64,000 bases of DNA from a virus (taxonomy: Duplodnaviria; Caudoviricetes). Both the position numbers and the translations under genes were made by a program. Below the pieces are notes generated by a model, which saw only the letters and a program-made list of their open reading frames with translations, did not search any database and was not told the DNA's origin. Numbering within the stretch: the stretch's first letter is position 1; every line of letters starts with the position of its first letter. Positions 1 through 64,000 of this stretch are shown piece after piece. The DNA lies in the IMG/VR virus record IMGVR_UViG_3300042691_017518, positions 1,010 through 65,009 of that record. One strand, given 5' to 3'.

Positions 1-28
1 ATTCATAATGAAATAGATGATCTAGAAA

Positions 29-271
29 ATGAGTAGATATACTAAAAGTTTGGACGATGGTCGAAGTGTAGTATATGGCTACGATCATGCATTAGGATAC
101 TTTATCGATGTATTTGGTATTCCTGATGATCAAGGAGTTTCGGAAAGTTTAATAGAAGAATCTAGTTTTTTAACTCGCATGTCTAATGGCAAGATGATAG
201 AATTAATGGATTTGTTTGATCTTCCTGAATCTCACATAGAGAGAGTGGCAATGGATTTGCCGATTAATTAA
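29..271 (+). CDS. hypothetical protein
   Basis: 80 aa ATG ORF, A-rich upstream, co-oriented with arm. Confidence 0.7.
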   Translation: MSRYTKSLDDGRSVVYGYDHALGYFIDVFGIPDDQGVSESLIEESSFLTRMSNGKMIELMDLFDLPESHIERVAMDLPIN

Positions 272-291
272 AAACTAAAAAAACAGATAAA

Positions 292-474
292 ATGGTAAAG
301 TATAAAATACAAGAAGAAAAGATTTACGAGATTAGTAATGGATACTATGTGCTAACTAAGAAAAATTGGTGGTCACGTTGGAAATATGTTAAACGTGCTG
401 ATGGTATAATTGCTAAGTATAATACTCGTAAAGCGGCTCAAGCTTATATTAATCTAAATTTCAAAAAGAAATGA
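292..474 (+). CDS. small basic hypothetical protein
   Basis: 60 aa ORF; stop overlaps next start (ATGA). Confidence 0.7.
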   Translation: MVKYKIQEEKIYEISNGYYVLTKKNWWSRWKYVKRADGIIAKYNTRKAAQAYINLNFKKK

Positions 475-605
475 AAGGATTATATAAACTGGGAAAAGAT
501 GCTTTAATACAGAAAAAGCTAAAACGTCGTAGTAAAATATACATGGAATTCAAACATCTTCAACATAAATTTCTTGATACTAAGAAAGATTTAAGCGAAG
601 ATTAA
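471..605 (+). CDS. small basic hypothetical protein (44 aa, not in ORF track)
   Basis: ATG at 471 in ATGA overlap with upstream stop; MKGLYKLGKDALIQKKLKRRSKIYMEFKHLQHKFLDTKKDLSED, TAA 603-605; fills the gap before polA. Confidence 0.65.
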   Translation: MKGLYKLGKDALIQKKLKRRSKIYMEFKHLQHKFLDTKKDLSED

Positions 606-617
606 AACAACTCAAAA

Positions 618-2627
618 ATGATTTATTTAGTAACAGGTCAGCTGGAGTTATATACTCCAGTTGGCTATTCTATGGCTACTGTCGAAGAATCTTTAGAATA
701 TTTAGAAACATTAGACGTAATTGGTTTTGATACCGAGACTAGAGGATTTGATCCTTATACTAAAGAATTATTGTCGATGCAATTAGGTGATGGAGAAAAG
801 CAATATGTAATAGATTGCTTAAGTATCAATCCTAAGTTATATAAAGATATCCTAGAACGTAAGGAATTAATAATGCATAATGCAAAGTTTGACTTAAGGT
901 TTTTATATTATCAAGGCATAGTGCCTGTTAAAATCTTTGATACTTTTCTTGTAGAGAGAATTTTAACTACTGGTATAGATACAGCAAGAAGAAGTTTAGA
1001 TGCTGTAGTATATAAATATTGCAAGATAGAACTAGATAAAAGTATTAGAGGCAATATTCACAGAGAAGGCTTAACTACTAGAGTAATTAAATATGCTGCT
1101 GATGATGTGAAATATCTACATCAAGTAAAACGTAAGCAAGAAGTAGCTCTAGAAGAAAATCAGCTACAAAAAACTGCAAGTTTAGACAACCAGTTTGTAA
1201 TGGCTCTTGCTTATATAGAACATTGCGGCATGTATCTTAATCCAACTGATTGGCAAAAGAAATGTGATGATGACTTAAAAGATCTTAATGCTGTTAAAAT
1301 TACTTTAGATCAGTTTATCTTAGATAACATAGATAAATATCCTCAATATGTAGATAATCAACTAGACTTATTCTCAGAAGGGATAAAGTGCAAGATTAAT
1401 TGGTCGTCTTCTAAGCAAGTGATTCCTTTCATGCAGTCACTGGGTGTAGATACTTTAACAAAGGATAAGGACACTGGACTGATGAAACATTCGGTAGATA
1501 AGAAAGTCTTAAATCAGCAGAAAAAGAAACATCCTATTATTAATACTTACATTGAGTATACTGAGTGTCAAAAAGTAGTTAGTACCTATGGTGAAAACTG
1601 GTTTGAATACATAAACAAAGTCACTGGTAGGATTCATAGTAATTATACTCAGATTATGAACACGGGTAGATTGTCTAGTGGTCAGAAAGGTTTTCCTAAA
1701 AAAGGCATACCTCAACAGCCAAATATGCAAAATATTCCTAGTGATAATAGAACTAGAGGATGCTTTCAAGCTCAGCCAGGCAATACACTAATAGTAAGCG
1801 ATTATAGCGGGCAAGAGCAGATAGTACTTGCTAATAAATCTTTAGATAAAGATTTGCTTGCGTTCTATCAACAAGGTCTAGGTGATATGCATAGTTTTAT
1901 TGCATCTAAGATATTTCCTGAGTTATCAGGTTTGACTTTAGATGAAATTAAAGATAACCACAAGCAGAAAAGACAGATTGCTAAAGGTGCTGGCTTCGCA
2001 ATTAATTATGGTGGCACTGGGATAACTATCGCGCAAAACTTAAACATTTCTATGGAAGAAGGTGAAGAAGTCTATAAGGCTTACTTTAAAGCATTCCCTG
2101 GGCTTGCTAGTTATTTTAAGCAAGAAAAGAAAAGAGCGCTAGAATTAGGTTATATTCAATTCAATAATATTAGTGGTAGAAAATGCTTTATTCCATTCTT
2201 TGATGAATATCAAAAACTTCACAAAGAAATTTATGAAACTGAAGGATTTTGGGATAATTATAAGTTGGAAAAGTCGCAAGATTCTGTTATCTTTAAGACT
2301 TATTTCAAGCCAAAAGTTCGTGAATATTTTATGAAGCGTGGTGACATCGAAAGAATGTCGCTGAATTATCCTATTCAAGGATCTTCTGCCGATATTACTA
2401 AACTTGCGGGTGTATATTTCTTTAAGTATTTATTGGAGAATAATCTGATTTTTAAAGTGCTTTTGCCTAATGTAGTCCATGACGAATGGATTGTCGAAGC
2501 TCCTTTAGAAATAGCTGATGAAATCAGCATTGTCTTGCAAGATTGCATGGAGAGAGCTGGTAGTGTATTTTGTAAAACTATTAAACTTAAGGCAGAGCCT
2601 TGTATAACTTTAAATTGGAAACATTGA
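618..2627 (+). CDS. polA: DNA polymerase family A with 3'-5' exonuclease
   Basis: Exo motifs FDTET, HNAKFD, YAADD; polymerase motifs TGRLSS, DYSGQE (A), RQIAKGAGFAINYG (B), VHDE (C). Confidence 0.96.
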   Translation: MIYLVTGQLELYTPVGYSMATVEESLEYLETLDVIGFDTETRGFDPYTKELLSMQLGDGEKQYVIDCLSINPKLYKDILERKELIMHNAKFDLRFLYYQGIVPVKIFDTFLVERILTTGIDTARRSLDAVVYKYCKIELDKSIRGNIHREGLTTRVIKYAADDVKYLHQVKRKQEVALEENQLQKTASLDNQFVMALAYIEHCGMYLNPTDWQKKCDDDLKDLNAVKITLDQFILDNIDKYPQYVDNQLDLFSEGIKCKINWSSSKQVIPFMQSLGVDTLTKDKDTGLMKHSVDKKVLNQQKKKHPIINTYIEYTECQKVVSTYGENWFEYINKVTGRIHSNYTQIMNTGRLSSGQKGFPKKGIPQQPNMQNIPSDNRTRGCFQAQPGNTLIVSDYSGQEQIVLANKSLDKDLLAFYQQGLGDMHSFIASKIFPELSGLTLDEIKDNHKQKRQIAKGAGFAINYGGTGITIAQNLNISMEEGEEVYKAYFKAFPGLASYFKQEKKRALELGYIQFNNISGRKCFIPFFDEYQKLHKEIYETEGFWDNYKLEKSQDSVIFKTYFKPKVREYFMKRGDIERMSLNYPIQGSSADITKLAGVYFFKYLLENNLIFKVLLPNVVHDEWIVEAPLEIADEISIVLQDCMERAGSVFCKTIKLKAEPCITLNWKH

Positions 2628-3013
2628 TGGATACTTATGAAAGATTAATTGAAAAAACTAAAAAAGATTTAGCAATGCTTCAAAAATATTATGAAGTCTA
2701 CCTTTATTTTAAAAAAGTTAAAAATTATCAAAATAGTTATATAGTAGAAATGCGTAGGATATGGGCTAATAAGCTTTATAAAGAAGGTTTAAACTTATCT
2801 GAAATAGGCAGAGTTATTTCTAAGCATCATTCTACTATAATTTATTTAATACAAACACAAAAAGATGATGAAGTTTATGATGAAGTATCAGAAAATATGA
2901 TGAATTGGATGATTAGTAATCAATATCCAAAGACTTATAATATTACTGAGCCTTCTGCTATTCATAAACAAGGAGTAAAAAATGTAGTTAAATATAAATT
3001 AATTAACCTATGA
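2627..3013 (+). CDS. HTH DNA-binding protein, DnaA C-terminal (domain IV)-like
   Basis: LSEIGRVISKHHSTIIY resembles the DnaA domain IV helix-turn-helix; start moved to ATG 2627 (TGATG overlap with polA stop). Confidence 0.6.
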   Translation: MDTYERLIEKTKKDLAMLQKYYEVYLYFKKVKNYQNSYIVEMRRIWANKLYKEGLNLSEIGRVISKHHSTIIYLIQTQKDDEVYDEVSENMMNWMISNQYPKTYNITEPSAIHKQGVKNVVKYKLINL

Positions 3014-4278
3014 AGACAGCTGTAATAGACAGAACAGCTCGGCAAATATTAGGATTAAGAAAATGGAGAGAAAGTAATTTTTGTGGTATAGCAGAGTATC
3101 CAACAGGTTTTGGAAAGACTTATACTGCAATAATGGCTATTAAAGGAATGATTCCTAAGAAGAGTATTACTACTTGTCTTATTGTTGTTCCGACTCTTGA
3201 ACTTAAATCTCAATGGGAAGCTGAGTTAAAGAAAAACAAAATTACTATTGCTAAAGTAATGGTAATTAACTCTGCCATCAAGAATCTACATAAAGTAGAT
3301 ATGTTAGTACTTGATGAGGTTCATAGATATGCAGCTGAAAGCTTTAGAAATATTTTCAATAACGTTAGTTGTGATTATATTCTAGGCTTAACTGCTACTC
3401 TTGAAAGAGAAGATGGTTTTCATGAAGTAATTCTAGAATATCTTCCTGTGTTTGATCAGATTACTGTAGACGAAGCTTTAGATAATTTATGGATTGCACC
3501 TTATGTGGTTTATAATATTCCAGTTAGCTTATCAAGTAATGAACAAGTAGAGTATAATAAAGCTAATAATGCTTTTAAACATTTTGCTGCTAAATTAGGT
3601 CACGGCGCTAATGCTTTTAAGAACGCTACTAGTTATCTAAAATCTAGTGATAAAGTATTGCAAGGTCAAGCAGGTGCATATTATAATGCACTACGTAAAC
3701 GCAAGAATCTATGTCAAAACAATGAGAATAAGATTCTAGCTACTAAGCAAATTATAGACAGTTTACCTGGTCGTAATGGATTAATTTTTAGTGCTACTAC
3801 TGAGTTTGCTGAAAGCTTGCAAGATTGTCTAGGCGATATTTGTATGACTTTTCATAGTAAGATAAAGCGCAAAGAACAAGAATTAATAGTTAAGAAGTTT
3901 AAAGACAAAAGAACTAAAGTAAAGTTTCTCAGTTCTGTACAAGCTCTTAACGAAGGCTTTAATGTTCCTGATTGTTCTTTAGCTATTATTGCTGGTTCTA
4001 CAAGTACTAAACGCACGTTTATACAGCAATTAGGCCGTGTGGTGCGTAAACAACCTGATAAAGAAGCAATAATTATTAATCTTTATACTCCTGGCACACA
4101 GGAAGAAGTTTGGATGAAGAAGCGTTTAGAGGGAATTAATAAAGACAGAATTATTGTTTGTGAATTAGAAGATTTCTTAAAATTATTTAATGATGGAAGT
4201 AACACTGAAGATAGCTCAAATGAAGAGCTTACAATTGAATCCGAATCAAATGATATTATTGTTTCTGACTTACCATAA
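3010..4278 (+). CDS. superfamily 2 (DExH) helicase
   Basis: PTGFGKT, DEVH, LTAT, LNEGFNVP, QQLGRVVR motifs. Confidence 0.92.
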   Translation: MKTAVIDRTARQILGLRKWRESNFCGIAEYPTGFGKTYTAIMAIKGMIPKKSITTCLIVVPTLELKSQWEAELKKNKITIAKVMVINSAIKNLHKVDMLVLDEVHRYAAESFRNIFNNVSCDYILGLTATLEREDGFHEVILEYLPVFDQITVDEALDNLWIAPYVVYNIPVSLSSNEQVEYNKANNAFKHFAAKLGHGANAFKNATSYLKSSDKVLQGQAGAYYNALRKRKNLCQNNENKILATKQIIDSLPGRNGLIFSATTEFAESLQDCLGDICMTFHSKIKRKEQELIVKKFKDKRTKVKFLSSVQALNEGFNVPDCSLAIIAGSTSTKRTFIQQLGRVVRKQPDKEAIIINLYTPGTQEEVWMKKRLEGINKDRIIVCELEDFLKLFNDGSNTEDSSNEELTIESESNDIIVSDLP

Positions 4279-4756
4279 AGATTTTGAGTCAATCAAATCT
4301 ATCTTTGGCATACAAGAAGCAATTAATATTAGAAATAGTTTATGTGGCAGTGATTTTATACTTAGTGATAATACAGTAAAATTTACTGAAACTTTGTTAA
4401 GCAAGAAACATGTCGAGAAACTATTTGGCATTCGTGGAGATGGTGTTAATTTTTGGGAGTTTTATAATTGCTATCCTATTAGAGTCGGAACCAGAGTTCT
4501 TAGGTCTTCTGGTCCGACTACTCAGATAGCATTAAAACATGAAAAGAAATATCTAGCAAGAGTCAAAACTGTAGAACAACATCAAACAGCTATTGCTTCA
4601 ATACGATCATTCGTAGGACAGCAAAAGTTGGCAAATAAGTTAAACTTTTTGCCTAATATGGAAACAGTAATGAATAACTCTATGTGGGAGCAATGGGAAG
4701 TATTTATTAAAGAAACAGGAAAGGAGGAACAAGAATGGAACACGGAATCGATCTAG
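4190..4756 (+). CDS. hypothetical protein, possible replication initiator/helicase loader
   Basis: 188 aa; FWEFYNCYP segment resembles phage replication-organiser C-terminal domains; lies upstream of DnaB-like helicase. Confidence 0.5.
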   Translation: MMEVTLKIAQMKSLQLNPNQMILLFLTYHKDFESIKSIFGIQEAINIRNSLCGSDFILSDNTVKFTETLLSKKHVEKLFGIRGDGVNFWEFYNCYPIRVGTRVLRSSGPTTQIALKHEKKYLARVKTVEQHQTAIASIRSFVGQQKLANKLNFLPNMETVMNNSMWEQWEVFIKETGKEEQEWNTESI

Positions 4757-5052
4757 AGTATAGTATCAAGCATTTTGAAAAGGAAATTAGATATGTTAAT
4801 GAGTTACTGCAACATATGAAGCTTGAACATGCTATAGGACGTAAACTAGTAAAGAAAAGAAGTAATTATGAAAAGTCTATTAGTATTCTAAAAGGAAACA
4901 AAGAATCAGATTATGATTCTGAACTGCCTTTAACAAGTCTTAGAGCTAATTTGTATCAATTAAATCAGCAAGTAGAAGTGATTCCTGAAGCGCAAGTTAT
5001 TATTGATCAAATAAATTATGTTACTAAACTTTTAAAAGATGGCAAAAGTTAA
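4735..5052 (+). CDS. hypothetical protein
   Basis: 105 aa helical ORF overlapping both neighbours. Confidence 0.6.
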   Translation: MEHGIDLEYSIKHFEKEIRYVNELLQHMKLEHAIGRKLVKKRSNYEKSISILKGNKESDYDSELPLTSLRANLYQLNQQVEVIPEAQVIIDQINYVTKLLKDGKS

Positions 5053-6118
5053 ATATTGGGATAGACTCAAGAATGAAATAGAACGCGGTGAGCAAGGACT
5101 TAATACGGGCATTCCGTTTGAAGGCTTTACTACTCTAAGTGATCATATTCAGAATATTCAGCAACGTCGTTATGACTTAATATTTGCGCCGACATCTATT
5201 GGTAAATCTGCTTTTTTAGATTCTACCTATGTGTATGGCGCAATAAGTTTTTTGCAGAATAATCCTGGGTATATTCATGATTTAGAGATTATCTATTATT
5301 CTTTAGAGATTCCGCCAGAAGATCAGATTGCCAAACATATAGTAAGTTTGCTTTGGAAAGAACATGGGATATTATCAGACACTAATGAGATTAAATCAAA
5401 GGGTAAATTACAAATAAGACCTGAGATAAAACAGTTAGTATTAAGCTATGAGAAACGAATGGATGAGATTCAAGATAAGTATATATACTTTAAAACTGCT
5501 CTTAGTCCAAAGTCTTTGTTTAGAGATTTAGTAACTTATGCAGAAAGACGCGGTGTGTTCCAAAGAGACGACGAAGGAAATATTTTAAGCTACACTCCTA
5601 ATAATCCTGGATTGATAACTTTAATTATCATAGATCATATCGGGCATATAAACTACAAAGATTTTAACAGCAAGAAAGAAGCTATAGATATGGCTTCTAA
5701 ACATCTTGTGTTTTTTAGAAACATGTGTAATTTTAGTCCTGTAGTTGTATCGCAGATTAATCGTGATAAGAATCAAAAACACAGACAAGCAGAAGAAGGA
5801 TGGATGCCAGAGCTTCAAGATATTAAGGACACTGGTAATCTTGCCGAGGATGCAAATACTGTGATGGGTCTAGAAAGTCCATTTTATGTAGGAGTAGATA
5901 ATTGTTTAGGCTATGATATTACTAAGTTTAAGGATCGTTATAGGCTTTTAAAGATTCTAAAGAATCGTGACGGTAAGCGTAATTTACTTGTTAGCTTTCT
6001 ATTTATAGGCGAGTATGGGGGTTATTATCAATTGCCTCCAATAAATGAGCTTCAAGGTAAACCTGAAGAGCTCAAAAAGATTGATGAATATTATCGTAAT
6101 CAAACAAATAAACAGTAA
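5039..6118 (+). CDS. replicative SF4 (DnaB-like) helicase
   Basis: TGIP, Walker A APTSIGKS, YSLE, IIIDH, SQINR, LAEDAN, KNRDG. Confidence 0.9.
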   Translation: MAKVKYWDRLKNEIERGEQGLNTGIPFEGFTTLSDHIQNIQQRRYDLIFAPTSIGKSAFLDSTYVYGAISFLQNNPGYIHDLEIIYYSLEIPPEDQIAKHIVSLLWKEHGILSDTNEIKSKGKLQIRPEIKQLVLSYEKRMDEIQDKYIYFKTALSPKSLFRDLVTYAERRGVFQRDDEGNILSYTPNNPGLITLIIIDHIGHINYKDFNSKKEAIDMASKHLVFFRNMCNFSPVVVSQINRDKNQKHRQAEEGWMPELQDIKDTGNLAEDANTVMGLESPFYVGVDNCLGYDITKFKDRYRLLKILKNRDGKRNLLVSFLFIGEYGGYYQLPPINELQGKPEELKKIDEYYRNQTNKQ

Positions 6119-6597
6119 TGCCAATAGTAAAAACTGAAACAGGGAACTTGTTAGAAATGTTTAAACAAGCTCAAGTGCCACCTTTGTTAGCACATGGAAC
6201 AAATTGTTTAAAGACAATGAAAGGAATATCTGCTGAATTAGCTGAAGAATTTCCTGTATTAACCACAGTAGATGAAGAGTTTCCTTTACCTGCTTTGTAT
6301 AGATTAGGTGATTATTCTGCAATTGGAGTAGAATATGGTACTATTTTAAATTTCTATACATCTTTAGAAGTAGAAGGAAACTTTGAGTATTCTGCACTAA
6401 AAAGTTGTCTTAAGAAATTATCTATGGAAGCTATAAATGCAGGTACTTACATTCAACTTACTTTTCCCGTAATTAACACTCAAGGTGTGAATTGGGATAT
6501 AGTTAAGAAAATCCTTAATTCTCAAGAACAATTACTTATAACAGTAGTACAACATGATAAAGGAGAGGTACGAATGGGTGAAGGAGAAGCTGAGTAA
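6118..6597 (+). CDS. macrodomain-like protein (degenerate)
   Basis: GNLL..., AHGTNC..M.GIS, NFYT, YSALKSCL, FP..., NWDIV follow the phage/TARG1-type macrodomain pattern; glycine loops eroded. Confidence 0.65.
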   Translation: MPIVKTETGNLLEMFKQAQVPPLLAHGTNCLKTMKGISAELAEEFPVLTTVDEEFPLPALYRLGDYSAIGVEYGTILNFYTSLEVEGNFEYSALKSCLKKLSMEAINAGTYIQLTFPVINTQGVNWDIVKKILNSQEQLLITVVQHDKGEVRMGEGEAE

Positions 6598-6847
6598 GCA
6601 TCCAGAACTTAGAGATTCTAATGAAAGACTGTATTATCATTATCTTATACATATAGGATATGATATGAATAAGTCTTTTAAAGAAGTTCTAAAAGACATG
6701 GAGAAAAGAGTTATTCCTTATCTAGATACTTTCGGTAGAGCATCTCGTAAAGTACAAGAAGAGCATCCTCATCTGAGAGGAAAATACTATGGTAAAAGGA
6801 AAGGAAAAACTGAAGATGTTAAGCAAGAAATTAGGGATTTAACTTAA
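6554..6847 (+). CDS. hypothetical protein
   Basis: 97 aa ORF, PELRDS...RASRKVQEEHPHLRG. Confidence 0.7.
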   Translation: MIKERYEWVKEKLSKHPELRDSNERLYYHYLIHIGYDMNKSFKEVLKDMEKRVIPYLDTFGRASRKVQEEHPHLRGKYYGKRKGKTEDVKQEIRDLT

Positions 6848-6854
6848 AAATTCT

Positions 6855-6862
6855 TATCTTTA
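6855..6862 (+). promoter_or_regulatory. Bacteroidota-type -7 promoter element (TATCTTTA)
   Basis: One mismatch to TAnnTTTG, in the gap upstream of the HNH gene. Confidence 0.4.
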
Positions 6863-6894
6863 TTTAATGTAAATAATCTAAAAATCAATCATTT

Positions 6895-7389
6895 ATGGAC
6901 ATTTTGGAACTCTGGAAAGATATTTCAAGTTATGAAGGATTATATGTTATTAGTAATCATGGGAGAGTAAAATCTGTAAAGAAAAATAAAGTACTAAAAA
7001 GTCTCTATGATACAAAAGGGTATTTATATATTGGATTATCTAAAAATGGTAAAGAAACTAAATTTAAAATACATAGATTAGTATGTATCCACTTTTTAGA
7101 AAATCCTAAAAATTTACCTCAAGTAGATCATATTGATAGAATTAAAGATAACAATTTAGTAACTAATTTACGATGGGCTAATAATAGTATTAATGCTCAT
7201 AATACTCGTAGTAGAGTTGGAGGAACTTCTTTATTTAGAGGAGTATCTTTTGATAAAAGCGCTGGAATTAAAAAATGGAAAGCTATAATATCAATAGATA
7301 ATCAAAATTACCATTTAGGTAGATTTTTAACAGAATTAGAGGCACATAATGCAATAATTAATTTTAAAAAACAAAAACAATTAATTTAA
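6895..7389 (+). CDS. NUMOD4-HNH-AP2 homing endonuclease
   Basis: WKDI..YEGLYVISNHGRVKS (NUMOD4), HRLV...VDHIDRIKDNN...NLRW (HNH), FRGVS...W.A.I...HLGRF (AP2). Confidence 0.92.
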   Translation: MDILELWKDISSYEGLYVISNHGRVKSVKKNKVLKSLYDTKGYLYIGLSKNGKETKFKIHRLVCIHFLENPKNLPQVDHIDRIKDNNLVTNLRWANNSINAHNTRSRVGGTSLFRGVSFDKSAGIKKWKAIISIDNQNYHLGRFLTELEAHNAIINFKKQKQLI

Positions 7390-8063
7390 TGGGACAACTA
7401 GTATTTTTAGTGGGAAAAAGCGGGATGGGTAAGTCGACATCCCTAAGAAATTTAAATCCTGATGAAACTGTGATAATAAACACAGATCAAAAAGCGTTGC
7501 CGTTTAAGCAATTTAACCTTAAGTACAATGAAGAAAAACGTAATTATCGTAAGACTTCTGATGTAGGAATAGTAATCGCTACGCTTAAAAAAGTTAATGA
7601 TCTACCTAATGTAAAAACTATTATAGTAGATACATGGTCGAGAATTATGACTGATGCTATTATGAATCCTAGTTTTCGAGCAGAGAAAGGCTTTGACAAA
7701 TGGACTAAGATGGCAGCAGCTCAGTATGATTTAATAAACTTTATCAACGATTCAATGCGTGAGGATATTATAGTTTATCTATTTGCTCATCCAGAGACTC
7801 ATTATGATGAAGCAGGATTTGGTTCTGAGCGTATAGGCGTTCAAGGCAAAATGTTAGAGCGTTTTGTGCCTGAATCATTCAGCACTATAGTTCTTTATGC
7901 TGAGATAATCAAAACACCTGGGCAACCAAACAATCATGTATTTAGAACTGTATCATCTGGTTCTGATACTTGTAAAACACCGCTAGAGATGTTTGAGAAT
8001 AATACTATTCCAAATGATCTAGTAGAAGTAAATACGGCAATTCGTGAATATTATTCAATTTAA
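7389..8063 (+). CDS. Sak4-like AAA ATPase (single-strand annealing protein)
   Basis: GKSGMGKST Walker A, IIVDT Walker B, AH, GKM, KTP motifs; followed by SSB-like genes. Confidence 0.8.
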   Translation: MGQLVFLVGKSGMGKSTSLRNLNPDETVIINTDQKALPFKQFNLKYNEEKRNYRKTSDVGIVIATLKKVNDLPNVKTIIVDTWSRIMTDAIMNPSFRAEKGFDKWTKMAAAQYDLINFINDSMREDIIVYLFAHPETHYDEAGFGSERIGVQGKMLERFVPESFSTIVLYAEIIKTPGQPNNHVFRTVSSGSDTCKTPLEMFENNTIPNDLVEVNTAIREYYSI

Positions 8064-8078
8064 ATTAAAAACAGAAAC

Positions 8079-8753
8079 ATGGAGAATGTAATCTGGGGAG
8101 GCGTTCCTGCACAAAGAAAACGCAAAGAAGAAAAGTATACAACTGCGGTTGTTACTATGTCAGCACTAGAGAAAGTAGGTGCTGGTCGTAAGTTTAGTTT
8201 TAACAGAGCTGCTCAAACAGTTTTGGGGATTCAAGGAGAAGAAAGAATTTCTTTCGGTTTTACTCCTGATGGTCAACACATCTTTATTCGTAAAGTAGAA
8301 GGTGATGCAGGTTTTCAGTTAACTAAGACTTGTACTATTAGTGATAAGAGGACATTTGAGTTTATCGCTAACAGACTAAAACTTGATACTACTGTTGAAA
8401 ATGATTTTGATGTAGTTGCTGTAGACGGCCAAGACTATTTTGAATTAGTAGCAAAGGAAGAGACTTTAGAGTTTACTACGATGCATGTAGGTGAAATTTC
8501 TGATGAAGCAGATTTATCTGCAGATTTAAGTTCTTTACCTCAAGTTCCTGAAGGAGGAGTGACTTATGAAGAAATTCCTGCAGTTATTGCTAGTCTAGAT
8601 GTAGATGCAGATCATGATGTAAATGATGTTGCAGATCACGTAGAAGATTTACAAACTGGAGATGATTTTGATTTCGACACAGTAGAACTTACTGAAGAAA
8701 CAGTAGAAGATTCTATAGAAACTTCTGAGGAGTCAGATGAAGATGAATGGTAA
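8079..8753 (+). CDS. hypothetical protein with long acidic C-terminal tail
   Basis: Beta-rich N-terminal half, D/E-rich C-terminal half ending DEDEW. Confidence 0.75.
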   Translation: MENVIWGGVPAQRKRKEEKYTTAVVTMSALEKVGAGRKFSFNRAAQTVLGIQGEERISFGFTPDGQHIFIRKVEGDAGFQLTKTCTISDKRTFEFIANRLKLDTTVENDFDVVAVDGQDYFELVAKEETLEFTTMHVGEISDEADLSADLSSLPQVPEGGVTYEEIPAVIASLDVDADHDVNDVADHVEDLQTGDDFDFDTVELTEETVEDSIETSEESDEDEW

Positions 8754-8779
8754 TTAATAATTTTAAAACAAAGTAAACA

Positions 8780-9376
8780 ATGATCAATTTAAATGATGCG
8801 TCTTTTGACGCTAAAGAAGGAGCAGTAATTTTCAATGGCGGAAATGCTGGTATTGCAGAAAACGTAACACTTAGTGTTCAGAAAAAGAAACCTGAAGATA
8901 AAGCAGGTTCTCCTGAATATAAGTTAACTTTTACTGATGCTAATGGTGGTGCTTGTAACAGTTCATTCTGGTATGTAGACAAAGACACTGAGTATTCTAC
9001 AATTGCTGAGCAGATTCAAAAACAAGGTAAAGTGCTTAAGCATGTTATCCATGCAATCTATGGTGATGGATATTCTTTTCCTAGTTTTAACTCTGCAAAA
9101 GAATTACTTGACGGTTGTATGAAAATCATTCGTGATGGTATTGGCGCTAATCCTAAGTTCCGTGTGTTTGCTAATTATGGTACTAAGACTAGCGTTAAGA
9201 AATATATCCAACCTCGTTCTTGGGTTCCATTTATGGAATCTATGAGTGTTGCTGCTACAGATACTCGCTTAAAAGCTGGAGATCTTGATGCAATGCAACG
9301 AGTTCAAGAAGATACATTTGTAAGTAATGGCGCAGTAGCCAATGCAAATGATCTTGTTGAGGGAGACGATTGGTGA
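8780..9376 (+). CDS. putative single-stranded DNA-binding protein
   Basis: Between Sak4-like ATPase and primase; acidic-aromatic end (EGDDW); followed by strong terminator. Confidence 0.55.
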   Translation: MINLNDASFDAKEGAVIFNGGNAGIAENVTLSVQKKKPEDKAGSPEYKLTFTDANGGACNSSFWYVDKDTEYSTIAEQIQKQGKVLKHVIHAIYGDGYSFPSFNSAKELLDGCMKIIRDGIGANPKFRVFANYGTKTSVKKYIQPRSWVPFMESMSVAATDTRLKAGDLDAMQRVQEDTFVSNGAVANANDLVEGDDW

Positions 9377-9396
9377 GAAAACTAATTAACTTTACA

Positions 9397-9427
9397 GAGG
9401 GGGACACTAATGTCCTCCTCTTTTTTT
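9397..9427 (+). terminator. Rho-independent terminator
   Basis: GAGGGGGACA-CTAA-TGTCCTCCTC stem (one G-U pair) followed by T7. Confidence 0.88.
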
Positions 9428-9430
9428 CTT

Positions 9431-10432
9431 ATGAAGGAGATTAATCTAAATTCCATTGTTTTTAATAGCATAATTACTAGAGAAGATATTCTTAAGTATC
9501 TTACTCAAGAAGAGATCTATTCTTATTATTTAGGAGAAGATATAAAATCTTTAGGTGTATATCATAGTCCATTAAGAGAGGATAATATTCCATCATTTGC
9601 TTTATACTTTCATAAAGTAAATAGAGATATTCTAATGTTCTATGATTTTGCAACAAGAGATTGTGGAGATTTTGTTGTATTAGTCATGAGGCTATTTAAA
9701 CTTCAATATCCTGAAGCTTTAAAAAAGATAGCTTTTGATATGGGATTAAGTGCCTTTGATGTAGATACTACTCGTCAAGTTGTTCAATATACTAGAATAG
9801 TTGAAAGAGATAAGATCAAACTAGGCATAAAACTCCGTCCTTGGTTAAATAAAGATAAGGCCTACTGGTCTAGTTTCGGTATAAAAAAATCTACTTTAGA
9901 AAAATTTAGGGTTTATCCGATTGAGTACATATTCTATAATGACACTGCTGTCAAGGCTCATGAATATGCTTATGCATATGTAGAGCAAAAAGATGAAAGA
10001 ATAAGCTACAAGATCTATCAACCTTATGAGATTAAGATAAAGAAATGGATTAACAATGCCGATTATAGTGTCCATCAAGGATATACTCAATTGCCTGAAT
10101 CTGGAGAATTGCTGATAGTGACTAAGTCCTTAAAAGATGTAATGAGTATTCACGATTGTTTAGGAGTCTCAGCAATAGGTCTTCAGTCAGAAAGTGTGAT
10201 GATGAAAGATTCAGTAATGGATGAGTATAAGAAAAGATTTAATAAAGTAATTTGTTTGTTTGACAATGATGAAGCAGGTAAGAAATTATCTGAAAGCTTT
10301 ACTGATAAATATAACATACCGCACTTTTTTGTGCCTGAGCTACCAAAAGTAACTGACTTCAGTGATCTTGTAAAAGCAGTAGGTAAAGAGGAAGCGGTTA
10401 TTATTATTAATAATAAAATTAAAGAGTTATGA
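9431..10432 (+). CDS. DNA primase (TOPRIM)
   Basis: SPLREDNIPSF N-terminal domain, TKSLKDVM, FDNDEAG, TDFSD; start placed at ATG 9431 downstream of terminator. Confidence 0.85.
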   Translation: MKEINLNSIVFNSIITREDILKYLTQEEIYSYYLGEDIKSLGVYHSPLREDNIPSFALYFHKVNRDILMFYDFATRDCGDFVVLVMRLFKLQYPEALKKIAFDMGLSAFDVDTTRQVVQYTRIVERDKIKLGIKLRPWLNKDKAYWSSFGIKKSTLEKFRVYPIEYIFYNDTAVKAHEYAYAYVEQKDERISYKIYQPYEIKIKKWINNADYSVHQGYTQLPESGELLIVTKSLKDVMSIHDCLGVSAIGLQSESVMMKDSVMDEYKKRFNKVICLFDNDEAGKKLSESFTDKYNIPHFFVPELPKVTDFSDLVKAVGKEEAVIIINNKIKEL

Positions 10433-10626
10433 ATATTGAAGATTTTAAAGAATGGCTAGAAGATTTGGATATCCAAACTCTGACTCAAGAACTAAAAGAT
10501 GAAATTTTTACTTCTGTAGAAATAGTAGTTCTAAATAGCGGAGAAGAAAGATTTAATGATGGCCTAGAAGAAGGCATAGAAACAGCTAAAAAAGCTATTA
10601 AAAATTTCTTAGAAGATAACCTATGA
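10429..10626 (+). CDS. small acidic hypothetical protein
   Basis: 65 aa, ATGA overlaps at both ends. Confidence 0.7.
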   Translation: MNIEDFKEWLEDLDIQTLTQELKDEIFTSVEIVVLNSGEERFNDGLEEGIETAKKAIKNFLEDNL

Positions 10627-11798
10627 CTAAGCAAGAATCACTTAGTAAAACTGGAAAAGATTTAATGTTGAAGGAGCCCTATTACGGGTTCTTTTTGATT
10701 GCACTAAATAAAATCTGGACTAATAAAGTCCCAACAGCAGGTGTAAGTAAGGATGGTATTAACTATAGACTGTATATTGGCGAGGATTTCTGGAGTGAAT
10801 TATCCGAAGATCATCGTCGAGGTTTGTTAAAACACGAGTTACTTCATATTGCATTTGGGCATCTAACAATGTATTTTAAATTTTCTGATAAAAGGCGAGC
10901 TAATGTCGCAATGGACATGGAAATAAATCAATACATTGATGAGGAAGATTTACCTGAAGGAGGTATTAAAATAGAAGATTATTCTGATCTTAATCTTGAT
11001 CTTAAAGCTGGTTGTAGATATTATTACGACAAGCTTAAACAGTTTCAAGATAAAAAAGATAAAGACGGCACTTGTGGCTGTGGAAAAATGGATGAACTTC
11101 TAGATGGTATCCAAAGAGGTAATATTCCTGATCACTCTACTTGGGAAGAATTTGCAGATTTATCTGAAGCTGAAGAAAAGCTTTTAAATAAACAAGTACA
11201 AAGACTTCTTAATGATGCTGAACAAAAAACTAAATCTTGTGGCGGACATGTACCTAATGAATTAAAAGACAAGATTATTCTTGAAGAGCTTTTGCCTCCT
11301 AAGTTTAATTGGAAAGAGCATATTAGAAGATTTACTGGAGTAAGTACTAAGATTTATACAAGAAAATCTCGTAGGAAACAAAATATTAAGTTTCCTGATA
11401 ATCCAGCTCTTAAGATAAAGATGCGTCAAAAAATGTTAATAGCTATAGATACTTCTGGATCAGTAAACAACAATGAACTAAAAGAATTTATGAATGAAAT
11501 TCATCATGTTCACAAAGCAGGAGTTGATATTAGTATAATACAGTGTGATACAGAAATTAGATCTATTGACGATTATAATGGAGATTTTACTCTTAATGTC
11601 GTAGGTAGAGGTGGAACATCATTTGATCCTGTATTAGAATATTTTGAGCAGCATAAAGAATACACTAGCCTTATCTATTTTACTGATGGCGAATGTTCAA
11701 CAAGTATTAAACCAAGTAAACCCATATTGTGGGTATTATCTGAGCAGTCTTCAATGAATGAAGAATTGCCAGGAAGAGTTATTAAATTAGAATTATAA
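10623..11798 (+). CDS. metallopeptidase-like + vWA domain protein (DUF2201-type)
   Basis: HELLH zincin motif, NVAMDMEINQ, MIDAS IDTSGS, GRGGT, YFTDG. Confidence 0.88.
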   Translation: MTKQESLSKTGKDLMLKEPYYGFFLIALNKIWTNKVPTAGVSKDGINYRLYIGEDFWSELSEDHRRGLLKHELLHIAFGHLTMYFKFSDKRRANVAMDMEINQYIDEEDLPEGGIKIEDYSDLNLDLKAGCRYYYDKLKQFQDKKDKDGTCGCGKMDELLDGIQRGNIPDHSTWEEFADLSEAEEKLLNKQVQRLLNDAEQKTKSCGGHVPNELKDKIILEELLPPKFNWKEHIRRFTGVSTKIYTRKSRRKQNIKFPDNPALKIKMRQKMLIAIDTSGSVNNNELKEFMNEIHHVHKAGVDISIIQCDTEIRSIDDYNGDFTLNVVGRGGTSFDPVLEYFEQHKEYTSLIYFTDGECSTSIKPSKPILWVLSEQSSMNEELPGRVIKLEL

Positions 11799-11808
11799 AT
11801 AAAAAATT

Positions 11809-12978
11809 ATGAGTCAAGTACAATTAAATATAGACGAGTTAAAGGGATTTTTATCCCATATGATTAAGAATAATCAACACATTCAAGAGCAAGGTAAAGT
11901 TCCAGTTACTATTAACATCGTCGGCGATGCTGGCCTTGGCAAGACTTCTGCTATTTTACAAATGGCTAAAGAATCTAATATGGATATGGTTAAGTTAAAT
12001 TTAGCACAGTTCGAAGAACTTGGCGACTTAATTGGCTTTCCTGTTAAAGAATATCAGATTAAAAATGCTGAAGGCAAAACTCTTTGGATTACTGAGCAAG
12101 AGATTGAAAAAGCTAGTTCTAAAGGCTATCGCGTAGTAGGTAAAAGAATGTCTCATGCTGCTCCTGAGTGGATTCAGGGAAAGAAAGAAGGCGGTTTCTT
12201 GATACTAGATGACTTTACTCGTGCTGATCATAGATTTCAGCAAGCAGTAATGGAGATATGTGATCGTCAAGAATATGCATCTTGGAAACTGCCTAAAAAT
12301 TGGCATGTAATTCTAACTTCTAATCCTGACAATGGTGATTATAATGTCACTAGTCTTGACGTTGCTCAGCAAACTCGTTTTATCTCTGTAGAGCTAAAAT
12401 ATGATGTTAATGTATGGGCTCGTTGGGCAGAGGATATAGGAATAGATGGTAGATGTATTAACTTCATGTTGATGAATCCAGAGCTTGTAACTCAAAGAGT
12501 AAATCCAAGATCTATTACTACTTTCTTTAATGCTATTAGTTCTATTAATAATTTTTATGATGAGCTTCCTTTGATTCAAATGATCGGCGAGGGCTCTGTA
12601 GGTATAGATTTCAGTTCTATGTTTGTTATGTTTATTAATAACAAACTCGATACTTTAATTACTCCTGAAGAAATTATGAATAAAGATGAGAAGTCTGTAT
12701 TTGAAATTTTAGAAGCTATCGTAGGCATAGAAGATAATTTTAGAGCAGATCTATCTAGTGTAATGGCTACAAGAATTATAAACTATTGTTTGACTAAAGC
12801 TAAAACTCAGAATATTTCTGATGCTATGATTAATAGACTTAGTAAAATAACTACAGTTTGTACAGCTTTTACAGATGATCTGAAGTATTATATGTCTAAA
12901 GAATTATTAGGTGGGAATAAGACTAAGTTTGCTAAACTGATGCTTAATCCTAAAGTCGCTAACATGGTAATTAAATAA
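11809..12978 (+). CDS. MoxR-like AAA+ ATPase
   Basis: GDAGLGKT, LILDDFTRA, TSNP, TRF, NPRS; adjacent to vWA partner. Confidence 0.85.
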   Translation: MSQVQLNIDELKGFLSHMIKNNQHIQEQGKVPVTINIVGDAGLGKTSAILQMAKESNMDMVKLNLAQFEELGDLIGFPVKEYQIKNAEGKTLWITEQEIEKASSKGYRVVGKRMSHAAPEWIQGKKEGGFLILDDFTRADHRFQQAVMEICDRQEYASWKLPKNWHVILTSNPDNGDYNVTSLDVAQQTRFISVELKYDVNVWARWAEDIGIDGRCINFMLMNPELVTQRVNPRSITTFFNAISSINNFYDELPLIQMIGEGSVGIDFSSMFVMFINNKLDTLITPEEIMNKDEKSVFEILEAIVGIEDNFRADLSSVMATRIINYCLTKAKTQNISDAMINRLSKITTVCTAFTDDLKYYMSKELLGGNKTKFAKLMLNPKVANMVIK

Positions 12979-12980
12979 TT

Positions 12981-14123
12981 ATGGAAACATTTTTAAAATT
13001 TGAAGCTGAAGTTGATGATAACGGTAAGCTATGGAATATTAAATTAGAACAAATTAGCTGTCTAACAGCGGGCACAAATCCATTTAATATTGTAAAGAAA
13101 GAATATACTCCTAATATGAAAGATAAACTTTTCTTTTTGCCTGGAGTAAATATTCCTAGAATTAAGCTTAAAGATTTTGCCCTTAATTATCATATTAAAA
13201 CAGTAAGGGATGTTGCTGACGCTAATGTAGTTTTTGGTGGTAATCTTAGTAACAGTAAAGTACTCTCAACAAACTGGACTTCTCAAGTTGATACAGACAA
13301 GTTTAAAGCTTGTTTTGAAGCATTAGTAGAGCTAGGAAAACTTGATGATATTATTGTAGAAAGAGTAAAAACTGCTTTAGAATTTTACACTCAGCCTATT
13401 ATATATTCTGATTACCGTTCTATTTCTATGGTAGGTGACGACAGTTTGTATACAGGCTTGATAGTAAATCCTGCTTATGAGTTTAATAATAGCAAAAATT
13501 CTACTTATGCTTATACAGTAGAAGAAGAATATTTTGAGCTAGTAGAATTCTTAGATGGCAAAGAAGTAATTGACGAGGGCTCTTTATTGAAACATATTAA
13601 CGGCGATGATGCTATATTGATTAACAAAGAAGTATATGAACAACTAGTAGCAATGTTAGATAGTTCTGATGTTGATAATCATGTATTAGCAATAGAAATT
13701 ATGTCTAATTGTAAACTTAATGAAAGCTTATTTTATATTTTAAAATTGCTGGGTAGATACAGTGTGACAATTTCATGTTGCAGAAGCGTAAATCATGTTA
13801 ATTTTAAGAGTTTACTTAGTTATTTAGGCGTCAATAAAAACTCTATGGCCTTTACTACTGATAGAAAAATCCAAATGTTAATGGAAAAAGGTGTGTTGAC
13901 TCCAGGTATGTTAAATGCCTTAATTAAAGAAGAGTTATATAATCCTTCTACTTTCCATTCTACAATGGTGCAAATTAAAACAGTAACAGTAAATCAAAAC
14001 ATTCTTAAGTATCTAAATAAAAACTATGAGTTTAGATTTTTAGATGAGTTTGAGCCTGTGGAAGAAGTTATAGAAGAACAAATAGTATTAACAACAACTG
14101 AGCAAACTCCTACTTGGTTATAA
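12981..14123 (+). CDS. hypothetical protein
   Basis: 380 aa ORF directly after MoxR ATPase. Confidence 0.75.
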   Translation: METFLKFEAEVDDNGKLWNIKLEQISCLTAGTNPFNIVKKEYTPNMKDKLFFLPGVNIPRIKLKDFALNYHIKTVRDVADANVVFGGNLSNSKVLSTNWTSQVDTDKFKACFEALVELGKLDDIIVERVKTALEFYTQPIIYSDYRSISMVGDDSLYTGLIVNPAYEFNNSKNSTYAYTVEEEYFELVEFLDGKEVIDEGSLLKHINGDDAILINKEVYEQLVAMLDSSDVDNHVLAIEIMSNCKLNESLFYILKLLGRYSVTISCCRSVNHVNFKSLLSYLGVNKNSMAFTTDRKIQMLMEKGVLTPGMLNALIKEELYNPSTFHSTMVQIKTVTVNQNILKYLNKNYEFRFLDEFEPVEEVIEEQIVLTTTEQTPTWL

Positions 14124-14138
14124 CAAACAAGCGTAATT

Positions 14139-14633
14139 ATGGTAAGCGAATTAAAATTAGAATTTCCAGAATTTATTACGCATATTCCTCAGACTAAAAA
14201 GTTATGGATTAAAATTGGATATAATAAAATTCATGCTTCTGTGCATTATACCACGCGGGCTGCTCTTGTAGCAGCCATGCATGGGTATATTGAAAAACAC
14301 ATTCCAGAAAATTTAACTATTCAGGGACCTGTAGAAACAAGACTGACTATATATGCTCCAATAAACTTTGGTAACATGAAGATGGTTATGGATAAAGAAA
14401 CTAATAAACGCAAAGTACAATGGAAACCTGCTCTTGAAGACTATAAGCCTAATTGGGATATAGGTAATCTAGCACTTATCTGGCTTAAATGCTTAGATGA
14501 TGTGTTAATTAAAAAGGGCATTCTTCCTGATGATACTGTAGAGTATCTTCAACGTACAACTTATGAGTTTATTCCTGTAAGTAACTTTCGAGACAGAAAA
14601 TTGGTATATAAACTTAAAACAATTAAAAAGTAA
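14139..14633 (+). CDS. RusA-like Holliday junction resolvase
   Basis: DIGNL...KCLDDVL...GILPDD matches RusA DxDN..K...D.L..G...DD pattern. Confidence 0.7.
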   Translation: MVSELKLEFPEFITHIPQTKKLWIKIGYNKIHASVHYTTRAALVAAMHGYIEKHIPENLTIQGPVETRLTIYAPINFGNMKMVMDKETNKRKVQWKPALEDYKPNWDIGNLALIWLKCLDDVLIKKGILPDDTVEYLQRTTYEFIPVSNFRDRKLVYKLKTIKK

Positions 14634-15664
14634 TGGAGTATAGAGAAATAGACGCACTGAATCAAAGTATATTAAAAAAGATTCTAGAGAGTCCTCAAGA
14701 GTTTCTTAAAGCTAAAAGAAGACAAGAAACACGAGAAGAATCTACTGGAGATCATTTTTTATTTGGTTCAATTGTAGACTTAATGTTGACAGGGTCGAAA
14801 AAAGAATTTGATGCTAAGTATGCAGTAATAGATGACGAAACTAGTTGTTCTGATGGAGTAAAAGCGATAGTAGACGGAGTATTTTTAGATTATTTAGATT
14901 TAGAAGATAATGATTTTCTAAGTTTAGAATCTTTAAAAGACTCTGTGTTACAACATTGTAAGTATCAGAATTATCAACCTAAGTGGAAAGATGAAACTAG
15001 GATCAATAAAATTATAGAACTTGGATCTGATTATTTTGAAGCTCTTAAAATAACTAAGGGTAAAACTGTAGTATCCCAAACTGAATATGCTAAGGCAGTT
15101 AATTGCAAAGCAGCTCTACAGGTTGATCAGTTTACCCGTGAGTTTGTTGTAGAAAAATCTAAACCAAATAGAGAATTCTTAGATAAGTTTATCATAAAGT
15201 TTGAATGGAAAGGCTATAATATTAAGGGCGAATTAGACAGAGTAATTATAGATCATGATGCTAAAACTATTACACCTATTGACTTTAAGACTACAGGTAA
15301 AACAGTTAATAGTTTTGTTTCTGATTTCTGGTATTATCGTTATGATTTCCAAGCAGCTGTATACCATCGAGGTATTATGTTGTCTGACAATGAGCTAATA
15401 GATAAGTTAATAGAAGATGGCTATAGGCTGAAAGATTTTCTTTATATAGTAGTAGAGAAGAATCTTTCTAATCCTCCTATGGTATTTACTATTAGTCCAA
15501 GAGTCCTTGATGTAGGATTTTCTGGGGGAACCTTATCTAACGGCAAACAGTTAGATGGATTTGAACAAGCTATTATGCGGTATGAATTTGCTATGAATAA
15601 TGATGCTTGGCACTATCCAATGGAGTATTATGATAATGGCGGATCCATATTTATAGAGCCATGA
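14633..15664 (+). CDS. PD-(D/E)XK exonuclease (exonuclease VIII/DUF3799-like)
   Basis: NQSILK, FGS, KGELD, IDFKTT, YDFQAAVY, IVVEK. Confidence 0.85.
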   Translation: MEYREIDALNQSILKKILESPQEFLKAKRRQETREESTGDHFLFGSIVDLMLTGSKKEFDAKYAVIDDETSCSDGVKAIVDGVFLDYLDLEDNDFLSLESLKDSVLQHCKYQNYQPKWKDETRINKIIELGSDYFEALKITKGKTVVSQTEYAKAVNCKAALQVDQFTREFVVEKSKPNREFLDKFIIKFEWKGYNIKGELDRVIIDHDAKTITPIDFKTTGKTVNSFVSDFWYYRYDFQAAVYHRGIMLSDNELIDKLIEDGYRLKDFLYIVVEKNLSNPPMVFTISPRVLDVGFSGGTLSNGKQLDGFEQAIMRYEFAMNNDAWHYPMEYYDNGGSIFIEP

Positions 15665-16284
15665 GTAAAATAAAATTTACAAAAACAGCAACTTTTTTGT
15701 TTCCATTATTAGAAATTCCTAAATCTTTATTTGACTGTGATGTTAAAGATCGTTTTGGTAGATTTATATGCAATACTAGATTTCTAAATGCATATCTCCA
15801 CGATAGTAATATATCAAAATATCAAAGTACTGAAGAAATAGATTATGTTTTTATAGTAATTAGGAATTATCAAGATGTGGGATTTGCTGCATTTCAATCA
15901 ACCTTAAGGGCTTTTAGAAATTATGTAGATGATTATGATTATAAAGAATGTTTTGTAGCAGTTTTTTCTGTGCCCTATGATAATCAAAAAGATTTTGATT
16001 TAATCAAATCGGGACGATATTCTGAAGTAAGCACTATAGGCAAAAAGTTAATTTTAGCCAATAATTTTTATAGTGGCAAACCTTTTACTTTGCCATTGAT
16101 TTTAAATAAAGCAGAAGTCTTAAAAATAAGCTGGGAAGAAAGGTTAAGTAATCCTTGGTCTCCTGCATATCTATTTGATCAAGAAGTTTGGCCTATTATA
16201 GATTATTCTAAAGAAATTCTTAAAAAAGATACTTTAGAATCATTTGAAAAGAAAAAAGATTTTATACCATCAGAGGAGTTTTAG
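15661..16284 (+). CDS. hypothetical protein
   Basis: 207 aa, ATGA overlap with upstream gene. Confidence 0.75.
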   Translation: MSKIKFTKTATFLFPLLEIPKSLFDCDVKDRFGRFICNTRFLNAYLHDSNISKYQSTEEIDYVFIVIRNYQDVGFAAFQSTLRAFRNYVDDYDYKECFVAVFSVPYDNQKDFDLIKSGRYSEVSTIGKKLILANNFYSGKPFTLPLILNKAEVLKISWEERLSNPWSPAYLFDQEVWPIIDYSKEILKKDTLESFEKKKDFIPSEEF

Positions 16285-16299
16285 CTCCTCTGATTTTTT
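16269..16299 (+). terminator. Rho-independent terminator
   Basis: ATCAGAGGAGT-TTTA-GCTCCTCTGAT stem followed by T-run. Confidence 0.85.
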
Positions 16300-16309
16300 A
16301 ATTTTTATT

Positions 16310-17179
16310 ATGGAAAAACTTATTGAAACAGTTAATAGAAAAAGCATGTTGATTCGTCCTTCTGGTAGGTCTACTGATTTTATTTCACCAAGTTTTGGAC
16401 ACGGGTGTCTTTATAACTGCAGTTACTGCTACATGAAAAGACACAAGCCTGAAGGATTAACTATTGCTGACCCTAAAAGCGTTACAGATATTTTAACAGA
16501 AATAAACTCTCATGCATGGTTTAACACAACAGAAAAGCCTAATCAAACTCATGAGGAATTTATTACTTATGATATTTCTTGCAACGAGGATTTTGCTTTA
16601 CATGCAAAGTTTCATAACTGGGAAAGAATTTTTAATTTCTTTAAGGATCATCCTATAGCTATGGGATCTTTTGCCACTAAGTATGTGAATAAGAAATTAC
16701 TAGATTATAATCCAGAAGGCAAAATAAGAATTAGATTTAGTTTAATGCCTCAAAAATATGCTTATGTTTTAGAACATAATACTAGTTTTATTGAAGATAG
16801 AATTAAAGCTATTGATACTTTTATTGATGCAGGCTATGATGTGCATATAAACTTTAGTCCTGTAATTATTACAGATAGTTGGCTTGTTGATTATAAATGG
16901 CTATTTAAACAAGTAGATAAATATGTTATTAATAAAGACAAAGTTAAAGCTGAAGTAATCTTTCTTACTCATAATAACTCAAAGCATATTTATAATACTC
17001 TAAATAATATTCCAGGGGAAGATTTAATATGGCGCCCTGATATTCAAGAAAGTAAAACTTCTCAATATGGGTCTGTAAATCTTAGATACAGACATGATTT
17101 AAAAGCTGAATATATTAAGCAGTTTGTTAAATTACATGATGAAATAATTCCTTGGAATACAATAAGATACATTTTTTAA
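16310..17179 (+). CDS. spore photoproduct lyase family radical SAM protein
   Basis: GCLYNCSYCYM (CxxxCxxC), CNED, FATK, RIRFSLMP, NFSPVI, LRY; start placed at ATG 16310 after terminator. Confidence 0.85.
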   Translation: MEKLIETVNRKSMLIRPSGRSTDFISPSFGHGCLYNCSYCYMKRHKPEGLTIADPKSVTDILTEINSHAWFNTTEKPNQTHEEFITYDISCNEDFALHAKFHNWERIFNFFKDHPIAMGSFATKYVNKKLLDYNPEGKIRIRFSLMPQKYAYVLEHNTSFIEDRIKAIDTFIDAGYDVHINFSPVIITDSWLVDYKWLFKQVDKYVINKDKVKAEVIFLTHNNSKHIYNTLNNIPGEDLIWRPDIQESKTSQYGSVNLRYRHDLKAEYIKQFVKLHDEIIPWNTIRYIF

Positions 17180-17189
17180 TTTTAAACCT

Positions 17190-17411
17190 ATGGCAGAAGA
17201 AAAAGAAAAAATTGCTAAACTTAAAAATAAGATTAAGCAATTAAAAAGTGAACTGAAAATTGCTAGAGAACTAACAATAGCTTATCAGCAAAGATCCCAT
17301 CACTATGAGGCAATGACTATTAATTTACGAAAAGAAATACATGGATCAAAATGGCTAGAGGAAAAGAATTTTGGTATAAACACCTCGGAGAAGGATGGGC
17401 TGAAGTTATAA
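17190..17411 (+). CDS. coiled-coil hypothetical protein
   Basis: 73 aa ORF. Confidence 0.6.
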   Translation: MAEEKEKIAKLKNKIKQLKSELKIARELTIAYQQRSHHYEAMTINLRKEIHGSKWLEEKNFGINTSEKDGLKL

Positions 17412-18031
17412 AACCTTTGTTAAAAACTTCAGAGTTTAATAATATTCTTGATACTTTAGCAGTTAACTATGTATTTACTTCTCATTATCCTGAAGATGTA
17501 GATAGCATATTTAAAGCTTTTAAACTTTGTCCTTGGGACAGTTTGCAAATAGTTATCATTGGTACAGAGCCAGGACCTTATACAGGGACTGGTCCTCTGG
17601 CCTTTTCAGATGCTTCTGTACTCTATACTAATTCCTCAGCTAATCTAATAAGACAATGCGTAGCGGATTATAAAAAAGAGTTATATTTAGATTTTGACAC
17701 TAGTTTTGAACATTGGGCAAGTCAAGGAATTTTAATGCTTAATCGCAGCCTTACTTGCAAGCAAAATGAAAGTAGTAGTCATAGAGATCTTTGGAAGAAG
17801 TTTTTTGGAGCTATATTATATGTAATCGAAAAGTATAAGCCAGGTACAATATTTTTACTTTGGGGAAAAGAAGCAGAAAAATATAGCAAATTGCTTTCTG
17901 TTAATCACCATGTATTTTCTTGTGAACATCCTATGAAGGCTTATGTAAACAAAACTAAATGGCGATGTAATAATTTTGCACAGGTAAATAAATTATTAGA
18001 GTATTATGGGAGACAGCAAATTAACTGGTGA
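17351..18031 (+). CDS. uracil-DNA glycosylase family 1-like protein (divergent active site)
   Basis: FKAF..CP, VIIGTEP, LAFS, WASQGILMLN, FLLWG, HP. Confidence 0.8.
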   Translation: MARGKEFWYKHLGEGWAEVIKPLLKTSEFNNILDTLAVNYVFTSHYPEDVDSIFKAFKLCPWDSLQIVIIGTEPGPYTGTGPLAFSDASVLYTNSSANLIRQCVADYKKELYLDFDTSFEHWASQGILMLNRSLTCKQNESSSHRDLWKKFFGAILYVIEKYKPGTIFLLWGKEAEKYSKLLSVNHHVFSCEHPMKAYVNKTKWRCNNFAQVNKLLEYYGRQQINW

Positions 18032-18383
18032 TTATGAAAAGATCACTAAGAAAAAGTTTAATAGAGCAGAGCTCTTAGATATCAGACAGAGAATAATTGA
18101 CGGACATCCTATATACTACATATGTAAAGTTTATAAAGTAGATAGATTAGTTGTACAAGAGTTGTTTAAAGAGTTTATATTAACTTTGGATAGTATAAGG
18201 AAATATAGTCCTAGAGCTGTTATAGGCAATAAAAACACTAGTTACTTTACAGAAGATGAAATGCTAGCAGGTCTTCCAGTTTATACTTGGGAGGAATTAA
18301 GTAAATTAGAAAAACATTTTTATTTAAATTATGGAAAAGAAAACGATAACAGAAATGATAGCTCATTGGAGCCAGGTGTTTAA
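18006..18383 (+). CDS. hypothetical protein (possible N-terminal HTH)
   Basis: 125 aa ORF overlapping neighbours. Confidence 0.6.
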   Translation: MGDSKLTGDYEKITKKKFNRAELLDIRQRIIDGHPIYYICKVYKVDRLVVQELFKEFILTLDSIRKYSPRAVIGNKNTSYFTEDEMLAGLPVYTWEELSKLEKHFYLNYGKENDNRNDSSLEPGV

Positions 18384-18774
18384 TCTACCTATTAAAACTA
18401 ATCCTGAGTTTCCTGATCAAGAAAGATTAGAATTATCTCTTAAGTTAATCAGAGAAGAGTTTAATGAAACTGAGGTAGGTTTTATCACTAGAAACTTCAA
18501 AGAGACTCAAGATGGCTTAGGTGATTTATTGTGGGTAACTATCAGAGCGATGATGGAATTAGGAATAGATCCACACGAAACCATAGAGGCTATATATGAA
18601 TCTAATATGTCAAAAGCTGATACTACTCAAGAAGATGCACTTATAACTTATAAACAGTATAAAGTCCAAGGTATAGATACATATAGTCGAGAGAAGAATG
18701 GTTTGTTTATAACTTACCGTATCTCAGATAATAAAGTATTAAAGAGTCATAAATTTAAAGAACCTAAACTATGA
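18331..18774 (+). CDS. MazG-like NTP pyrophosphohydrolase
   Basis: LIREEFNE, DGLGDLLWV, SNMSK, KVLKS. Confidence 0.85.
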   Translation: MEKKTITEMIAHWSQVFNLPIKTNPEFPDQERLELSLKLIREEFNETEVGFITRNFKETQDGLGDLLWVTIRAMMELGIDPHETIEAIYESNMSKADTTQEDALITYKQYKVQGIDTYSREKNGLFITYRISDNKVLKSHKFKEPKL

Positions 18775-19088
18775 GACCTGGTCAAAAAGTAGTATGTGTG
18801 GATGATAGTGTATCATCACCTGAATTAATGTGGTCTATCATGCTTAACTTCCAACAGTGGATTAAGAAAGATGTGACATATACTATACGTGAGATATTAA
18901 ATAATGATGATATAGTTATAGGAGTGTTATTAAAAGAAATAGTTAATAAACCTGTGTATATTAAATTAATTGATAAAACTCAGGAACCAGCTTTTGGAGC
19001 ATTTAGATTTAGAGAGTTAGATGAATTTGAGGATCTAGAAGCTATTAACTCTGTAGAACAATTAGTAGAAGAAATAAACAAGTTATGA
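18771..19088 (+). CDS. hypothetical protein
   Basis: 105 aa, GQKVVCVDD start, ATGA overlaps. Confidence 0.7.
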   Translation: MRPGQKVVCVDDSVSSPELMWSIMLNFQQWIKKDVTYTIREILNNDDIVIGVLLKEIVNKPVYIKLIDKTQEPAFGAFRFRELDEFEDLEAINSVEQLVEEINKL

Positions 19089-19339
19089 CTAAAAGAGATT
19101 TTTTATTAGAAGCAGCAGGATTTTTTCTATGTGTAGATTATGAAGAATTATTACCTGTATCTAAACAGTTAGATTTATTATTAGCTGCACAAGAAGAGTA
19201 TCAGCTGGATACTCCTGAAGGAGTTGTATTATGGAAACCTTTTGAATATTGGACATGTGAGCAAATATTAGAAGAGATACATAATTTAGCAGGATTATTA
19301 GAAAGGTTATATAATATGGGCAAGAATGAGCGACGCTAG
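19085..19339 (+). CDS. hypothetical protein
   Basis: 84 aa, ATGA overlap. Confidence 0.65.
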   Translation: MTKRDFLLEAAGFFLCVDYEELLPVSKQLDLLLAAQEEYQLDTPEGVVLWKPFEYWTCEQILEEIHNLAGLLERLYNMGKNERR

Positions 19340-19679
19340 TGAAGAATCTGTGACATATATTATAATGCTCTCTGCTATGCAAGTAGTTTTAAACTGCGCT
19401 TTAGAACTTCAGGGGACCATTTATGATCAAGGCAAAGTTAAAATTAAAGTTCGTGAAGCTATTAATATACTATCAGCACAAAACAGTAAAAACAGAGATA
19501 AGATCTGGAAGACAGATGAAAAACATGCTGCTGATTTAATGTATGCTGTACAGATTATAGGCGAACAAATTGCAAAAGGGGACGGTATGGCTTTAGCTGC
19601 TATAACTAAACTAACTCGTGATGGATTTGATTTATCACGATGTGTAATTACTGAACTAAACGAAAAAGACCAGGTTTGA
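19326..19679 (+). CDS. hypothetical protein
   Basis: 117 aa, last gene of + arm. Confidence 0.65.
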   Translation: MSDASEESVTYIIMLSAMQVVLNCALELQGTIYDQGKVKIKVREAINILSAQNSKNRDKIWKTDEKHAADLMYAVQIIGEQIAKGDGMALAAITKLTRDGFDLSRCVITELNEKDQV

Positions 19680-19696
19680 TCCTGGTCTTCTTCTCT
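19658..19696. terminator. terminator hairpin at the convergence of the two arms (probably bidirectional)
   Basis: AAGACCAGG-TTTGAT-CCTGGTCTT perfect 9 bp stem; A-run on left (U-tract for - strand), pyrimidine run on right. Confidence 0.8.
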
Positions 19697-19744
19697 AGTT
19701 TAGATTATGGAGAGATAAACGGCTTGCTAAAAAAATTTGGCGTT

Positions 19745-22700
19745 TTAATTAAACTCGTTATATTCTTCTGGATCCTCTTGTAGATCCTGTATTATAACTT
19801 GCATGTTTTCATTCTTACTATCAGCATCTTGGCCTATTCCTGAAGGCATAAACCAATTTACAAAACTACTAGAATTAGTCATACTATGAGCTTGTTCTGG
19901 AGTCATCCATTCATACCATTTAGAATCAGTCATAGTTTTAATAAATCTATTTTTCAGTTCAGGAAACTGCATTTCATAGACATTTTTTAAAGGCTGTTTT
20001 CTAAACCAGAATTTACCTGCATGACTAGATCCTTTGTACATTCCTGATTCATAAACTTCAGGATTAAATGCTTCAGAAAAATCTAATAAATCTTTAATCA
20101 TTCTTGCACCTACTACTGGTTCATCAATCATGTTAGCAAGTTCAGCAGGAGACCATGCAGCTCCTTGTTCTAATAATAATCGATTTAACTGATAAGCCAT
20201 GTATTGAGTAGTCCAATCTTCATCGTCAGCATCATCTGCTGCAAGGTTGGCAAGACCAGCTAGAACAGCTACAATATTTAAATAAAGTAAATCTAGAGCA
20301 GTCTTCATAACTCCTCGTTTTCTTGCAGGACTTAAAGTATGCCAAGTAGCAAAAGCAGCTTGAAGACCTGCTTTGTCTTTTACTAATGTTTTATAGAAAG
20401 CATTATATAAGAAAGAACTAGTTGCACGATAAGTACCTATTTCTTCTTCTTCTGTGATTAAATTAGTTCCTTCTTTTCTAAATCTTGTATCTACTAATCC
20501 TATGAACCATCCACGGTGCATAAGTAAAAAATCTCCAGCAATACTTCTAGATAATTTTCCTTTATCTGTAGCAGATAAAGTACCGTCTACATAAGTAGAT
20601 ACGTGCTCTATTTTTCCTTTAGCACTATTTAATACTTTATCTGTAACGTATTTTTTGAATTCAGGTTTAACACTTAGATTGCCATCTATGACTTCATATG
20701 CGTTGTATAAACTTTTTTCTCTAAGATCTGCCCATTCTTTTGAAATTTGCTTGTCAAAAGTTTTATCAGTTACTCCTCCATTTTCTGCAATTCTTTTTTG
20801 AAAGAAATTATAGCGAGTTAAGAACTGATTATTATATAAACGATAGTTATCATAAATAGCTAATGCTATACGACCCTTGATGCCATAGTCACCAGTTGCA
20901 AAAGTAGTATACATTACATCTCTATTCAGTAATTTACGAGCTCCTCTAGTTCTAGTAGTTTCGTAAAGCATCTTTTCTAATCCTACTACTTCTGTTTGTT
21001 GAAGCATTAAGTGCATTTTATTAGTCTGTTTAGCTTTACCTACTTCTCCTAATACTTGAAAAAGATTACTACCAAATTCTAATCGAGCCCAGTTTTTACT
21101 TTCAGTAGTAGTATAAATACCTATCGCATCTTCAATAATACTATCGCCTGTACCTTTTAAATATCCTGATAAAGCAGTAGGTATATTAAAGGCAAGGTTA
21201 TTATTTCTAATAAAAGCTGCAAATCTTTGAGAAGCTTTAGTTGCAGAAAATTGTTTACCTGCTATACCTAATGCTTTTGTAATTTTATTTTCAGGTATAG
21301 GATTAGTTGCTAATGCTTTTCTTTCTATTCCAAATACATGACTATCCATAAGATTTTCTAGTGTAGCATATTCAACAGATTCTACACCTTTCTTTCTTTG
21401 AGTTCTTTTAGCATCTGTAAAATAATTACGTTCTGCAAGAGCATATTGTAGAGCTCCTAAATCTCCAGAGATTTTATTCATCTCTTGAAAATTTTCTGCC
21501 ATCTCTGAAAATAAAGTAACACTACGTGCTACATCATAAGATAAATTATCTACACTATCTAGTTTTCTAGTAAAGTGAATAGGAACCATCTTATTATTTA
21601 AAACATTTAATTGCTTAAATACTTCACTAGAATTTTCTCCAAACTGTGTGTCGTTTGCATCTATAAATAAAGACTCTCTTCCTAAAGTAGCCATAGTACT
21701 CATAAAAGATTTTCCTCCTCTAACTTTTTCTAATCTTTCTAGTGTAGATTTTAAAACTGGAGGAACCATGTAAATAGTTTTTTCTGTTCTATATTGAACA
21801 GGCAGTTTATTTACAGCTTCTTTTTTAGTTTTAATTAAGAGATCATAATAAGCTTTTGTAGCTGGGTTAGCCATGATCTCATCAAATCTTGGATTTCTAA
21901 AACTATCATTTGGAACAGTAATTTCTGTTTCTTCTCCTGAGTCACTAATTACTTTTTTCTTTATAGTATTTTCATCAAAAAAGTTTCTCCAAGCTTTATT
22001 ATAAGCTATTAATTCAGCAGGATTTAAGAATACTACTTGAATCTGAGAGTAATCTTCAAAGCCTAAGTCTGCAGCCATTTTTGCTTTAGCTTCATCCATT
22101 TTAGCATAATACTTAGACCACTGATATTCGCGTATAAAAAAGTGAGTAGGATTTCCGTTCTCGTCTAATTCTATTAAATCTTGAATCTTACCACCTGCTT
22201 TAAATAAATTTTCTTGTGCTTTAAGTAAGTCATTAGCAACTCCTGTTGCATATCTTTTAACTTTTGCTACAGAATCAAAAATAATTTTATGAGCTGCTTT
22301 AATAATCTTAGAATCTGCATACTTGTAGTTACCTACTTGGAATCTCCAAATAGATACATCTTCTGCAGTATCTTCTAGCATTGCTCCTGAATCAAAATCT
22401 TTATCGATTTTTTCTCCATTAGCGTCAGTATTAGCGGCATCTACTACTTCTCTAGCAGATTTATTTAATAAGTTCTGAGCAATACCTCGTGTTTCTGTAA
22501 GATCGATAATAAGATTATGAATTAATTTTCTAACCTCTTCAGTCTCTTCATAAGGAATTTTATTATCTATTACAGATTGTATGAAACTATTAAAAAGATT
22601 CTCGTACATCTCTACAAACTTCATAGAAGTATTTAGAGTACCGTTATTAATAATACCAGAAGATCTGCCTTTAAGTAAAGCATTTTTTACTGTTTTTATT

Positions 22701-25609
22701 TCTTCCTCTCCAAGTTTAACAAAGCTTGAAATAGCTAAATCTAATTCTCCTTGAGCTAGTTTATACTCTAATAGTTGAATCTCTTTTTCTAAAGTTCCTA
22801 TAGTAACCTGGCTTTTAGCACTTCTACTTAAAGTAGCTAATCTACTGGCTAATTGAGCAATAACTTCTTTAATGAATTTTTCCTTGTTCTCTATAATAGG
22901 ATCCTTAACTTCTTGTTCTTCTGGTTGTTCTTCTTGTGCTTGCTCTTTTTCTATACTATACAATCTATCTTCAGGTAAAAAGTTTTCTTTTACTAATGCT
23001 CCTAAATATTGAGCATCAAGAATACTTTTTGCTAAAGGCATTATAGTAGTTTGTAAATCTCTACGAGCAGTAGAATTTTGTTTATTAAACTTAGCTTTTA
23101 CCCATTTAATAAATCTTTCTTTAGCAGCTTTTAAATAAGCCCAAAAACTTCTTTCTTCTGGTGCTAAATCTTGAGTTTCTTTAAACTGAGAAACAATTTC
23201 TTGAGCAAGAATTTTACCTAATGCTTCTTTTCTAAATTGAATTTCTTCAGTATAAATATCTTTATAGTCCTCTTTTACTACTGAATACTCTGTAGTATTT
23301 ACTACTGTTTCTAAAGCTTTTTGTATAGAAGGATCATTAATCATGATCTCTACAGCAAAGTGACCAATTTCTTCAGGAAGAGTATCTAGTTTTGCATCAT
23401 CTGCAATACCTATAAGAGCATTAGCAAAATCTGCTACACCTAGTATACCTTTTTCATATCTATCTTCAAACCTTTCTATTAAATCGTTTATGGCAGCTAT
23501 TTCAATACCGTGAAGTTTTGCCCAAACATAAAGTTTTTTAGTCAGTTCTTCTATTGGCGCTTCTTGAGTCTCACTTTCTAATTGCCTAAACATTCCATTG
23601 GCAAAAGGAGAATAGTAATCTGCTGAAGTAACGGCCATATTTTTATACCCAGCAATATAGTAATTACCTTTTTTGCTTAGTCTAAGATTCCAATCAGTAT
23701 CTCCAATAGTTTTAGAAATATTTGCTAAAGCTTTGTTTAGTTCGTCTACTTGAGACTCACTTAAAGTTTTACCGTAAACATAATTCCAGTAAATATCATC
23801 AGCTGCTTGTTGGTAGTAGTTTAATTTTTTCTTTTGATAAAAAATAGGAGTAGGTTTAGCTTCTTTTTTAACTTCTACTTCATTCCAAGTATTGCCGTAT
23901 TCGTCAGTAATTACTTTAGGACTAAATCCTTGTTTTCTAAGAATATTAGCTACAGTATTTTCGTAGAAATTATATATAGGTTTAAGAGCACCAAATCCTT
24001 CTGTCTCAACTCTTTCAAGTTCTTGTTTAAGTTGGTTTATTTCAGTATTTATTGGAAGTAATTCTTCTTCTATTTTACTTGACAAATCAACAACTACCCA
24101 ATTATTTTTTTTTGCTATTTCATTGGTTTTTAAAAAGTATTCTGCTTCACTTTTAGAAGTAAATTTATTTTGATATCTAAATGTAGGAGTATTAGGTATT
24201 TCGCTAGCAGAACCCCCAATTACTCCATATCTTAACTTTGTGTCAGTACTTTTTTTTCTTTTTTCAAGTTCCGCAATTCTATCTTGTTTTTCTCTTTTAA
24301 ACTCTTCTAATGTAGTGTGACCTTCTATTTTACTAGCTGTATTACCACTAGGAAATAATACTTTCTCATATCCTTTTTTAGCAGAGTCTTGAATGATAGA
24401 TTTAACAAAGAATGTAACCCAGTTATTGTCTTTGTTTAGGAGTTGTAAGAATTGATTTCCTTTATTATCAAAAGCTGCATTTAAAACTTCATTTATTAAA
24501 GGTTGTTCTAATGCTTTTTCTAAAAGTATTCCTTTTGATTGCTTACCATCAATTGTAAAATCAATATAAGGTTTGTATGTATCAGATGTTTTACCAACAT
24601 TTGTTATTTTTATAATATTTCCTTTAGAGTTAGTATAGGTAAACCCTAATAGTCTTTTATAATCCCCTTTATCTAAAACTAAATCTTCTTTGCTCCTACC
24701 TTTTTGAAACAAATCAGATTGTACTTCTAGTATTCTACGAGTTTTGGTAGGAGTTCCTCCTTCATAAACTAAACCATATAAACCGCCTCTAACTCCTAAA
24801 TTAGTATCTCCTTCAAAAAATTCATCTTGTTCTGCTTGTTTTTGTCCTATGACTGCATCATCACTTCTAAACCACCCTATACCTTTATCTGTAGCAAACT
24901 GAGCATGCCCTTTAATAGAAGGAGTAATTTCTGGTGTAGCTATTTCTTGTTCTGTATAATTAGTTCCACCTGGAACTGTTAGGTTAGAGTAATATTGAGA
25001 ATTATTTCTTCTTCCTTTTGTTTCTATATCATTTATAGCATCATTATACGTTTCATAAATATTAAAAGCAGGTTGATTATTGTTGTCAAAATACTCAATA
25101 TAATATTTACCTACATTATCGCTACTATCTGATACATTATAAGAAGTTTCTACATCATTTATCTTCTTTATAGAAGCTTCATTTAAAGTATTAGTAGTTA
25201 AAGTACCGCCTTTTAATATTTCTTCTTTAGCAGTATTAATCTCAACAGTATAACTATAGGTAGCAGCAATAGAAGTAGCTATTTCCCCTTTAGTCATACC
25301 TGGTTTAGCAATTTCTTTAAAAATCTCTAATTGGTCATTTGAAACTCCTTGTTTTTGCAAGTCATTTAGCCATCCTTGTAATTTATCTTGAGTAAATACA
25401 TTACGTTGTATTTTTTCTAAAGCATCAATAATTTTTAAAGTAGCATTAACAGTTCCTGGAGTAATATTTAATTGTTCTAGAGTAGGAAACTTTTCATTTC
25501 CATTTTTATCCATCCAAACACTAATCATAGCTTTAAGAGCACTTGGATGAATTCTAGCAGAGTTTTTTAATGCTTGATAATCTGGATGTGATATATTTAT
25601 ACAATACAT
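19745..25609 (-). CDS. giant virion cargo/ejection protein (1954 aa), RNAP-associated
   Basis: Directly downstream of virion RNAP; N-terminal PGGTNY...EVQSD domain, zincin-like EEIGH, helical C-terminal region. Confidence 0.8.
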   Translation of the reverse strand: MYCINISHPDYQALKNSARIHPSALKAMISVWMDKNGNEKFPTLEQLNITPGTVNATLKIIDALEKIQRNVFTQDKLQGWLNDLQKQGVSNDQLEIFKEIAKPGMTKGEIATSIAATYSYTVEINTAKEEILKGGTLTTNTLNEASIKKINDVETSYNVSDSSDNVGKYYIEYFDNNNQPAFNIYETYNDAINDIETKGRRNNSQYYSNLTVPGGTNYTEQEIATPEITPSIKGHAQFATDKGIGWFRSDDAVIGQKQAEQDEFFEGDTNLGVRGGLYGLVYEGGTPTKTRRILEVQSDLFQKGRSKEDLVLDKGDYKRLLGFTYTNSKGNIIKITNVGKTSDTYKPYIDFTIDGKQSKGILLEKALEQPLINEVLNAAFDNKGNQFLQLLNKDNNWVTFFVKSIIQDSAKKGYEKVLFPSGNTASKIEGHTTLEEFKREKQDRIAELEKRKKSTDTKLRYGVIGGSASEIPNTPTFRYQNKFTSKSEAEYFLKTNEIAKKNNWVVVDLSSKIEEELLPINTEINQLKQELERVETEGFGALKPIYNFYENTVANILRKQGFSPKVITDEYGNTWNEVEVKKEAKPTPIFYQKKKLNYYQQAADDIYWNYVYGKTLSESQVDELNKALANISKTIGDTDWNLRLSKKGNYYIAGYKNMAVTSADYYSPFANGMFRQLESETQEAPIEELTKKLYVWAKLHGIEIAAINDLIERFEDRYEKGILGVADFANALIGIADDAKLDTLPEEIGHFAVEIMINDPSIQKALETVVNTTEYSVVKEDYKDIYTEEIQFRKEALGKILAQEIVSQFKETQDLAPEERSFWAYLKAAKERFIKWVKAKFNKQNSTARRDLQTTIMPLAKSILDAQYLGALVKENFLPEDRLYSIEKEQAQEEQPEEQEVKDPIIENKEKFIKEVIAQLASRLATLSRSAKSQVTIGTLEKEIQLLEYKLAQGELDLAISSFVKLGEEEIKTVKNALLKGRSSGIINNGTLNTSMKFVEMYENLFNSFIQSVIDNKIPYEETEEVRKLIHNLIIDLTETRGIAQNLLNKSAREVVDAANTDANGEKIDKDFDSGAMLEDTAEDVSIWRFQVGNYKYADSKIIKAAHKIIFDSVAKVKRYATGVANDLLKAQENLFKAGGKIQDLIELDENGNPTHFFIREYQWSKYYAKMDEAKAKMAADLGFEDYSQIQVVFLNPAELIAYNKAWRNFFDENTIKKKVISDSGEETEITVPNDSFRNPRFDEIMANPATKAYYDLLIKTKKEAVNKLPVQYRTEKTIYMVPPVLKSTLERLEKVRGGKSFMSTMATLGRESLFIDANDTQFGENSSEVFKQLNVLNNKMVPIHFTRKLDSVDNLSYDVARSVTLFSEMAENFQEMNKISGDLGALQYALAERNYFTDAKRTQRKKGVESVEYATLENLMDSHVFGIERKALATNPIPENKITKALGIAGKQFSATKASQRFAAFIRNNNLAFNIPTALSGYLKGTGDSIIEDAIGIYTTTESKNWARLEFGSNLFQVLGEVGKAKQTNKMHLMLQQTEVVGLEKMLYETTRTRGARKLLNRDVMYTTFATGDYGIKGRIALAIYDNYRLYNNQFLTRYNFFQKRIAENGGVTDKTFDKQISKEWADLREKSLYNAYEVIDGNLSVKPEFKKYVTDKVLNSAKGKIEHVSTYVDGTLSATDKGKLSRSIAGDFLLMHRGWFIGLVDTRFRKEGTNLITEEEEIGTYRATSSFLYNAFYKTLVKDKAGLQAAFATWHTLSPARKRGVMKTALDLLYLNIVAVLAGLANLAADDADDEDWTTQYMAYQLNRLLLEQGAAWSPAELANMIDEPVVGARMIKDLLDFSEAFNPEVYESGMYKGSSHAGKFWFRKQPLKNVYEMQFPELKNRFIKTMTDSKWYEWMTPEQAHSMTNSSSFVNWFMPSGIGQDADSKNENMQVIIQDLQEDPEEYNEFN

Positions 25610-25612
25610 ATT

Positions 25613-28600
25613 TTAACAGTTTTTAGCATGTTCAATTGCAGCTATTTGTTGCTCATAATTCAAAGATATGAAAACTTCTTGAGGCATTCTTTCTTCTTCA
25701 GGTAGTTTTGCAGTAGCTTCTTGATATTCATTCCAATATTCTTGTTCGAATAATCCCATTTTTTCTGTTGTCGCTGTATCTAAAGATGCTAAGAAAGCAG
25801 GTTTAGCTGGAGTTACTGGAGTAGATGGTTGAGTAGTAGAAATATTTTGATAAGCTTTAGCAAGAGCTTCTATAAATTTATTCTCTCCTGTAGATTCCCA
25901 GAATTTATCTCCTATTACATTATGTGTAGATTGTTCAATATAAGCTAAACCACCTCTTTCATTTATTCCTTGAACTAACTCAGGATGTTGTTTAAGTTTT
26001 TCTGTAAGAATATCTGTCATTATAGAGAAAGTATCTCCAATCTTACCACCTCTAACCTTACCACCTTTTAAATCATAACCTGCTTGATTAAACTCTCCAG
26101 ATTTCCAAGTTTGATAAGCATGTTCAGAATTTACATATTCTTTTCCTTTATAAGTTAATCCTACTGTATTACCTACATTGGTAAGTTTTTTAGCAAACTC
26201 AGAACCTTTACTTGAAATATTTTCAGGTTTAACACTAGTAGCTGGTTGAGCGGGCTTTAATTCATTAATTATATCTTTATATGTTCTTTTTAGACCATAC
26301 TTCTGTTGAAGAGCATTTGATACTATAAGTTGTTTATCTCCTGGATCAGGAATATTTGTGTCTTCATAAAGCTGATTAATTAAATCCATTAATCCACTTT
26401 TATTTATATTTTCTAAATCACTTGCTGTAGAACCATCAGTTGCATAAAATGAAAAGTTACCTTCACCATAAACATCTTTCCATTCATATAAACGTGGACT
26501 TACTTTATTATCTTTTTCTTCTAGTTTAACCATCCATGTTTTAGCATCTCTTTCAAATACAATTGCAGAAGTACCAGCTGGATCAGGATCAATACGAATA
26601 ACTTTAGTTTTGTTATTATCAAATAATAAAGGAGTTTTTAATTCTGTATCTCTAGCCCCAAAGAGATTACGACTCTTATATGTTGTTTCAATCAGTCTAA
26701 GATTAGCACGTAACCATTTAACATCTTCTTCAGTTAATTGATTACTAACTTTGCCTTCAACACTAGTAGATGATTGAGTAGTAGGTAATATAGAACCTAA
26801 TTCAGGAATACTTTCTTCATTAGTTACTTTAGTAGGCGCTACAGTAGTTGTAACATCTGCTGCTGTTGGAGTTTCTCCAATAGCTGCTAACATTGCTGCA
26901 TCATTTGAGGCTATTTCATCAGCTATTTGATTTGATGGCGCTGGTGTATTACTTACTTTTGGATTAGGCGTAGCTTTAATATCAGAAAGTACAGAGTTTT
27001 CTATGTCTTTAAAATAATCGTATTCTAATGTAAAGTTAGAAGTTCCTAAAGTAGATACTCTTTGATACATTACTGTGTCAATATCTCTTTTACCGTCAAA
27101 ATTATCTGGATTTTTTTGATCAAATTTAGTAGGAACGTATTTATATAAGTAAATAGCATTTCTTTCTCCATAAACTTTGATAAAAGGCACAGGAGTATTG
27201 TTAGGAATTAACCCTTTGTTTTTGTCTTTGTTAATTATCAATGCTCCTTTAGGAGTTTGAATAATACCTCCTTTAGAATTCTTAGCTGCTTCGGTTACTA
27301 CATTATTTAATTGCGTTCCCGTAGTTCCACCTTCTTTTTCTCCTATAGTTTTGTCAATTTTTACTGCAGGTACTAAGTTTTCTTTATCGTAGTTATTTCT
27401 TAAGAACTGATCAATAAATCTTTTTTCCCAAATAGCTTTATCGTCTGATAATTTTTGAGAATCTAGAGATTGTTCTAAGAAAACATTAAAAGGATTTCCT
27501 TTAGAGTCTACAATATTATTAGCAATCTGGAATTCATTAGTCCAGAATTTTACAGGAATCATATTTGCAAAACTAAAAGGACCAAAACCATAACCATTAG
27601 CAAAGTAAGTGTATTTAACTAAGTCTAATGCTAGTTCTTTTACTTCTGGATTAGAATCTTGCATCATTCTTTCCCAAGCATATTTTACTCGTTGAATTTC
27701 TACAGGTTTTTTACCTGTATTGTAATATTCTATACGTCTAATAGGTGAATAAGCATTAGCTTCTACTACGTATAGTTTATCTAAGAACATTTTGTAAGGC
27801 GCATCTGCAGGAATTTTATTTTTTAATTCCATTAGTCTATTTGGCGTAGAACCTAAAATGTCTTTGCTTTGAGAATATCTGAAGAAAGGAAAATTAGAAG
27901 CTATAAAATTAATAAAATGAGTATTAATCATCTGTGCTTCTTTCTCTGTTAAAGACTTGTTTCTTTTAAATTCAGCAAAAGTATTTTTTAATTCGCCTAG
28001 TATAGAAAAACTAAATCCACCTTGTTCATTAATAGTTCCTATTGAAGGGAAGATTTTATTTAAAACATTAATAGGAGATATTAGGCCATATTTAGTAAAG
28101 CCAGGAATCATTATTTGCTCACTACCACCCCAGAAAATTTCTTCAGCTCCTTGAATTTTGTTTGTGTCTTTTTTAATTTTCTCTAATACATTACGTTGTT
28201 TTTGCAACATTGTATAGTTAGCAGCACTTGTAGGCCCAACACCTGTAGTATCTACTCTAGATGCTTGAATGCCTTGACCTAATTCTCCAGCAGTTTCATA
28301 CCAATCTCCAAAAGCTTTTAATACAGCTGATTGTACAATATAGTAATCTACTGATTTATCAGGATTAAGATTCTTTTCTAGTAAATCTGTTGTAAAATCT
28401 ACAGCTGCTACTGTAGCAGGATCTATACCTGCTTCTTTTAATTTAGCATTTAATAGTCCTTGCCATTTGTTTTTAATATCTGAGAATTGTTTTTCTTCAG
28501 AAAGAGACCCACGATCATTGTAATATTTTTGAGTTAACTCTAAAATTACAGGTTGGTTTATGAAAGCATAAATGAAATCTTCCTGTATACCTAATCGTTG

Positions 28601-31600
28601 CATTAGAGCAATTGTATTAGCAGTAAAGGTGTTCATATTCAAGAACGATGCGATTGGATCTTTGGCGTTATCTACTACTGCTGCCAAGTCAGTTGCTAAT
28701 AATTTAGAGATTCTTTGACCTTGATTATTATAAACTTGATTTAACATTAAGTATTCTTGGCCATTAACTGTTATAGGAGACTTCAAAGCTAAATTAGTAA
28801 ACTGAGCTTTAGCATGATGAGTATTATGGTTAGCAAATATACCAATCAGTTGTTTACCCATCATATTACGACGGAAAAGTTCTAACTGTGTAGAAGGATA
28901 GTTAATGTTAAAGTCTGCGTCATCTAAATCATCAGCAGCTTTTGTTAATTCTTTACCTTTTAATTTATTAGCTTTAGTTACTTCACCAGCTTGTAATAAT
29001 CTAATTCTAGCAGATGATTCTCTTAATGACTCGAAGTTACCTGGATTAAGAATAGATGCTGCAGTATTCTCGTTTTCTAATATACCGTGGATAATATCTA
29101 ATTTTTTATTATCTCTAGCTTTTTTAGAGTTAGCTGTTATAGGATTAAAATCTTTAGACATTAATCTTTTAGCAATAAAGTTAATAGCATTTTGATCTAC
29201 TTCTTTTATTTCTGCCATAGCCTCGTTAAAAGGCATATATTCTTCCTCTAATTCTTTGTAAAATCCGTCAATAGTATCCTGAATAAATTTCATCCAAACT
29301 GGATCAGGATCTTCACCAGTAGTTTGAGCCATTGCTAAAGCCGCTTTTTGATCGTCTTTTGCTTGCTTAATTGCTTCTTTAAGTTCTAAAAATTCATCTG
29401 TTTCAGCAATTTCTTTTTTAAGTTCATATGCTTCTGCTTGTTTTTCAAGAAGATCTCTACGCACTTTAATCATTCTATCTTGATCCTCTTCTTTTTTAAC
29501 AGTAGCTTTTATAAACCTAACGTAATCTCTGAAGTTTTTATAAATATTTTCTGCAACTAATGTAGCCTCTTCTTGTGTTTTAGCGCTATCATAGTATCTT
29601 ACAGTTTTAGCTTCACCTTTTTTATTTACAGTAAAAGCTTTAGCCATAAAATAAAGTTTATCAATATCGAAGTCAAGCCCTGCTACAGTTGTAACTTCTA
29701 CAGGTAATATTACAGTTCCTCCCATTGAAATAGGGGTAAACCCTACTACTTCAATATTAAACATAGAGTATTTATCTTCCGTTGGAATACGATATCCTAC
29801 TATTTTTAATAAATCTGCTGCCTGCGGATTATTACGAAGTGCTTCAATGTCTACTTCTCCTTTAGAGTTCTTAGGAAAGAATTGTTTAGACCAAGCAGGC
29901 AATAAAGCTTGATAAGTTATAGTTCCTGTCTCTTCATTTACAATCATTTTTAATTGATCAGATACTCCAAAAGCAGTAGTGTTGATCAAAGCGCCTCCAT
30001 TAATTTTTTGCTTAGTTACACGATTCTTAAAGAAGGAGTTCATAACTGCTTCCATTTTGTAAGCAATCATAGGGTGGTATAAAGGCAATGCAGTTCTTAC
30101 TGCTTTCTCACCATTCTTTAAAACTACCTCAATAGGAGCTAAAGCATCAAGATATTCTTGACCCATCTCTCTATCAATAACTTCCTTGCGTAGTTCCGCA
30201 GCTAATTTTTCGTAGTTAATTGTACCATCAGGATTTTCAAAGATTTCTCGTACATCTTCAAAAGATGTTTTTAAATCTTCTACTATTAATTCTTGAAATA
30301 ATCTAGCAACTTCAGATCCTTTCATAGACTTTCCACCTACAGTATAATCTCCGTCTAATTTAATATCTCCGATAATTAGATTTCTTAACTGAGTACCAAA
30401 GTTACCACGCTCATCTACATAGTGAGGAGGAGTCTCTTGCTGAAGTCTCCAGTCTTCTGTTTTAAGATTTATAATTTCAGCATTTTCAGGAAGTTTATAA
30501 CTACCATCTGGTTGTTCTTCATACTCAGTAAATCTTACTTTGTTTTCTTTATCTATAGTATTTCCTATACCTCCTACTTTAACAGCAGATTCAAAAATAG
30601 CTGTGTCAATTTTTCCTGATTCCATATCAGCATATAGTGCTGCAAGTTTTGGGTATAGAAAATTACCCGCTGCATCTTTCTTTTCTGCGAAAGATTTAGT
30701 AAGTACTGTTTCAGCATTTTTAATTTGTGTAGGAATTACCACTCCATCTTCTATTCTATGAGAAAAGATAAATGGTTTTTCTGGTTTAAACGGAGGGTTT
30801 AAAAGATTTAAATCTTCTATAGTTTCTTTCCCCGCTTTCATTCTAACCATAGCTGCATCGTGTTCAGGAGTCCATCTTCCTAAACCTTCCATAGTTTCTT
30901 TTCTTCTCTCTGCAGAAATAAAAGTAGCAGCATCTGTATAGTTATGATCAGTAGTAGTCCAAGTAGTTCTTAAAACTTTTTTCTCTGCTTCTGGTATATT
31001 AGCTCTATCAATAATAGCTAATATATGGGATTGAGTTTCTTTTTTTGTAGGAGCAGCTTCATCATTAAGAATGATAGCTTTATAATAATCTCTTTGATTT
31101 TCTGTATTTGAGAACATTCCTGGACTCAATACTTGCTTAAATCGTTTTTGATAATCTGTAGTGTTTTTATAAAACGCAGGATCTCCTCCTAGTAAAGTCG
31201 TTAACTGCGTGTTCATATAATAAGTATTCAATAAATAGCTTTTAAAGAAGTCAGTAGAATCTTTAATAGTTTTATCAATTACTTTTTCAGAGAAAGCGAT
31301 CTTTCCAGTTGTATCGTTAACTGCTAGAATAACCCCTTTCTTCTTTAAACTATCTATTTCTTTTTTAAAGAACTTAGATTTAGTAATATCTGCATCTAAG
31401 AATTTTTCAATCTCTGCTCTAACCTTAGCTTCGTTAAAACCTTTTTTAGTATCTATTTTACCGTTAAGGAAATCTAGAATCTGAAACTTGGTTCCTTTAT
31501 TAAAATAGTTAGGTATACGTCTTAGTACTGAATCAGTTTTACTTGTTTGTAGTTTTTTAATTCTACCAAATTCTGCTTCAGCCGTCTTTACTAATCTATC

Positions 31601-34600
31601 TACTATTTCTTCTCTACTAAATTTTTCTCCTCGGATGTAAGCAATAGTAGGAGAATCTGAAGGAATAGGGAGTTTATAATAAGCTTTCTTTAAAGAGTTG
31701 CTGTTATAAAACATTGCCATAGAAGTAGCTTCCATTTCAATATCAGACATGTCAGCATAACTAGCTGCTTGCTTTTTACCTTTACGAGTAAGACCGTCTA
31801 ATAAAACAGAGTGAAAGTTTTTCTGAAAGTTTGAATCTTGGTCAAGTAAATCTTCCAATATAGGTAAGTTACTCATCAAAGGATCTCCTGCAATCTCTTT
31901 TAAATACTCTTGTAATTTATCATAATCAGTAAACTTACTTAATTGCTTATCTAGGAATCCAGATAAAATAAGATTGTAGACAGTTTTATTATCTATATTT
32001 CTAAAAGAGGAAACAACTTCTCTTTCTAGTACAGGAGTTATTTTTCTAGCAAGTTCTTCTATTAAAGTTTTTTCTTTTCTGTTTTCTTTTGTTATTAGCT
32101 CTTCTGTAGGTTTTAAGAAAGCAAAAACATTATTTCCTTCAGAAAGTTCCTTAGCTATTTTATTAACAGTACTTAAAAGGTCGATAAGATTTTTCCATTC
32201 AAACTTTCCTTCTTTAGGACTTACTACATTTTGTAAATCTTGTTTGCTTAAATTGATACCGTTTTTAGTAAGCAACTTAGATACGTCACTTAAAGTTCTA
32301 TCAATAGTTTCTGCAGTTAAAGTACCTCCTTGAGCACTTTGATTTTTTACTAAGAAATCATAGATAGTTAAAAGATTTTTAGCAAACTGCTTTGCCTTTT
32401 CAGTATCAATAGTTTCTAAATCTTCTTTTAATAGAGGATTACTATGAGTTAAAAACTGTGCAATAATCTCTTCTTTAATTACTGCATCTAAACCTTTTCT
32501 GTTAGAGTCAATAATAGAATAAGTCCCATTCTTTTCGTAGACAGCTTTAAACACTGCATAGTTTTTAGAACCTACTGAAGCAAATAATTCTGTTTTAAGA
32601 ATAGGATCAACTGCTAATCTTTTTAGAATATCTTTAATATAAGGCTTTTCTTTTTCTATATCTTGAAGCTTCTGCATCATCTCTGACATAGAATAGCTAT
32701 TAGCAATTTTAGAAATTAGATATCTAAATACTGCAGCGGGGTCTTCTTTAGACACTACTCCAAAACCATTTATCACTTGTGCAGCATTAGCACGGTTGGA
32801 TTTATATTTAGGGATAGTAGCAAAGAAAGCCTTGAGTCTTTGGCTTACTGATTCAAAAGCATTTGTTTCAATATGAGAAGTCATCCAAGATTCTTCATAA
32901 ACTTGGTCTTCATTTTCATATTCTTTAAAGCTATCTTCTTCAGCAGTCTCTACTTCTCTTGCAGTTTCTTTAGTATTTTTAATACCTGAATAAGAGATTT
33001 TTAAACCTCTGCGTAGTAAGCTTTGATTGAATCTTTCTAGAAGATCTGTAACACCAGTAAATTGAAGTATCTTTTTCTCTACTAATTCTCCGTCTTCATT
33101 CTTTACTTTAATAGCAATTTTTTCAACTTTTTCTCCTCGATTAGTTAAAACATTATATAATTTTTCTAATCTTTTTAAGTGCTCTATTTTATTTTTAGCA
33201 AGACTGTATTTCATCTCTCCTGCTAATCGAGATAAAACAGTTGAATACAACTTATGGACACCTATTTTAGAGATTACTTCTTTATCGTTTAGTCTAGATT
33301 CAGGATCTAACTTATTACGATACTGAGTAATTATCTCGTCCATTAAAGTTTCTAAGTACTCAAAAGCTTGTCTTTCTTCTTCTACATTATCGTATCTAAG
33401 ATCAGGTGCAGTTTCTTGTCTAAGTCTTATACCTTCAGGCATTCTAGTGCTCTTAAACTTAATAGCATGTTTGTAAATGCCTAAGTTTATATCTTGGAAA
33501 ATATTATCTATGTTTATTCTAGCTTCTGGAAAGAAGAATACTTTAAGCATTTTTCTCATAGCATTAAACTGTTTTGCAAGTTTAACACTGCCATTAAAAG
33601 CATCAATTAAATCTCCAGCAGGAGTAGTAAGAGACTTCATAGCCTCAGAACGAAAATCAAAGCCAGCATCAGCTTCTTTAGTATTCTCTTCTGCTACAAA
33701 GTCCATGAATTTATCAGCAAGTAATTCCTCTACTTGTAAGAAAGAAGGCATTCTATAGATAACAGTGCCGTCTTTTTTAGTAACTTTTCTAAGAGGCAAT
33801 TCATCTTTAAATCTTTCGTAAGCTTCGTTAATTAAATCTATTCTTACACTAAGAGGTAAAGCTAAGTTAAATACAATATGGAATGCTTCGTGGTAACTAG
33901 TTCCAGGTAAAGCATTTTTACTTAAGAATAAAGCAGCCTTAGTAAATACTCCATGAAGTTCTTTTCCATTTTTGCGAGCTTCTAATAATTGCTCATAAGT
34001 TTCTTTTGGAAGATATTTCTCAAGAGACTCTAAGTTTCTAAAAACTTTAACAGTTCCTTTTTTACCACTTCCTCTTGTATAAGCTTTGCCTATTTTATCT
34101 TTAAGCCAGTTTAACTCTTCTTCTTGATTCCAAGTAGTAGCATCTTCTCTAGGAGCTAATCTAAAAGGAGTATCTGTATTAGGTTCTGGTCTGTCAAAGT
34201 TTCCATCAAAATCTAAATCATCATCATTCCAAGCAGCAGCTCCAGGAGTATAAGTCTCTGTGCTAGTAGGATCTTCTGGTACTATTTCGTTAGATACTTC
34301 TATAATAGAATTAAGGTCAGGTGCTTCGTCTTCAGGTAAACTTGTTTCTACTTCTGATTCTATAGTAGCAGCTAAATCAAAAGATGCTAAAGCTGCACCT
34401 ATAATGCTGGACGCCGCTTCTGTAGCAGCTTCTTCTATATCAGATACTTTTTCATTTATCTTTCCTTCAGTCTTTAATTTTTCTTGAAAAGCTACAACAT
34501 GTTTATCTTCAAAAAACTTTTTAGTTGCTGCAGATCTTACTGCGCTAGTAACATCAGGCCCTAAAGTAAATGTATCATTAGCATTTTGTCTTTTAATTTT

Positions 34601-35788
34601 CTGCACACTTTGCACAGCTACTACAGTAAGTTTACCGTCCATTACTTGAGCAGTAACTCTAGCAAAAGGATAGTTTCCTGACATACCTGGAATATCAGTA
34701 TAGTCTCTAATAATAAACTTACCTTCTTGAATATTAGAAAGATCTTCTACAGATGCATTAAATACAGGACTCTCTGCGCTTTTATTTTGAGAAGAGTTTT
34801 GTAAAGGAATTGTATTTTGTACTGCTGATGCTCCAGTTTGAGTTGCTGCAGGTAATGGCTTATCAAAAGTAAAGATCTTGTCTAGAGAATCTTTATCATT
34901 TTCAGACATCTGATATGCCTCAAGAACAAACGAACTAGAGTTAAAGAAGTTACCATCTTCTGAATATAAATCTGTACTAACAGCGCCATTGTTAGCCACT
35001 GTTTCATTATAGTTTCCTTTGTTAATTTTAGTATAGTCAATTCTAAATAACTGCTCTCCTAAAAAATCTGCTAATTCTTCATTAGTATTAAAACTATAAG
35101 GAACGTTTTTATTAGCTTTAGTATTAAACCTTACTACTTCAAATTTGCCATTTGTAAATTCTACCGTAGTTCTGTAGAGCATTTTCTCTATAGTTTTTCT
35201 AGCAGCATTTATATTTTCATTAGTAGTGGCGGTTCTTAAAGTATTTATCGCATTCTTTAATGCAGTAAAGTTTTTAGTATCTTTAATTTTATGAGACTTC
35301 ATTTGCATAGGATATAATCCATATGCAGAAGGAACTAAAAGATAAGGTATACCTTCTTTTAATCTATTTATTTCTACATACAATTCCTTTGAAGAATTTT
35401 TTAAATCTTCTTGTATTTTAGCACTGTTAGTACCTTCTCCTGTTTGTAAAACACCTCCAACTTTAATAACCATAAGAAAAGGAATATTCTTCCCACTTTC
35501 TTCGCTAGCTTTTTTAAGTACTTCTATAGGATTATTGTTAGCAAAACTGCCATTTTCATTGCGCTCATTGTTAATCCTTGTTTGGGACTTATGACGAATA
35601 CGTAAAGTAATAGGAGCTTTCTTAGCTCCCATCTTTTCAAATTGCTTTAACTTAGCCTCGTTCATTTCGAGACCAGGAATATTTATTTTATCGTCCTTGA
35701 TTAACTGGTCAATAAGACCGTTATTAAGAATACTTTTGAATTCTTCTTCTGTACGCCATTGATTATCGTACCAGTACTTACAAGCCAT
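25613..35788 (-). CDS. virion-packaged single-chain RNA polymerase (3391 aa) with zincin-like and C-terminal NADAR domains
   Basis: GYRIP...AGLDFDIDKL catalytic motif (29660-29674) typical of crAss-like RNAPs; SAVKVG, VDNAKDP; HEAFH at 33878-33892. Confidence 0.92.
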   Translation of the reverse strand: MACKYWYDNQWRTEEEFKSILNNGLIDQLIKDDKINIPGLEMNEAKLKQFEKMGAKKAPITLRIRHKSQTRINNERNENGSFANNNPIEVLKKASEESGKNIPFLMVIKVGGVLQTGEGTNSAKIQEDLKNSSKELYVEINRLKEGIPYLLVPSAYGLYPMQMKSHKIKDTKNFTALKNAINTLRTATTNENINAARKTIEKMLYRTTVEFTNGKFEVVRFNTKANKNVPYSFNTNEELADFLGEQLFRIDYTKINKGNYNETVANNGAVSTDLYSEDGNFFNSSSFVLEAYQMSENDKDSLDKIFTFDKPLPAATQTGASAVQNTIPLQNSSQNKSAESPVFNASVEDLSNIQEGKFIIRDYTDIPGMSGNYPFARVTAQVMDGKLTVVAVQSVQKIKRQNANDTFTLGPDVTSAVRSAATKKFFEDKHVVAFQEKLKTEGKINEKVSDIEEAATEAASSIIGAALASFDLAATIESEVETSLPEDEAPDLNSIIEVSNEIVPEDPTSTETYTPGAAAWNDDDLDFDGNFDRPEPNTDTPFRLAPREDATTWNQEEELNWLKDKIGKAYTRGSGKKGTVKVFRNLESLEKYLPKETYEQLLEARKNGKELHGVFTKAALFLSKNALPGTSYHEAFHIVFNLALPLSVRIDLINEAYERFKDELPLRKVTKKDGTVIYRMPSFLQVEELLADKFMDFVAEENTKEADAGFDFRSEAMKSLTTPAGDLIDAFNGSVKLAKQFNAMRKMLKVFFFPEARINIDNIFQDINLGIYKHAIKFKSTRMPEGIRLRQETAPDLRYDNVEEERQAFEYLETLMDEIITQYRNKLDPESRLNDKEVISKIGVHKLYSTVLSRLAGEMKYSLAKNKIEHLKRLEKLYNVLTNRGEKVEKIAIKVKNEDGELVEKKILQFTGVTDLLERFNQSLLRRGLKISYSGIKNTKETAREVETAEEDSFKEYENEDQVYEESWMTSHIETNAFESVSQRLKAFFATIPKYKSNRANAAQVINGFGVVSKEDPAAVFRYLISKIANSYSMSEMMQKLQDIEKEKPYIKDILKRLAVDPILKTELFASVGSKNYAVFKAVYEKNGTYSIIDSNRKGLDAVIKEEIIAQFLTHSNPLLKEDLETIDTEKAKQFAKNLLTIYDFLVKNQSAQGGTLTAETIDRTLSDVSKLLTKNGINLSKQDLQNVVSPKEGKFEWKNLIDLLSTVNKIAKELSEGNNVFAFLKPTEELITKENRKEKTLIEELARKITPVLEREVVSSFRNIDNKTVYNLILSGFLDKQLSKFTDYDKLQEYLKEIAGDPLMSNLPILEDLLDQDSNFQKNFHSVLLDGLTRKGKKQAASYADMSDIEMEATSMAMFYNSNSLKKAYYKLPIPSDSPTIAYIRGEKFSREEIVDRLVKTAEAEFGRIKKLQTSKTDSVLRRIPNYFNKGTKFQILDFLNGKIDTKKGFNEAKVRAEIEKFLDADITKSKFFKKEIDSLKKKGVILAVNDTTGKIAFSEKVIDKTIKDSTDFFKSYLLNTYYMNTQLTTLLGGDPAFYKNTTDYQKRFKQVLSPGMFSNTENQRDYYKAIILNDEAAPTKKETQSHILAIIDRANIPEAEKKVLRTTWTTTDHNYTDAATFISAERRKETMEGLGRWTPEHDAAMVRMKAGKETIEDLNLLNPPFKPEKPFIFSHRIEDGVVIPTQIKNAETVLTKSFAEKKDAAGNFLYPKLAALYADMESGKIDTAIFESAVKVGGIGNTIDKENKVRFTEYEEQPDGSYKLPENAEIINLKTEDWRLQQETPPHYVDERGNFGTQLRNLIIGDIKLDGDYTVGGKSMKGSEVARLFQELIVEDLKTSFEDVREIFENPDGTINYEKLAAELRKEVIDREMGQEYLDALAPIEVVLKNGEKAVRTALPLYHPMIAYKMEAVMNSFFKNRVTKQKINGGALINTTAFGVSDQLKMIVNEETGTITYQALLPAWSKQFFPKNSKGEVDIEALRNNPQAADLLKIVGYRIPTEDKYSMFNIEVVGFTPISMGGTVILPVEVTTVAGLDFDIDKLYFMAKAFTVNKKGEAKTVRYYDSAKTQEEATLVAENIYKNFRDYVRFIKATVKKEEDQDRMIKVRRDLLEKQAEAYELKKEIAETDEFLELKEAIKQAKDDQKAALAMAQTTGEDPDPVWMKFIQDTIDGFYKELEEEYMPFNEAMAEIKEVDQNAINFIAKRLMSKDFNPITANSKKARDNKKLDIIHGILENENTAASILNPGNFESLRESSARIRLLQAGEVTKANKLKGKELTKAADDLDDADFNINYPSTQLELFRRNMMGKQLIGIFANHNTHHAKAQFTNLALKSPITVNGQEYLMLNQVYNNQGQRISKLLATDLAAVVDNAKDPIASFLNMNTFTANTIALMQRLGIQEDFIYAFINQPVILELTQKYYNDRGSLSEEKQFSDIKNKWQGLLNAKLKEAGIDPATVAAVDFTTDLLEKNLNPDKSVDYYIVQSAVLKAFGDWYETAGELGQGIQASRVDTTGVGPTSAANYTMLQKQRNVLEKIKKDTNKIQGAEEIFWGGSEQIMIPGFTKYGLISPINVLNKIFPSIGTINEQGGFSFSILGELKNTFAEFKRNKSLTEKEAQMINTHFINFIASNFPFFRYSQSKDILGSTPNRLMELKNKIPADAPYKMFLDKLYVVEANAYSPIRRIEYYNTGKKPVEIQRVKYAWERMMQDSNPEVKELALDLVKYTYFANGYGFGPFSFANMIPVKFWTNEFQIANNIVDSKGNPFNVFLEQSLDSQKLSDDKAIWEKRFIDQFLRNNYDKENLVPAVKIDKTIGEKEGGTTGTQLNNVVTEAAKNSKGGIIQTPKGALIINKDKNKGLIPNNTPVPFIKVYGERNAIYLYKYVPTKFDQKNPDNFDGKRDIDTVMYQRVSTLGTSNFTLEYDYFKDIENSVLSDIKATPNPKVSNTPAPSNQIADEIASNDAAMLAAIGETPTAADVTTTVAPTKVTNEESIPELGSILPTTQSSTSVEGKVSNQLTEEDVKWLRANLRLIETTYKSRNLFGARDTELKTPLLFDNNKTKVIRIDPDPAGTSAIVFERDAKTWMVKLEEKDNKVSPRLYEWKDVYGEGNFSFYATDGSTASDLENINKSGLMDLINQLYEDTNIPDPGDKQLIVSNALQQKYGLKRTYKDIINELKPAQPATSVKPENISSKGSEFAKKLTNVGNTVGLTYKGKEYVNSEHAYQTWKSGEFNQAGYDLKGGKVRGGKIGDTFSIMTDILTEKLKQHPELVQGINERGGLAYIEQSTHNVIGDKFWESTGENKFIEALAKAYQNISTTQPSTPVTPAKPAFLASLDTATTEKMGLFEQEYWNEYQEATAKLPEEERMPQEVFISLNYEQQIAAIEHAKNC
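25820..26784 (-). repeat. three ~20 bp direct repeats encoding TQ(P/S)(S/A)T(S/P)V linkers
   Basis: + strand copies: AGTAGATGGTTGAGTAGTAG 25820-25839, AACACTAGTAGCTGGTTGAG 26231-26250, AACACTAGTAGATGATTGAGTAGTAG 26759-26784. Confidence 0.8.
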
Positions 35789-35804
35789 AGACTTAATATT
35801 TTAA

Positions 35805-36278
35805 TTATCCAGCAAGATCTTTATCAAATAGAAGCATGTCGTTAGTAAGAGCTAATCTAGCTAATAAATCTAAATATTCCCCTACTGCCCCTACTTGATG
35901 TGTAGTAAAGTCTTGTAACAAAAGTACAACTTTTAAAGAAAGATCTGCACGTCTTGCAGACTTTTCATACTCATTAAGTAGATCCTTTTCCATTTGGTAA
36001 GCCATTTCTAAAGCTGACTTAATATCAGTACAGCTACAGTCTACTGCATCTAATGCCTCAACACTTAGTTCTCCTCCTAAATCATTAGCAAACTTTTCTA
36101 TTTTTAAGTAATGCTCACGTTCTCCATTAGACTCATCTAAGAAAAACTTTTCTGCGCCAAAATAAGATAAAGACTTCATTCTGTTGCTTAGTTTTAAATA
36201 AGCTTGTGAAGCTGTTAGTTCTAGTTTACCAAACTTGTTGAGTTCTTTTTGTTCTATGTCTGTAAGTAATTTTTCCAT
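35805..36278 (-). CDS. ferritin-like protein
   Basis: ELTASQAYL, GAEKFF...EREH, ALEMAYQMEK, HQV; probable start ATG 36278. Confidence 0.85.
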   Translation of the reverse strand: MEKLLTDIEQKELNKFGKLELTASQAYLKLSNRMKSLSYFGAEKFFLDESNGEREHYLKIEKFANDLGGELSVEALDAVDCSCTDIKSALEMAYQMEKDLLNEYEKSARRADLSLKVVLLLQDFTTHQVGAVGEYLDLLARLALTNDMLLFDKDLAG

Positions 36279-36280
36279 AA

Positions 36281-39200
36281 TTAACATTCTTTTTTAAACT
36301 GTTCGTTGAAGAACACATTTACTTTTGATTTAAGCAATTGTTTTATAATATCATTAAAGTTATTATCTATTATTTCTTTTCTTGATGGAGTTCCTTCTAA
36401 AGCAGCTAGTTCTGCATAAGCACTACTATCTTTTCTACCAGCTTCTTCAAGAGCTTGCATAGCTTGCTCTCTAGTCATTGTGCCTTTTTTAACAGCATCT
36501 ATGTATTCTGCATCATATTTAGCATCTATATCAACAGCTAATTCTTTTCCTCTTTTTTCAATAGCTACTTCTAATTCATTTATTTCATCTAATAATCTTT
36601 TTGCAGGAGTAAGAGCATAAGAGCTTTTTAAACCTGTAAGTTTACTTTGAAGTTTTGCAAAAGCAGAGTCAGACATTACATCAATAGTCCTATATGCTTC
36701 TTGTCTTCTTCTTTCTATATCAGCTTTCTTAGCTTCTATGTCAATTGGAGTTTCTGTTTCTTCTTCAATAGCTATTCCAGATTCTTGTGCTACGATAGCT
36801 TTACGAAGAGCTAAGAAATGCTCAGGCATACCTTTTTTAAATGCAGGTAGTTGGCCTATAAAAGTATCTCCTTGATAAACATTTATTGCTACATCTTCAG
36901 GAGAACGATCTACTTTATTATAATCATTGTCAGATAACTTAAAAGTAGCTTCTACAGTATTTTCATAAAGCTCTTTATTATTTAAGAAATCAGGAGAGTT
37001 AATTAAAGCATTATCAGAAGGTTGATCAGATTTTTCTCCTCTAGGATTAGTCCATGCTTCCCATCTACCTGTTTTAGGATTACGAACTAGCTGTCCATCT
37101 TTTATTTTCTTATCATATAAAAGAGGTATAATAGAATTATTACCAACATTACTAGTTTCAAAGATTGACGCTTCTTCTATTTTCTTAGTCTCACTTGCAT
37201 AAAAATCTGGATCAAACTCAGCATCTTCATCTAAAGGTGCAGGTTGATTAGCATCAGTAGGGTCTGCAAAATCTTGCTGTAGGGTTGGTTCAGTTTTCTC
37301 TTCATTAAAAGTTTTTAATAACTCTGTGAGTGCATTAGAAATTTTTCCTGCAGCATTTGGATCATTGGCAAGTACTTCAGCAAGTTGGTCTATATTATAT
37401 AATCCAGGAATAGCTTTATTCTCTTTTTCTAATTTATCAATGATTTCTCTAAACAATGCAGGTTTTGATTGTAGAGTTTGAATAAGAGTATCTGTATCTA
37501 CAACAGTGGCATCTTTAGCTTTAGGATCTAAATCAGCAATTAAACTAGCTAATTCTTGATCTGTAGCAGCTAATTCCGCAGCAGCTCTTTCATCTACTAT
37601 ACTAGTGTTGCCTGTTAAAGATTTCTCATCAGCTGCTACTTTATTTAAAGTGTCAGAAGACTTAGCTGCGGCAGCAGCTTTTTTAGTATCCTCTTCAGCT
37701 TCTTGAGCCATTGCTATTTTAGAATTCTCATATAACTGCGTGTAGATATTTAAAAAGTCTTTTGCGCCTTTATTAGTAAAGAGCACATCATACATTTTAG
37801 AAATCTTAGCTTTACGTTCTTTGATTAAAATTAAATCTTGTAATAAAGGCTCTATTTGTTTTCTGTATAGATTATAACTTGTTGGGTCGTTTTCTTTCCA
37901 GTTATTAAGTTCTGCTTGATATAGTTCTTTTGCAGTAGTAGCAAACTCTGCTGAGTCTTGAGCACTAACTCCTGCAATTTGAGCAATAAGTTTATTTAAA
38001 ACTTTAGGACTTACATTCCCTTTACTTAGTTTATTAACTACTCCTTGTAGTTCATCTTCACGATTTTCTAAATTTAAAGTAGCGCCATAAAGGAAAGTCA
38101 TTTGATCTTTTAAAGGTTCTGTAAGACCTAATGGATCTTCTACACCTTTAAAGTTTTTTCTCCAGAAATCTACAAATACTTTGCTATCATTAAAAGCTGT
38201 GTCTACTTCATTGTGAGCTTTAATAATATTATCTGTGTTAAATCTAGCTTTATCTAAAGCAGCTTTTCTAGTTTCTTCTGTAAACTCTAGAACTCCTTGG
38301 ATACCAAACTGCTGATTAAAAGTTTCTAAAGGCAGTTGCTCAAGAGCATCGAGTTCTTGAATAACAGTTTCTCCAATACGATTTTTAACACGAGTTGAAA
38401 CAAAAGAATGGAATTGTTCGTATTCTTTGTTTTTATAATTAAAGATATCCCCCTTATCTAAAGCTTCATCCATCTCTGATTGAATGGTAAAGTTTTTAGC
38501 CATGTTCTCAAAGTTATTTTTAAGAACAGGGTTAACAGGATTATCATTAATATTTTTAGCAGTAGCTCTAGCTTTTTCTACTTCTTTTTTAACTTCTTTA
38601 ATTTCTTGTCTAACTCCTCCATAAGATTCCCAACCTCTAGAAAGTTCTCCTGTTTGAGCATCGTATTTAAAAGGCAGCTTTAATCCTAACATACCCATCA
38701 AGAATCCTATACTCATAGAATCAAACCCTTCTACTGATCCCCCGTAGTTACGAGCAGCAGTAGTCATTGACTTTAAGAAAGTAGTAGAGTTCTTGATTGC
38801 TTCATCAGAGAATTGAGCACTCCAATAGTTAGAATATCCTTCCTGAATTACTCCTTGTGCGTATTCTTCAAATCCTTCAGTTAATCCAGATTTTAAAGCA
38901 GTTGTACCGTAACCTAAAGCTCTTCCAAATTTACCCATTGCATCCGCACGAGCAACTACTTTTCCTCCTTTGGCAACAGTTCCTGTCATCCTTAAAGGAT
39001 TAAGGCGGGAAATAGCTTGATTTACTCTATAGCCAGAACTAAAAGCTTTAGAGAACTGAATCATATTAGAAAAACCTACAAGAGGAATGTTGGTAAACCA
39101 AGCTAACTCAGATGCATCCTCTGCTCCTTTTTTAATAAGAGCCATTTTTGCTGGAGGAATAACTGCTTCCTCCATATCAGAATTCTGAAGAATTTTAAAA

Positions 39201-40354
39201 ATTTCTTCGTCAGTAAAATTCTGAGTTTTTAAATAATTTCTTTTAGCTTGATCTAATGTTTGATCATAAGTATCTCTAGCAATTAAACTAGACTCATATC
39301 CAGCAGAACGAACCATAGAAGTAGCCGTACCTATACCTGCTCTATAAGTCTTAGTTAGGTTAGCTATCTTTCTCATGTTATTAAAGTCAGATAATTGATC
39401 TAATCCTCTAATAACTTTATATCCTTTAGCAAATGAGTTTGTTAATTTAGCTGCTCCTACAAGTGTATTGCCAAATAAATTAGATGCTTGTGCAGCAAGT
39501 CTTGCAGTGTTACCTGCTAATATAGCAGATCCTGTTCCAAATGTTGCAGCAGTAATAGCTCCTGCAGCCATTTCAGTTAATACTGCTCCTGCAACAAAAG
39601 ATACTGCTGGAGCTACATCAGCATTAAGAGACTTCATTGGATGTGTGATAAACCTAGAAAAGAAATTTTTAGGTTGACCATTTACATCATAAGCATAATC
39701 AGATCCTCCGTAAACAGCTAAATGTTTATCAAGACCTTGATCCATAGTTTCCCATGCATCAAATACACCATTGTTAAAAATATTTTGAGCATCCCAAGTA
39801 AATAATCCTTTAGCTAAACCATATGTTAAAGGAACTAAACCTCCTACATTTAAAGCCGTCTTGCCTACTAATTTTAGTAAAGTGTTTCCTGATTCTGCTA
39901 AAAATCCTTGATTCTCGTCAAGCTCGTCTAAGAATTTTTTAACTTGAGTATTATAATTCTTTTGTTTAAAAGCAGCATAATCCTGTAAATCTCTGTCAAA
40001 ACGAATTCCAAATTTATTAGGATCTAATAACTGAACCATTCTCGTTCCGTTATCATTGATAAACTTTTCTCTTTCAAATTTATCTGGAATTCCTTTAGCT
40101 AAATCTATAGGAGTAAATAGCTGATTTATATTGCCTTGCACTAATAAATTACTTCCAGCAATATTAGTACCTGACTTATATTCAAAAGCAGCTTTACCTA
40201 AACCTGTTTGCCAAGCTTCCTGTCTAGTTTTAGGTTCTCTATATGCTATTTCAGGACGAAACTCTGGAGTAGTAATCTTTCCATTATCACTAGCAGTATT
40301 AACTCCTTTAACTGTTTTAGGGTCAACTGTTTCTTCTTTATCGTCTTCTGCCAT
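36281..40354 (-). CDS. giant virion cargo/ejection protein (1357 aa) with hydrophobic Gly/Ala-rich segments
   Basis: AVSFVAGAVLTEMAAGAITAATFG segment, EGFEEYAQ motif, position upstream of RNAP. Confidence 0.78.
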   Translation of the reverse strand: MAEDDKEETVDPKTVKGVNTASDNGKITTPEFRPEIAYREPKTRQEAWQTGLGKAAFEYKSGTNIAGSNLLVQGNINQLFTPIDLAKGIPDKFEREKFINDNGTRMVQLLDPNKFGIRFDRDLQDYAAFKQKNYNTQVKKFLDELDENQGFLAESGNTLLKLVGKTALNVGGLVPLTYGLAKGLFTWDAQNIFNNGVFDAWETMDQGLDKHLAVYGGSDYAYDVNGQPKNFFSRFITHPMKSLNADVAPAVSFVAGAVLTEMAAGAITAATFGTGSAILAGNTARLAAQASNLFGNTLVGAAKLTNSFAKGYKVIRGLDQLSDFNNMRKIANLTKTYRAGIGTATSMVRSAGYESSLIARDTYDQTLDQAKRNYLKTQNFTDEEIFKILQNSDMEEAVIPPAKMALIKKGAEDASELAWFTNIPLVGFSNMIQFSKAFSSGYRVNQAISRLNPLRMTGTVAKGGKVVARADAMGKFGRALGYGTTALKSGLTEGFEEYAQGVIQEGYSNYWSAQFSDEAIKNSTTFLKSMTTAARNYGGSVEGFDSMSIGFLMGMLGLKLPFKYDAQTGELSRGWESYGGVRQEIKEVKKEVEKARATAKNINDNPVNPVLKNNFENMAKNFTIQSEMDEALDKGDIFNYKNKEYEQFHSFVSTRVKNRIGETVIQELDALEQLPLETFNQQFGIQGVLEFTEETRKAALDKARFNTDNIIKAHNEVDTAFNDSKVFVDFWRKNFKGVEDPLGLTEPLKDQMTFLYGATLNLENREDELQGVVNKLSKGNVSPKVLNKLIAQIAGVSAQDSAEFATTAKELYQAELNNWKENDPTSYNLYRKQIEPLLQDLILIKERKAKISKMYDVLFTNKGAKDFLNIYTQLYENSKIAMAQEAEEDTKKAAAAAKSSDTLNKVAADEKSLTGNTSIVDERAAAELAATDQELASLIADLDPKAKDATVVDTDTLIQTLQSKPALFREIIDKLEKENKAIPGLYNIDQLAEVLANDPNAAGKISNALTELLKTFNEEKTEPTLQQDFADPTDANQPAPLDEDAEFDPDFYASETKKIEEASIFETSNVGNNSIIPLLYDKKIKDGQLVRNPKTGRWEAWTNPRGEKSDQPSDNALINSPDFLNNKELYENTVEATFKLSDNDYNKVDRSPEDVAINVYQGDTFIGQLPAFKKGMPEHFLALRKAIVAQESGIAIEEETETPIDIEAKKADIERRRQEAYRTIDVMSDSAFAKLQSKLTGLKSSYALTPAKRLLDEINELEVAIEKRGKELAVDIDAKYDAEYIDAVKKGTMTREQAMQALEEAGRKDSSAYAELAALEGTPSRKEIIDNNFNDIIKQLLKSKVNVFFNEQFKKEC

Positions 40355-40368
40355 GATTGAAATAATAT

Positions 40369-40376
40369 CAAAGGTA
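40369..40376 (-). promoter_or_regulatory. Bacteroidota sigma-ABfr type -7 promoter element (TACCTTTG)
   Basis: Exact TAnnTTTG 15 nt upstream of the 40354 start. Confidence 0.65.
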
Positions 40377-40388
40377 ATAAAAAATTAC

Positions 40389-43241
40389 TTAGAATTTTCC
40401 TCCTGCATGTTGGCTTAGTTCTTTTACTATTCCAGGAGAATCAAATGCAGGCACATACATACTACCATCCCAACCTTCTACTAAGTCTTCTTCTCTTCCT
40501 GTTCCGTATATTAAATCCATAGAAACTAAAGCACTTGGTATATTATTACCAATAGTATTTAGATTATAACTACCTACGTCTTCCCAACTAGTTTTACCGT
40601 CTCTGTTCATAGTACCTTTGTTTACTTGAGCTACTATTTCTCTATCAACTACTTTATAAACAACTTGGAAAGCATTATAAGTACCATTATCATTCTGATG
40701 CCATGCTGCAGGTGCTTGAATAATTTCTGTGTATTTGTGATCATTTTTTACAGCATCATCTAAACGAGCAGCCATTTTTAAATAAGCTTCTCGTCTTCCT
40801 GCATTTTGCACCATGTGAATAGGAGCAAAGTTTTTTAAATTTTTAGTAATAGATCGCATATCATTATAAGCAGTAGCAGCTTCACCTATATCAATATAGT
40901 TAGCTTCTACGTTGTTAGTAATGTTATTTGATCGACCTTTTACACTGATATATAAATCTTGTGGATTAGCTTTATTAAATGCAGCTATTTCTTCTTTAGT
41001 AGGAGGAGTAGTTTTCAAAGAAGCTTCTGACCTTCCTTGTCCAGATATCAACCATTTAGCTACAGCCTCTTTTCCTGTTTGTGTATTAGGGTCAAATTGT
41101 TCTTGACGAACATATCGTAAAATAACATTGCCATCTCTATCTACACCATCATAGTGAGGTTCTGTATTATAATTAGCAAGAGTAAACTCATTTTCACCAG
41201 TTTCTTTAGATTCTCCAGTTAAGATATTAAAGTTTACTTTTTTAACATCACTAGCGCCTCTTTGGTTTTGTAAAACATATTGTTTAATTTCTTCAGAAGC
41301 TCCTCCAGCAAAAGTATCAAAACCTTTAGTCATAATAACTTCTTCTCCTACAGCACTTGTTGCTTGGACTGATAAGTTCCATTTATAAGCTTTCATCACA
41401 TTATTAGCTAATTGTGTGTAAGCATCTTTAGTAGGGGCTTTTACATCAGGCATTGTTCTTGGAAACATTGCATCTTTTTGTTCTGCTGTTAATGAAACAT
41501 TATTAGCAACTTCAAATTCTTGAATACGTTGTCTTCTACCTTCTTCATCAACTCTTTGTACTTCTGAACCTACTTTAAGATAATCATTAGCATGAGCCCT
41601 CAAAGTTTCTAAAAACTTTGCAGGATCTGTTGAATATTCCTTCTCATATAATTTTCTTAATTCAGGAGTAATATAATCAGCATTTATTTCTGCATCTAAA
41701 ATATTATCTAAAGTTCTAGTATCATCTGTAAGAGCAATACGTTTTTCTTCTTTATCTTGATATAATAGATCAAGTTCTGCAGATAGCTTAGCTTTTTCTT
41801 CTGTACTATTTGCTTTAACTAACTCTTCTTTCTTTAAAGTTATTTCATTTTCTTTCTCTCCTATACCTTTATTAAACTCTCTCATACGACCTAAAGTGAC
41901 AAATAAATCTTTAGAAGTATTTTTTACTTCATTAAATTCAGGTTGTTGCTCAGGTGCAATATAATCTGCTTTATAATTTTTAATATCAGGAATACTATCT
42001 GTAGGAGTATTTTTTATTTGCTCAAAAGCATTTACGGCATTATTATGTGCAATATTCTCATCAGTAGTAGCAGTAGACGTTCCTGATATAATTTTATTTT
42101 TATCACTAGTAATTCCTGTTATGTTAGTAGCAATGTCTATTTCTTTCAATAGTTTAAGTGCGTCATTTGCTTTTGCTTGACCTGCTGTATCTACTTGATC
42201 TGTGAAAGTATATGTTTTAGATTTCATATCTCTTATGTCAGATGCAGCATAACTAGTAGTTCCAAACCTACCATTTGCTTCGTCAAAGAATAATCCTTTA
42301 GAAAATTTATCAAAAGTTCCATTATTTATTGCAGCGTTAGCATCGTTTAATGTCTTTTCTTTTTCACCTTGTAAATTTGCTATTTGTTTTTGAGCAGTTT
42401 GTGCAGCATTAGGATCATCTAAAAATTGTTCCCAGTATGCTATCTTATCATCATATTGATTAATCTTAGCATTTACAAATTTTTCTTTGAATTCAGGATC
42501 TGTATTGTCGTTGTAATACCATTTATAATCAGCATCTTCATTTACCCAATCTTTATATTGATCAGAAGTTCTTAAAAATCTTTCAATTTCGCCAGCTACT
42601 TGCTCTCTATCTCTTACTTTTAATAAAGTTTGAATACGCTCTTTTGTAAAAGCATCTACTTGATTAGTAGTTACCCATTCTTCAATTTGTTCTTCAGCCA
42701 TACCTGCAAGCTTTAGAGATTCTTCTCTAAGCTCTTTTTCCATATTCTTCATACGAGGATGAACATTTATAGAAGTATAGGTATCGTCATCTTTTTTATA
42801 GTCAGTTCCTTTAAAACTATTTTTAACTTTAAAGTCCCAAACATCAAAATCTTTTTGAGTTATATCTCCTTTATCAACTCTTTCTTTTTCTTTTTTAACT
42901 GCTTCTTTATAAGCTTCGTAATTACCTTTAATAGCATTAGTCTCAGTATCTTTATTATAAACTTTATTAAGCTCTCTTAACTTAGAAGTTGCTTGTCTAT
43001 AATTTCCTGTAGATATTAAGTTGTTTGCTAAATCATCTCTTTTTTGCTCAATTTCTTTTAAAAGATCTTTTGCTCTAGTATCATCTTGTGATAATCTAGC
43101 TAAGGCAAAATCTGCTGATTCAATACTTTCTTTGGCAGTATCAAATTGAGCCTGCATATCAGATAATGGTTGAGCAAAAGCCTCTAATCCTAGAGGCTTG
43201 TATTCAGTTTTTAAAGGTGTTGATAATGGAGTAACTGCCAT
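40389..43241 (-). CDS. virion cargo protein (950 aa)
   Basis: Helical, Cys-free, in cargo block; N-terminal Y.PL...QP motif. Confidence 0.7.
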   Translation of the reverse strand: MAVTPLSTPLKTEYKPLGLEAFAQPLSDMQAQFDTAKESIESADFALARLSQDDTRAKDLLKEIEQKRDDLANNLISTGNYRQATSKLRELNKVYNKDTETNAIKGNYEAYKEAVKKEKERVDKGDITQKDFDVWDFKVKNSFKGTDYKKDDDTYTSINVHPRMKNMEKELREESLKLAGMAEEQIEEWVTTNQVDAFTKERIQTLLKVRDREQVAGEIERFLRTSDQYKDWVNEDADYKWYYNDNTDPEFKEKFVNAKINQYDDKIAYWEQFLDDPNAAQTAQKQIANLQGEKEKTLNDANAAINNGTFDKFSKGLFFDEANGRFGTTSYAASDIRDMKSKTYTFTDQVDTAGQAKANDALKLLKEIDIATNITGITSDKNKIISGTSTATTDENIAHNNAVNAFEQIKNTPTDSIPDIKNYKADYIAPEQQPEFNEVKNTSKDLFVTLGRMREFNKGIGEKENEITLKKEELVKANSTEEKAKLSAELDLLYQDKEEKRIALTDDTRTLDNILDAEINADYITPELRKLYEKEYSTDPAKFLETLRAHANDYLKVGSEVQRVDEEGRRQRIQEFEVANNVSLTAEQKDAMFPRTMPDVKAPTKDAYTQLANNVMKAYKWNLSVQATSAVGEEVIMTKGFDTFAGGASEEIKQYVLQNQRGASDVKKVNFNILTGESKETGENEFTLANYNTEPHYDGVDRDGNVILRYVRQEQFDPNTQTGKEAVAKWLISGQGRSEASLKTTPPTKEEIAAFNKANPQDLYISVKGRSNNITNNVEANYIDIGEAATAYNDMRSITKNLKNFAPIHMVQNAGRREAYLKMAARLDDAVKNDHKYTEIIQAPAAWHQNDNGTYNAFQVVYKVVDREIVAQVNKGTMNRDGKTSWEDVGSYNLNTIGNNIPSALVSMDLIYGTGREEDLVEGWDGSMYVPAFDSPGIVKELSQHAGGKF

Positions 43242-43252
43242 GATTAATATTT

Positions 43253-46195
43253 TTATTTTCCTTGAAAGTATTTTTCTCTTAATACATCTATGTAGGGAGT
43301 ATATCCGAATTTTTTAAATCTTGTAATATCTGGTGCTCCTAGTGCTGCATATTGCATAGCTAAGTCATTAGAAATTTGAGTATTTCTCCAATCTTTAACT
43401 CCAGTAAGAGCTTCTTTACCGTGTTCTTGTCTAGCTGTTTGCGAAGCAAGATTAAGTTGTTCTGCAGCTGCTCTAGCTTTATCGTATGCAGAAGTGTTAA
43501 TATCTCTTACATGTATTTTATCTGCTAGATAAGCATTCTCTTCTGCCATACCAATATTTCCTAATTGTTTAGCACGTTCAGCTGCTATAGCCTGTGCATA
43601 CCCTGGAGTATTAGTAGTGCCCTTAATAGTTTTTAAAGTAGCTGCAAAGTTTTCTCTTGCATCATTTTCAGCCTGAGTATAGTCAGGACGAATAGCTTCC
43701 ATTGGAGTATAGAAATCTTTAGCACTATAACTTTTAGGTTTAGAAAATGCTTGATAAGCATTATAAGCAATAGGAGCTGCATTAGCAATTACATCCCAAG
43801 CAGTTCCTTTAGTACTGATATCTTGTGTAGTATCTGTAAGAGTAGTATCTACATCGTAATTACCTCCATTATCATACATATGTCCGCCCATCCTTTCTAC
43901 GTTATCTAAAGGCATATACATTTGTTGACGAGGCATTTGAAAAGAACCACCGTATTTATAAATCTGTGTATTAGTCAATCCTTGACCCATTGGACCTGCA
44001 TGATTTTTCCAATCAGGATTAATCTGAGGAAACTCGTGGTAAGAAACTTTTGGTTGATAACCTCCATACTTAGCATAGCTACCTGCTGCCATATCTGTTG
44101 TCAACATAGCATTAGGATACATGTTTTGAGGTGTACCAGGTAAAGCTGCTACAGGTTGTAGATTATTATCAGTAATAGGATTAAGTTGTTTCTGTGCCGT
44201 ATCAGCATTTTCTTGACTAATTCTTTGTGTTGCTGCAGTTGCTGCTGCATTAGTTATTCCTGCACCAACTGTTGCCGCTGCAGATAAAGCTGGGCCTGCA
44301 AAAGGTATAAAGTTTAATAGAGGCGCAGCCATTCCAAGTCCTTTAGATATTTTTTGAACTTTTTCTGGATCATCAATATTTCCTCCAAACTCATACATGT
44401 TTCCTCCATAACCACACATTTTTCCGCCTCTCATATACATAGAGCCTCCGTAACTCATAGGCAATTGAGAAGAAGGAATTATTTCTCCTCCGCCTTGTGG
44501 AGCAGCCATTTGTTGCATCATTGCAGGATCCATAGGAGCTCCACCTTGTTGTTGCATCATAGCTATTTCTTCAGGAGAAGGTTGTCCTTCCATTCCTTGT
44601 TGCATAGCCATATCTTGTTGTGCAGCCATTTGATCTTCAGGACTCATTTCCATCTGTCCTCCAGAAGCACCGCCTTGTAATAAGGCGCCCATCTCTTCTG
44701 GATATTTAGTTATCATCTCTTGCATGTCAGCTTGCATTTGCATCTGCTTTTGCAATTCTTGAGCATTCATTAGAGTTTCTAATTCAGTATCTCTAGCTTT
44801 ATCTTCTATACGATCATAGCCTTTTTCTCTACGAGAGTTACCATTTCTACTATTAATATTTTTAGATACTTCTGCAAAAGTTTTACCTACAAAATTTTTA
44901 GGTAAGTTTAATTCTTTAGCAATATCTTTATCTACTTTAATTTTATCAGAGAAGATATAATTAGCAGCATTAAGTTTTGTCTCTCCTTGTTCTACAAGAT
45001 TAGCTCTTCCATCAGGAGCAGTTCCTTGTGGAATTCCTCCAAGAGGATTTTCTTCATGAGAACCTCCTGCATTAAACTCAGTTAAAGGATCCATCGACCC
45101 TCCTTCAGCAAAAGATCTAGACTTAATTTTATTCTGAACTTCTGTAGGCAATGCTCTAAAACCAGGATTATTAAATCCTCCTTGAGCATACATATGACTC
45201 CCCATAGCATTTTGTTTAAAATTCATAGTTCCTCCTTGTTTAAATATTGATTGTCCGCTTCCAAACCATCCTTTTGGAGCAGTCATTGATATAGGTTTTG
45301 TTTCTTTAACTTCTGTTTCATAAGGTACTGAACCATACATACCTGGACTACTACTAGGTTCTGTACTAATTTCAGGACTAAATCCTTCAAGCATTTGAGG
45401 TGCTAAGGTAGGTAATTGGTTTACATGCACTTCTGGTTTAGCTGTAAAAGTACTAGGTTTTAATTTTTCACTTTTTGTTGTACCAAAACTTTTAGGTCTA
45501 GTATCTCCTGATTCAGGATTATTTTCTTTAGGTGCTACGTAATCTTCATACAACTTTGTACCATAATTAGGAGCAGTAGCATAGCCAGCTTTTTCTAAAC
45601 CTATAGCAAAGTCTTTTGCTGTAGCACTTGCTAAAGCTTTTTGGTAACGTTGGTTAGTTTCTAAAAAAGCTCTATGTGCAGCAAATCCTTCAAAAGCATT
45701 ATTGAACTCCATAAAACTAGATTTAGTTTTAGTTCCTGCGCCTTCTTTAGTATCTGCTTCTTTTCCTTTAGAAACATCTATACCTCGTTCTGCTAATTTA
45801 TTTCTAACAGCTTCGTTATGAGATTTAATTCCAAAGTAATTATAAGGTGAAGATAATCTAGCACCTCCGCTAGATTCAAATTGCCATTGTCCCGCAACTA
45901 CTTTAGCTTGTTCTGGATTATATCCTACAGCTTCTGCTAGTAGTTTAGCTTGATTATAAGTTTGTGGTTCGTTAATGCCTAAATTAAACCATGCTAATAC
46001 TTTATCAGGATTAACTCCAGGCATTCTCATATAATGTTCTACTTCAGGAGGTAAATCTCCATAAGTAGTTTCATATGCTGACAAATCAGGAGTACCTTCT
46101 TCTAAATCTCCTCCCATAGCATATGAATTAAAATAGATACTTGGATTAAATCCTAAAGCTCTTAAGTCTTCTTTTTTATTTGAATCTTTTGCCAT
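43253..46195 (-). CDS. virion cargo protein with GH73 (FlgJ/glucosaminidase-like) peptidoglycan hydrolase domain
   Basis: GQWQFES, NYFGIK, RY, GYATAPNY (about 45540-45950); GGSHEENPLGG...VEQGET...YIFSD block characteristic of crAss-like cargo proteins; Met/Gln-rich region. Confidence 0.8.
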   Translation of the reverse strand: MAKDSNKKEDLRALGFNPSIYFNSYAMGGDLEEGTPDLSAYETTYGDLPPEVEHYMRMPGVNPDKVLAWFNLGINEPQTYNQAKLLAEAVGYNPEQAKVVAGQWQFESSGGARLSSPYNYFGIKSHNEAVRNKLAERGIDVSKGKEADTKEGAGTKTKSSFMEFNNAFEGFAAHRAFLETNQRYQKALASATAKDFAIGLEKAGYATAPNYGTKLYEDYVAPKENNPESGDTRPKSFGTTKSEKLKPSTFTAKPEVHVNQLPTLAPQMLEGFSPEISTEPSSSPGMYGSVPYETEVKETKPISMTAPKGWFGSGQSIFKQGGTMNFKQNAMGSHMYAQGGFNNPGFRALPTEVQNKIKSRSFAEGGSMDPLTEFNAGGSHEENPLGGIPQGTAPDGRANLVEQGETKLNAANYIFSDKIKVDKDIAKELNLPKNFVGKTFAEVSKNINSRNGNSRREKGYDRIEDKARDTELETLMNAQELQKQMQMQADMQEMITKYPEEMGALLQGGASGGQMEMSPEDQMAAQQDMAMQQGMEGQPSPEEIAMMQQQGGAPMDPAMMQQMAAPQGGGEIIPSSQLPMSYGGSMYMRGGKMCGYGGNMYEFGGNIDDPEKVQKISKGLGMAAPLLNFIPFAGPALSAAATVGAGITNAAATAATQRISQENADTAQKQLNPITDNNLQPVAALPGTPQNMYPNAMLTTDMAAGSYAKYGGYQPKVSYHEFPQINPDWKNHAGPMGQGLTNTQIYKYGGSFQMPRQQMYMPLDNVERMGGHMYDNGGNYDVDTTLTDTTQDISTKGTAWDVIANAAPIAYNAYQAFSKPKSYSAKDFYTPMEAIRPDYTQAENDARENFAATLKTIKGTTNTPGYAQAIAAERAKQLGNIGMAEENAYLADKIHVRDINTSAYDKARAAAEQLNLASQTARQEHGKEALTGVKDWRNTQISNDLAMQYAALGAPDITRFKKFGYTPYIDVLREKYFQGK

Positions 46196-46212
46196 AGTTA
46201 ACTATTTGAAAG

Positions 46213-46220
46213 TAAAGGTA
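46213..46220 (-). promoter_or_regulatory. Bacteroidota-type -7 promoter element (TACCTTTA)
   Basis: One mismatch to TAnnTTTG, 18 nt upstream of the 46195 start. Confidence 0.5.
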
Positions 46221-46225
46221 CGAAA

Positions 46226-49200
46226 TTATCTATTAAATAATTGAGAAGATTTTATAACTCTTGCTTGTCCTCCCATTTTAAATTGTATAGCTGATAAGTT
46301 TTTCCAATCAATATCTTTGGTGTCTTTGATATTATATAACTTTCCACTGTGAATAGCATCTTCAATGCTACGAATACTTGCTCCATTTTTTATAGCTTCG
46401 TTAACAAGATCTGGGTCTACATTATTTTCTAAAGCTCTTACACGGAGATCTTCTAATTTTTCGCGTAATTCTACTGCAGCTCTGAATCTTTCTTTAGACC
46501 CAGCGTTTTGATTTTTTCCAATAGCATTCCAGTCAATTTTACCTCTACTTACATCTTGTATAGGACCCCTATTAAGGAACGATTCAGGATAAGCTTGTGG
46601 AAATTTCGACTGCATTACTGCTTTTGCAGCACCTGGTTCAGTATAACCTATATTCATTGACCAATAACTGTCTGGATCAGGATGTTTTGTATTTAAATCA
46701 ATTAATGAAAATTTATCAGTTGCAGAATCATACATTATGTTTTCAGGATTCATGAAGTCATATGATACTCCTTTTGATTGAAGATCTTCTACTTCAGATA
46801 TAAATCTGTCAATGGCTTCTCTCGACGGATCTGCTGGAATACCAGGTTCTCCTGGTACACGATTCATTACTTTTAATGTTTTAAGTTCTGGTCTGGCAGA
46901 GTTGTTAATTTTTACAACAGATAATGGAAGGGCAATATGAGGTTTATCTTGGTATTGTTTTCCTAAATCAACTAGTGATTGTAAAGATTCTAATGTTTCA
47001 TGTTTTGGTTCTTCCCCAATTTTAACTAATAAATTTTTATCAATAGTAGTAGGATACACAGATCCAAAACTACCTTCACCTATCTTATTTTCATAAGATA
47101 AATTAAGCGGTAAACCTTGTTCATTTGCAACTCTAGACATCCACTGATTTTGTAAATCTCCATAGTCACCGAATCTAAATGTAGAAGTTAATTTACCAGT
47201 TGCAGGGTCTATATTCTTTTTTATGGTATTATTAAGTTGTTTGTATTTAATAACATCGGCAATTGAATTATTAAATAAGTTAACTGGTAATGCTTTTGAT
47301 GACTGCAAATCTCCTCTAAATGAAGTTGCGCCTTCCATTGCATCAAATAATCTATTTACTTTATACTCATTAGCCAGATTAGCTAATGCTTCTTCTTTAG
47401 ATATAGCAGCTGGTTTATAATATTTAGTGGCTCCAAGTAATCCACGTTCTCTACCAAGTACATTACCCACAAGACCATTAGAAGGAAGGAATCTTAATCC
47501 TTGCATTGCTGCAGTAAAATAATTACCTTCTCCTATATTTCTTACAACTTTATCCCCAGCATCAACTAGATTTGTACTTGCATTTAATGCATCACCTACT
47601 AAGTTAGCTCCTTTGCCTGCAGAGGGATCTATACCTGCCATAAGCATATCATTATAGTTATGTGGCATATTTCTAAAGTCTCCTGTTCTTACAGCATATT
47701 CAAATGCTACTTGAGGATTAGTAATCATATCCCATGCTCTGCTTCCATAGCTCTGAGGTGCGGTAGATTTTTTTGCTACTGTTTCACTTGCTGGTCCAGA
47801 TCCAATATTTTTTGCATCTTCTTTTTGTATATATTCTCCTGAATTAAAATTTGATGATTGAACAGCTTTATTAGCACTTTCTAAAGCAGTATTATAATCG
47901 ACACCTGTTTTTTGTGCATCTTTTGCAGCCATCATTTTAGCTGCTCTTTCTCTTAACTCTGCTCCTCTTTTTTGATCTTCCGCTACATTTTTAGAATACG
48001 CGGCAGTTTTTTGTGTAGTCTCAGATTTTTGAGGTTTGTTGTCAACTAATGGATCATATTTATTTATTCCTGCTGCTTTGTTCTTAGCTTGTTGCATTTG
48101 ATATGCATTAGGACGAACAGTTACTTCTTGTCCTTGAGTTACTCTTTGGTATTCAGGATTTAAGAATTGAGCAAGTTGTTGATTAGTTGGATAGATAGGT
48201 CCTCCTGGGGCAAATAACTTTCCTCCGTAATTATAAACATATGCACCATCAGGATAAGTTAAATCTTTTCCTTCTCCTTCTAACTGAGGAGTATTAGACA
48301 TAGATAAAATACTTCCTCCATTTTCAAAAGTTACACCTTGTAAATCAAGTTGTTTTAATTCTTTTGGTCTTTCTTCAACTTCATTGCCTTTACTATCAAT
48401 ATAAAGTACTCTTGGAGCATTTGCAGGTTGCCAACCTTCACCAGGAAAATATGCAGAATAAGGAACTTGCCTCATTTCTTTCATTCTATACTTACCTTCT
48501 CTATCAGGATCAGCTTCCATAATAGTTTGAGATCTATTAGCAACTTGTATAGGTTTGTATTTTTGAGGAATATAATTATAATTATTAGGAATGATTTGTG
48601 TTTCTATTTGTGGTAATTTTTTAGTAGGTAGGTTTAGTATCTCTAACTTAGGATTTGTTTTTGGTGCAACTGGCTTATATAAATATTGATTACCTGCTTC
48701 GGTATAGCCATCTATTCTAGGATCATTTGGATCAGATAAATAAATAGGTGGGTACTTTTTTTCATAACTGCTTTTGCTCAGAGCAAAATCATGGCTTTTG
48801 CTCCAATCCACAGTTGTTGGCTCTACTTTTGATTTTTTTAATATTACCTTTTGTTTTGGAAAAGGAAATAATTCACTTGGATAGTCATCCATACCTACAA
48901 ACAAACTTCCTTTATAAGGTACTGCATGTGCATCATCAAGTCTTAAGTCATCTTTAGCAGTAGTAAAATCATACCAAGATTTTTTATATTTACTAGATAT
49001 ATCTTTTCCTTTCCAATCAGGATGTCTTTTAAAAGCTCCTTCCGCTTTTTCACTATATCTATTTTTATCTCGAGTTTGTATATAATTTTGTGCTACTTTC
49101 TTTTTTTGATCTTGTGTTTTTGCAGCAATTAGTGCATCAGCATAGTTCATAATATGGTGACTTAATTGTGCCCTACTCAAACTATCATTATGAGCTAGAA

Positions 49201-51364
49201 GTCTTGGATCATTCGGATTAGTTACATATATAGGTTTAGGTTTTACAGGATCTCCTGGTCCACCTAACATTCCTCCTTCTGCGTATTGATTAGGGTTTTC
49301 TTTATGCCATTGTTTAGTTGCAGCTATTCCATCTGCTACTGTTTTAGCTCCTGCTTTAGTAGTAAGATCTATAGTATCCCATTGACCTTTATCCATTGTA
49401 GGATGATTAACTATTATGTGACCTTCCATTCCTTCTCCATTTCCTGTAGGAGAAGTTTTCTTATAGATCTTATGTTTCTCTCCTCCAGCTACTACAAGTT
49501 TTCCTCCTTTTGCAAATTTAGTAGCACCTGCACTAAAAGGATCTGCTAAGTATTGAACAGGAGTTAAACCTGCTGCTCGCATAGCTGCCTTTTGCTCTGG
49601 AGTCATAGTTTTTAATAACTCCATATTATTAAGTCTCTCTGCTTCTAATGCTTGTTGATTTTCTTTAGCTGCAGGAGAATTAGCAACTTTTTCTAAGTAA
49701 CTAGAGTATTGTGTATTTCCAAAACTATTAGGAATTTCTCTTGGAGTTGCAACTCCTGTTACAGGATTAAAATCTTTTACTACTTGTCCTGTATAAGGAT
49801 CTGTATAATAGTTAGTCTTAGCTACTTCAGGTATAGGAGGAGTAGAAGGAATAACGGTATTTATATTTACTGGTCCTGGAGCAATAGGAGAACCTGCTTG
49901 GTTTCTTTCCCAATTTTCTGCAGCAGTTACATAATCACCTACTGTTTTAAAATTAGCTGTAGCAGCACCACTAGTAATTTGGTTTCCAATTCCAGGTAAA
50001 GAAGTTAAAGGTAGACTTAAATTATGTCCTTGTGGAATCATGCTATAATCTCCCATCCAAGAATTTCTATTAGCAAGATTAAAAGGAGTTCCTGCAGGAG
50101 CATTATCAGGAGGTAATAAAGCTCCTCCTTCTGCATATATCCCAGGATAAGGCGCAGAGGATGATGCATAAACACTGTTATGTAAATTAGTTCCTCCTTG
50201 TTTAAAACTATCTTCAGGTAAACTATAAGGTCTAGGAAACTGTCCGCCTGTTCTGTATTCTCTAGCAATTTTTCTTCCTTGAGCTAGCATTTCTTCACTA
50301 GGCTCTTTGCCTTCTTTTCCTGCTCTTTTATTGGAAGCAGCCTTAGCTCTAATATTATCCCAAAGACCTCTTGGAGAATAACTACCGTCAGCACGTTTAA
50401 TCATTCCTCCTTGAGCATAATAGTTTCCTGGTTGAGAAGCGTAGATACTTGTAGCATAATCAAATACTCCTTGATCTTCCCCAAATGGCCCACCTTCTCT
50501 AAACATATTTCCTAATGCAGAAGCGTAAGTACTTTGTAATAATTTGCCGTTAATGTCTCTATCATGAAGAGGTCCTCCATCTGCAAACTTTTCTGTAAGA
50601 CTTACAGGTTTAGGATTTGGATTTGCTAGTAATTCTTTTTGTGCTTGAAGTTCTTGATCTAAATAATAGGGGTCTACAAAAGAACTTCCAGGAAATGGAG
50701 ATCTAGTCCCATACCCCATAGGCATTTGGTAAGTATCTGACAAATACTTTATATGCTTTAAATTTTCTTTATCGCTTTTATTATTATAAACTAATTCAGC
50801 TCCTCTAGTATTGTTACTCATGTCATCATAACTTTGACTACTATTTTCAAAATTAGCTGCTTCATGTGCTGCTCCTAAAAGCAGTGAACCAATATATCCT
50901 AAAGTAGGAGAACCAGTTGCATCAGCAATTGCTTTAGCAGTATGATAGCCTGCATTTGCGTGACGAATATTATCTACATTATCTTCTCCTTTTGGTGCAT
51001 GGAATTCTCCTGCTCTTCCTGCCCTACCCATTGCGTCATTAAGCCTACTATTAATAGTTCTTTCAATACCTGGTTTAGGTATCCAAGCCATTTTATCTAT
51101 CTTGGCATTTTTGTTTAATTCTTTTGTTCTATTACCTGTTGGATCTTGAATAGGTTGAAATTTAAAATCAGTTACATCATTACTAATATACCATTGGTTA
51201 CCTATTTTTTTGTATTTATTTTTAGTATCACCGTAGGTATAGTATTCTGTTTTTGGAGGATTATTTAAAGAACCTCCTGCTGCAAAAGGCAATGCTGTAG
51301 TATCTCGATATATCGGCGTTCCTGCTGATTTATAGTAAGTCGGTATGTTTTTAGGCTTCTTCAT
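46226..51364 (-). CDS. modular (polyvalent) virion protein, 1712 aa, with C-terminal protein kinase-like domain
   Basis: IGEGSFGSVY, LVKI, DFMNPENIMY, LIDL near C-terminus; 13 [FY]xxGG motifs separating modules. Confidence 0.8.
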   Translation of the reverse strand: MKKPKNIPTYYKSAGTPIYRDTTALPFAAGGSLNNPPKTEYYTYGDTKNKYKKIGNQWYISNDVTDFKFQPIQDPTGNRTKELNKNAKIDKMAWIPKPGIERTINSRLNDAMGRAGRAGEFHAPKGEDNVDNIRHANAGYHTAKAIADATGSPTLGYIGSLLLGAAHEAANFENSSQSYDDMSNNTRGAELVYNNKSDKENLKHIKYLSDTYQMPMGYGTRSPFPGSSFVDPYYLDQELQAQKELLANPNPKPVSLTEKFADGGPLHDRDINGKLLQSTYASALGNMFREGGPFGEDQGVFDYATSIYASQPGNYYAQGGMIKRADGSYSPRGLWDNIRAKAASNKRAGKEGKEPSEEMLAQGRKIAREYRTGGQFPRPYSLPEDSFKQGGTNLHNSVYASSSAPYPGIYAEGGALLPPDNAPAGTPFNLANRNSWMGDYSMIPQGHNLSLPLTSLPGIGNQITSGAATANFKTVGDYVTAAENWERNQAGSPIAPGPVNINTVIPSTPPIPEVAKTNYYTDPYTGQVVKDFNPVTGVATPREIPNSFGNTQYSSYLEKVANSPAAKENQQALEAERLNNMELLKTMTPEQKAAMRAAGLTPVQYLADPFSAGATKFAKGGKLVVAGGEKHKIYKKTSPTGNGEGMEGHIIVNHPTMDKGQWDTIDLTTKAGAKTVADGIAATKQWHKENPNQYAEGGMLGGPGDPVKPKPIYVTNPNDPRLLAHNDSLSRAQLSHHIMNYADALIAAKTQDQKKKVAQNYIQTRDKNRYSEKAEGAFKRHPDWKGKDISSKYKKSWYDFTTAKDDLRLDDAHAVPYKGSLFVGMDDYPSELFPFPKQKVILKKSKVEPTTVDWSKSHDFALSKSSYEKKYPPIYLSDPNDPRIDGYTEAGNQYLYKPVAPKTNPKLEILNLPTKKLPQIETQIIPNNYNYIPQKYKPIQVANRSQTIMEADPDREGKYRMKEMRQVPYSAYFPGEGWQPANAPRVLYIDSKGNEVEERPKELKQLDLQGVTFENGGSILSMSNTPQLEGEGKDLTYPDGAYVYNYGGKLFAPGGPIYPTNQQLAQFLNPEYQRVTQGQEVTVRPNAYQMQQAKNKAAGINKYDPLVDNKPQKSETTQKTAAYSKNVAEDQKRGAELRERAAKMMAAKDAQKTGVDYNTALESANKAVQSSNFNSGEYIQKEDAKNIGSGPASETVAKKSTAPQSYGSRAWDMITNPQVAFEYAVRTGDFRNMPHNYNDMLMAGIDPSAGKGANLVGDALNASTNLVDAGDKVVRNIGEGNYFTAAMQGLRFLPSNGLVGNVLGRERGLLGATKYYKPAAISKEEALANLANEYKVNRLFDAMEGATSFRGDLQSSKALPVNLFNNSIADVIKYKQLNNTIKKNIDPATGKLTSTFRFGDYGDLQNQWMSRVANEQGLPLNLSYENKIGEGSFGSVYPTTIDKNLLVKIGEEPKHETLESLQSLVDLGKQYQDKPHIALPLSVVKINNSARPELKTLKVMNRVPGEPGIPADPSREAIDRFISEVEDLQSKGVSYDFMNPENIMYDSATDKFSLIDLNTKHPDPDSYWSMNIGYTEPGAAKAVMQSKFPQAYPESFLNRGPIQDVSRGKIDWNAIGKNQNAGSKERFRAAVELREKLEDLRVRALENNVDPDLVNEAIKNGASIRSIEDAIHSGKLYNIKDTKDIDWKNLSAIQFKMGGQARVIKSSQLFNR

Positions 51365-54300
51365 TAGAACATTTGGTAATCAAAGTAAGACATCAAACGA
51401 TTTGTAATCAACTCTTTATTATCTTGATTGTCGAAGTATAAAGTTAAAATAAAATATGTACTACGCAAACGACCTTGTTTAGAAACACTTAATTGATCTC
51501 TAGGAATTTTAACTCTCCATTTATCAAACTTACGCATGATTCTTCCTGAAGAGAATGGAGTCTTAAGAGTATCTTGATATTGAGTTTGAATTCTAAATGC
51601 AGTAATAGTTTTAGTTCTATCAATAACTTTATTATCATCTCTAACTATACTGTTGAATTCTATTGTTCTAAGAACTTTATTCATATCTGCTTGTGGGTTA
51701 ATCACTAAGCTAATAGAACATTCTTCTGTATTACCATAAAACTCTCCCCAATTTCCTATATTATGAGTATAAACTGTATCTGGTTGAGAAGGATCAGAAC
51801 TCATTAATATATCAGAATTCTCTACCCATATTTTAGGTGTAGCGGAATATCTTGAAGAAAACTGTTGCATTAAATCATCTAGTACTATACTGTCATCTTC
51901 TAGATTTAATTCTTCAGGAGTTTTAACATCTGCGTTGGCAGCTAGTTCAAAAAATATTGTTAGAGGATTTTCTCCTGTTGTAAAAGTATCTGTTACTAAA
52001 AAGTAAGTATCAGTTTTTGGTATATATACAACTGTTCCTTGAGTATACTCTGTATTAATAGTAAGTAGTTTATAATCTCCTGATCCTAAGAAAGTAAAGA
52101 TAACTTCATCATTTATTTTATCATATCCTATAGCTACCCCTTTTTTAAGAATAGAGTTATCTCCTCCATCTTCTTTTCTAAAGAATACAGCATCAGGCAA
52201 TGCTTGTAACCAAGAGTGAATTCCTTTTACTTCTGATATAGGTGTGTTAGTACTTTTAATTCCTGCTCCAGCAAGTTGGTACAACTTTCTAGAAATAGCA
52301 TCAAAAATATAAATACAGTTTTCAGTAGCTTTTACTCCATATTGATGAATTGCTCCATGCTCCTTAGAGTAATATTGATGCTTACCAAATCCCGCACCTA
52401 TACCTAATTGTGTAGGAACTCCGTCTAAAGTTGTAGTAATAGCTGCTCTATTAATCGCAAAGATTCCTATTCCTTTATCTTGAATAAAATAAACTGTATC
52501 TCTCCAGTTTAAAATTTTATTGATAGGGCCGTAATCATCTACGTCATAATAACTATTGAGAGGAAACTGTGTCCATGAATCTATGACTTCTCCATTAGTT
52601 TTAACATTAGAAAGATATGTTCTCACATCATTGACTAAACAATTTGCTGTTCCTTCTGGTTTTATAAAGTAAGTGACAGTAGAATTTTCTACAGAATTTA
52701 CAGCATTATACGCATACATTTCTGCTGCTGTTTTGCCATAAGTAGTATTAGTATTATTAGTCTCTTGTCTAAATGCAATTATTTCAGTGCCACTAAAAGT
52801 ATATTTAACTCCTGTTTTTATTGTAGCTCCATATGCTAAATCTACATTAATACTAGACTCTACAGGATAAATTGCAGTTTCAGTATCATCTCCTGTATAT
52901 TTATTACTAGCTAAGTTTCCATAGAAATTAGTATCAAACTCCATTGTCTGCGGTTGCACTGTAAACATATTGATAAAAGTGTCTCCTCCAAATACTATTG
53001 GGTTTAAAACTGTTTTATCTATAACTGGAGAAGCTTGAATAAAAATATTATTTTCTAATGCATTTTGATTATAGCCGCCATATACTTCTAATTTAGGCAA
53101 TACATAGTCTATAAGTGGATAAGCATCGTGAGAGATTCCAATATTAGGAGCTCCTGTAAAAGGATCTTTTACATAAATGTAAGATACATAAGGAGCTTTA
53201 AAATAATTAAAAGCAGAATATGTAGGCAGGGCTATTCCAGTTAATATATCAGTTTGTATATTACTTAGTACTCCTATAATACTTGTACCTGCTTTATTAA
53301 GTGTACCTCCTTTAGGATTATTTAAATCAGCGCCTGTAGTTAAATATGCATCAGTAGCATAATAATTACGCATGTAATAACTTGCTGAGTATCCATCAGA
53401 AAAACTAGGGGTAACTTTAGTAGTATAATCTGAGGTATCAGGCATTTTTACAACTTGTGTATTAGCCCATTTTTTAATATTTTCTATACTGTTATAACTA
53501 ACAGGATAAACACTTCTATAAGTTTTTCTAAAATCAAAATCAGTTATTCCTAATCCTTCCGCACTATGGTCAACTGCAGAAGGAGTATTTTGTGATAAAT
53601 TATAATAACTTCCTGTAATTAATAAACAAGGATTGTTAGATAAAGATCCCATTGTATTTTGAGATCCGCCGTAATTATAAGAAATTTCTGGGGAATAGAA
53701 TCCTAAATACTGACCTTTAATGTAATAATCTGGTTCTCCAGGTATACCGTATACTGGTGTATAAGGAGAAGGATCATTTTCTTGATCTTCTAAAGTTCCA
53801 AAAGAAGCGTTACTAAATGATAAGTTAACGGGATCAGAAACGTCAGGATACTGACGGTATAAATGTACTACTTGTCCACTTCCACTAACTTTTAAATCAA
53901 AATCATGTGTTTTATCTCCAATAGAAGCAAACCAAAATCCTTTTACAAATCCTTGCGAGTATCTTCTTTTATCAGACTCTTGTCTTTGTACTCTTACTAT
54001 TTGATAACTTTCTATTTGACCTAAAAATAAAGGACAAGTAGAAAAGTCTAAGGTAAATTCTATTCCTATATTAAAACCTATTGTATCATTAGGATTTGCT
54101 GCTCCAGGTACATCTGATCCTTTACTAGCAGTAGGCCAAAAGTTAGTCCCTGAATTATTAGTACTTCCGTCTTCTTCAGAGATATCTGGAAACTTAATAT
54201 CTCCTATATATTCTACATACGTAGCTTCTCCTTTAATAGTATAAAATACTATCCCAAATCGATAAGTTTCTCCGCGTTTGTATCCACGCATTAAACCAGA

Positions 54301-55737
54301 TAAGAATGGCGAAGCAAAATTAGGAAAGGTAGTATTTTCATAAGTGCCATACCCATCATTAAAATTATGGGTAAAAACAAAATCAGGAGTATTGCTTACG
54401 TTAGCAAATCCTTTATCTGTATTATTACCGTCTAAGGTAAAAGGTTCTAGATGAAATTTATAACTAATATTAGGACCATTTCCTCCTAAAGTAACTCCAT
54501 CATTTTGATATCTAAATTGTTCTGCAAACTGCCAGTTTTCATCCCAATGAGCATCTAAATTATAATTAGTATTAAAAGCTAAATCTAATTCTGATTTAAC
54601 AGGTCCTAATGGATTTACGGTATTCCAATCATACCCGTCAAAATTAAAGCGCTTAGTTTTAGCATCAAAAGTCTCACCAGGCCCTAATAAATCTTGAACA
54701 TCAACAGTAGATCCTTTAATATTAGAAATAACTAAAGAACTATCTTTTTGTGTAATAGTCTTTGGAGTTTTAAAAGCATAAGACTTAACTATAAAATCAA
54801 ATAATTCAATAGGAACAATTGATCCTTCTGTGCCTGTATAGTTAAAAGTTACTGTAGCATTAGTGCCTATAGATATTTGTTCTACAGCAGTAACTTCAGG
54901 TGTTGCTGTGCTGTTAGCATAATAAGCAACTATAAATTCTATTTTGTCAAAATTCGTATACCCACTAGTATCTACTTGAATCTGAATACTTTTTCCTGTA
55001 TTTACTTGAGTAGGATTTCCATTATATTGTGCAGATTGAGGTAAAGATTCTGAGTCTTCTACAATATGAAATAATATACTTGGCGGAGCAATTAATGTTT
55101 GTTTACCGTCAGTAGTAATTAGTCTATAACTAACTTGGTATTCTCCAGATAATAAAGCACCTCCACCTGTTACAATTTTTAATAAAGGTTGTGTATAAGT
55201 TATATTAGGAAAGATATCAATGTTTCCAACATCTAATGTTTCTAAATCAGGATCTTCTAAATTTACTGTTCTAAAAAAATTATTATAATCAGTCCAATAA
55301 ACTCTTTGAATACAATCTGTTTCATATCGTCCTAAAGCTTCTATAGGCCATTTCTTTTCAAAATTTAAAAGAGGATTGTAATATTTTAATTCAGGAAATC
55401 CAGGAAGTATTTCTCTAGTAGCGGTGTTGTATTGTACGTCGTAAATCCATCCTTTAGCATCTGAATCATCTGCTACAAAAAGAATTATTCTATTTCTAAT
55501 TGTAGTGTATCCGATAATTTCTGGATTGCTAGCAGTCCAACCAGAACCGTTAAAAGTTCCTGAACTAGGAATAGTAAATGCTTCGACGTTTCCTTTGATA
55601 TTAGTCCATGCTCCCATCGATTCACCTGTAGTAGTGGTTATTCGAATATCTAAAGCATCTATGTAAAGAGTTGGGTCAATACTGTCATAGGCAGTATCTT
55701 TATTCATTCCTTGATATGTATTGATATGTCTTTCCAT
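51364..55737 (-). CDS. tail muzzle / stabilisation protein (crAss-like)
   Basis: 1457 aa beta-rich; GMNKD start, VYWTD, GYKRGETYRFGIVFY, FGGDTFI, DSWTQF, YGPIN; follows ring protein. Confidence 0.8.
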   Translation of the reverse strand: MERHINTYQGMNKDTAYDSIDPTLYIDALDIRITTTTGESMGAWTNIKGNVEAFTIPSSGTFNGSGWTASNPEIIGYTTIRNRIILFVADDSDAKGWIYDVQYNTATREILPGFPELKYYNPLLNFEKKWPIEALGRYETDCIQRVYWTDYNNFFRTVNLEDPDLETLDVGNIDIFPNITYTQPLLKIVTGGGALLSGEYQVSYRLITTDGKQTLIAPPSILFHIVEDSESLPQSAQYNGNPTQVNTGKSIQIQVDTSGYTNFDKIEFIVAYYANSTATPEVTAVEQISIGTNATVTFNYTGTEGSIVPIELFDFIVKSYAFKTPKTITQKDSSLVISNIKGSTVDVQDLLGPGETFDAKTKRFNFDGYDWNTVNPLGPVKSELDLAFNTNYNLDAHWDENWQFAEQFRYQNDGVTLGGNGPNISYKFHLEPFTLDGNNTDKGFANVSNTPDFVFTHNFNDGYGTYENTTFPNFASPFLSGLMRGYKRGETYRFGIVFYTIKGEATYVEYIGDIKFPDISEEDGSTNNSGTNFWPTASKGSDVPGAANPNDTIGFNIGIEFTLDFSTCPLFLGQIESYQIVRVQRQESDKRRYSQGFVKGFWFASIGDKTHDFDLKVSGSGQVVHLYRQYPDVSDPVNLSFSNASFGTLEDQENDPSPYTPVYGIPGEPDYYIKGQYLGFYSPEISYNYGGSQNTMGSLSNNPCLLITGSYYNLSQNTPSAVDHSAEGLGITDFDFRKTYRSVYPVSYNSIENIKKWANTQVVKMPDTSDYTTKVTPSFSDGYSASYYMRNYYATDAYLTTGADLNNPKGGTLNKAGTSIIGVLSNIQTDILTGIALPTYSAFNYFKAPYVSYIYVKDPFTGAPNIGISHDAYPLIDYVLPKLEVYGGYNQNALENNIFIQASPVIDKTVLNPIVFGGDTFINMFTVQPQTMEFDTNFYGNLASNKYTGDDTETAIYPVESSINVDLAYGATIKTGVKYTFSGTEIIAFRQETNNTNTTYGKTAAEMYAYNAVNSVENSTVTYFIKPEGTANCLVNDVRTYLSNVKTNGEVIDSWTQFPLNSYYDVDDYGPINKILNWRDTVYFIQDKGIGIFAINRAAITTTLDGVPTQLGIGAGFGKHQYYSKEHGAIHQYGVKATENCIYIFDAISRKLYQLAGAGIKSTNTPISEVKGIHSWLQALPDAVFFRKEDGGDNSILKKGVAIGYDKINDEVIFTFLGSGDYKLLTINTEYTQGTVVYIPKTDTYFLVTDTFTTGENPLTIFFELAANADVKTPEELNLEDDSIVLDDLMQQFSSRYSATPKIWVENSDILMSSDPSQPDTVYTHNIGNWGEFYGNTEECSISLVINPQADMNKVLRTIEFNSIVRDDNKVIDRTKTITAFRIQTQYQDTLKTPFSSGRIMRKFDKWRVKIPRDQLSVSKQGRLRSTYFILTLYFDNQDNKELITNRLMSYFDYQMF

Positions 55738-55746
55738 TAGATTGTA

Positions 55747-56571
55747 TTAAGAAGTCGCTGGATTCGGTCCTTGTGCTGCACCTGTAAGTACGTTGATTGT
55801 AGATACAAGAGCGATACCTGCTTTAGGTCTAAACTTACGTTGTTCTGGTAATTGCATATTAGCAAAGAATGAAGCATGTGCTTGTACATCTGGGATAGTA
55901 CGTAGTACTGAATTCTTAACTGTCTCAGCTTCGTCTACGCCATTCCATTGCTTAGCATGATTTACTGCTTGAGCAAAGTACCATTCTTTATCTCTTTCTA
56001 TAATTTGAAACTTATCTCCTGATAACTCATTACGAAGCCAAAGTTTTCTAGCTATACGATGAGCAATATAATGTGCTCCTGCTTCCATCCATTGCTGCTC
56101 TGCAGGAATAGTAGGATAACCACAATCGTCAGTTGGTATGGCTGAATAGCTCATTGCTACAAATCCTTTAGCCATAGAAGGAAAAATGTAACCTTGGCCA
56201 ACTGTATAAGTTTCTCTGGATTCTGTAGTATAATCTCTGTTGTCTAGATGATAGCGCTTATGAAAGTAATCAGTCTTCCATCTCATTGGGTATAAAGTTC
56301 CGTGTCCGCATTCTGCTTCTTCTAGAGTTTCTATACCAACAATATGGGCTACCTGGCCTATTTTGTAAAGGTCAAATGGTAAATCTCCACGACCGTCACA
56401 TATTTCAATATAGGCAATTCTTTCCTCCATAGTCACACCTACATTAGTATGAGCCATAAACTCTGCTAGCCATTCGATACCTTCTTCTTCTTTGATATCG
56501 TAATTAAAGCCAAAATCCCTGATAGTTTTATCAAGGATTGCTTTGTATGAAACGGTCTTTCCTGCGTGCAT
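55747..56571 (-). CDS. tail ring / adaptor protein
   Basis: 274 aa, position immediately before muzzle gene; Y.AIPTDD.GYP.IP motif. Confidence 0.65.
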   Translation of the reverse strand: MHAGKTVSYKAILDKTIRDFGFNYDIKEEEGIEWLAEFMAHTNVGVTMEERIAYIEICDGRGDLPFDLYKIGQVAHIVGIETLEEAECGHGTLYPMRWKTDYFHKRYHLDNRDYTTESRETYTVGQGYIFPSMAKGFVAMSYSAIPTDDCGYPTIPAEQQWMEAGAHYIAHRIARKLWLRNELSGDKFQIIERDKEWYFAQAVNHAKQWNGVDEAETVKNSVLRTIPDVQAHASFFANMQLPEQRKFRPKAGIALVSTINVLTGAAQGPNPATS

Positions 56572-56849
56572 TACATTAAGCCTTTAAGTACTGATTCTAG
56601 TCTTTCAGCAATTCCTGAAGAAGATTCATCTCGCATCGGATCTTCCGTTGTTACAGATTTTTCTTCATCATATTGCCAGCAACCTTCTTTATCTTTGTAG
56701 CGTTTACAAACAGTTTTAATAAAACCGCCTTCTACTTGCTCTACTTTAATTTCTTCTGAGCTACCATCTTCAAACTCTTTACGAGTTATCTTCACTACTG
56801 ATTCTACATCTTTAGAAGAACCTTTGTCTTCCATCATTTCACTATCCAT
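56571..56849 (-). CDS. small acidic hypothetical protein
   Basis: 92 aa, overlapping start/stop with neighbours. Confidence 0.65.
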   Translation of the reverse strand: MDSEMMEDKGSSKDVESVVKITRKEFEDGSSEEIKVEQVEGGFIKTVCKRYKDKEGCWQYDEEKSVTTEDPMRDESSSGIAERLESVLKGLM

Positions 56850-57384
56850 AATAAAATACTTTTCTGTTAGGGTCTTTTACAACCTTAGCAATTAAACGAG
56901 AAAATTGTCTAGAAGCTTTAAACTTATAAAAACTTTTAAACTTTAAATTAATTGTAGCTTTATCCCAATGGTGATCATAAAATTCTTGATTGCTATGATC
57001 GTTCTCGTGATAAATTACTTTTTTATTTGGTATTTCTGTAATCTCTTGTCTAGATAAACCAGGATGTTTACCGTGCCAGTAGGCCCAAGTCTCATGCCAG
57101 TTTACTTTTAAACTTTTAAAACGAGTTCCGTCTTTCTTAAAAAATTTAAGAGGATTACTTCTTACTCTTAGTTTTCCTACTCTATTTACTTTTAATTCTA
57201 AACCTTCTTCTACTACACTTGTACTAAAAGCAGTAAGTAATTCTTTAATAAAATTATTATAAACAGGTCTGTTAACTAAAACTTCTTTAGAGTTTTTGAC
57301 ATAGAAATCATAGAAATCATTTTTCTTAATGTTTCCTTTCAGCTTTCCTTCGCCTCTTTTAAGATATGTATTAGTCTTTTGCAC
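56842..57384 (-). CDS. basic IHF/HU-like protein of crAss-type tail module
   Basis: Helical N-terminus then ELKVNRVGKLRVR and FKASRQFSR, HU/IHF-like pattern; GTG start. Confidence 0.55.
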   Translation of the reverse strand: MQKTNTYLKRGEGKLKGNIKKNDFYDFYVKNSKEVLVNRPVYNNFIKELLTAFSTSVVEEGLELKVNRVGKLRVRSNPLKFFKKDGTRFKSLKVNWHETWAYWHGKHPGLSRQEITEIPNKKVIYHENDHSNQEFYDHHWDKATINLKFKSFYKFKASRQFSRLIAKVVKDPNRKVFYYG

Positions 57385-58093
57385 TGTTACCTGTTATAGT
57401 AGCGTTAGTATCTGCTCTTTGATCTTCAGCATTGTTAGCATCATCAAGAGGATACATTCCTTTCTGAGCCAATTGCTGAATAATATAAGGCTTCATATAT
57501 GCCCACATCCATTGATTTAATGGATAAGGGTCTGTTGGTTTCCAACAAGTTTGATTTGTTTCACAGTTGATATAATCTCCAAGAGCAGTAGGGTCTTCGA
57601 AGATGCCTCTCAATGTAATATACTTAAGCATTAAATGCGCAGGATTCTTACTAGTTACATACATGTAACCTCCGTAAAGAAATGCGTAAATACTATTCTG
57701 TGTAGTCCTGCCTTCTCCTATGTAAGGTACTCTAGAGTAATCTATAAGTATAAAGCGTGGTTTCATGATATCAGCAGGCCCCACAGAAGTAATGCCTTTA
57801 GTGTAAAAAAATTCTATCGTATTTGGAATTTGCTTTTTAGTTCTAAGAACTTTACAACCTGTAGGAACTGAAATACAACAATCTATAGGATCAACTAATT
57901 CTAATTCCATACATTTTAGATCCTGAAGTACATAAGGATCTATAGAACGGTTTTTATTGTATTCATTACGAATCCATAAAGCTCGTTGCTCATTGATTAA
58001 GTCCGTGTATAATTCATAAGAATACGAAGATTCTATTGAGTTAATCGCAAGGAACTCATCTATTTGTGCTTGGTAATCTTGAAGTGACAGCAT
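57371..58093 (-). CDS. tail ring protein
   Basis: 240 aa, RALWIRNEY, LRTKKQIP, GIFEDP, YPL, DDANNA; tail module context. Confidence 0.65.
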   Translation of the reverse strand: MLSLQDYQAQIDEFLAINSIESSYSYELYTDLINEQRALWIRNEYNKNRSIDPYVLQDLKCMELELVDPIDCCISVPTGCKVLRTKKQIPNTIEFFYTKGITSVGPADIMKPRFILIDYSRVPYIGEGRTTQNSIYAFLYGGYMYVTSKNPAHLMLKYITLRGIFEDPTALGDYINCETNQTCWKPTDPYPLNQWMWAYMKPYIIQQLAQKGMYPLDDANNAEDQRADTNATITGNSAKD

Positions 58094-58098
58094 AATAA

Positions 58099-58106
58099 CA
58101 AATATA
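58099..58106 (-). promoter_or_regulatory. Bacteroidota-type -7 promoter element (TATATTTG)
   Basis: Exact TAnnTTTG 6 nt upstream of the 58093 start. Confidence 0.55.
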
Positions 58107-58121
58107 CGATTTTATTAATAA

Positions 58122-58262
58122 CTATCGACCCTGTCCTTTATAAGCTTTCTTATAGTTTCTAGAGTGTTTAGATTTAGAAATTTTAGTTTTCGCATGTACG
58201 CCTGGGCGTGATACTTTAACTGAAGCTTTTCTTCCTACTGATGATGTGTTTGTTTTAGCCAT
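58122..58262 (-). CDS. small very basic protein (46 aa, not in ORF track)
   Basis: TAATG coupling to endolysin stop; [49 protein letters not shown]. Confidence 0.75.
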   Translation of the reverse strand: MAKTNTSSVGRKASVKVSRPGVHAKTKISKSKHSRNYKKAYKGQGR

Positions 58263-58729
58263 TATTCCTTGATTTCAAAGTGCATCCAGTCATAGTCTTT
58301 TTCTACTCCTAAAGAAATAAATCCATGTCTGTAAAATATATCTATCATAGGTTGGTATTCTGGCCTAGCAAAACGTGCAGTACGTTTTGTTTCTTTTAAT
58401 GTATTTCTAGCAGGATCAAGATCTACTGCTATTCCCCAAGCATGTTTGCTCCAAGAAGCTCCTCCACGCATTTTGCGATAATTAAAACAACCACCAAAAA
58501 GATCAATGCCAAGTTCTTTTATTCTTGCTGACCCATAGTGAGAAAGAAGATCATTAAATACAGCAAGAAGATTATCTGCTATATCTTTATGACATCTTAC
58601 TCTACTTGTTGTAGTGTCAGTATCCCATGCTATACGCAAAGGATAAGGACATATAATTGTAGTTAAATAACCTGCACCTGTTTCATTAGGCTTACCGTAT
58701 TTAGCTATTGTTTGCGCTGTCGTCATCAT
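58262..58729 (-). CDS. endolysin, M15 family peptidase
   Basis: [14 protein letters not shown] (SxHxxGxAxD), DWMHFE. Confidence 0.9.
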
Positions 58730-59252
58730 CTTTTTTCTTGTCTTGGTTTATTTTTAAAATATTACTAAGCTGAGAAATAAGAGGTAAAAAATTTCCCCAA
58801 CCAAGTCGCATAAAGTTTTCTAGATTAGAAATAAAAAGTTGAATAATTATAAAGTTATAAAACAAATAATGTAACCAATCGTAGATATTAAATTGAAATC
58901 CAAAAAAAGGTCTGTTTGGTATATATCTTGCTGCTAAATTTGAGCAGATTATAAAGACCATGTAGATAAAAAGTTTTAACCAACCTTTTTGGAATTTTTC
59001 AGAAGAGAATCCTTTACCTTCTTTAATCGATGCTCTTATGCCTGTAAAAAGTTCTAGACCAAACAAAATAATAATTAATATTCCTACAGGAACATTAATA
59101 CCCATGATAGCTTCAAAGTAGTAAGCGGTAGTGGCGGCTATAGAACTGATTCCTAAAACTATAGGTAAGCTATTAGGATGAAAAGTACTATCAATTAAAT
59201 GACTTCCGTTGTTATATCCACTTATTTTTGCTATACTTTCTAAAACTTTCAT
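58701..59252 (-). CDS. holin-like membrane protein
   Basis: Three to four hydrophobic segments, ELFTGI..S...G..FSS.K, SNLEN (holin_4-like); next to endolysin. Confidence 0.75.
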
Positions 59253-59272
59253 GGTCTAAAAAATTTTAACCG

Positions 59273-59280
59273 TAAAGATA
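59273..59280 (-). promoter_or_regulatory. Bacteroidota-type -7 promoter element (TATCTTTA)
   Basis: One mismatch to TAnnTTTG, in the 30 nt gap upstream of the holin. Confidence 0.4.
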
Positions 59281-59282
59281 AA

Positions 59283-59507
59283 CTATTTTTCTAAATCTTT
59301 AGAACCTTCTACGGTTAATTGTGATAAAGCAGCTGCTACTCCTCCTGCGGTTACTAAGTATCCTCCTAATGTTACGAGAGTAACTGGCAAGGCAATAGGC
59401 GCAGCGATAAGAATTCCTCCGACGGCTCCTGCTACCAAACCCACCTTTTGTATTTTCTTCCAAAATGTTGGAGTCTTAGAACTCCATCTGTCTTTAAGTG
59501 TTTTCAT
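59283..59507 (-). CDS. small two-TM membrane protein (holin/antiholin-like)
   Basis: RW...TP.FWKK then two hydrophobic segments, SQLT end; in lysis cassette. Confidence 0.7.
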   Translation of the reverse strand: MKTLKDRWSSKTPTFWKKIQKVGLVAGAVGGILIAAPIALPVTLVTLGGYLVTAGGVAAALSQLTVEGSKDLEK

Positions 59508-59509
59508 AA

Positions 59510-59749
59510 TTAAGAGTTAAATTCTATTGAATTGTATTGTGCTTTTATTGTTCCGTCTTGCAATGTAAAATTGTATAAATAAGGAAAATCAGGAACAATG
59601 TAAATATTCGCAATTGATTCAAATGTTGCCGCGTCTGAAGTCCAATCAGACATTACAACAACATAAGATATTGTATTATTAATATCGCAAAATACAACAT
59701 TCCCGTATTGTTCTAGTTCTTGCACTAAAGCATTTCTATCTACTGCCAT
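59510..59749 (-). CDS. hypothetical protein
   Basis: 79 aa ORF tightly packed. Confidence 0.65.
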   Translation of the reverse strand: MAVDRNALVQELEQYGNVVFCDINNTISYVVVMSDWTSDAATFESIANIYIVPDFPYLYNFTLQDGTIKAQYNSIEFNS

Positions 59750-59751
59750 AT

Positions 59752-60342
59752 TTAATATTTAAAGCGTATATTCATTCTATAACTATATCTAAGTCCATTG
59801 CCTGTAGGAAAAGCAGGATCACTATTTGCATAAGCCCCTTTATTTGTTATTAAGGTTGACTCGGCAGAACCAAATCCACTTGTCCAACTTCCATCACGAT
59901 TTTCCCATCCTAATATTAAATTGCTTGTCCCATTATAACAAAAAGGCGTATCAAAATTAATAACTAACCATCCACTTGTTGATATAGTCCAGTTAAATGT
60001 TTTTACAATAGTCACGTCTGAAACTGGCATATCTGACCAATCAATTGCAGGATTTGCATCAAATGTTGTCGTCGCTGGTGCTAAATGCGCTAATTTAATT
60101 GTTTGGTTGTTGTATGTGTAAGGAACAGTATACCCACCTATTTCTATCTCTATTCCTGTAATTTGTTTTGCTCCTGCCATTTCAGCAGCATTCCAAATCA
60201 TAGAAGTCCAAGAAAAATTAAATAACCCATAAGCAGGATATTGAAAAATATTAGTCGTACCAGTACCAACTTGAAGGTTTAAACCTTGAACATTTACACA
60301 GCCTCCTAAATTGCTTAAATATGGATTAATAATCATTGACAT
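59752..60342 (-). CDS. tail fibre-associated protein
   Basis: MSMIINPY start typical of fibre tip partners; GWLVINFDTPFCYNGTSNL beta-sandwich motif seen in Bacteroidota surface proteins. Confidence 0.55.
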   Translation of the reverse strand: MSMIINPYLSNLGGCVNVQGLNLQVGTGTTNIFQYPAYGLFNFSWTSMIWNAAEMAGAKQITGIEIEIGGYTVPYTYNNQTIKLAHLAPATTTFDANPAIDWSDMPVSDVTIVKTFNWTISTSGWLVINFDTPFCYNGTSNLILGWENRDGSWTSGFGSAESTLITNKGAYANSDPAFPTGNGLRYSYRMNIRFKY

Positions 60343-60345
60343 AAC

Positions 60346-63291
60346 TTATGCTCTAGTTCCTATTAAAGTTATTTTTAGCCCTCTTGCTCCCGCTGTACCT
60401 ACAGCATCTATATCTACAGTAATCTCTCCATCATCTGTAAGGGCAGAAGTAACAATAGTTGCAGGAGTTGCTGCAGTTACAGTTGTTCTTTCGTTATTAT
60501 CAAATGTAAGTTTTGTACCTAACACAGATACACCATTTAGATTAATATCTACAGTAAGCAATGCTCCTGCTGTTTGTGCTGTGGTTAGTGAAGCTCTAAC
60601 TGCTGTTAATGTCATTGCGTGAGGCATTCTAAAAGTAACTTTTGAAGTTCCAATAGTTAAATTGGTTGTTTCATCTGAGGCCGCTGCTTGAATTTCAGCA
60701 GGCAGTGCTTGAAATTCCGTTAAACCTAATGTCGTACTTGTTAAAACTTGTCCAGTTGTCCCGCCTGACGTTGGCAAACTATACGCGTTGTTTAATCTAA
60801 ATGCGCCGTTTGTTCTTGAAATTGAAAATGCAGTTCCTTTTATTACACCAGCGTCATCGTAATAAGACATTGCTAACTGACTTCCAAGGTCACCGCCTAT
60901 TTCAGCACCTGACACTTGTTGCTTCCAACGAAGACCTGAACCAACTTGAAAATTCAATCCTTTTGCTCTATTTGCCGCCGACGAAATATTTATTTGTGAA
61001 CCATTTGAGCCTCCTGCGCCGTTAAAAGTTAACCCGAAATTATTCATGGCTACTGTTCTATCAGCTGATAGAGTTCCATCAGAATTGTAAATGTTTACAT
61101 CAGAAAGTGCGCCTGTATTATCAATAGTGAAGTTAGGATATGTTCCTGTTACATTAATACCACTGCCTGCAGTAAGTGCTACAATTTGATCTGGTGCAGC
61201 ATTTGTAACTGTTAAATCAGTTGCAGTACTTGACAAAGAAATGCCTGTTCCTGCTGTAATTCCTTTAGTTGCAAGTGAAGGCCCTGTTCCGTCATTTACA
61301 AGAGTTTCTGTTCCTCCTGCTGACGCAAGAGTTACTCCTGTTGTAGGATCAGTATTACTTATAGTAAAATTAGGGTAAGTACCTGTTACGCCAATCCCTG
61401 TTCCAGCATTAAGTACTACTGTTTGGTCAGGAGCTGAGTTAGTAACAGTAATAGTACCGCTACTTGTAATAGGATTTGTTCCTGCTAATGAAATACCTGT
61501 TCCTGCACTTAACTCTACTGAAGTAACAGTCCCGTTACCATTTGCTTGCCAAGTACCATTACCACTAGCATCAGATGTCAAAACATGACCTGCTGTAGGT
61601 GTTGTAGTCATTTGGAAAGTAGTAGTCTTTGTTTTACCAGCTACCTCTAACTTTTCAGTTGGTGTAGTAGTGCCTATACCAACATTACCGTTGGGAAGCA
61701 TTGTCATTATATTTAATGTCCAATTTCTAAACTGATAAACAGGTCTTGTTACTACTTGAACTAAAGTAGCTAAACGACTTTGGAATATAGTAACTGGTAC
61801 TGTTCCTGTATCATCCGCAACATCTATAACACCTTCAAGTCCAATTGCTTGTTGAGTACTGCTTCCAATTTGTCTACCTTGTATAAGAGGTCCAAATGTT
61901 CCATCAAGCGCTGTACTATTTGCTATTTGAACATATCCTGAAGCATCACTTACATCAAATCTTGCAATTGGTTCACCTGCTGATGGAATAGCTGTTGATC
62001 TTACATGTAATGGTGTAGATGGAGTAGTTGTTCCTATACCAAGGTTTCCATTGGCAAGAATTGTCAATAAACTAGTACCAGCATTTCTAAACTGATATAA
62101 TGGTCTTGTTACAATTGCCGTAAGTGTACTTAAAGCTGTAGAAAATACAGTAACTGGTGTTGATCCTGAATCTTGTGTTGGTTGAATATATGATGTTTGT
62201 TTAAATGCATTATCTGTATTAAGACCTTGCAGTCCTGAAATCTCAGGTACAAATCTTCCATCTGTACTTGAAGCGTTTAGTATTGTTAAAGCTGCTCCTG
62301 CAGCATCACTTACTGTAAATCTAGCAATAGATTCATTACTAGAAGGTACAGCTATAGTTTGTACATGGAGAGGCGCAGTTGGAGTAATATTAACACCTAC
62401 CTTACCATCATTAAAATTTATTGTATTACCATCTAAGTCAACGGTTCTAGTACCTGTTACAGTTCCGTCAGCTGTATAAATATTATCATCTACCTTATTG
62501 TTAAAAGTATTCCAATCAGTAGAAGAAAGATAACCGTCTGATGCTGTACCTGACTGACTTATACTAATAGCAGGTGCTGCACCTCCTGAAGATACTACTG
62601 GAGCTGTACCTGTTACACTTGTTACTGCACCTGTAGGTATAACTTGATTAAGTGTAGTAGTAGCTACTGAGTAATTTGTATTTCCTTCTGTATGAAAAGT
62701 AATTGAGTTAGTAGTAGAGTCTGTATTAGTTACTCTAACTTTAACTACAATTCTGTCTGTTGTAAGTACAGTTGATGCAGGAAACACTCCATCAGTAAGC
62801 AACATAACTGCTGCTCCTGTAAGAGTTGATGTAGGAACAGCATCTGTTGTTAACAATAATGTTTCTATTCCACCTAGATCTCTTTTGTATACCTCAGCAA
62901 ATACATCCCAAGAATCTCCTGTTGTTCCTGAAAAATGTAAATAAAAAGCCCATCTTCCTCCAGGGATATTTGTAGTACCTGGTACACCTGATGGTGTTTG
63001 AAATGATTGGATAGTTACTGTTGCTCCTGATGCTACTGAAGTTACAATAGTTTGCTCTGCTGAAGCTGTAAGTGTAGAAGTAAATTCTTTATATGGAGTT
63101 TGAGTTACACTTTCATTTAGATAATAGGTAGTAGTACCCGTTCCACCTGGAATATTTACTGTAACATCATCTCCAATAGCACTAGCTGTAACACCGTCTC
63201 CTATAAAGTTTATACTATTTACATCAGGTGTAATTGATACTCCTTCTTCTTGAATATCAATTCTTTTCTTTATGTTGATTTCTGTACTCAT
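60346..63291 (-). CDS. tail fibre protein
   Basis: Thr/Gly-rich, GTVTSV, GYLSSTDWNTFNNK, GNVGIGTTTP, internal duplications. Confidence 0.8.
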   Translation of the reverse strand: MSTEINIKKRIDIQEEGVSITPDVNSINFIGDGVTASAIGDDVTVNIPGGTGTTTYYLNESVTQTPYKEFTSTLTASAEQTIVTSVASGATVTIQSFQTPSGVPGTTNIPGGRWAFYLHFSGTTGDSWDVFAEVYKRDLGGIETLLLTTDAVPTSTLTGAAVMLLTDGVFPASTVLTTDRIVVKVRVTNTDSTTNSITFHTEGNTNYSVATTTLNQVIPTGAVTSVTGTAPVVSSGGAAPAISISQSGTASDGYLSSTDWNTFNNKVDDNIYTADGTVTGTRTVDLDGNTINFNDGKVGVNITPTAPLHVQTIAVPSSNESIARFTVSDAAGAALTILNASSTDGRFVPEISGLQGLNTDNAFKQTSYIQPTQDSGSTPVTVFSTALSTLTAIVTRPLYQFRNAGTSLLTILANGNLGIGTTTPSTPLHVRSTAIPSAGEPIARFDVSDASGYVQIANSTALDGTFGPLIQGRQIGSSTQQAIGLEGVIDVADDTGTVPVTIFQSRLATLVQVVTRPVYQFRNWTLNIMTMLPNGNVGIGTTTPTEKLEVAGKTKTTTFQMTTTPTAGHVLTSDASGNGTWQANGNGTVTSVELSAGTGISLAGTNPITSSGTITVTNSAPDQTVVLNAGTGIGVTGTYPNFTISNTDPTTGVTLASAGGTETLVNDGTGPSLATKGITAGTGISLSSTATDLTVTNAAPDQIVALTAGSGINVTGTYPNFTIDNTGALSDVNIYNSDGTLSADRTVAMNNFGLTFNGAGGSNGSQINISSAANRAKGLNFQVGSGLRWKQQVSGAEIGGDLGSQLAMSYYDDAGVIKGTAFSISRTNGAFRLNNAYSLPTSGGTTGQVLTSTTLGLTEFQALPAEIQAAASDETTNLTIGTSKVTFRMPHAMTLTAVRASLTTAQTAGALLTVDINLNGVSVLGTKLTFDNNERTTVTAATPATIVTSALTDDGEITVDIDAVGTAGARGLKITLIGTRA
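61685..62405 (-). repeat. tandem ~120 aa duplication within tail fibre
   Basis: Two copies of P.APLHV....PS..E.IARF.VSDA...PVT.F...L.TL...VTRP.YQFRN...GN.GIGTTTP. Confidence 0.8.
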
Positions 63292-63302
63292 CTTAATATG
63301 TT

Positions 63303-64000
63303 TTATCTACTTATTTCTTCCCAATCTAATGAAGCATAAGCTCCTAAAGTTCCTCCTATAGCATCAATAGCCATTTCAATAACTATTTCAAAAGGAGTAC
63401 TTGTAAAAGTATTTCTTTCTAGTTGAGCTGCAAATAAAGCTTCTTTTAGTATATCCATACTTGGAGAACCTTGATTGGATGAATTTATATATCCTTGTGC
63501 TAATACTCTACCACCTGTAGTTGATGTGCCTGTAAGATTATATTCTACTGAGGAATCAGCTGAAGCAGGATTCCAAGCTCCACCAGTTATTGCAGTTCCG
63601 TTTAAAATTCTCCATGCATAGTTTTTACCATTACCTAATCCTAACAAAGATACAGCAGTAAGAATAACAACAGCATCTAAGGTAGTAGCTTTAAGTCTTA
63701 TTCCTACAATAGGATAAAATGTTCCTGCTACAGGAAAAGTTCTAGGAGTAAGTATAGGTGTTCCAACTGCTTGTTGCGCTCCTCTAAGTTCATAACCACC
63801 TTCAGATATTGCAGTAGAGCAAACTTGTTTTAATGTGCTTGGACTAGCTGTAACTCCTGTATTAGTTATCTCATATCTTAATGGTAATGAAGCTGTAGTG
63901 ATATAAGTAGAGGCAATTAAGTTAGCATGGTTAAATCTATGGCATACAATAAAGTTACCGTCTATAACAAATCCTAATCTTACAGTACCTTCTCCTAACC
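63303..64000 (-). CDS. virion structural protein, 5' truncated by window edge
   Basis: Frame is open upstream of 63647 to the window end (WLGEGTVRLGFVIDG...HRFNHAN...LPLRYEI...CSTAISEGG). Confidence 0.75.
   Translation of the reverse strand, partial: LGEGTVRLGFVIDGNFIVCHRFNHANLIASTYITTASLPLRYEITNTGVTASPSTLKQVCSTAISEGGYELRGAQQAVGTPILTPRTFPVAGTFYPIVGIRLKATTLDAVVILTAVSLLGLGNGKNYAWRILNGTAITGGAWNPASADSSVEYNLTGTSTTGGRVLAQGYINSSNQGSPSMDILKEALFAAQLERNTFTSTPFEIVIEMAIDAIGGTLGAYASLDWEEISR

Follow-up and report, generated by a model that had tools for sequence, protein, structure and literature searches.

Two adjacent large genes of a crAss-like phage carry many copies of a short peptide motif containing Gly-Gly, and the question they raise is what this motif does. 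An earlier note on this DNA had proposed that the motif-rich products are cargo proteins, and that the motifs are either cleavage sites of a polyprotein or packaging tags. The window analysed (64,000 nt) covers part of the genome of a crAss-like phage, the source record of which is 49% complete (66–69% for the records of three relatives); the portal gene, absent from the 65-kb record, is present in relatives. On the minus strand, the genes for tail ring protein 2, tail ring protein 1 and the muzzle protein are followed by those for P0001 and P0002, and then by ORFs of 950, 1357, 160, 3391 and 1954 aa (Table 1). No Pfam match was obtained in the profile search for the 950, 1357, 3391 and 1954 aa ORFs, the assignment of which to a cargo/virion-RNA-polymerase block is one of size and position only. 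The P0002 gene, which bears a CARG1 domain, thus lies downstream of the muzzle gene and ahead of large, presumed RNA-polymerase-associated genes, as in cargo protein 1.

Table 1. Features of the two motif-rich genes and of their neighbours; coordinates are those of the window
Feature	Residues	Coordinates	Strand	Remarks
Tail ring protein 2		57371..58093	(-)	PF25702, E 1.7e-31
Tail ring protein 1		55747..56571	(-)	PF24228, E 3.9e-43
Muzzle protein gene		51364..55737	(-)	PF25731, E 1.4e-136; directly upstream of P0001; 1 motif
P0001, 1712 aa		46226..51364	(-)	CARG1-less mosaic, putative cargo ('polyvalent') protein; 13 heptad motifs
N-terminal leader ending in first motif, FAAGGSL	P0001 1-33	51266..51364	(-)	Conserved
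Optional folded helical module	P0001 38-224	50693..51253	(-)	Weak DUF6973 match; pLDDT 63-87
Motif-rich backbone, 7 motifs	P0001 251-430	50075..50614	(-)	Conserved; most widely shared part
Basic helical hairpin starting right after YAQGG	P0001 321-369	50258..50404	(-)	Helices 331-347 and 357-371 (model)
Segment with motifs 617 and 694 at its borders	P0001 601-700	49265..49564	(-)	
Seam cluster, motifs 1013, 1044 and 1051	P0001 1001-1075	48140..48364	(-)	
Kinase-like C-terminal effector module (weak)	P0001 1424-1557	46694..47095	(-)	
Last motif, FKMGGQA, and conserved 13-residue C-terminal tail	P0001 1695-1712	46229..46282	(-)	
P0002, 980 aa		43253..46195	(-)	Homologue of gp45, the cargo protein 1 of crAss001; strict motifs: 9, with variants in addition
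GH73/FlgJ-like peptidoglycan glucosaminidase	P0002 47-240	45476..46057	(-)	PF01832; PDB 5dn5
Linker running into CARG1; motifs 318, 336, 362, 374	P0002 318-378	45062..45244	(-)	
crAss_CARG1, predicted portal-binding domain	P0002 369-489	44729..45091	(-)	PF25725; PDB 7qog_M
Four tandem heptads	P0002 580-607	44375..44458	(-)	Conserved columns G583, G584, G604, G605
Further motifs AKYGG, YKYGG, ERMGG, YDNGG	P0002 705-780	43856..44083	(-)	
C-terminal helical domain	P0002 793-980	43256..43819	(-)	pLDDT 54-73; long helices

Judged by its sequence, P0002 is a homologue of crAss001 cargo protein 1 (gp45), with GH73, CARG1 and a helical C-terminus. The GH73 domain scored 55.7 bits (E 1e-14) against a cut-off of 30.2, and FlgJ (PDB 5dn5) matched it by sequence and also by fold (TM 0.60). 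The CARG1 profile scored 94.5 bits (E 7.6e-27) against a cut-off of 27; PDB entry 7qog_M matched residues 364–542 by sequence (E 6.8e-15), and was recovered by Foldseek with 39% identity and TM 0.51, with an E-value of only 0.57. Binding of P0002 to the portal is a prediction from this family assignment. The linker that leads into CARG1 has pLDDT values under 50 save for a helix at residues 344–360, and residues 364–378 align with gp45 at the N-terminal, ordered portion of its solved segment 425–552.

P0001, in which the CARG1 profile (PF25725) found no match, is the CARG1-less mosaic partner of P0002. Its leader is 70–86% identical in mosaic relatives, and the first motif lies at residue 25–30 in 85 of 187 family proteins. 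The helical module that comes next is missing in four close relatives, excised exactly from GG to GG; its Pfam match to DUF6973 was below the cut-off (E 0.0013), and its fold matched those of Wnt8A (Z 9.8) and the B. fragilis T6SS effector BteO (Z 7.6). Homologue coverage was highest over the backbone, with 893 representative proteins at E≤0.001. In another crass lineage, stand-alone small ORFs lying between Ring2-like and Ring1-like genes start with the hairpin module. Relatives delete residues 624–693 or 624–1012 of P0001, the ends falling exactly at GG. The kinase-like module matched Pkinase (PF00069) below the cut-off (E 0.062, 13.1 bits against 31.7), and its Atlas look-alikes included OspG and Pkinase clusters (0.94). 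The C-terminal part varies, relatives carrying HExxH, ADP-ribosyltransferase or YkuD modules elsewhere within it, and the P0001-type tail follows differing effector modules in six of them. Of the domains named earlier, GH73 is solid, the kinase is a weak lead and the helical toxin-like module a weak fold match.

A regular-expression count of [FY]xxGG returned exactly the instances previously listed, starting at residues 27, 260, 288, 316, 370, 387, 410, 617, 694, 1013, 1044, 1051 and 1695 of P0001, and at residues 25, 318, 336, 362, 374, 587, 601, 746 and 774 of P0002; the variants MSYGG, CGYGG, AKYGG and ERMGG were also present in the latter. Composition did not account for these numbers, since 300 shuffles gave a mean of 0.88 motifs for P0001 and 0.77 for P0002 (maximum 4 in each case), nor were they a property of the proteome, the other 41 ORFs counted holding five motifs in total. 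The count took in 43 of the 53 listed ORFs, the ten set aside being eight short ones that lie within long genes or antisense to them, an open-ended duplicate of 63303-63647, and ORF 29-271. The 950, 1357, 3391 and 1954 aa ORFs carried 0 or 1 motif each. At least four motifs were found in 73 of 74 family proteins, against 0.5–2.1 expected, and in 80 related loci the motif-rich ORFs were only the one to three genes following a muzzle-sized ORF. The aromatic-x-x-Gly-Gly-x-hydrophobic pattern is thus real and widespread; no description of it was found in the literature searched.

A logo built from 607 unique instances gave the consensus heptad [YF][AKR]xGGx[LMIF], constrained at positions 0, 3, 4 and 6, with L, M, I or F at +6 in 78% of cases. 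Pro followed GG directly in 15%, and no preference for a nucleophile after GG was seen. The commonest distance from one motif to the next was exactly 7 residues (350 pairs); two or more heptads stood in tandem in 140 of 188 family proteins, the longest run being six. The codons vary: GGA-GGA encodes 14 of the 22 motif GG pairs in the window, and in the 80 related loci it made up 26% of motif GG pairs versus 29% of the other GG pairs of the same genes. As the motifs show no excess of GGAGGA over the other GG pairs, selection acts on the peptide, as the earlier note had maintained. In AlphaFold2 models, pLDDT was below 50 at the starts of all nine P0002 motifs and of all 12 motifs within residues 1–1110 of P0001, the part modelled, where the low values may stem in part from a shallow alignment (24 rows). 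The motif-bearing stretches are probably disordered. The claim that motifs fall between domains accordingly agrees with the confidence values at all 21 modelled sites; one of these, motif 374 of P0002, lies inside the Pfam envelope of CARG1 (369–489).

Comparison with relatives placed the motifs at the borders of exchanged modules. Of 334 BLAST HSP ends, 67% lay within 10 aa of a motif, versus 15% of random positions; among eight close relatives, 10 of 11 abutting module joints fell exactly at GG, and module order was shuffled from one relative to another. The P0001-type leader and backbone were fused to CARG1 in all nine long relatives examined. GH73 was N-terminal of CARG1 in all 57 proteins with both domains, and the linker was never shorter than 111 residues, a minimum that rests on few independent lineages. 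Effector domains in relatives included ADPrib_exo_Tox, YkuD with PG_binding_1, and GNAT with ART-PolyVal (PF18760), the last two combined in relative P0056. HExxH modules, none of which matched Pfam, were present in 19 of 188 family proteins and absent from P0001 and P0002; the 3391-aa ORF contains a HEAFH motif. These results bear out the view of the two products as cargo proteins in which a selected peptide signal marks module borders and recurs near both termini.

For crAss001, Bayfield et al. (2023, PMC10172136; C1 entries PDB 7QOG, 7QOI, 7QOJ, 7QOL and 8CKB, Pfam PF25725) report gp45 residues 425–552 as one ordered, portal-bound cryo-EM segment, place residues 214–245 in the tail barrel and argue for a single chain across the portal. 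In their account, most of cargo protein 1 is unresolved, one chain apparently spans capsid, portal and tail, and a low-density cargo zone adjoins the portal; their main text mentions neither the motif, nor cleavage, nor a protease. Besides the PF25725 and 7qog_M matches and the position of its gene relative to the muzzle gene, P0002 shares with gp45 the presence of GG motifs, of which gp45 has three strict copies plus variants bracketing its two resolved segments. The motif is, however, far denser in P0002, which has GH73 at its N-terminus where gp45 has a glycine-zipper/transmembrane region, and, in contrast to crAss001, a second, CARG1-less string (P0001) stands here between the muzzle gene and C1. 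The solved segment 425–552 begins at a GG site and passes unbroken through three GG sites, two of which align with the canonical motifs 362 and 374 of P0002. These three sites are non-canonical at position 0, and their uncut state is therefore no proof for canonical ones.

The reading that best fits these observations, to which we give a probability somewhat under one half (about 0.45), is that the heptad acts as a multivalent seam or tether, left uncut, within a chain threading the portal and tail. P0002 and P0001 would each supply one half of a C1-type crassvirus cargo string; both are most likely carried in the particle and injected. In this beads-on-a-thread picture, the beads would be exchangeable modules (the GH73 wall hydrolase, CARG1, the basic helical hairpin, the helical module and the kinase-like module) and the thread, probably disordered, would bear the heptads. 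Each seam, remaining uncut in the virion, would form a Gly-Gly hinge between two hydrophobic anchors. The chain may run stretched out along the portal and tail channel, GH73 lying tailward and CARG1 on the portal wing, and numerous weak contacts would attach it to the inside of the virion and to adjacent chains, the CARG1-less P0001 among them; the modules would be kept in place and, at infection, unfolded and passed out one after another. The occurrence of the hairpin module as a stand-alone product among tail-ring genes of another lineage was counted as a tail link for such a tether.

A possible but unlikely alternative is that the heptads are processing sites, the polyproteins being cut at or next to GG to release modules as separate effectors. 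A host protease or a co-packaged one would do the cutting, inside the particle or, as is more plausible, once the proteins have been injected, and they might then be likened to MARTX toxins or phiKZ-type inner-body proteins. Joints exact to the GG, module indels that start and stop there, and stand-alone proteins beginning where a post-GG module begins would also be expected of cleavable units; moreover, the conserved leader of ~30 residues ends in a motif, a conserved tail follows the last one, and a single chain mixes modules for different compartments, such as wall hydrolases and ADP-ribosyltransferase or kinase-like modules. The HExxH modules of relatives and the HEAFH of the 3391-aa ORF make a co-packaged metallopeptidase conceivable, although the former lack a Pfam match. 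Autoproteolytic release has, in addition, been proposed for polyvalent proteins (Iyer, Burroughs, Anand, de Souza and Aravind 2017, PMC5512222). Nevertheless, cutting at tandem heptads would yield 7-residue peptides, the solved gp45 segment is continuous through its three GG sites, the N-terminal segment of gp45 lies in the tail, which it could hardly reach if cutting took place within the prohead, and the absence of a nucleophile preference after GG argues against self-cleavage.

Gly-Gly processing is known for adenovirus protease, ASFV pS273R, C39 double-glycine leader peptidases and ubiquitin-like precursors; sites of adenain, pS273R and C39 enzymes are hydrophobic at P4 and permissive at P1′. 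The heptad resembles these in its di-glycine close to a hydrophobic position and in repeated units ending in GG, but does not match the consensus, as it would place the aromatic residue at P5 and A/K/R at P4, frequently has Pro at P1′ and occurs in tandem. Nor was a cognate clan CE or C39 enzyme, the search for which the earlier note had proposed, detected: the C48, C39, C5, S78 and S77 peptidase families, including PF02902, PF03412 and PF00770, were each found in none of five records (the 49% complete source record, three relatives at 66–69% and the complete crAss001 genome), the C5 (PF00770) and S77 searches being without a positive control. Overall, the evidence leans away from a polyprotein cut at every motif.

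It is rather doubtful that the heptad is a passive seam, that is, a well-tolerated flexible linker acting as a hinge between independently folding modules, with neither partner nor cutting, and kept since in-frame recombination there swaps modules harmlessly. The joints at GG, the shuffled order and the low-confidence linkers would all be expected of it, and no partner that binds the motif was found. This explanation, however, leaves unaccounted for the conserved aromatic residue at 0, A/K/R at +1 and hydrophobic residue at +6, the tandem arrays and the restriction to C1-type genes, and the DNA-level conservation that would drive recombination is absent, as the GGAGGA shares indicate. We are similarly sceptical of a portable loading-and-release code, under which multivalent contacts would recruit seam-flanked modules to the portal-anchored C1 ring and tail channel, where they would be packed, then fed out at infection and perhaps released within the host through cleavage of the seams. 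Plug-and-play injection of arbitrary effectors, if true, would explain the rampant module swapping, and the earlier proposal of a tag for arbitrary cargo is only partly consistent with the data; a general packaging tag is not, the motif being confined to genes right after the muzzle gene, and since the large ORFs of the block lack it, the motif is not needed for packaging as such. Finally, it is highly improbable that the heptads are homotypic stickers, self-adhering in disordered spacers like FG-nucleoporin or LARKS segments, so that strings with and without a CARG1 anchor would condense at the portal and tail channel to form a plug or cargo body. Multivalency, tandem arrays, an aromatic, Gly and K/R composition in low-confidence regions, the sharing of the motif by both kinds of protein and the low-density zone beside the crAss001 portal would suit this idea, but the resemblance to FG and LARKS segments is an analogy, and the defined register and position +6 suggest a specific site rather than generic cohesion.

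Ejection and inner-body proteins of giant phages have a dedicated prohead protease with a different site. The S77 and S78 families were not found in the five records. Giant phages SPN3US and phiKZ are like the present case in having many packaged, ejected proteins with a repeated short site (PMC10052503, PMC5694885). The polyvalent proteins that Iyer et al. (2017, PMC5512222) describe from phages and conjugative elements are large products of such mobile elements in which domains of the ADP-ribosyltransferase, kinase, acetyltransferase, lysozyme and metallopeptidase types are combined, and which are presumed to be delivered along with the DNA; the words 'crAss', 'glycine' and 'linker' do not appear in the main text of that paper. 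The several-effector architecture of this type was found in the effector sets of relatives and, in P0002, as GH73 with CARG1, the modules of P0001 being weakly named; the definition of polyvalent proteins given there covers neither a heptad seam nor a CARG1 anchor, nor a gene position next to the muzzle gene. We know of no repeated seam motif in MuF-domain polymorphic toxins. These proteins of temperate phages are, as here, head-associated with swappable toxin domains, their anchor domain being MuF rather than CARG1 (Jamet et al. 2017, PMC5576092).

The heptad at module borders in hundreds of relatives provides a concrete handle on how crassviruses, the commonest phages in the human gut, load and eject proteins. 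The heptad predicts sites of chain flexibility, sites of module swapping and residues to mutate, and marks out an extensive and rapidly evolving set of injected enzymes that includes wall hydrolases, ADP-ribosyltransferases and kinase-like and metallopeptidase-like modules. If the seams are docking or processing signals, they could serve to load foreign proteins into phage particles.

All 22 [FY]xxGG motifs that the earlier note had reported in the two adjoining proteins were recovered in place, 13 in P0001 (1712 aa; 46226..51364, minus strand) and nine in P0002 (980 aa; 43253..46195, minus strand). Shuffling (300 shuffles of each sequence) gave expectations of 0.88 and 0.77, respectively, with a maximum of four in any shuffle, and comparison with the rest of the proteome bore out the enrichment, only five motifs being present across the other 41 ORFs counted. 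The motif is a family trait: 73 of 74 proteins (the two window proteins plus 72 matches from a search with P0001) had 4–22 copies, against 0.5–2.1 expected. When the backbone segment was used for an exhaustive search, 124 further proteins were obtained, 91 of them with at least three motifs; in total, this search yielded 638 motifs against 61 expected. The logo built from 607 unique instances was the heptad [YF][AKR]xGGx[LMIF], numbered from the aromatic residue (position 0) to the hydrophobic one (+6). Outside these seven positions there was little conservation, with the exception of a frequent S-x-Y-A-S some 10 residues upstream. Across 80 related loci, in which the muzzle was assigned by size and position, motif-rich ORFs (those with at least four motifs) were only the one to three genes following the muzzle-sized ORF; their motif density was 6.6 per 1000 aa, compared with 0.41 in 270 other ORFs of at least 300 aa.

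The codons of the motif vary. At the same 80 loci, GGAGGA specified 26% of the GG pairs within motifs, as against 29% of those elsewhere in the genes concerned; the motif is without DNA-level bias across them. That GGAGGA might serve for internal translation initiation or for Shine-Dalgarno-like pausing was rejected on this lack of GGAGGA enrichment, and is also contradicted by the residue at position +6, which is L, M, I or F and seldom V. Within 43253-51364 of the window (minus strand), GGA-GGA was used in 14 of the 22 motif Gly-Gly pairs when about one third was expected from codon use, a bias that vanishes across the 80 loci.

The motifs had been said to fall between domains. In AlphaFold2 models, all nine motifs of P0002 and all 12 of P0001 1-1110 start where pLDDT is <50, in models of which such segments make up 50% (P0002) and 71% (P0001, whose alignment was shallow). 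The evolutionary evidence on motif placement is more telling than model confidence. Of 334 BLAST HSP ends, 67% lay within 10 residues of a motif, compared with 15% of random positions. In eight close relatives, 10 of 11 abutting joints fell exactly at the GG, and the remaining one 10 residues after a motif. At these joints one motif contributes its upstream half and another its downstream half, the residues lost being 34-259, 624-693, 624-1012 or 701-1011; comparison of module order between relatives placed joints, deletions and swaps at GG seams. Tight bracketing was not universal, since motif-free blocks of ∼800 residues occur in some relatives. Motif spacing was bimodal, half of the gaps being of 30 residues or fewer and many of 120–400. 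By far the commonest spacing was exactly 7 residues (350 pairs, any of F, Y, M, W, C or L being accepted at position 0). At least two tandem heptads were present in 140 of 188 proteins and at least three in 75, the longest run being six; P0002 has four at 580-607.

P0002 is a homologue of gp45, the cargo protein 1 (C1) of phage crAss001, and the gene layout is the crassvirus tail, cargo and virion-RNA-polymerase arrangement (see table). After the plus-strand replication block comes a minus-strand block in the order M15 peptidase, holin, Ring 2, Ring 1, muzzle, P0001, P0002, followed by ORFs of 950, 1357, 160, 3391 and 1954 aa. The four large ORFs that follow P0002 (950, 1357, 3391 and 1954 aa) had no Pfam match; assigned by size and position only, they are presumed to be cargo or polymerase-associated. 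The 160-aa ferritin-like ORF lies within this giant presumed cargo/RNA-polymerase gene block and overlaps the end of the 1357-aa ORF. The GC content of the window is 30–38%, and GC skew and AT skew both flip sign at ∼19700, the junction of the replication and virion blocks. Two further products of the plus-strand block are a DUF2201 VWA-like protein, whose N-domain is a putative metallopeptidase, and a spore-photoproduct-lyase-like protein. The record, a fragment of 65 kb, has an estimated completeness of 49% and lacks portal and capsid genes; portals were located in three relatives.

Features of the window, of P0001 and P0002 (residues), and of loci of relatives
Feature	Location	Strand	Remarks
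Replication block	618-19679	+	family A DNA polymerase, helicases, primase-like domains
Family A DNA polymerase	618-2627	+	
Ferritin-like / rubrerythrin-like ORF, 160 aa	35805-36287	-	PF00210, E 3e-14
Muzzle protein	51364-55737	-	PF25731, E 1.4e-136
Tail ring protein 1	55747-56571	-	
Tail ring protein 2	57371-58093	-	
N-terminal leader	P0001 1-35		common to homologues
Motif-rich backbone	P0001 251-425		common to homologues
Segments	P0001 601-700 and 1001-1075		common to homologues
13-residue C-terminal tail	P0001		common to homologues
GH73 glucosaminidase domain	P0002 47-240		Pfam, FlgJ sequence similarity, fold
CARG1 (portal-binding) domain	P0002 369-489		PF25725; PDB 7qog_M (gp45 chain), E 6.8e-15
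Helical domain	P0002 C-terminal part		
Hairpin ORFs and GG-motif neighbour ORF	L088, L090-L093, L096, L097, L100: about 7500-9400		

No close relatives of P0001 were found in the phage collection (tblastn) or in viral contigs (peptide patterns); the whole protein belongs to neither a Pfam nor a PHROG family, and the PDB held no relative, the single match being at chance level (E 0.35). P0001 has 73 mosaic homologues, each matching just 3–41% of it. The stretches between the shared parts vary among relatives, the modules found there including an ADP-ribosyltransferase, YkuD with a peptidoglycan-binding domain, GNAT with ART-PolyVal, and HExxH. The modules of P0001 itself are a helical one (38-224) and a weak kinase-like one; in place of the latter, many P0001-type relatives end in an HExxH module (e.g. 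HELGHDW). A fold search with the 1110-residue model of P0001 rendered middling helical matches only. For the optional helical module (window 50693-51253, minus strand), the best fold matches, assigned to residues 94-234, were the Wnt8A N-terminal domain (Z 9.8) and then BteO, a T6SS effector from Bacteroides fragilis (Z 7.6), and a DUF6973 match was sub-threshold; since the module is helical, these are leads only. In all nine long relatives examined, P0001-type backbone segments and the CARG1 region are present in one polypeptide; eight begin with the P0001-type leader and four also have the P0002-type C-terminal helical domain. P0001 and P0002 therefore behave like a single string divided between two genes.

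The motifs had been proposed to be cleavage sites or packaging tags. That they are a real peptide at module joints held up, while cutting at every motif is disfavoured. Cutting at the seams, conceivably after injection, would agree with units extending exactly from just past one GG to the next, with the conservation of the leader and of the tail, with stand-alone proteins starting where a post-GG module starts, and with one chain carrying modules for different cell compartments. Yet the heptad arrays, if cut, would yield 7-residue peptides, and Pro follows the GG in 15% of instances. Further, gp45 425-552 is one ordered portal-bound segment with a GG site at its start, and the chain continues through three such sites, two of which align with P0002 motifs 362 and 374. 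Residues 214-245 of gp45 lie in the tail barrel and 425-552 in the capsid, with GG sites bracketing both resolved segments; Bayfield 2023 (PMC10172136) accounts for the two locations by a single chain that spans the portal. GH73 was N-terminal of CARG1 in all 57 proteins having both, with a linker never below 111 residues, approximately what a fully extended chain would need to bridge crAss001's reported 420 angstroms; with few independent lineages, this is weak evidence.

As regards an enzyme, 19 of 188 relatives have HExxH modules and the 3391-aa ORF contains HEAFH, which might favour cutting. However, the clan CE/C39 protease whose search the earlier note had advised did not appear: none of the peptidase families C48, C39, C5, S78 and S77 was found in this record, in any of three relatives or in the complete genome of crAss001 (0/5 records each), the C5 and S77 searches being without a positive control and our own record 49% complete. 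Given the evidence against cutting, uncut seams are favoured, with cutting after injection the less likely alternative. Self-cleavage is disfavoured, Ser, Thr and Cys not being preferred after the GG. When 36 further window ORFs were compared with Pfam in search of a protease, only DUF2201_N, PhageMetallopep and M15 matches were obtained; neither the HExxH modules of relatives nor the giant ORFs had any. The 3391-aa ORF (25613-35788, minus strand) has a single HExxH, at residue 633. Examples among relatives are L014 7355-9940 and Phi14:2 gp081, which has two HExxH motifs. Iyer et al. 2017 (PMC5512222) mention that the virion RNA polymerase of N4 has a metallopeptidase domain.

Both proteins can be placed in established classes, namely the C1 cargo family and the polyvalent proteins; of published concepts, the 'polyvalent protein' (Iyer et al. 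2017) comes closest. In the literature searched, supplements excluded, there was no description of the motif or of crassvirus cargo processing, nor of the heptad seam, its match to module joints, heptad arrays or split and fused forms. The main text of Bayfield 2023, whose Extended Data Fig. 3 and Table 3 may bear on cleavage, nowhere contains 'proteol', 'cleav', 'protease' or 'scaffold'; Shkoporov 2018 lists gel bands, to none of which gp45 is assigned in the text portion covered, and its supplementary methods/Fig. 3a may also be relevant to cleavage.

A basic helical hairpin right after YAQGG (∼321-369) is more widely shared than any other piece of P0001. In another crass lineage it opens small stand-alone proteins of 79–270 aa, encoded between Ring2-like and Ring1-like genes and adjoined by a second small motif-bearing ORF (a neighbourhood seen in the eight examined of 15 loci); a cluster look-up of the small relatives returned no names. 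Co-folding of Ring 1 and Ring 2 with P0001 251-430, run without controls, gave a score of 0.00 (mark 0.32), which speaks neither for nor against binding. The observation of the motifs is confirmed and its interpretation partly supported. To these are added negative searches for five protease families, the residue-exact analysis of joints, the prevalence of a spacing of 7 residues, the constant order of GH73 before CARG1 with its linker floor, and the stand-alone hairpin genes among ring genes. The location of the latter suggests that pieces of the backbone may lie within the tail barrel, as the N-terminal part of gp45 does.
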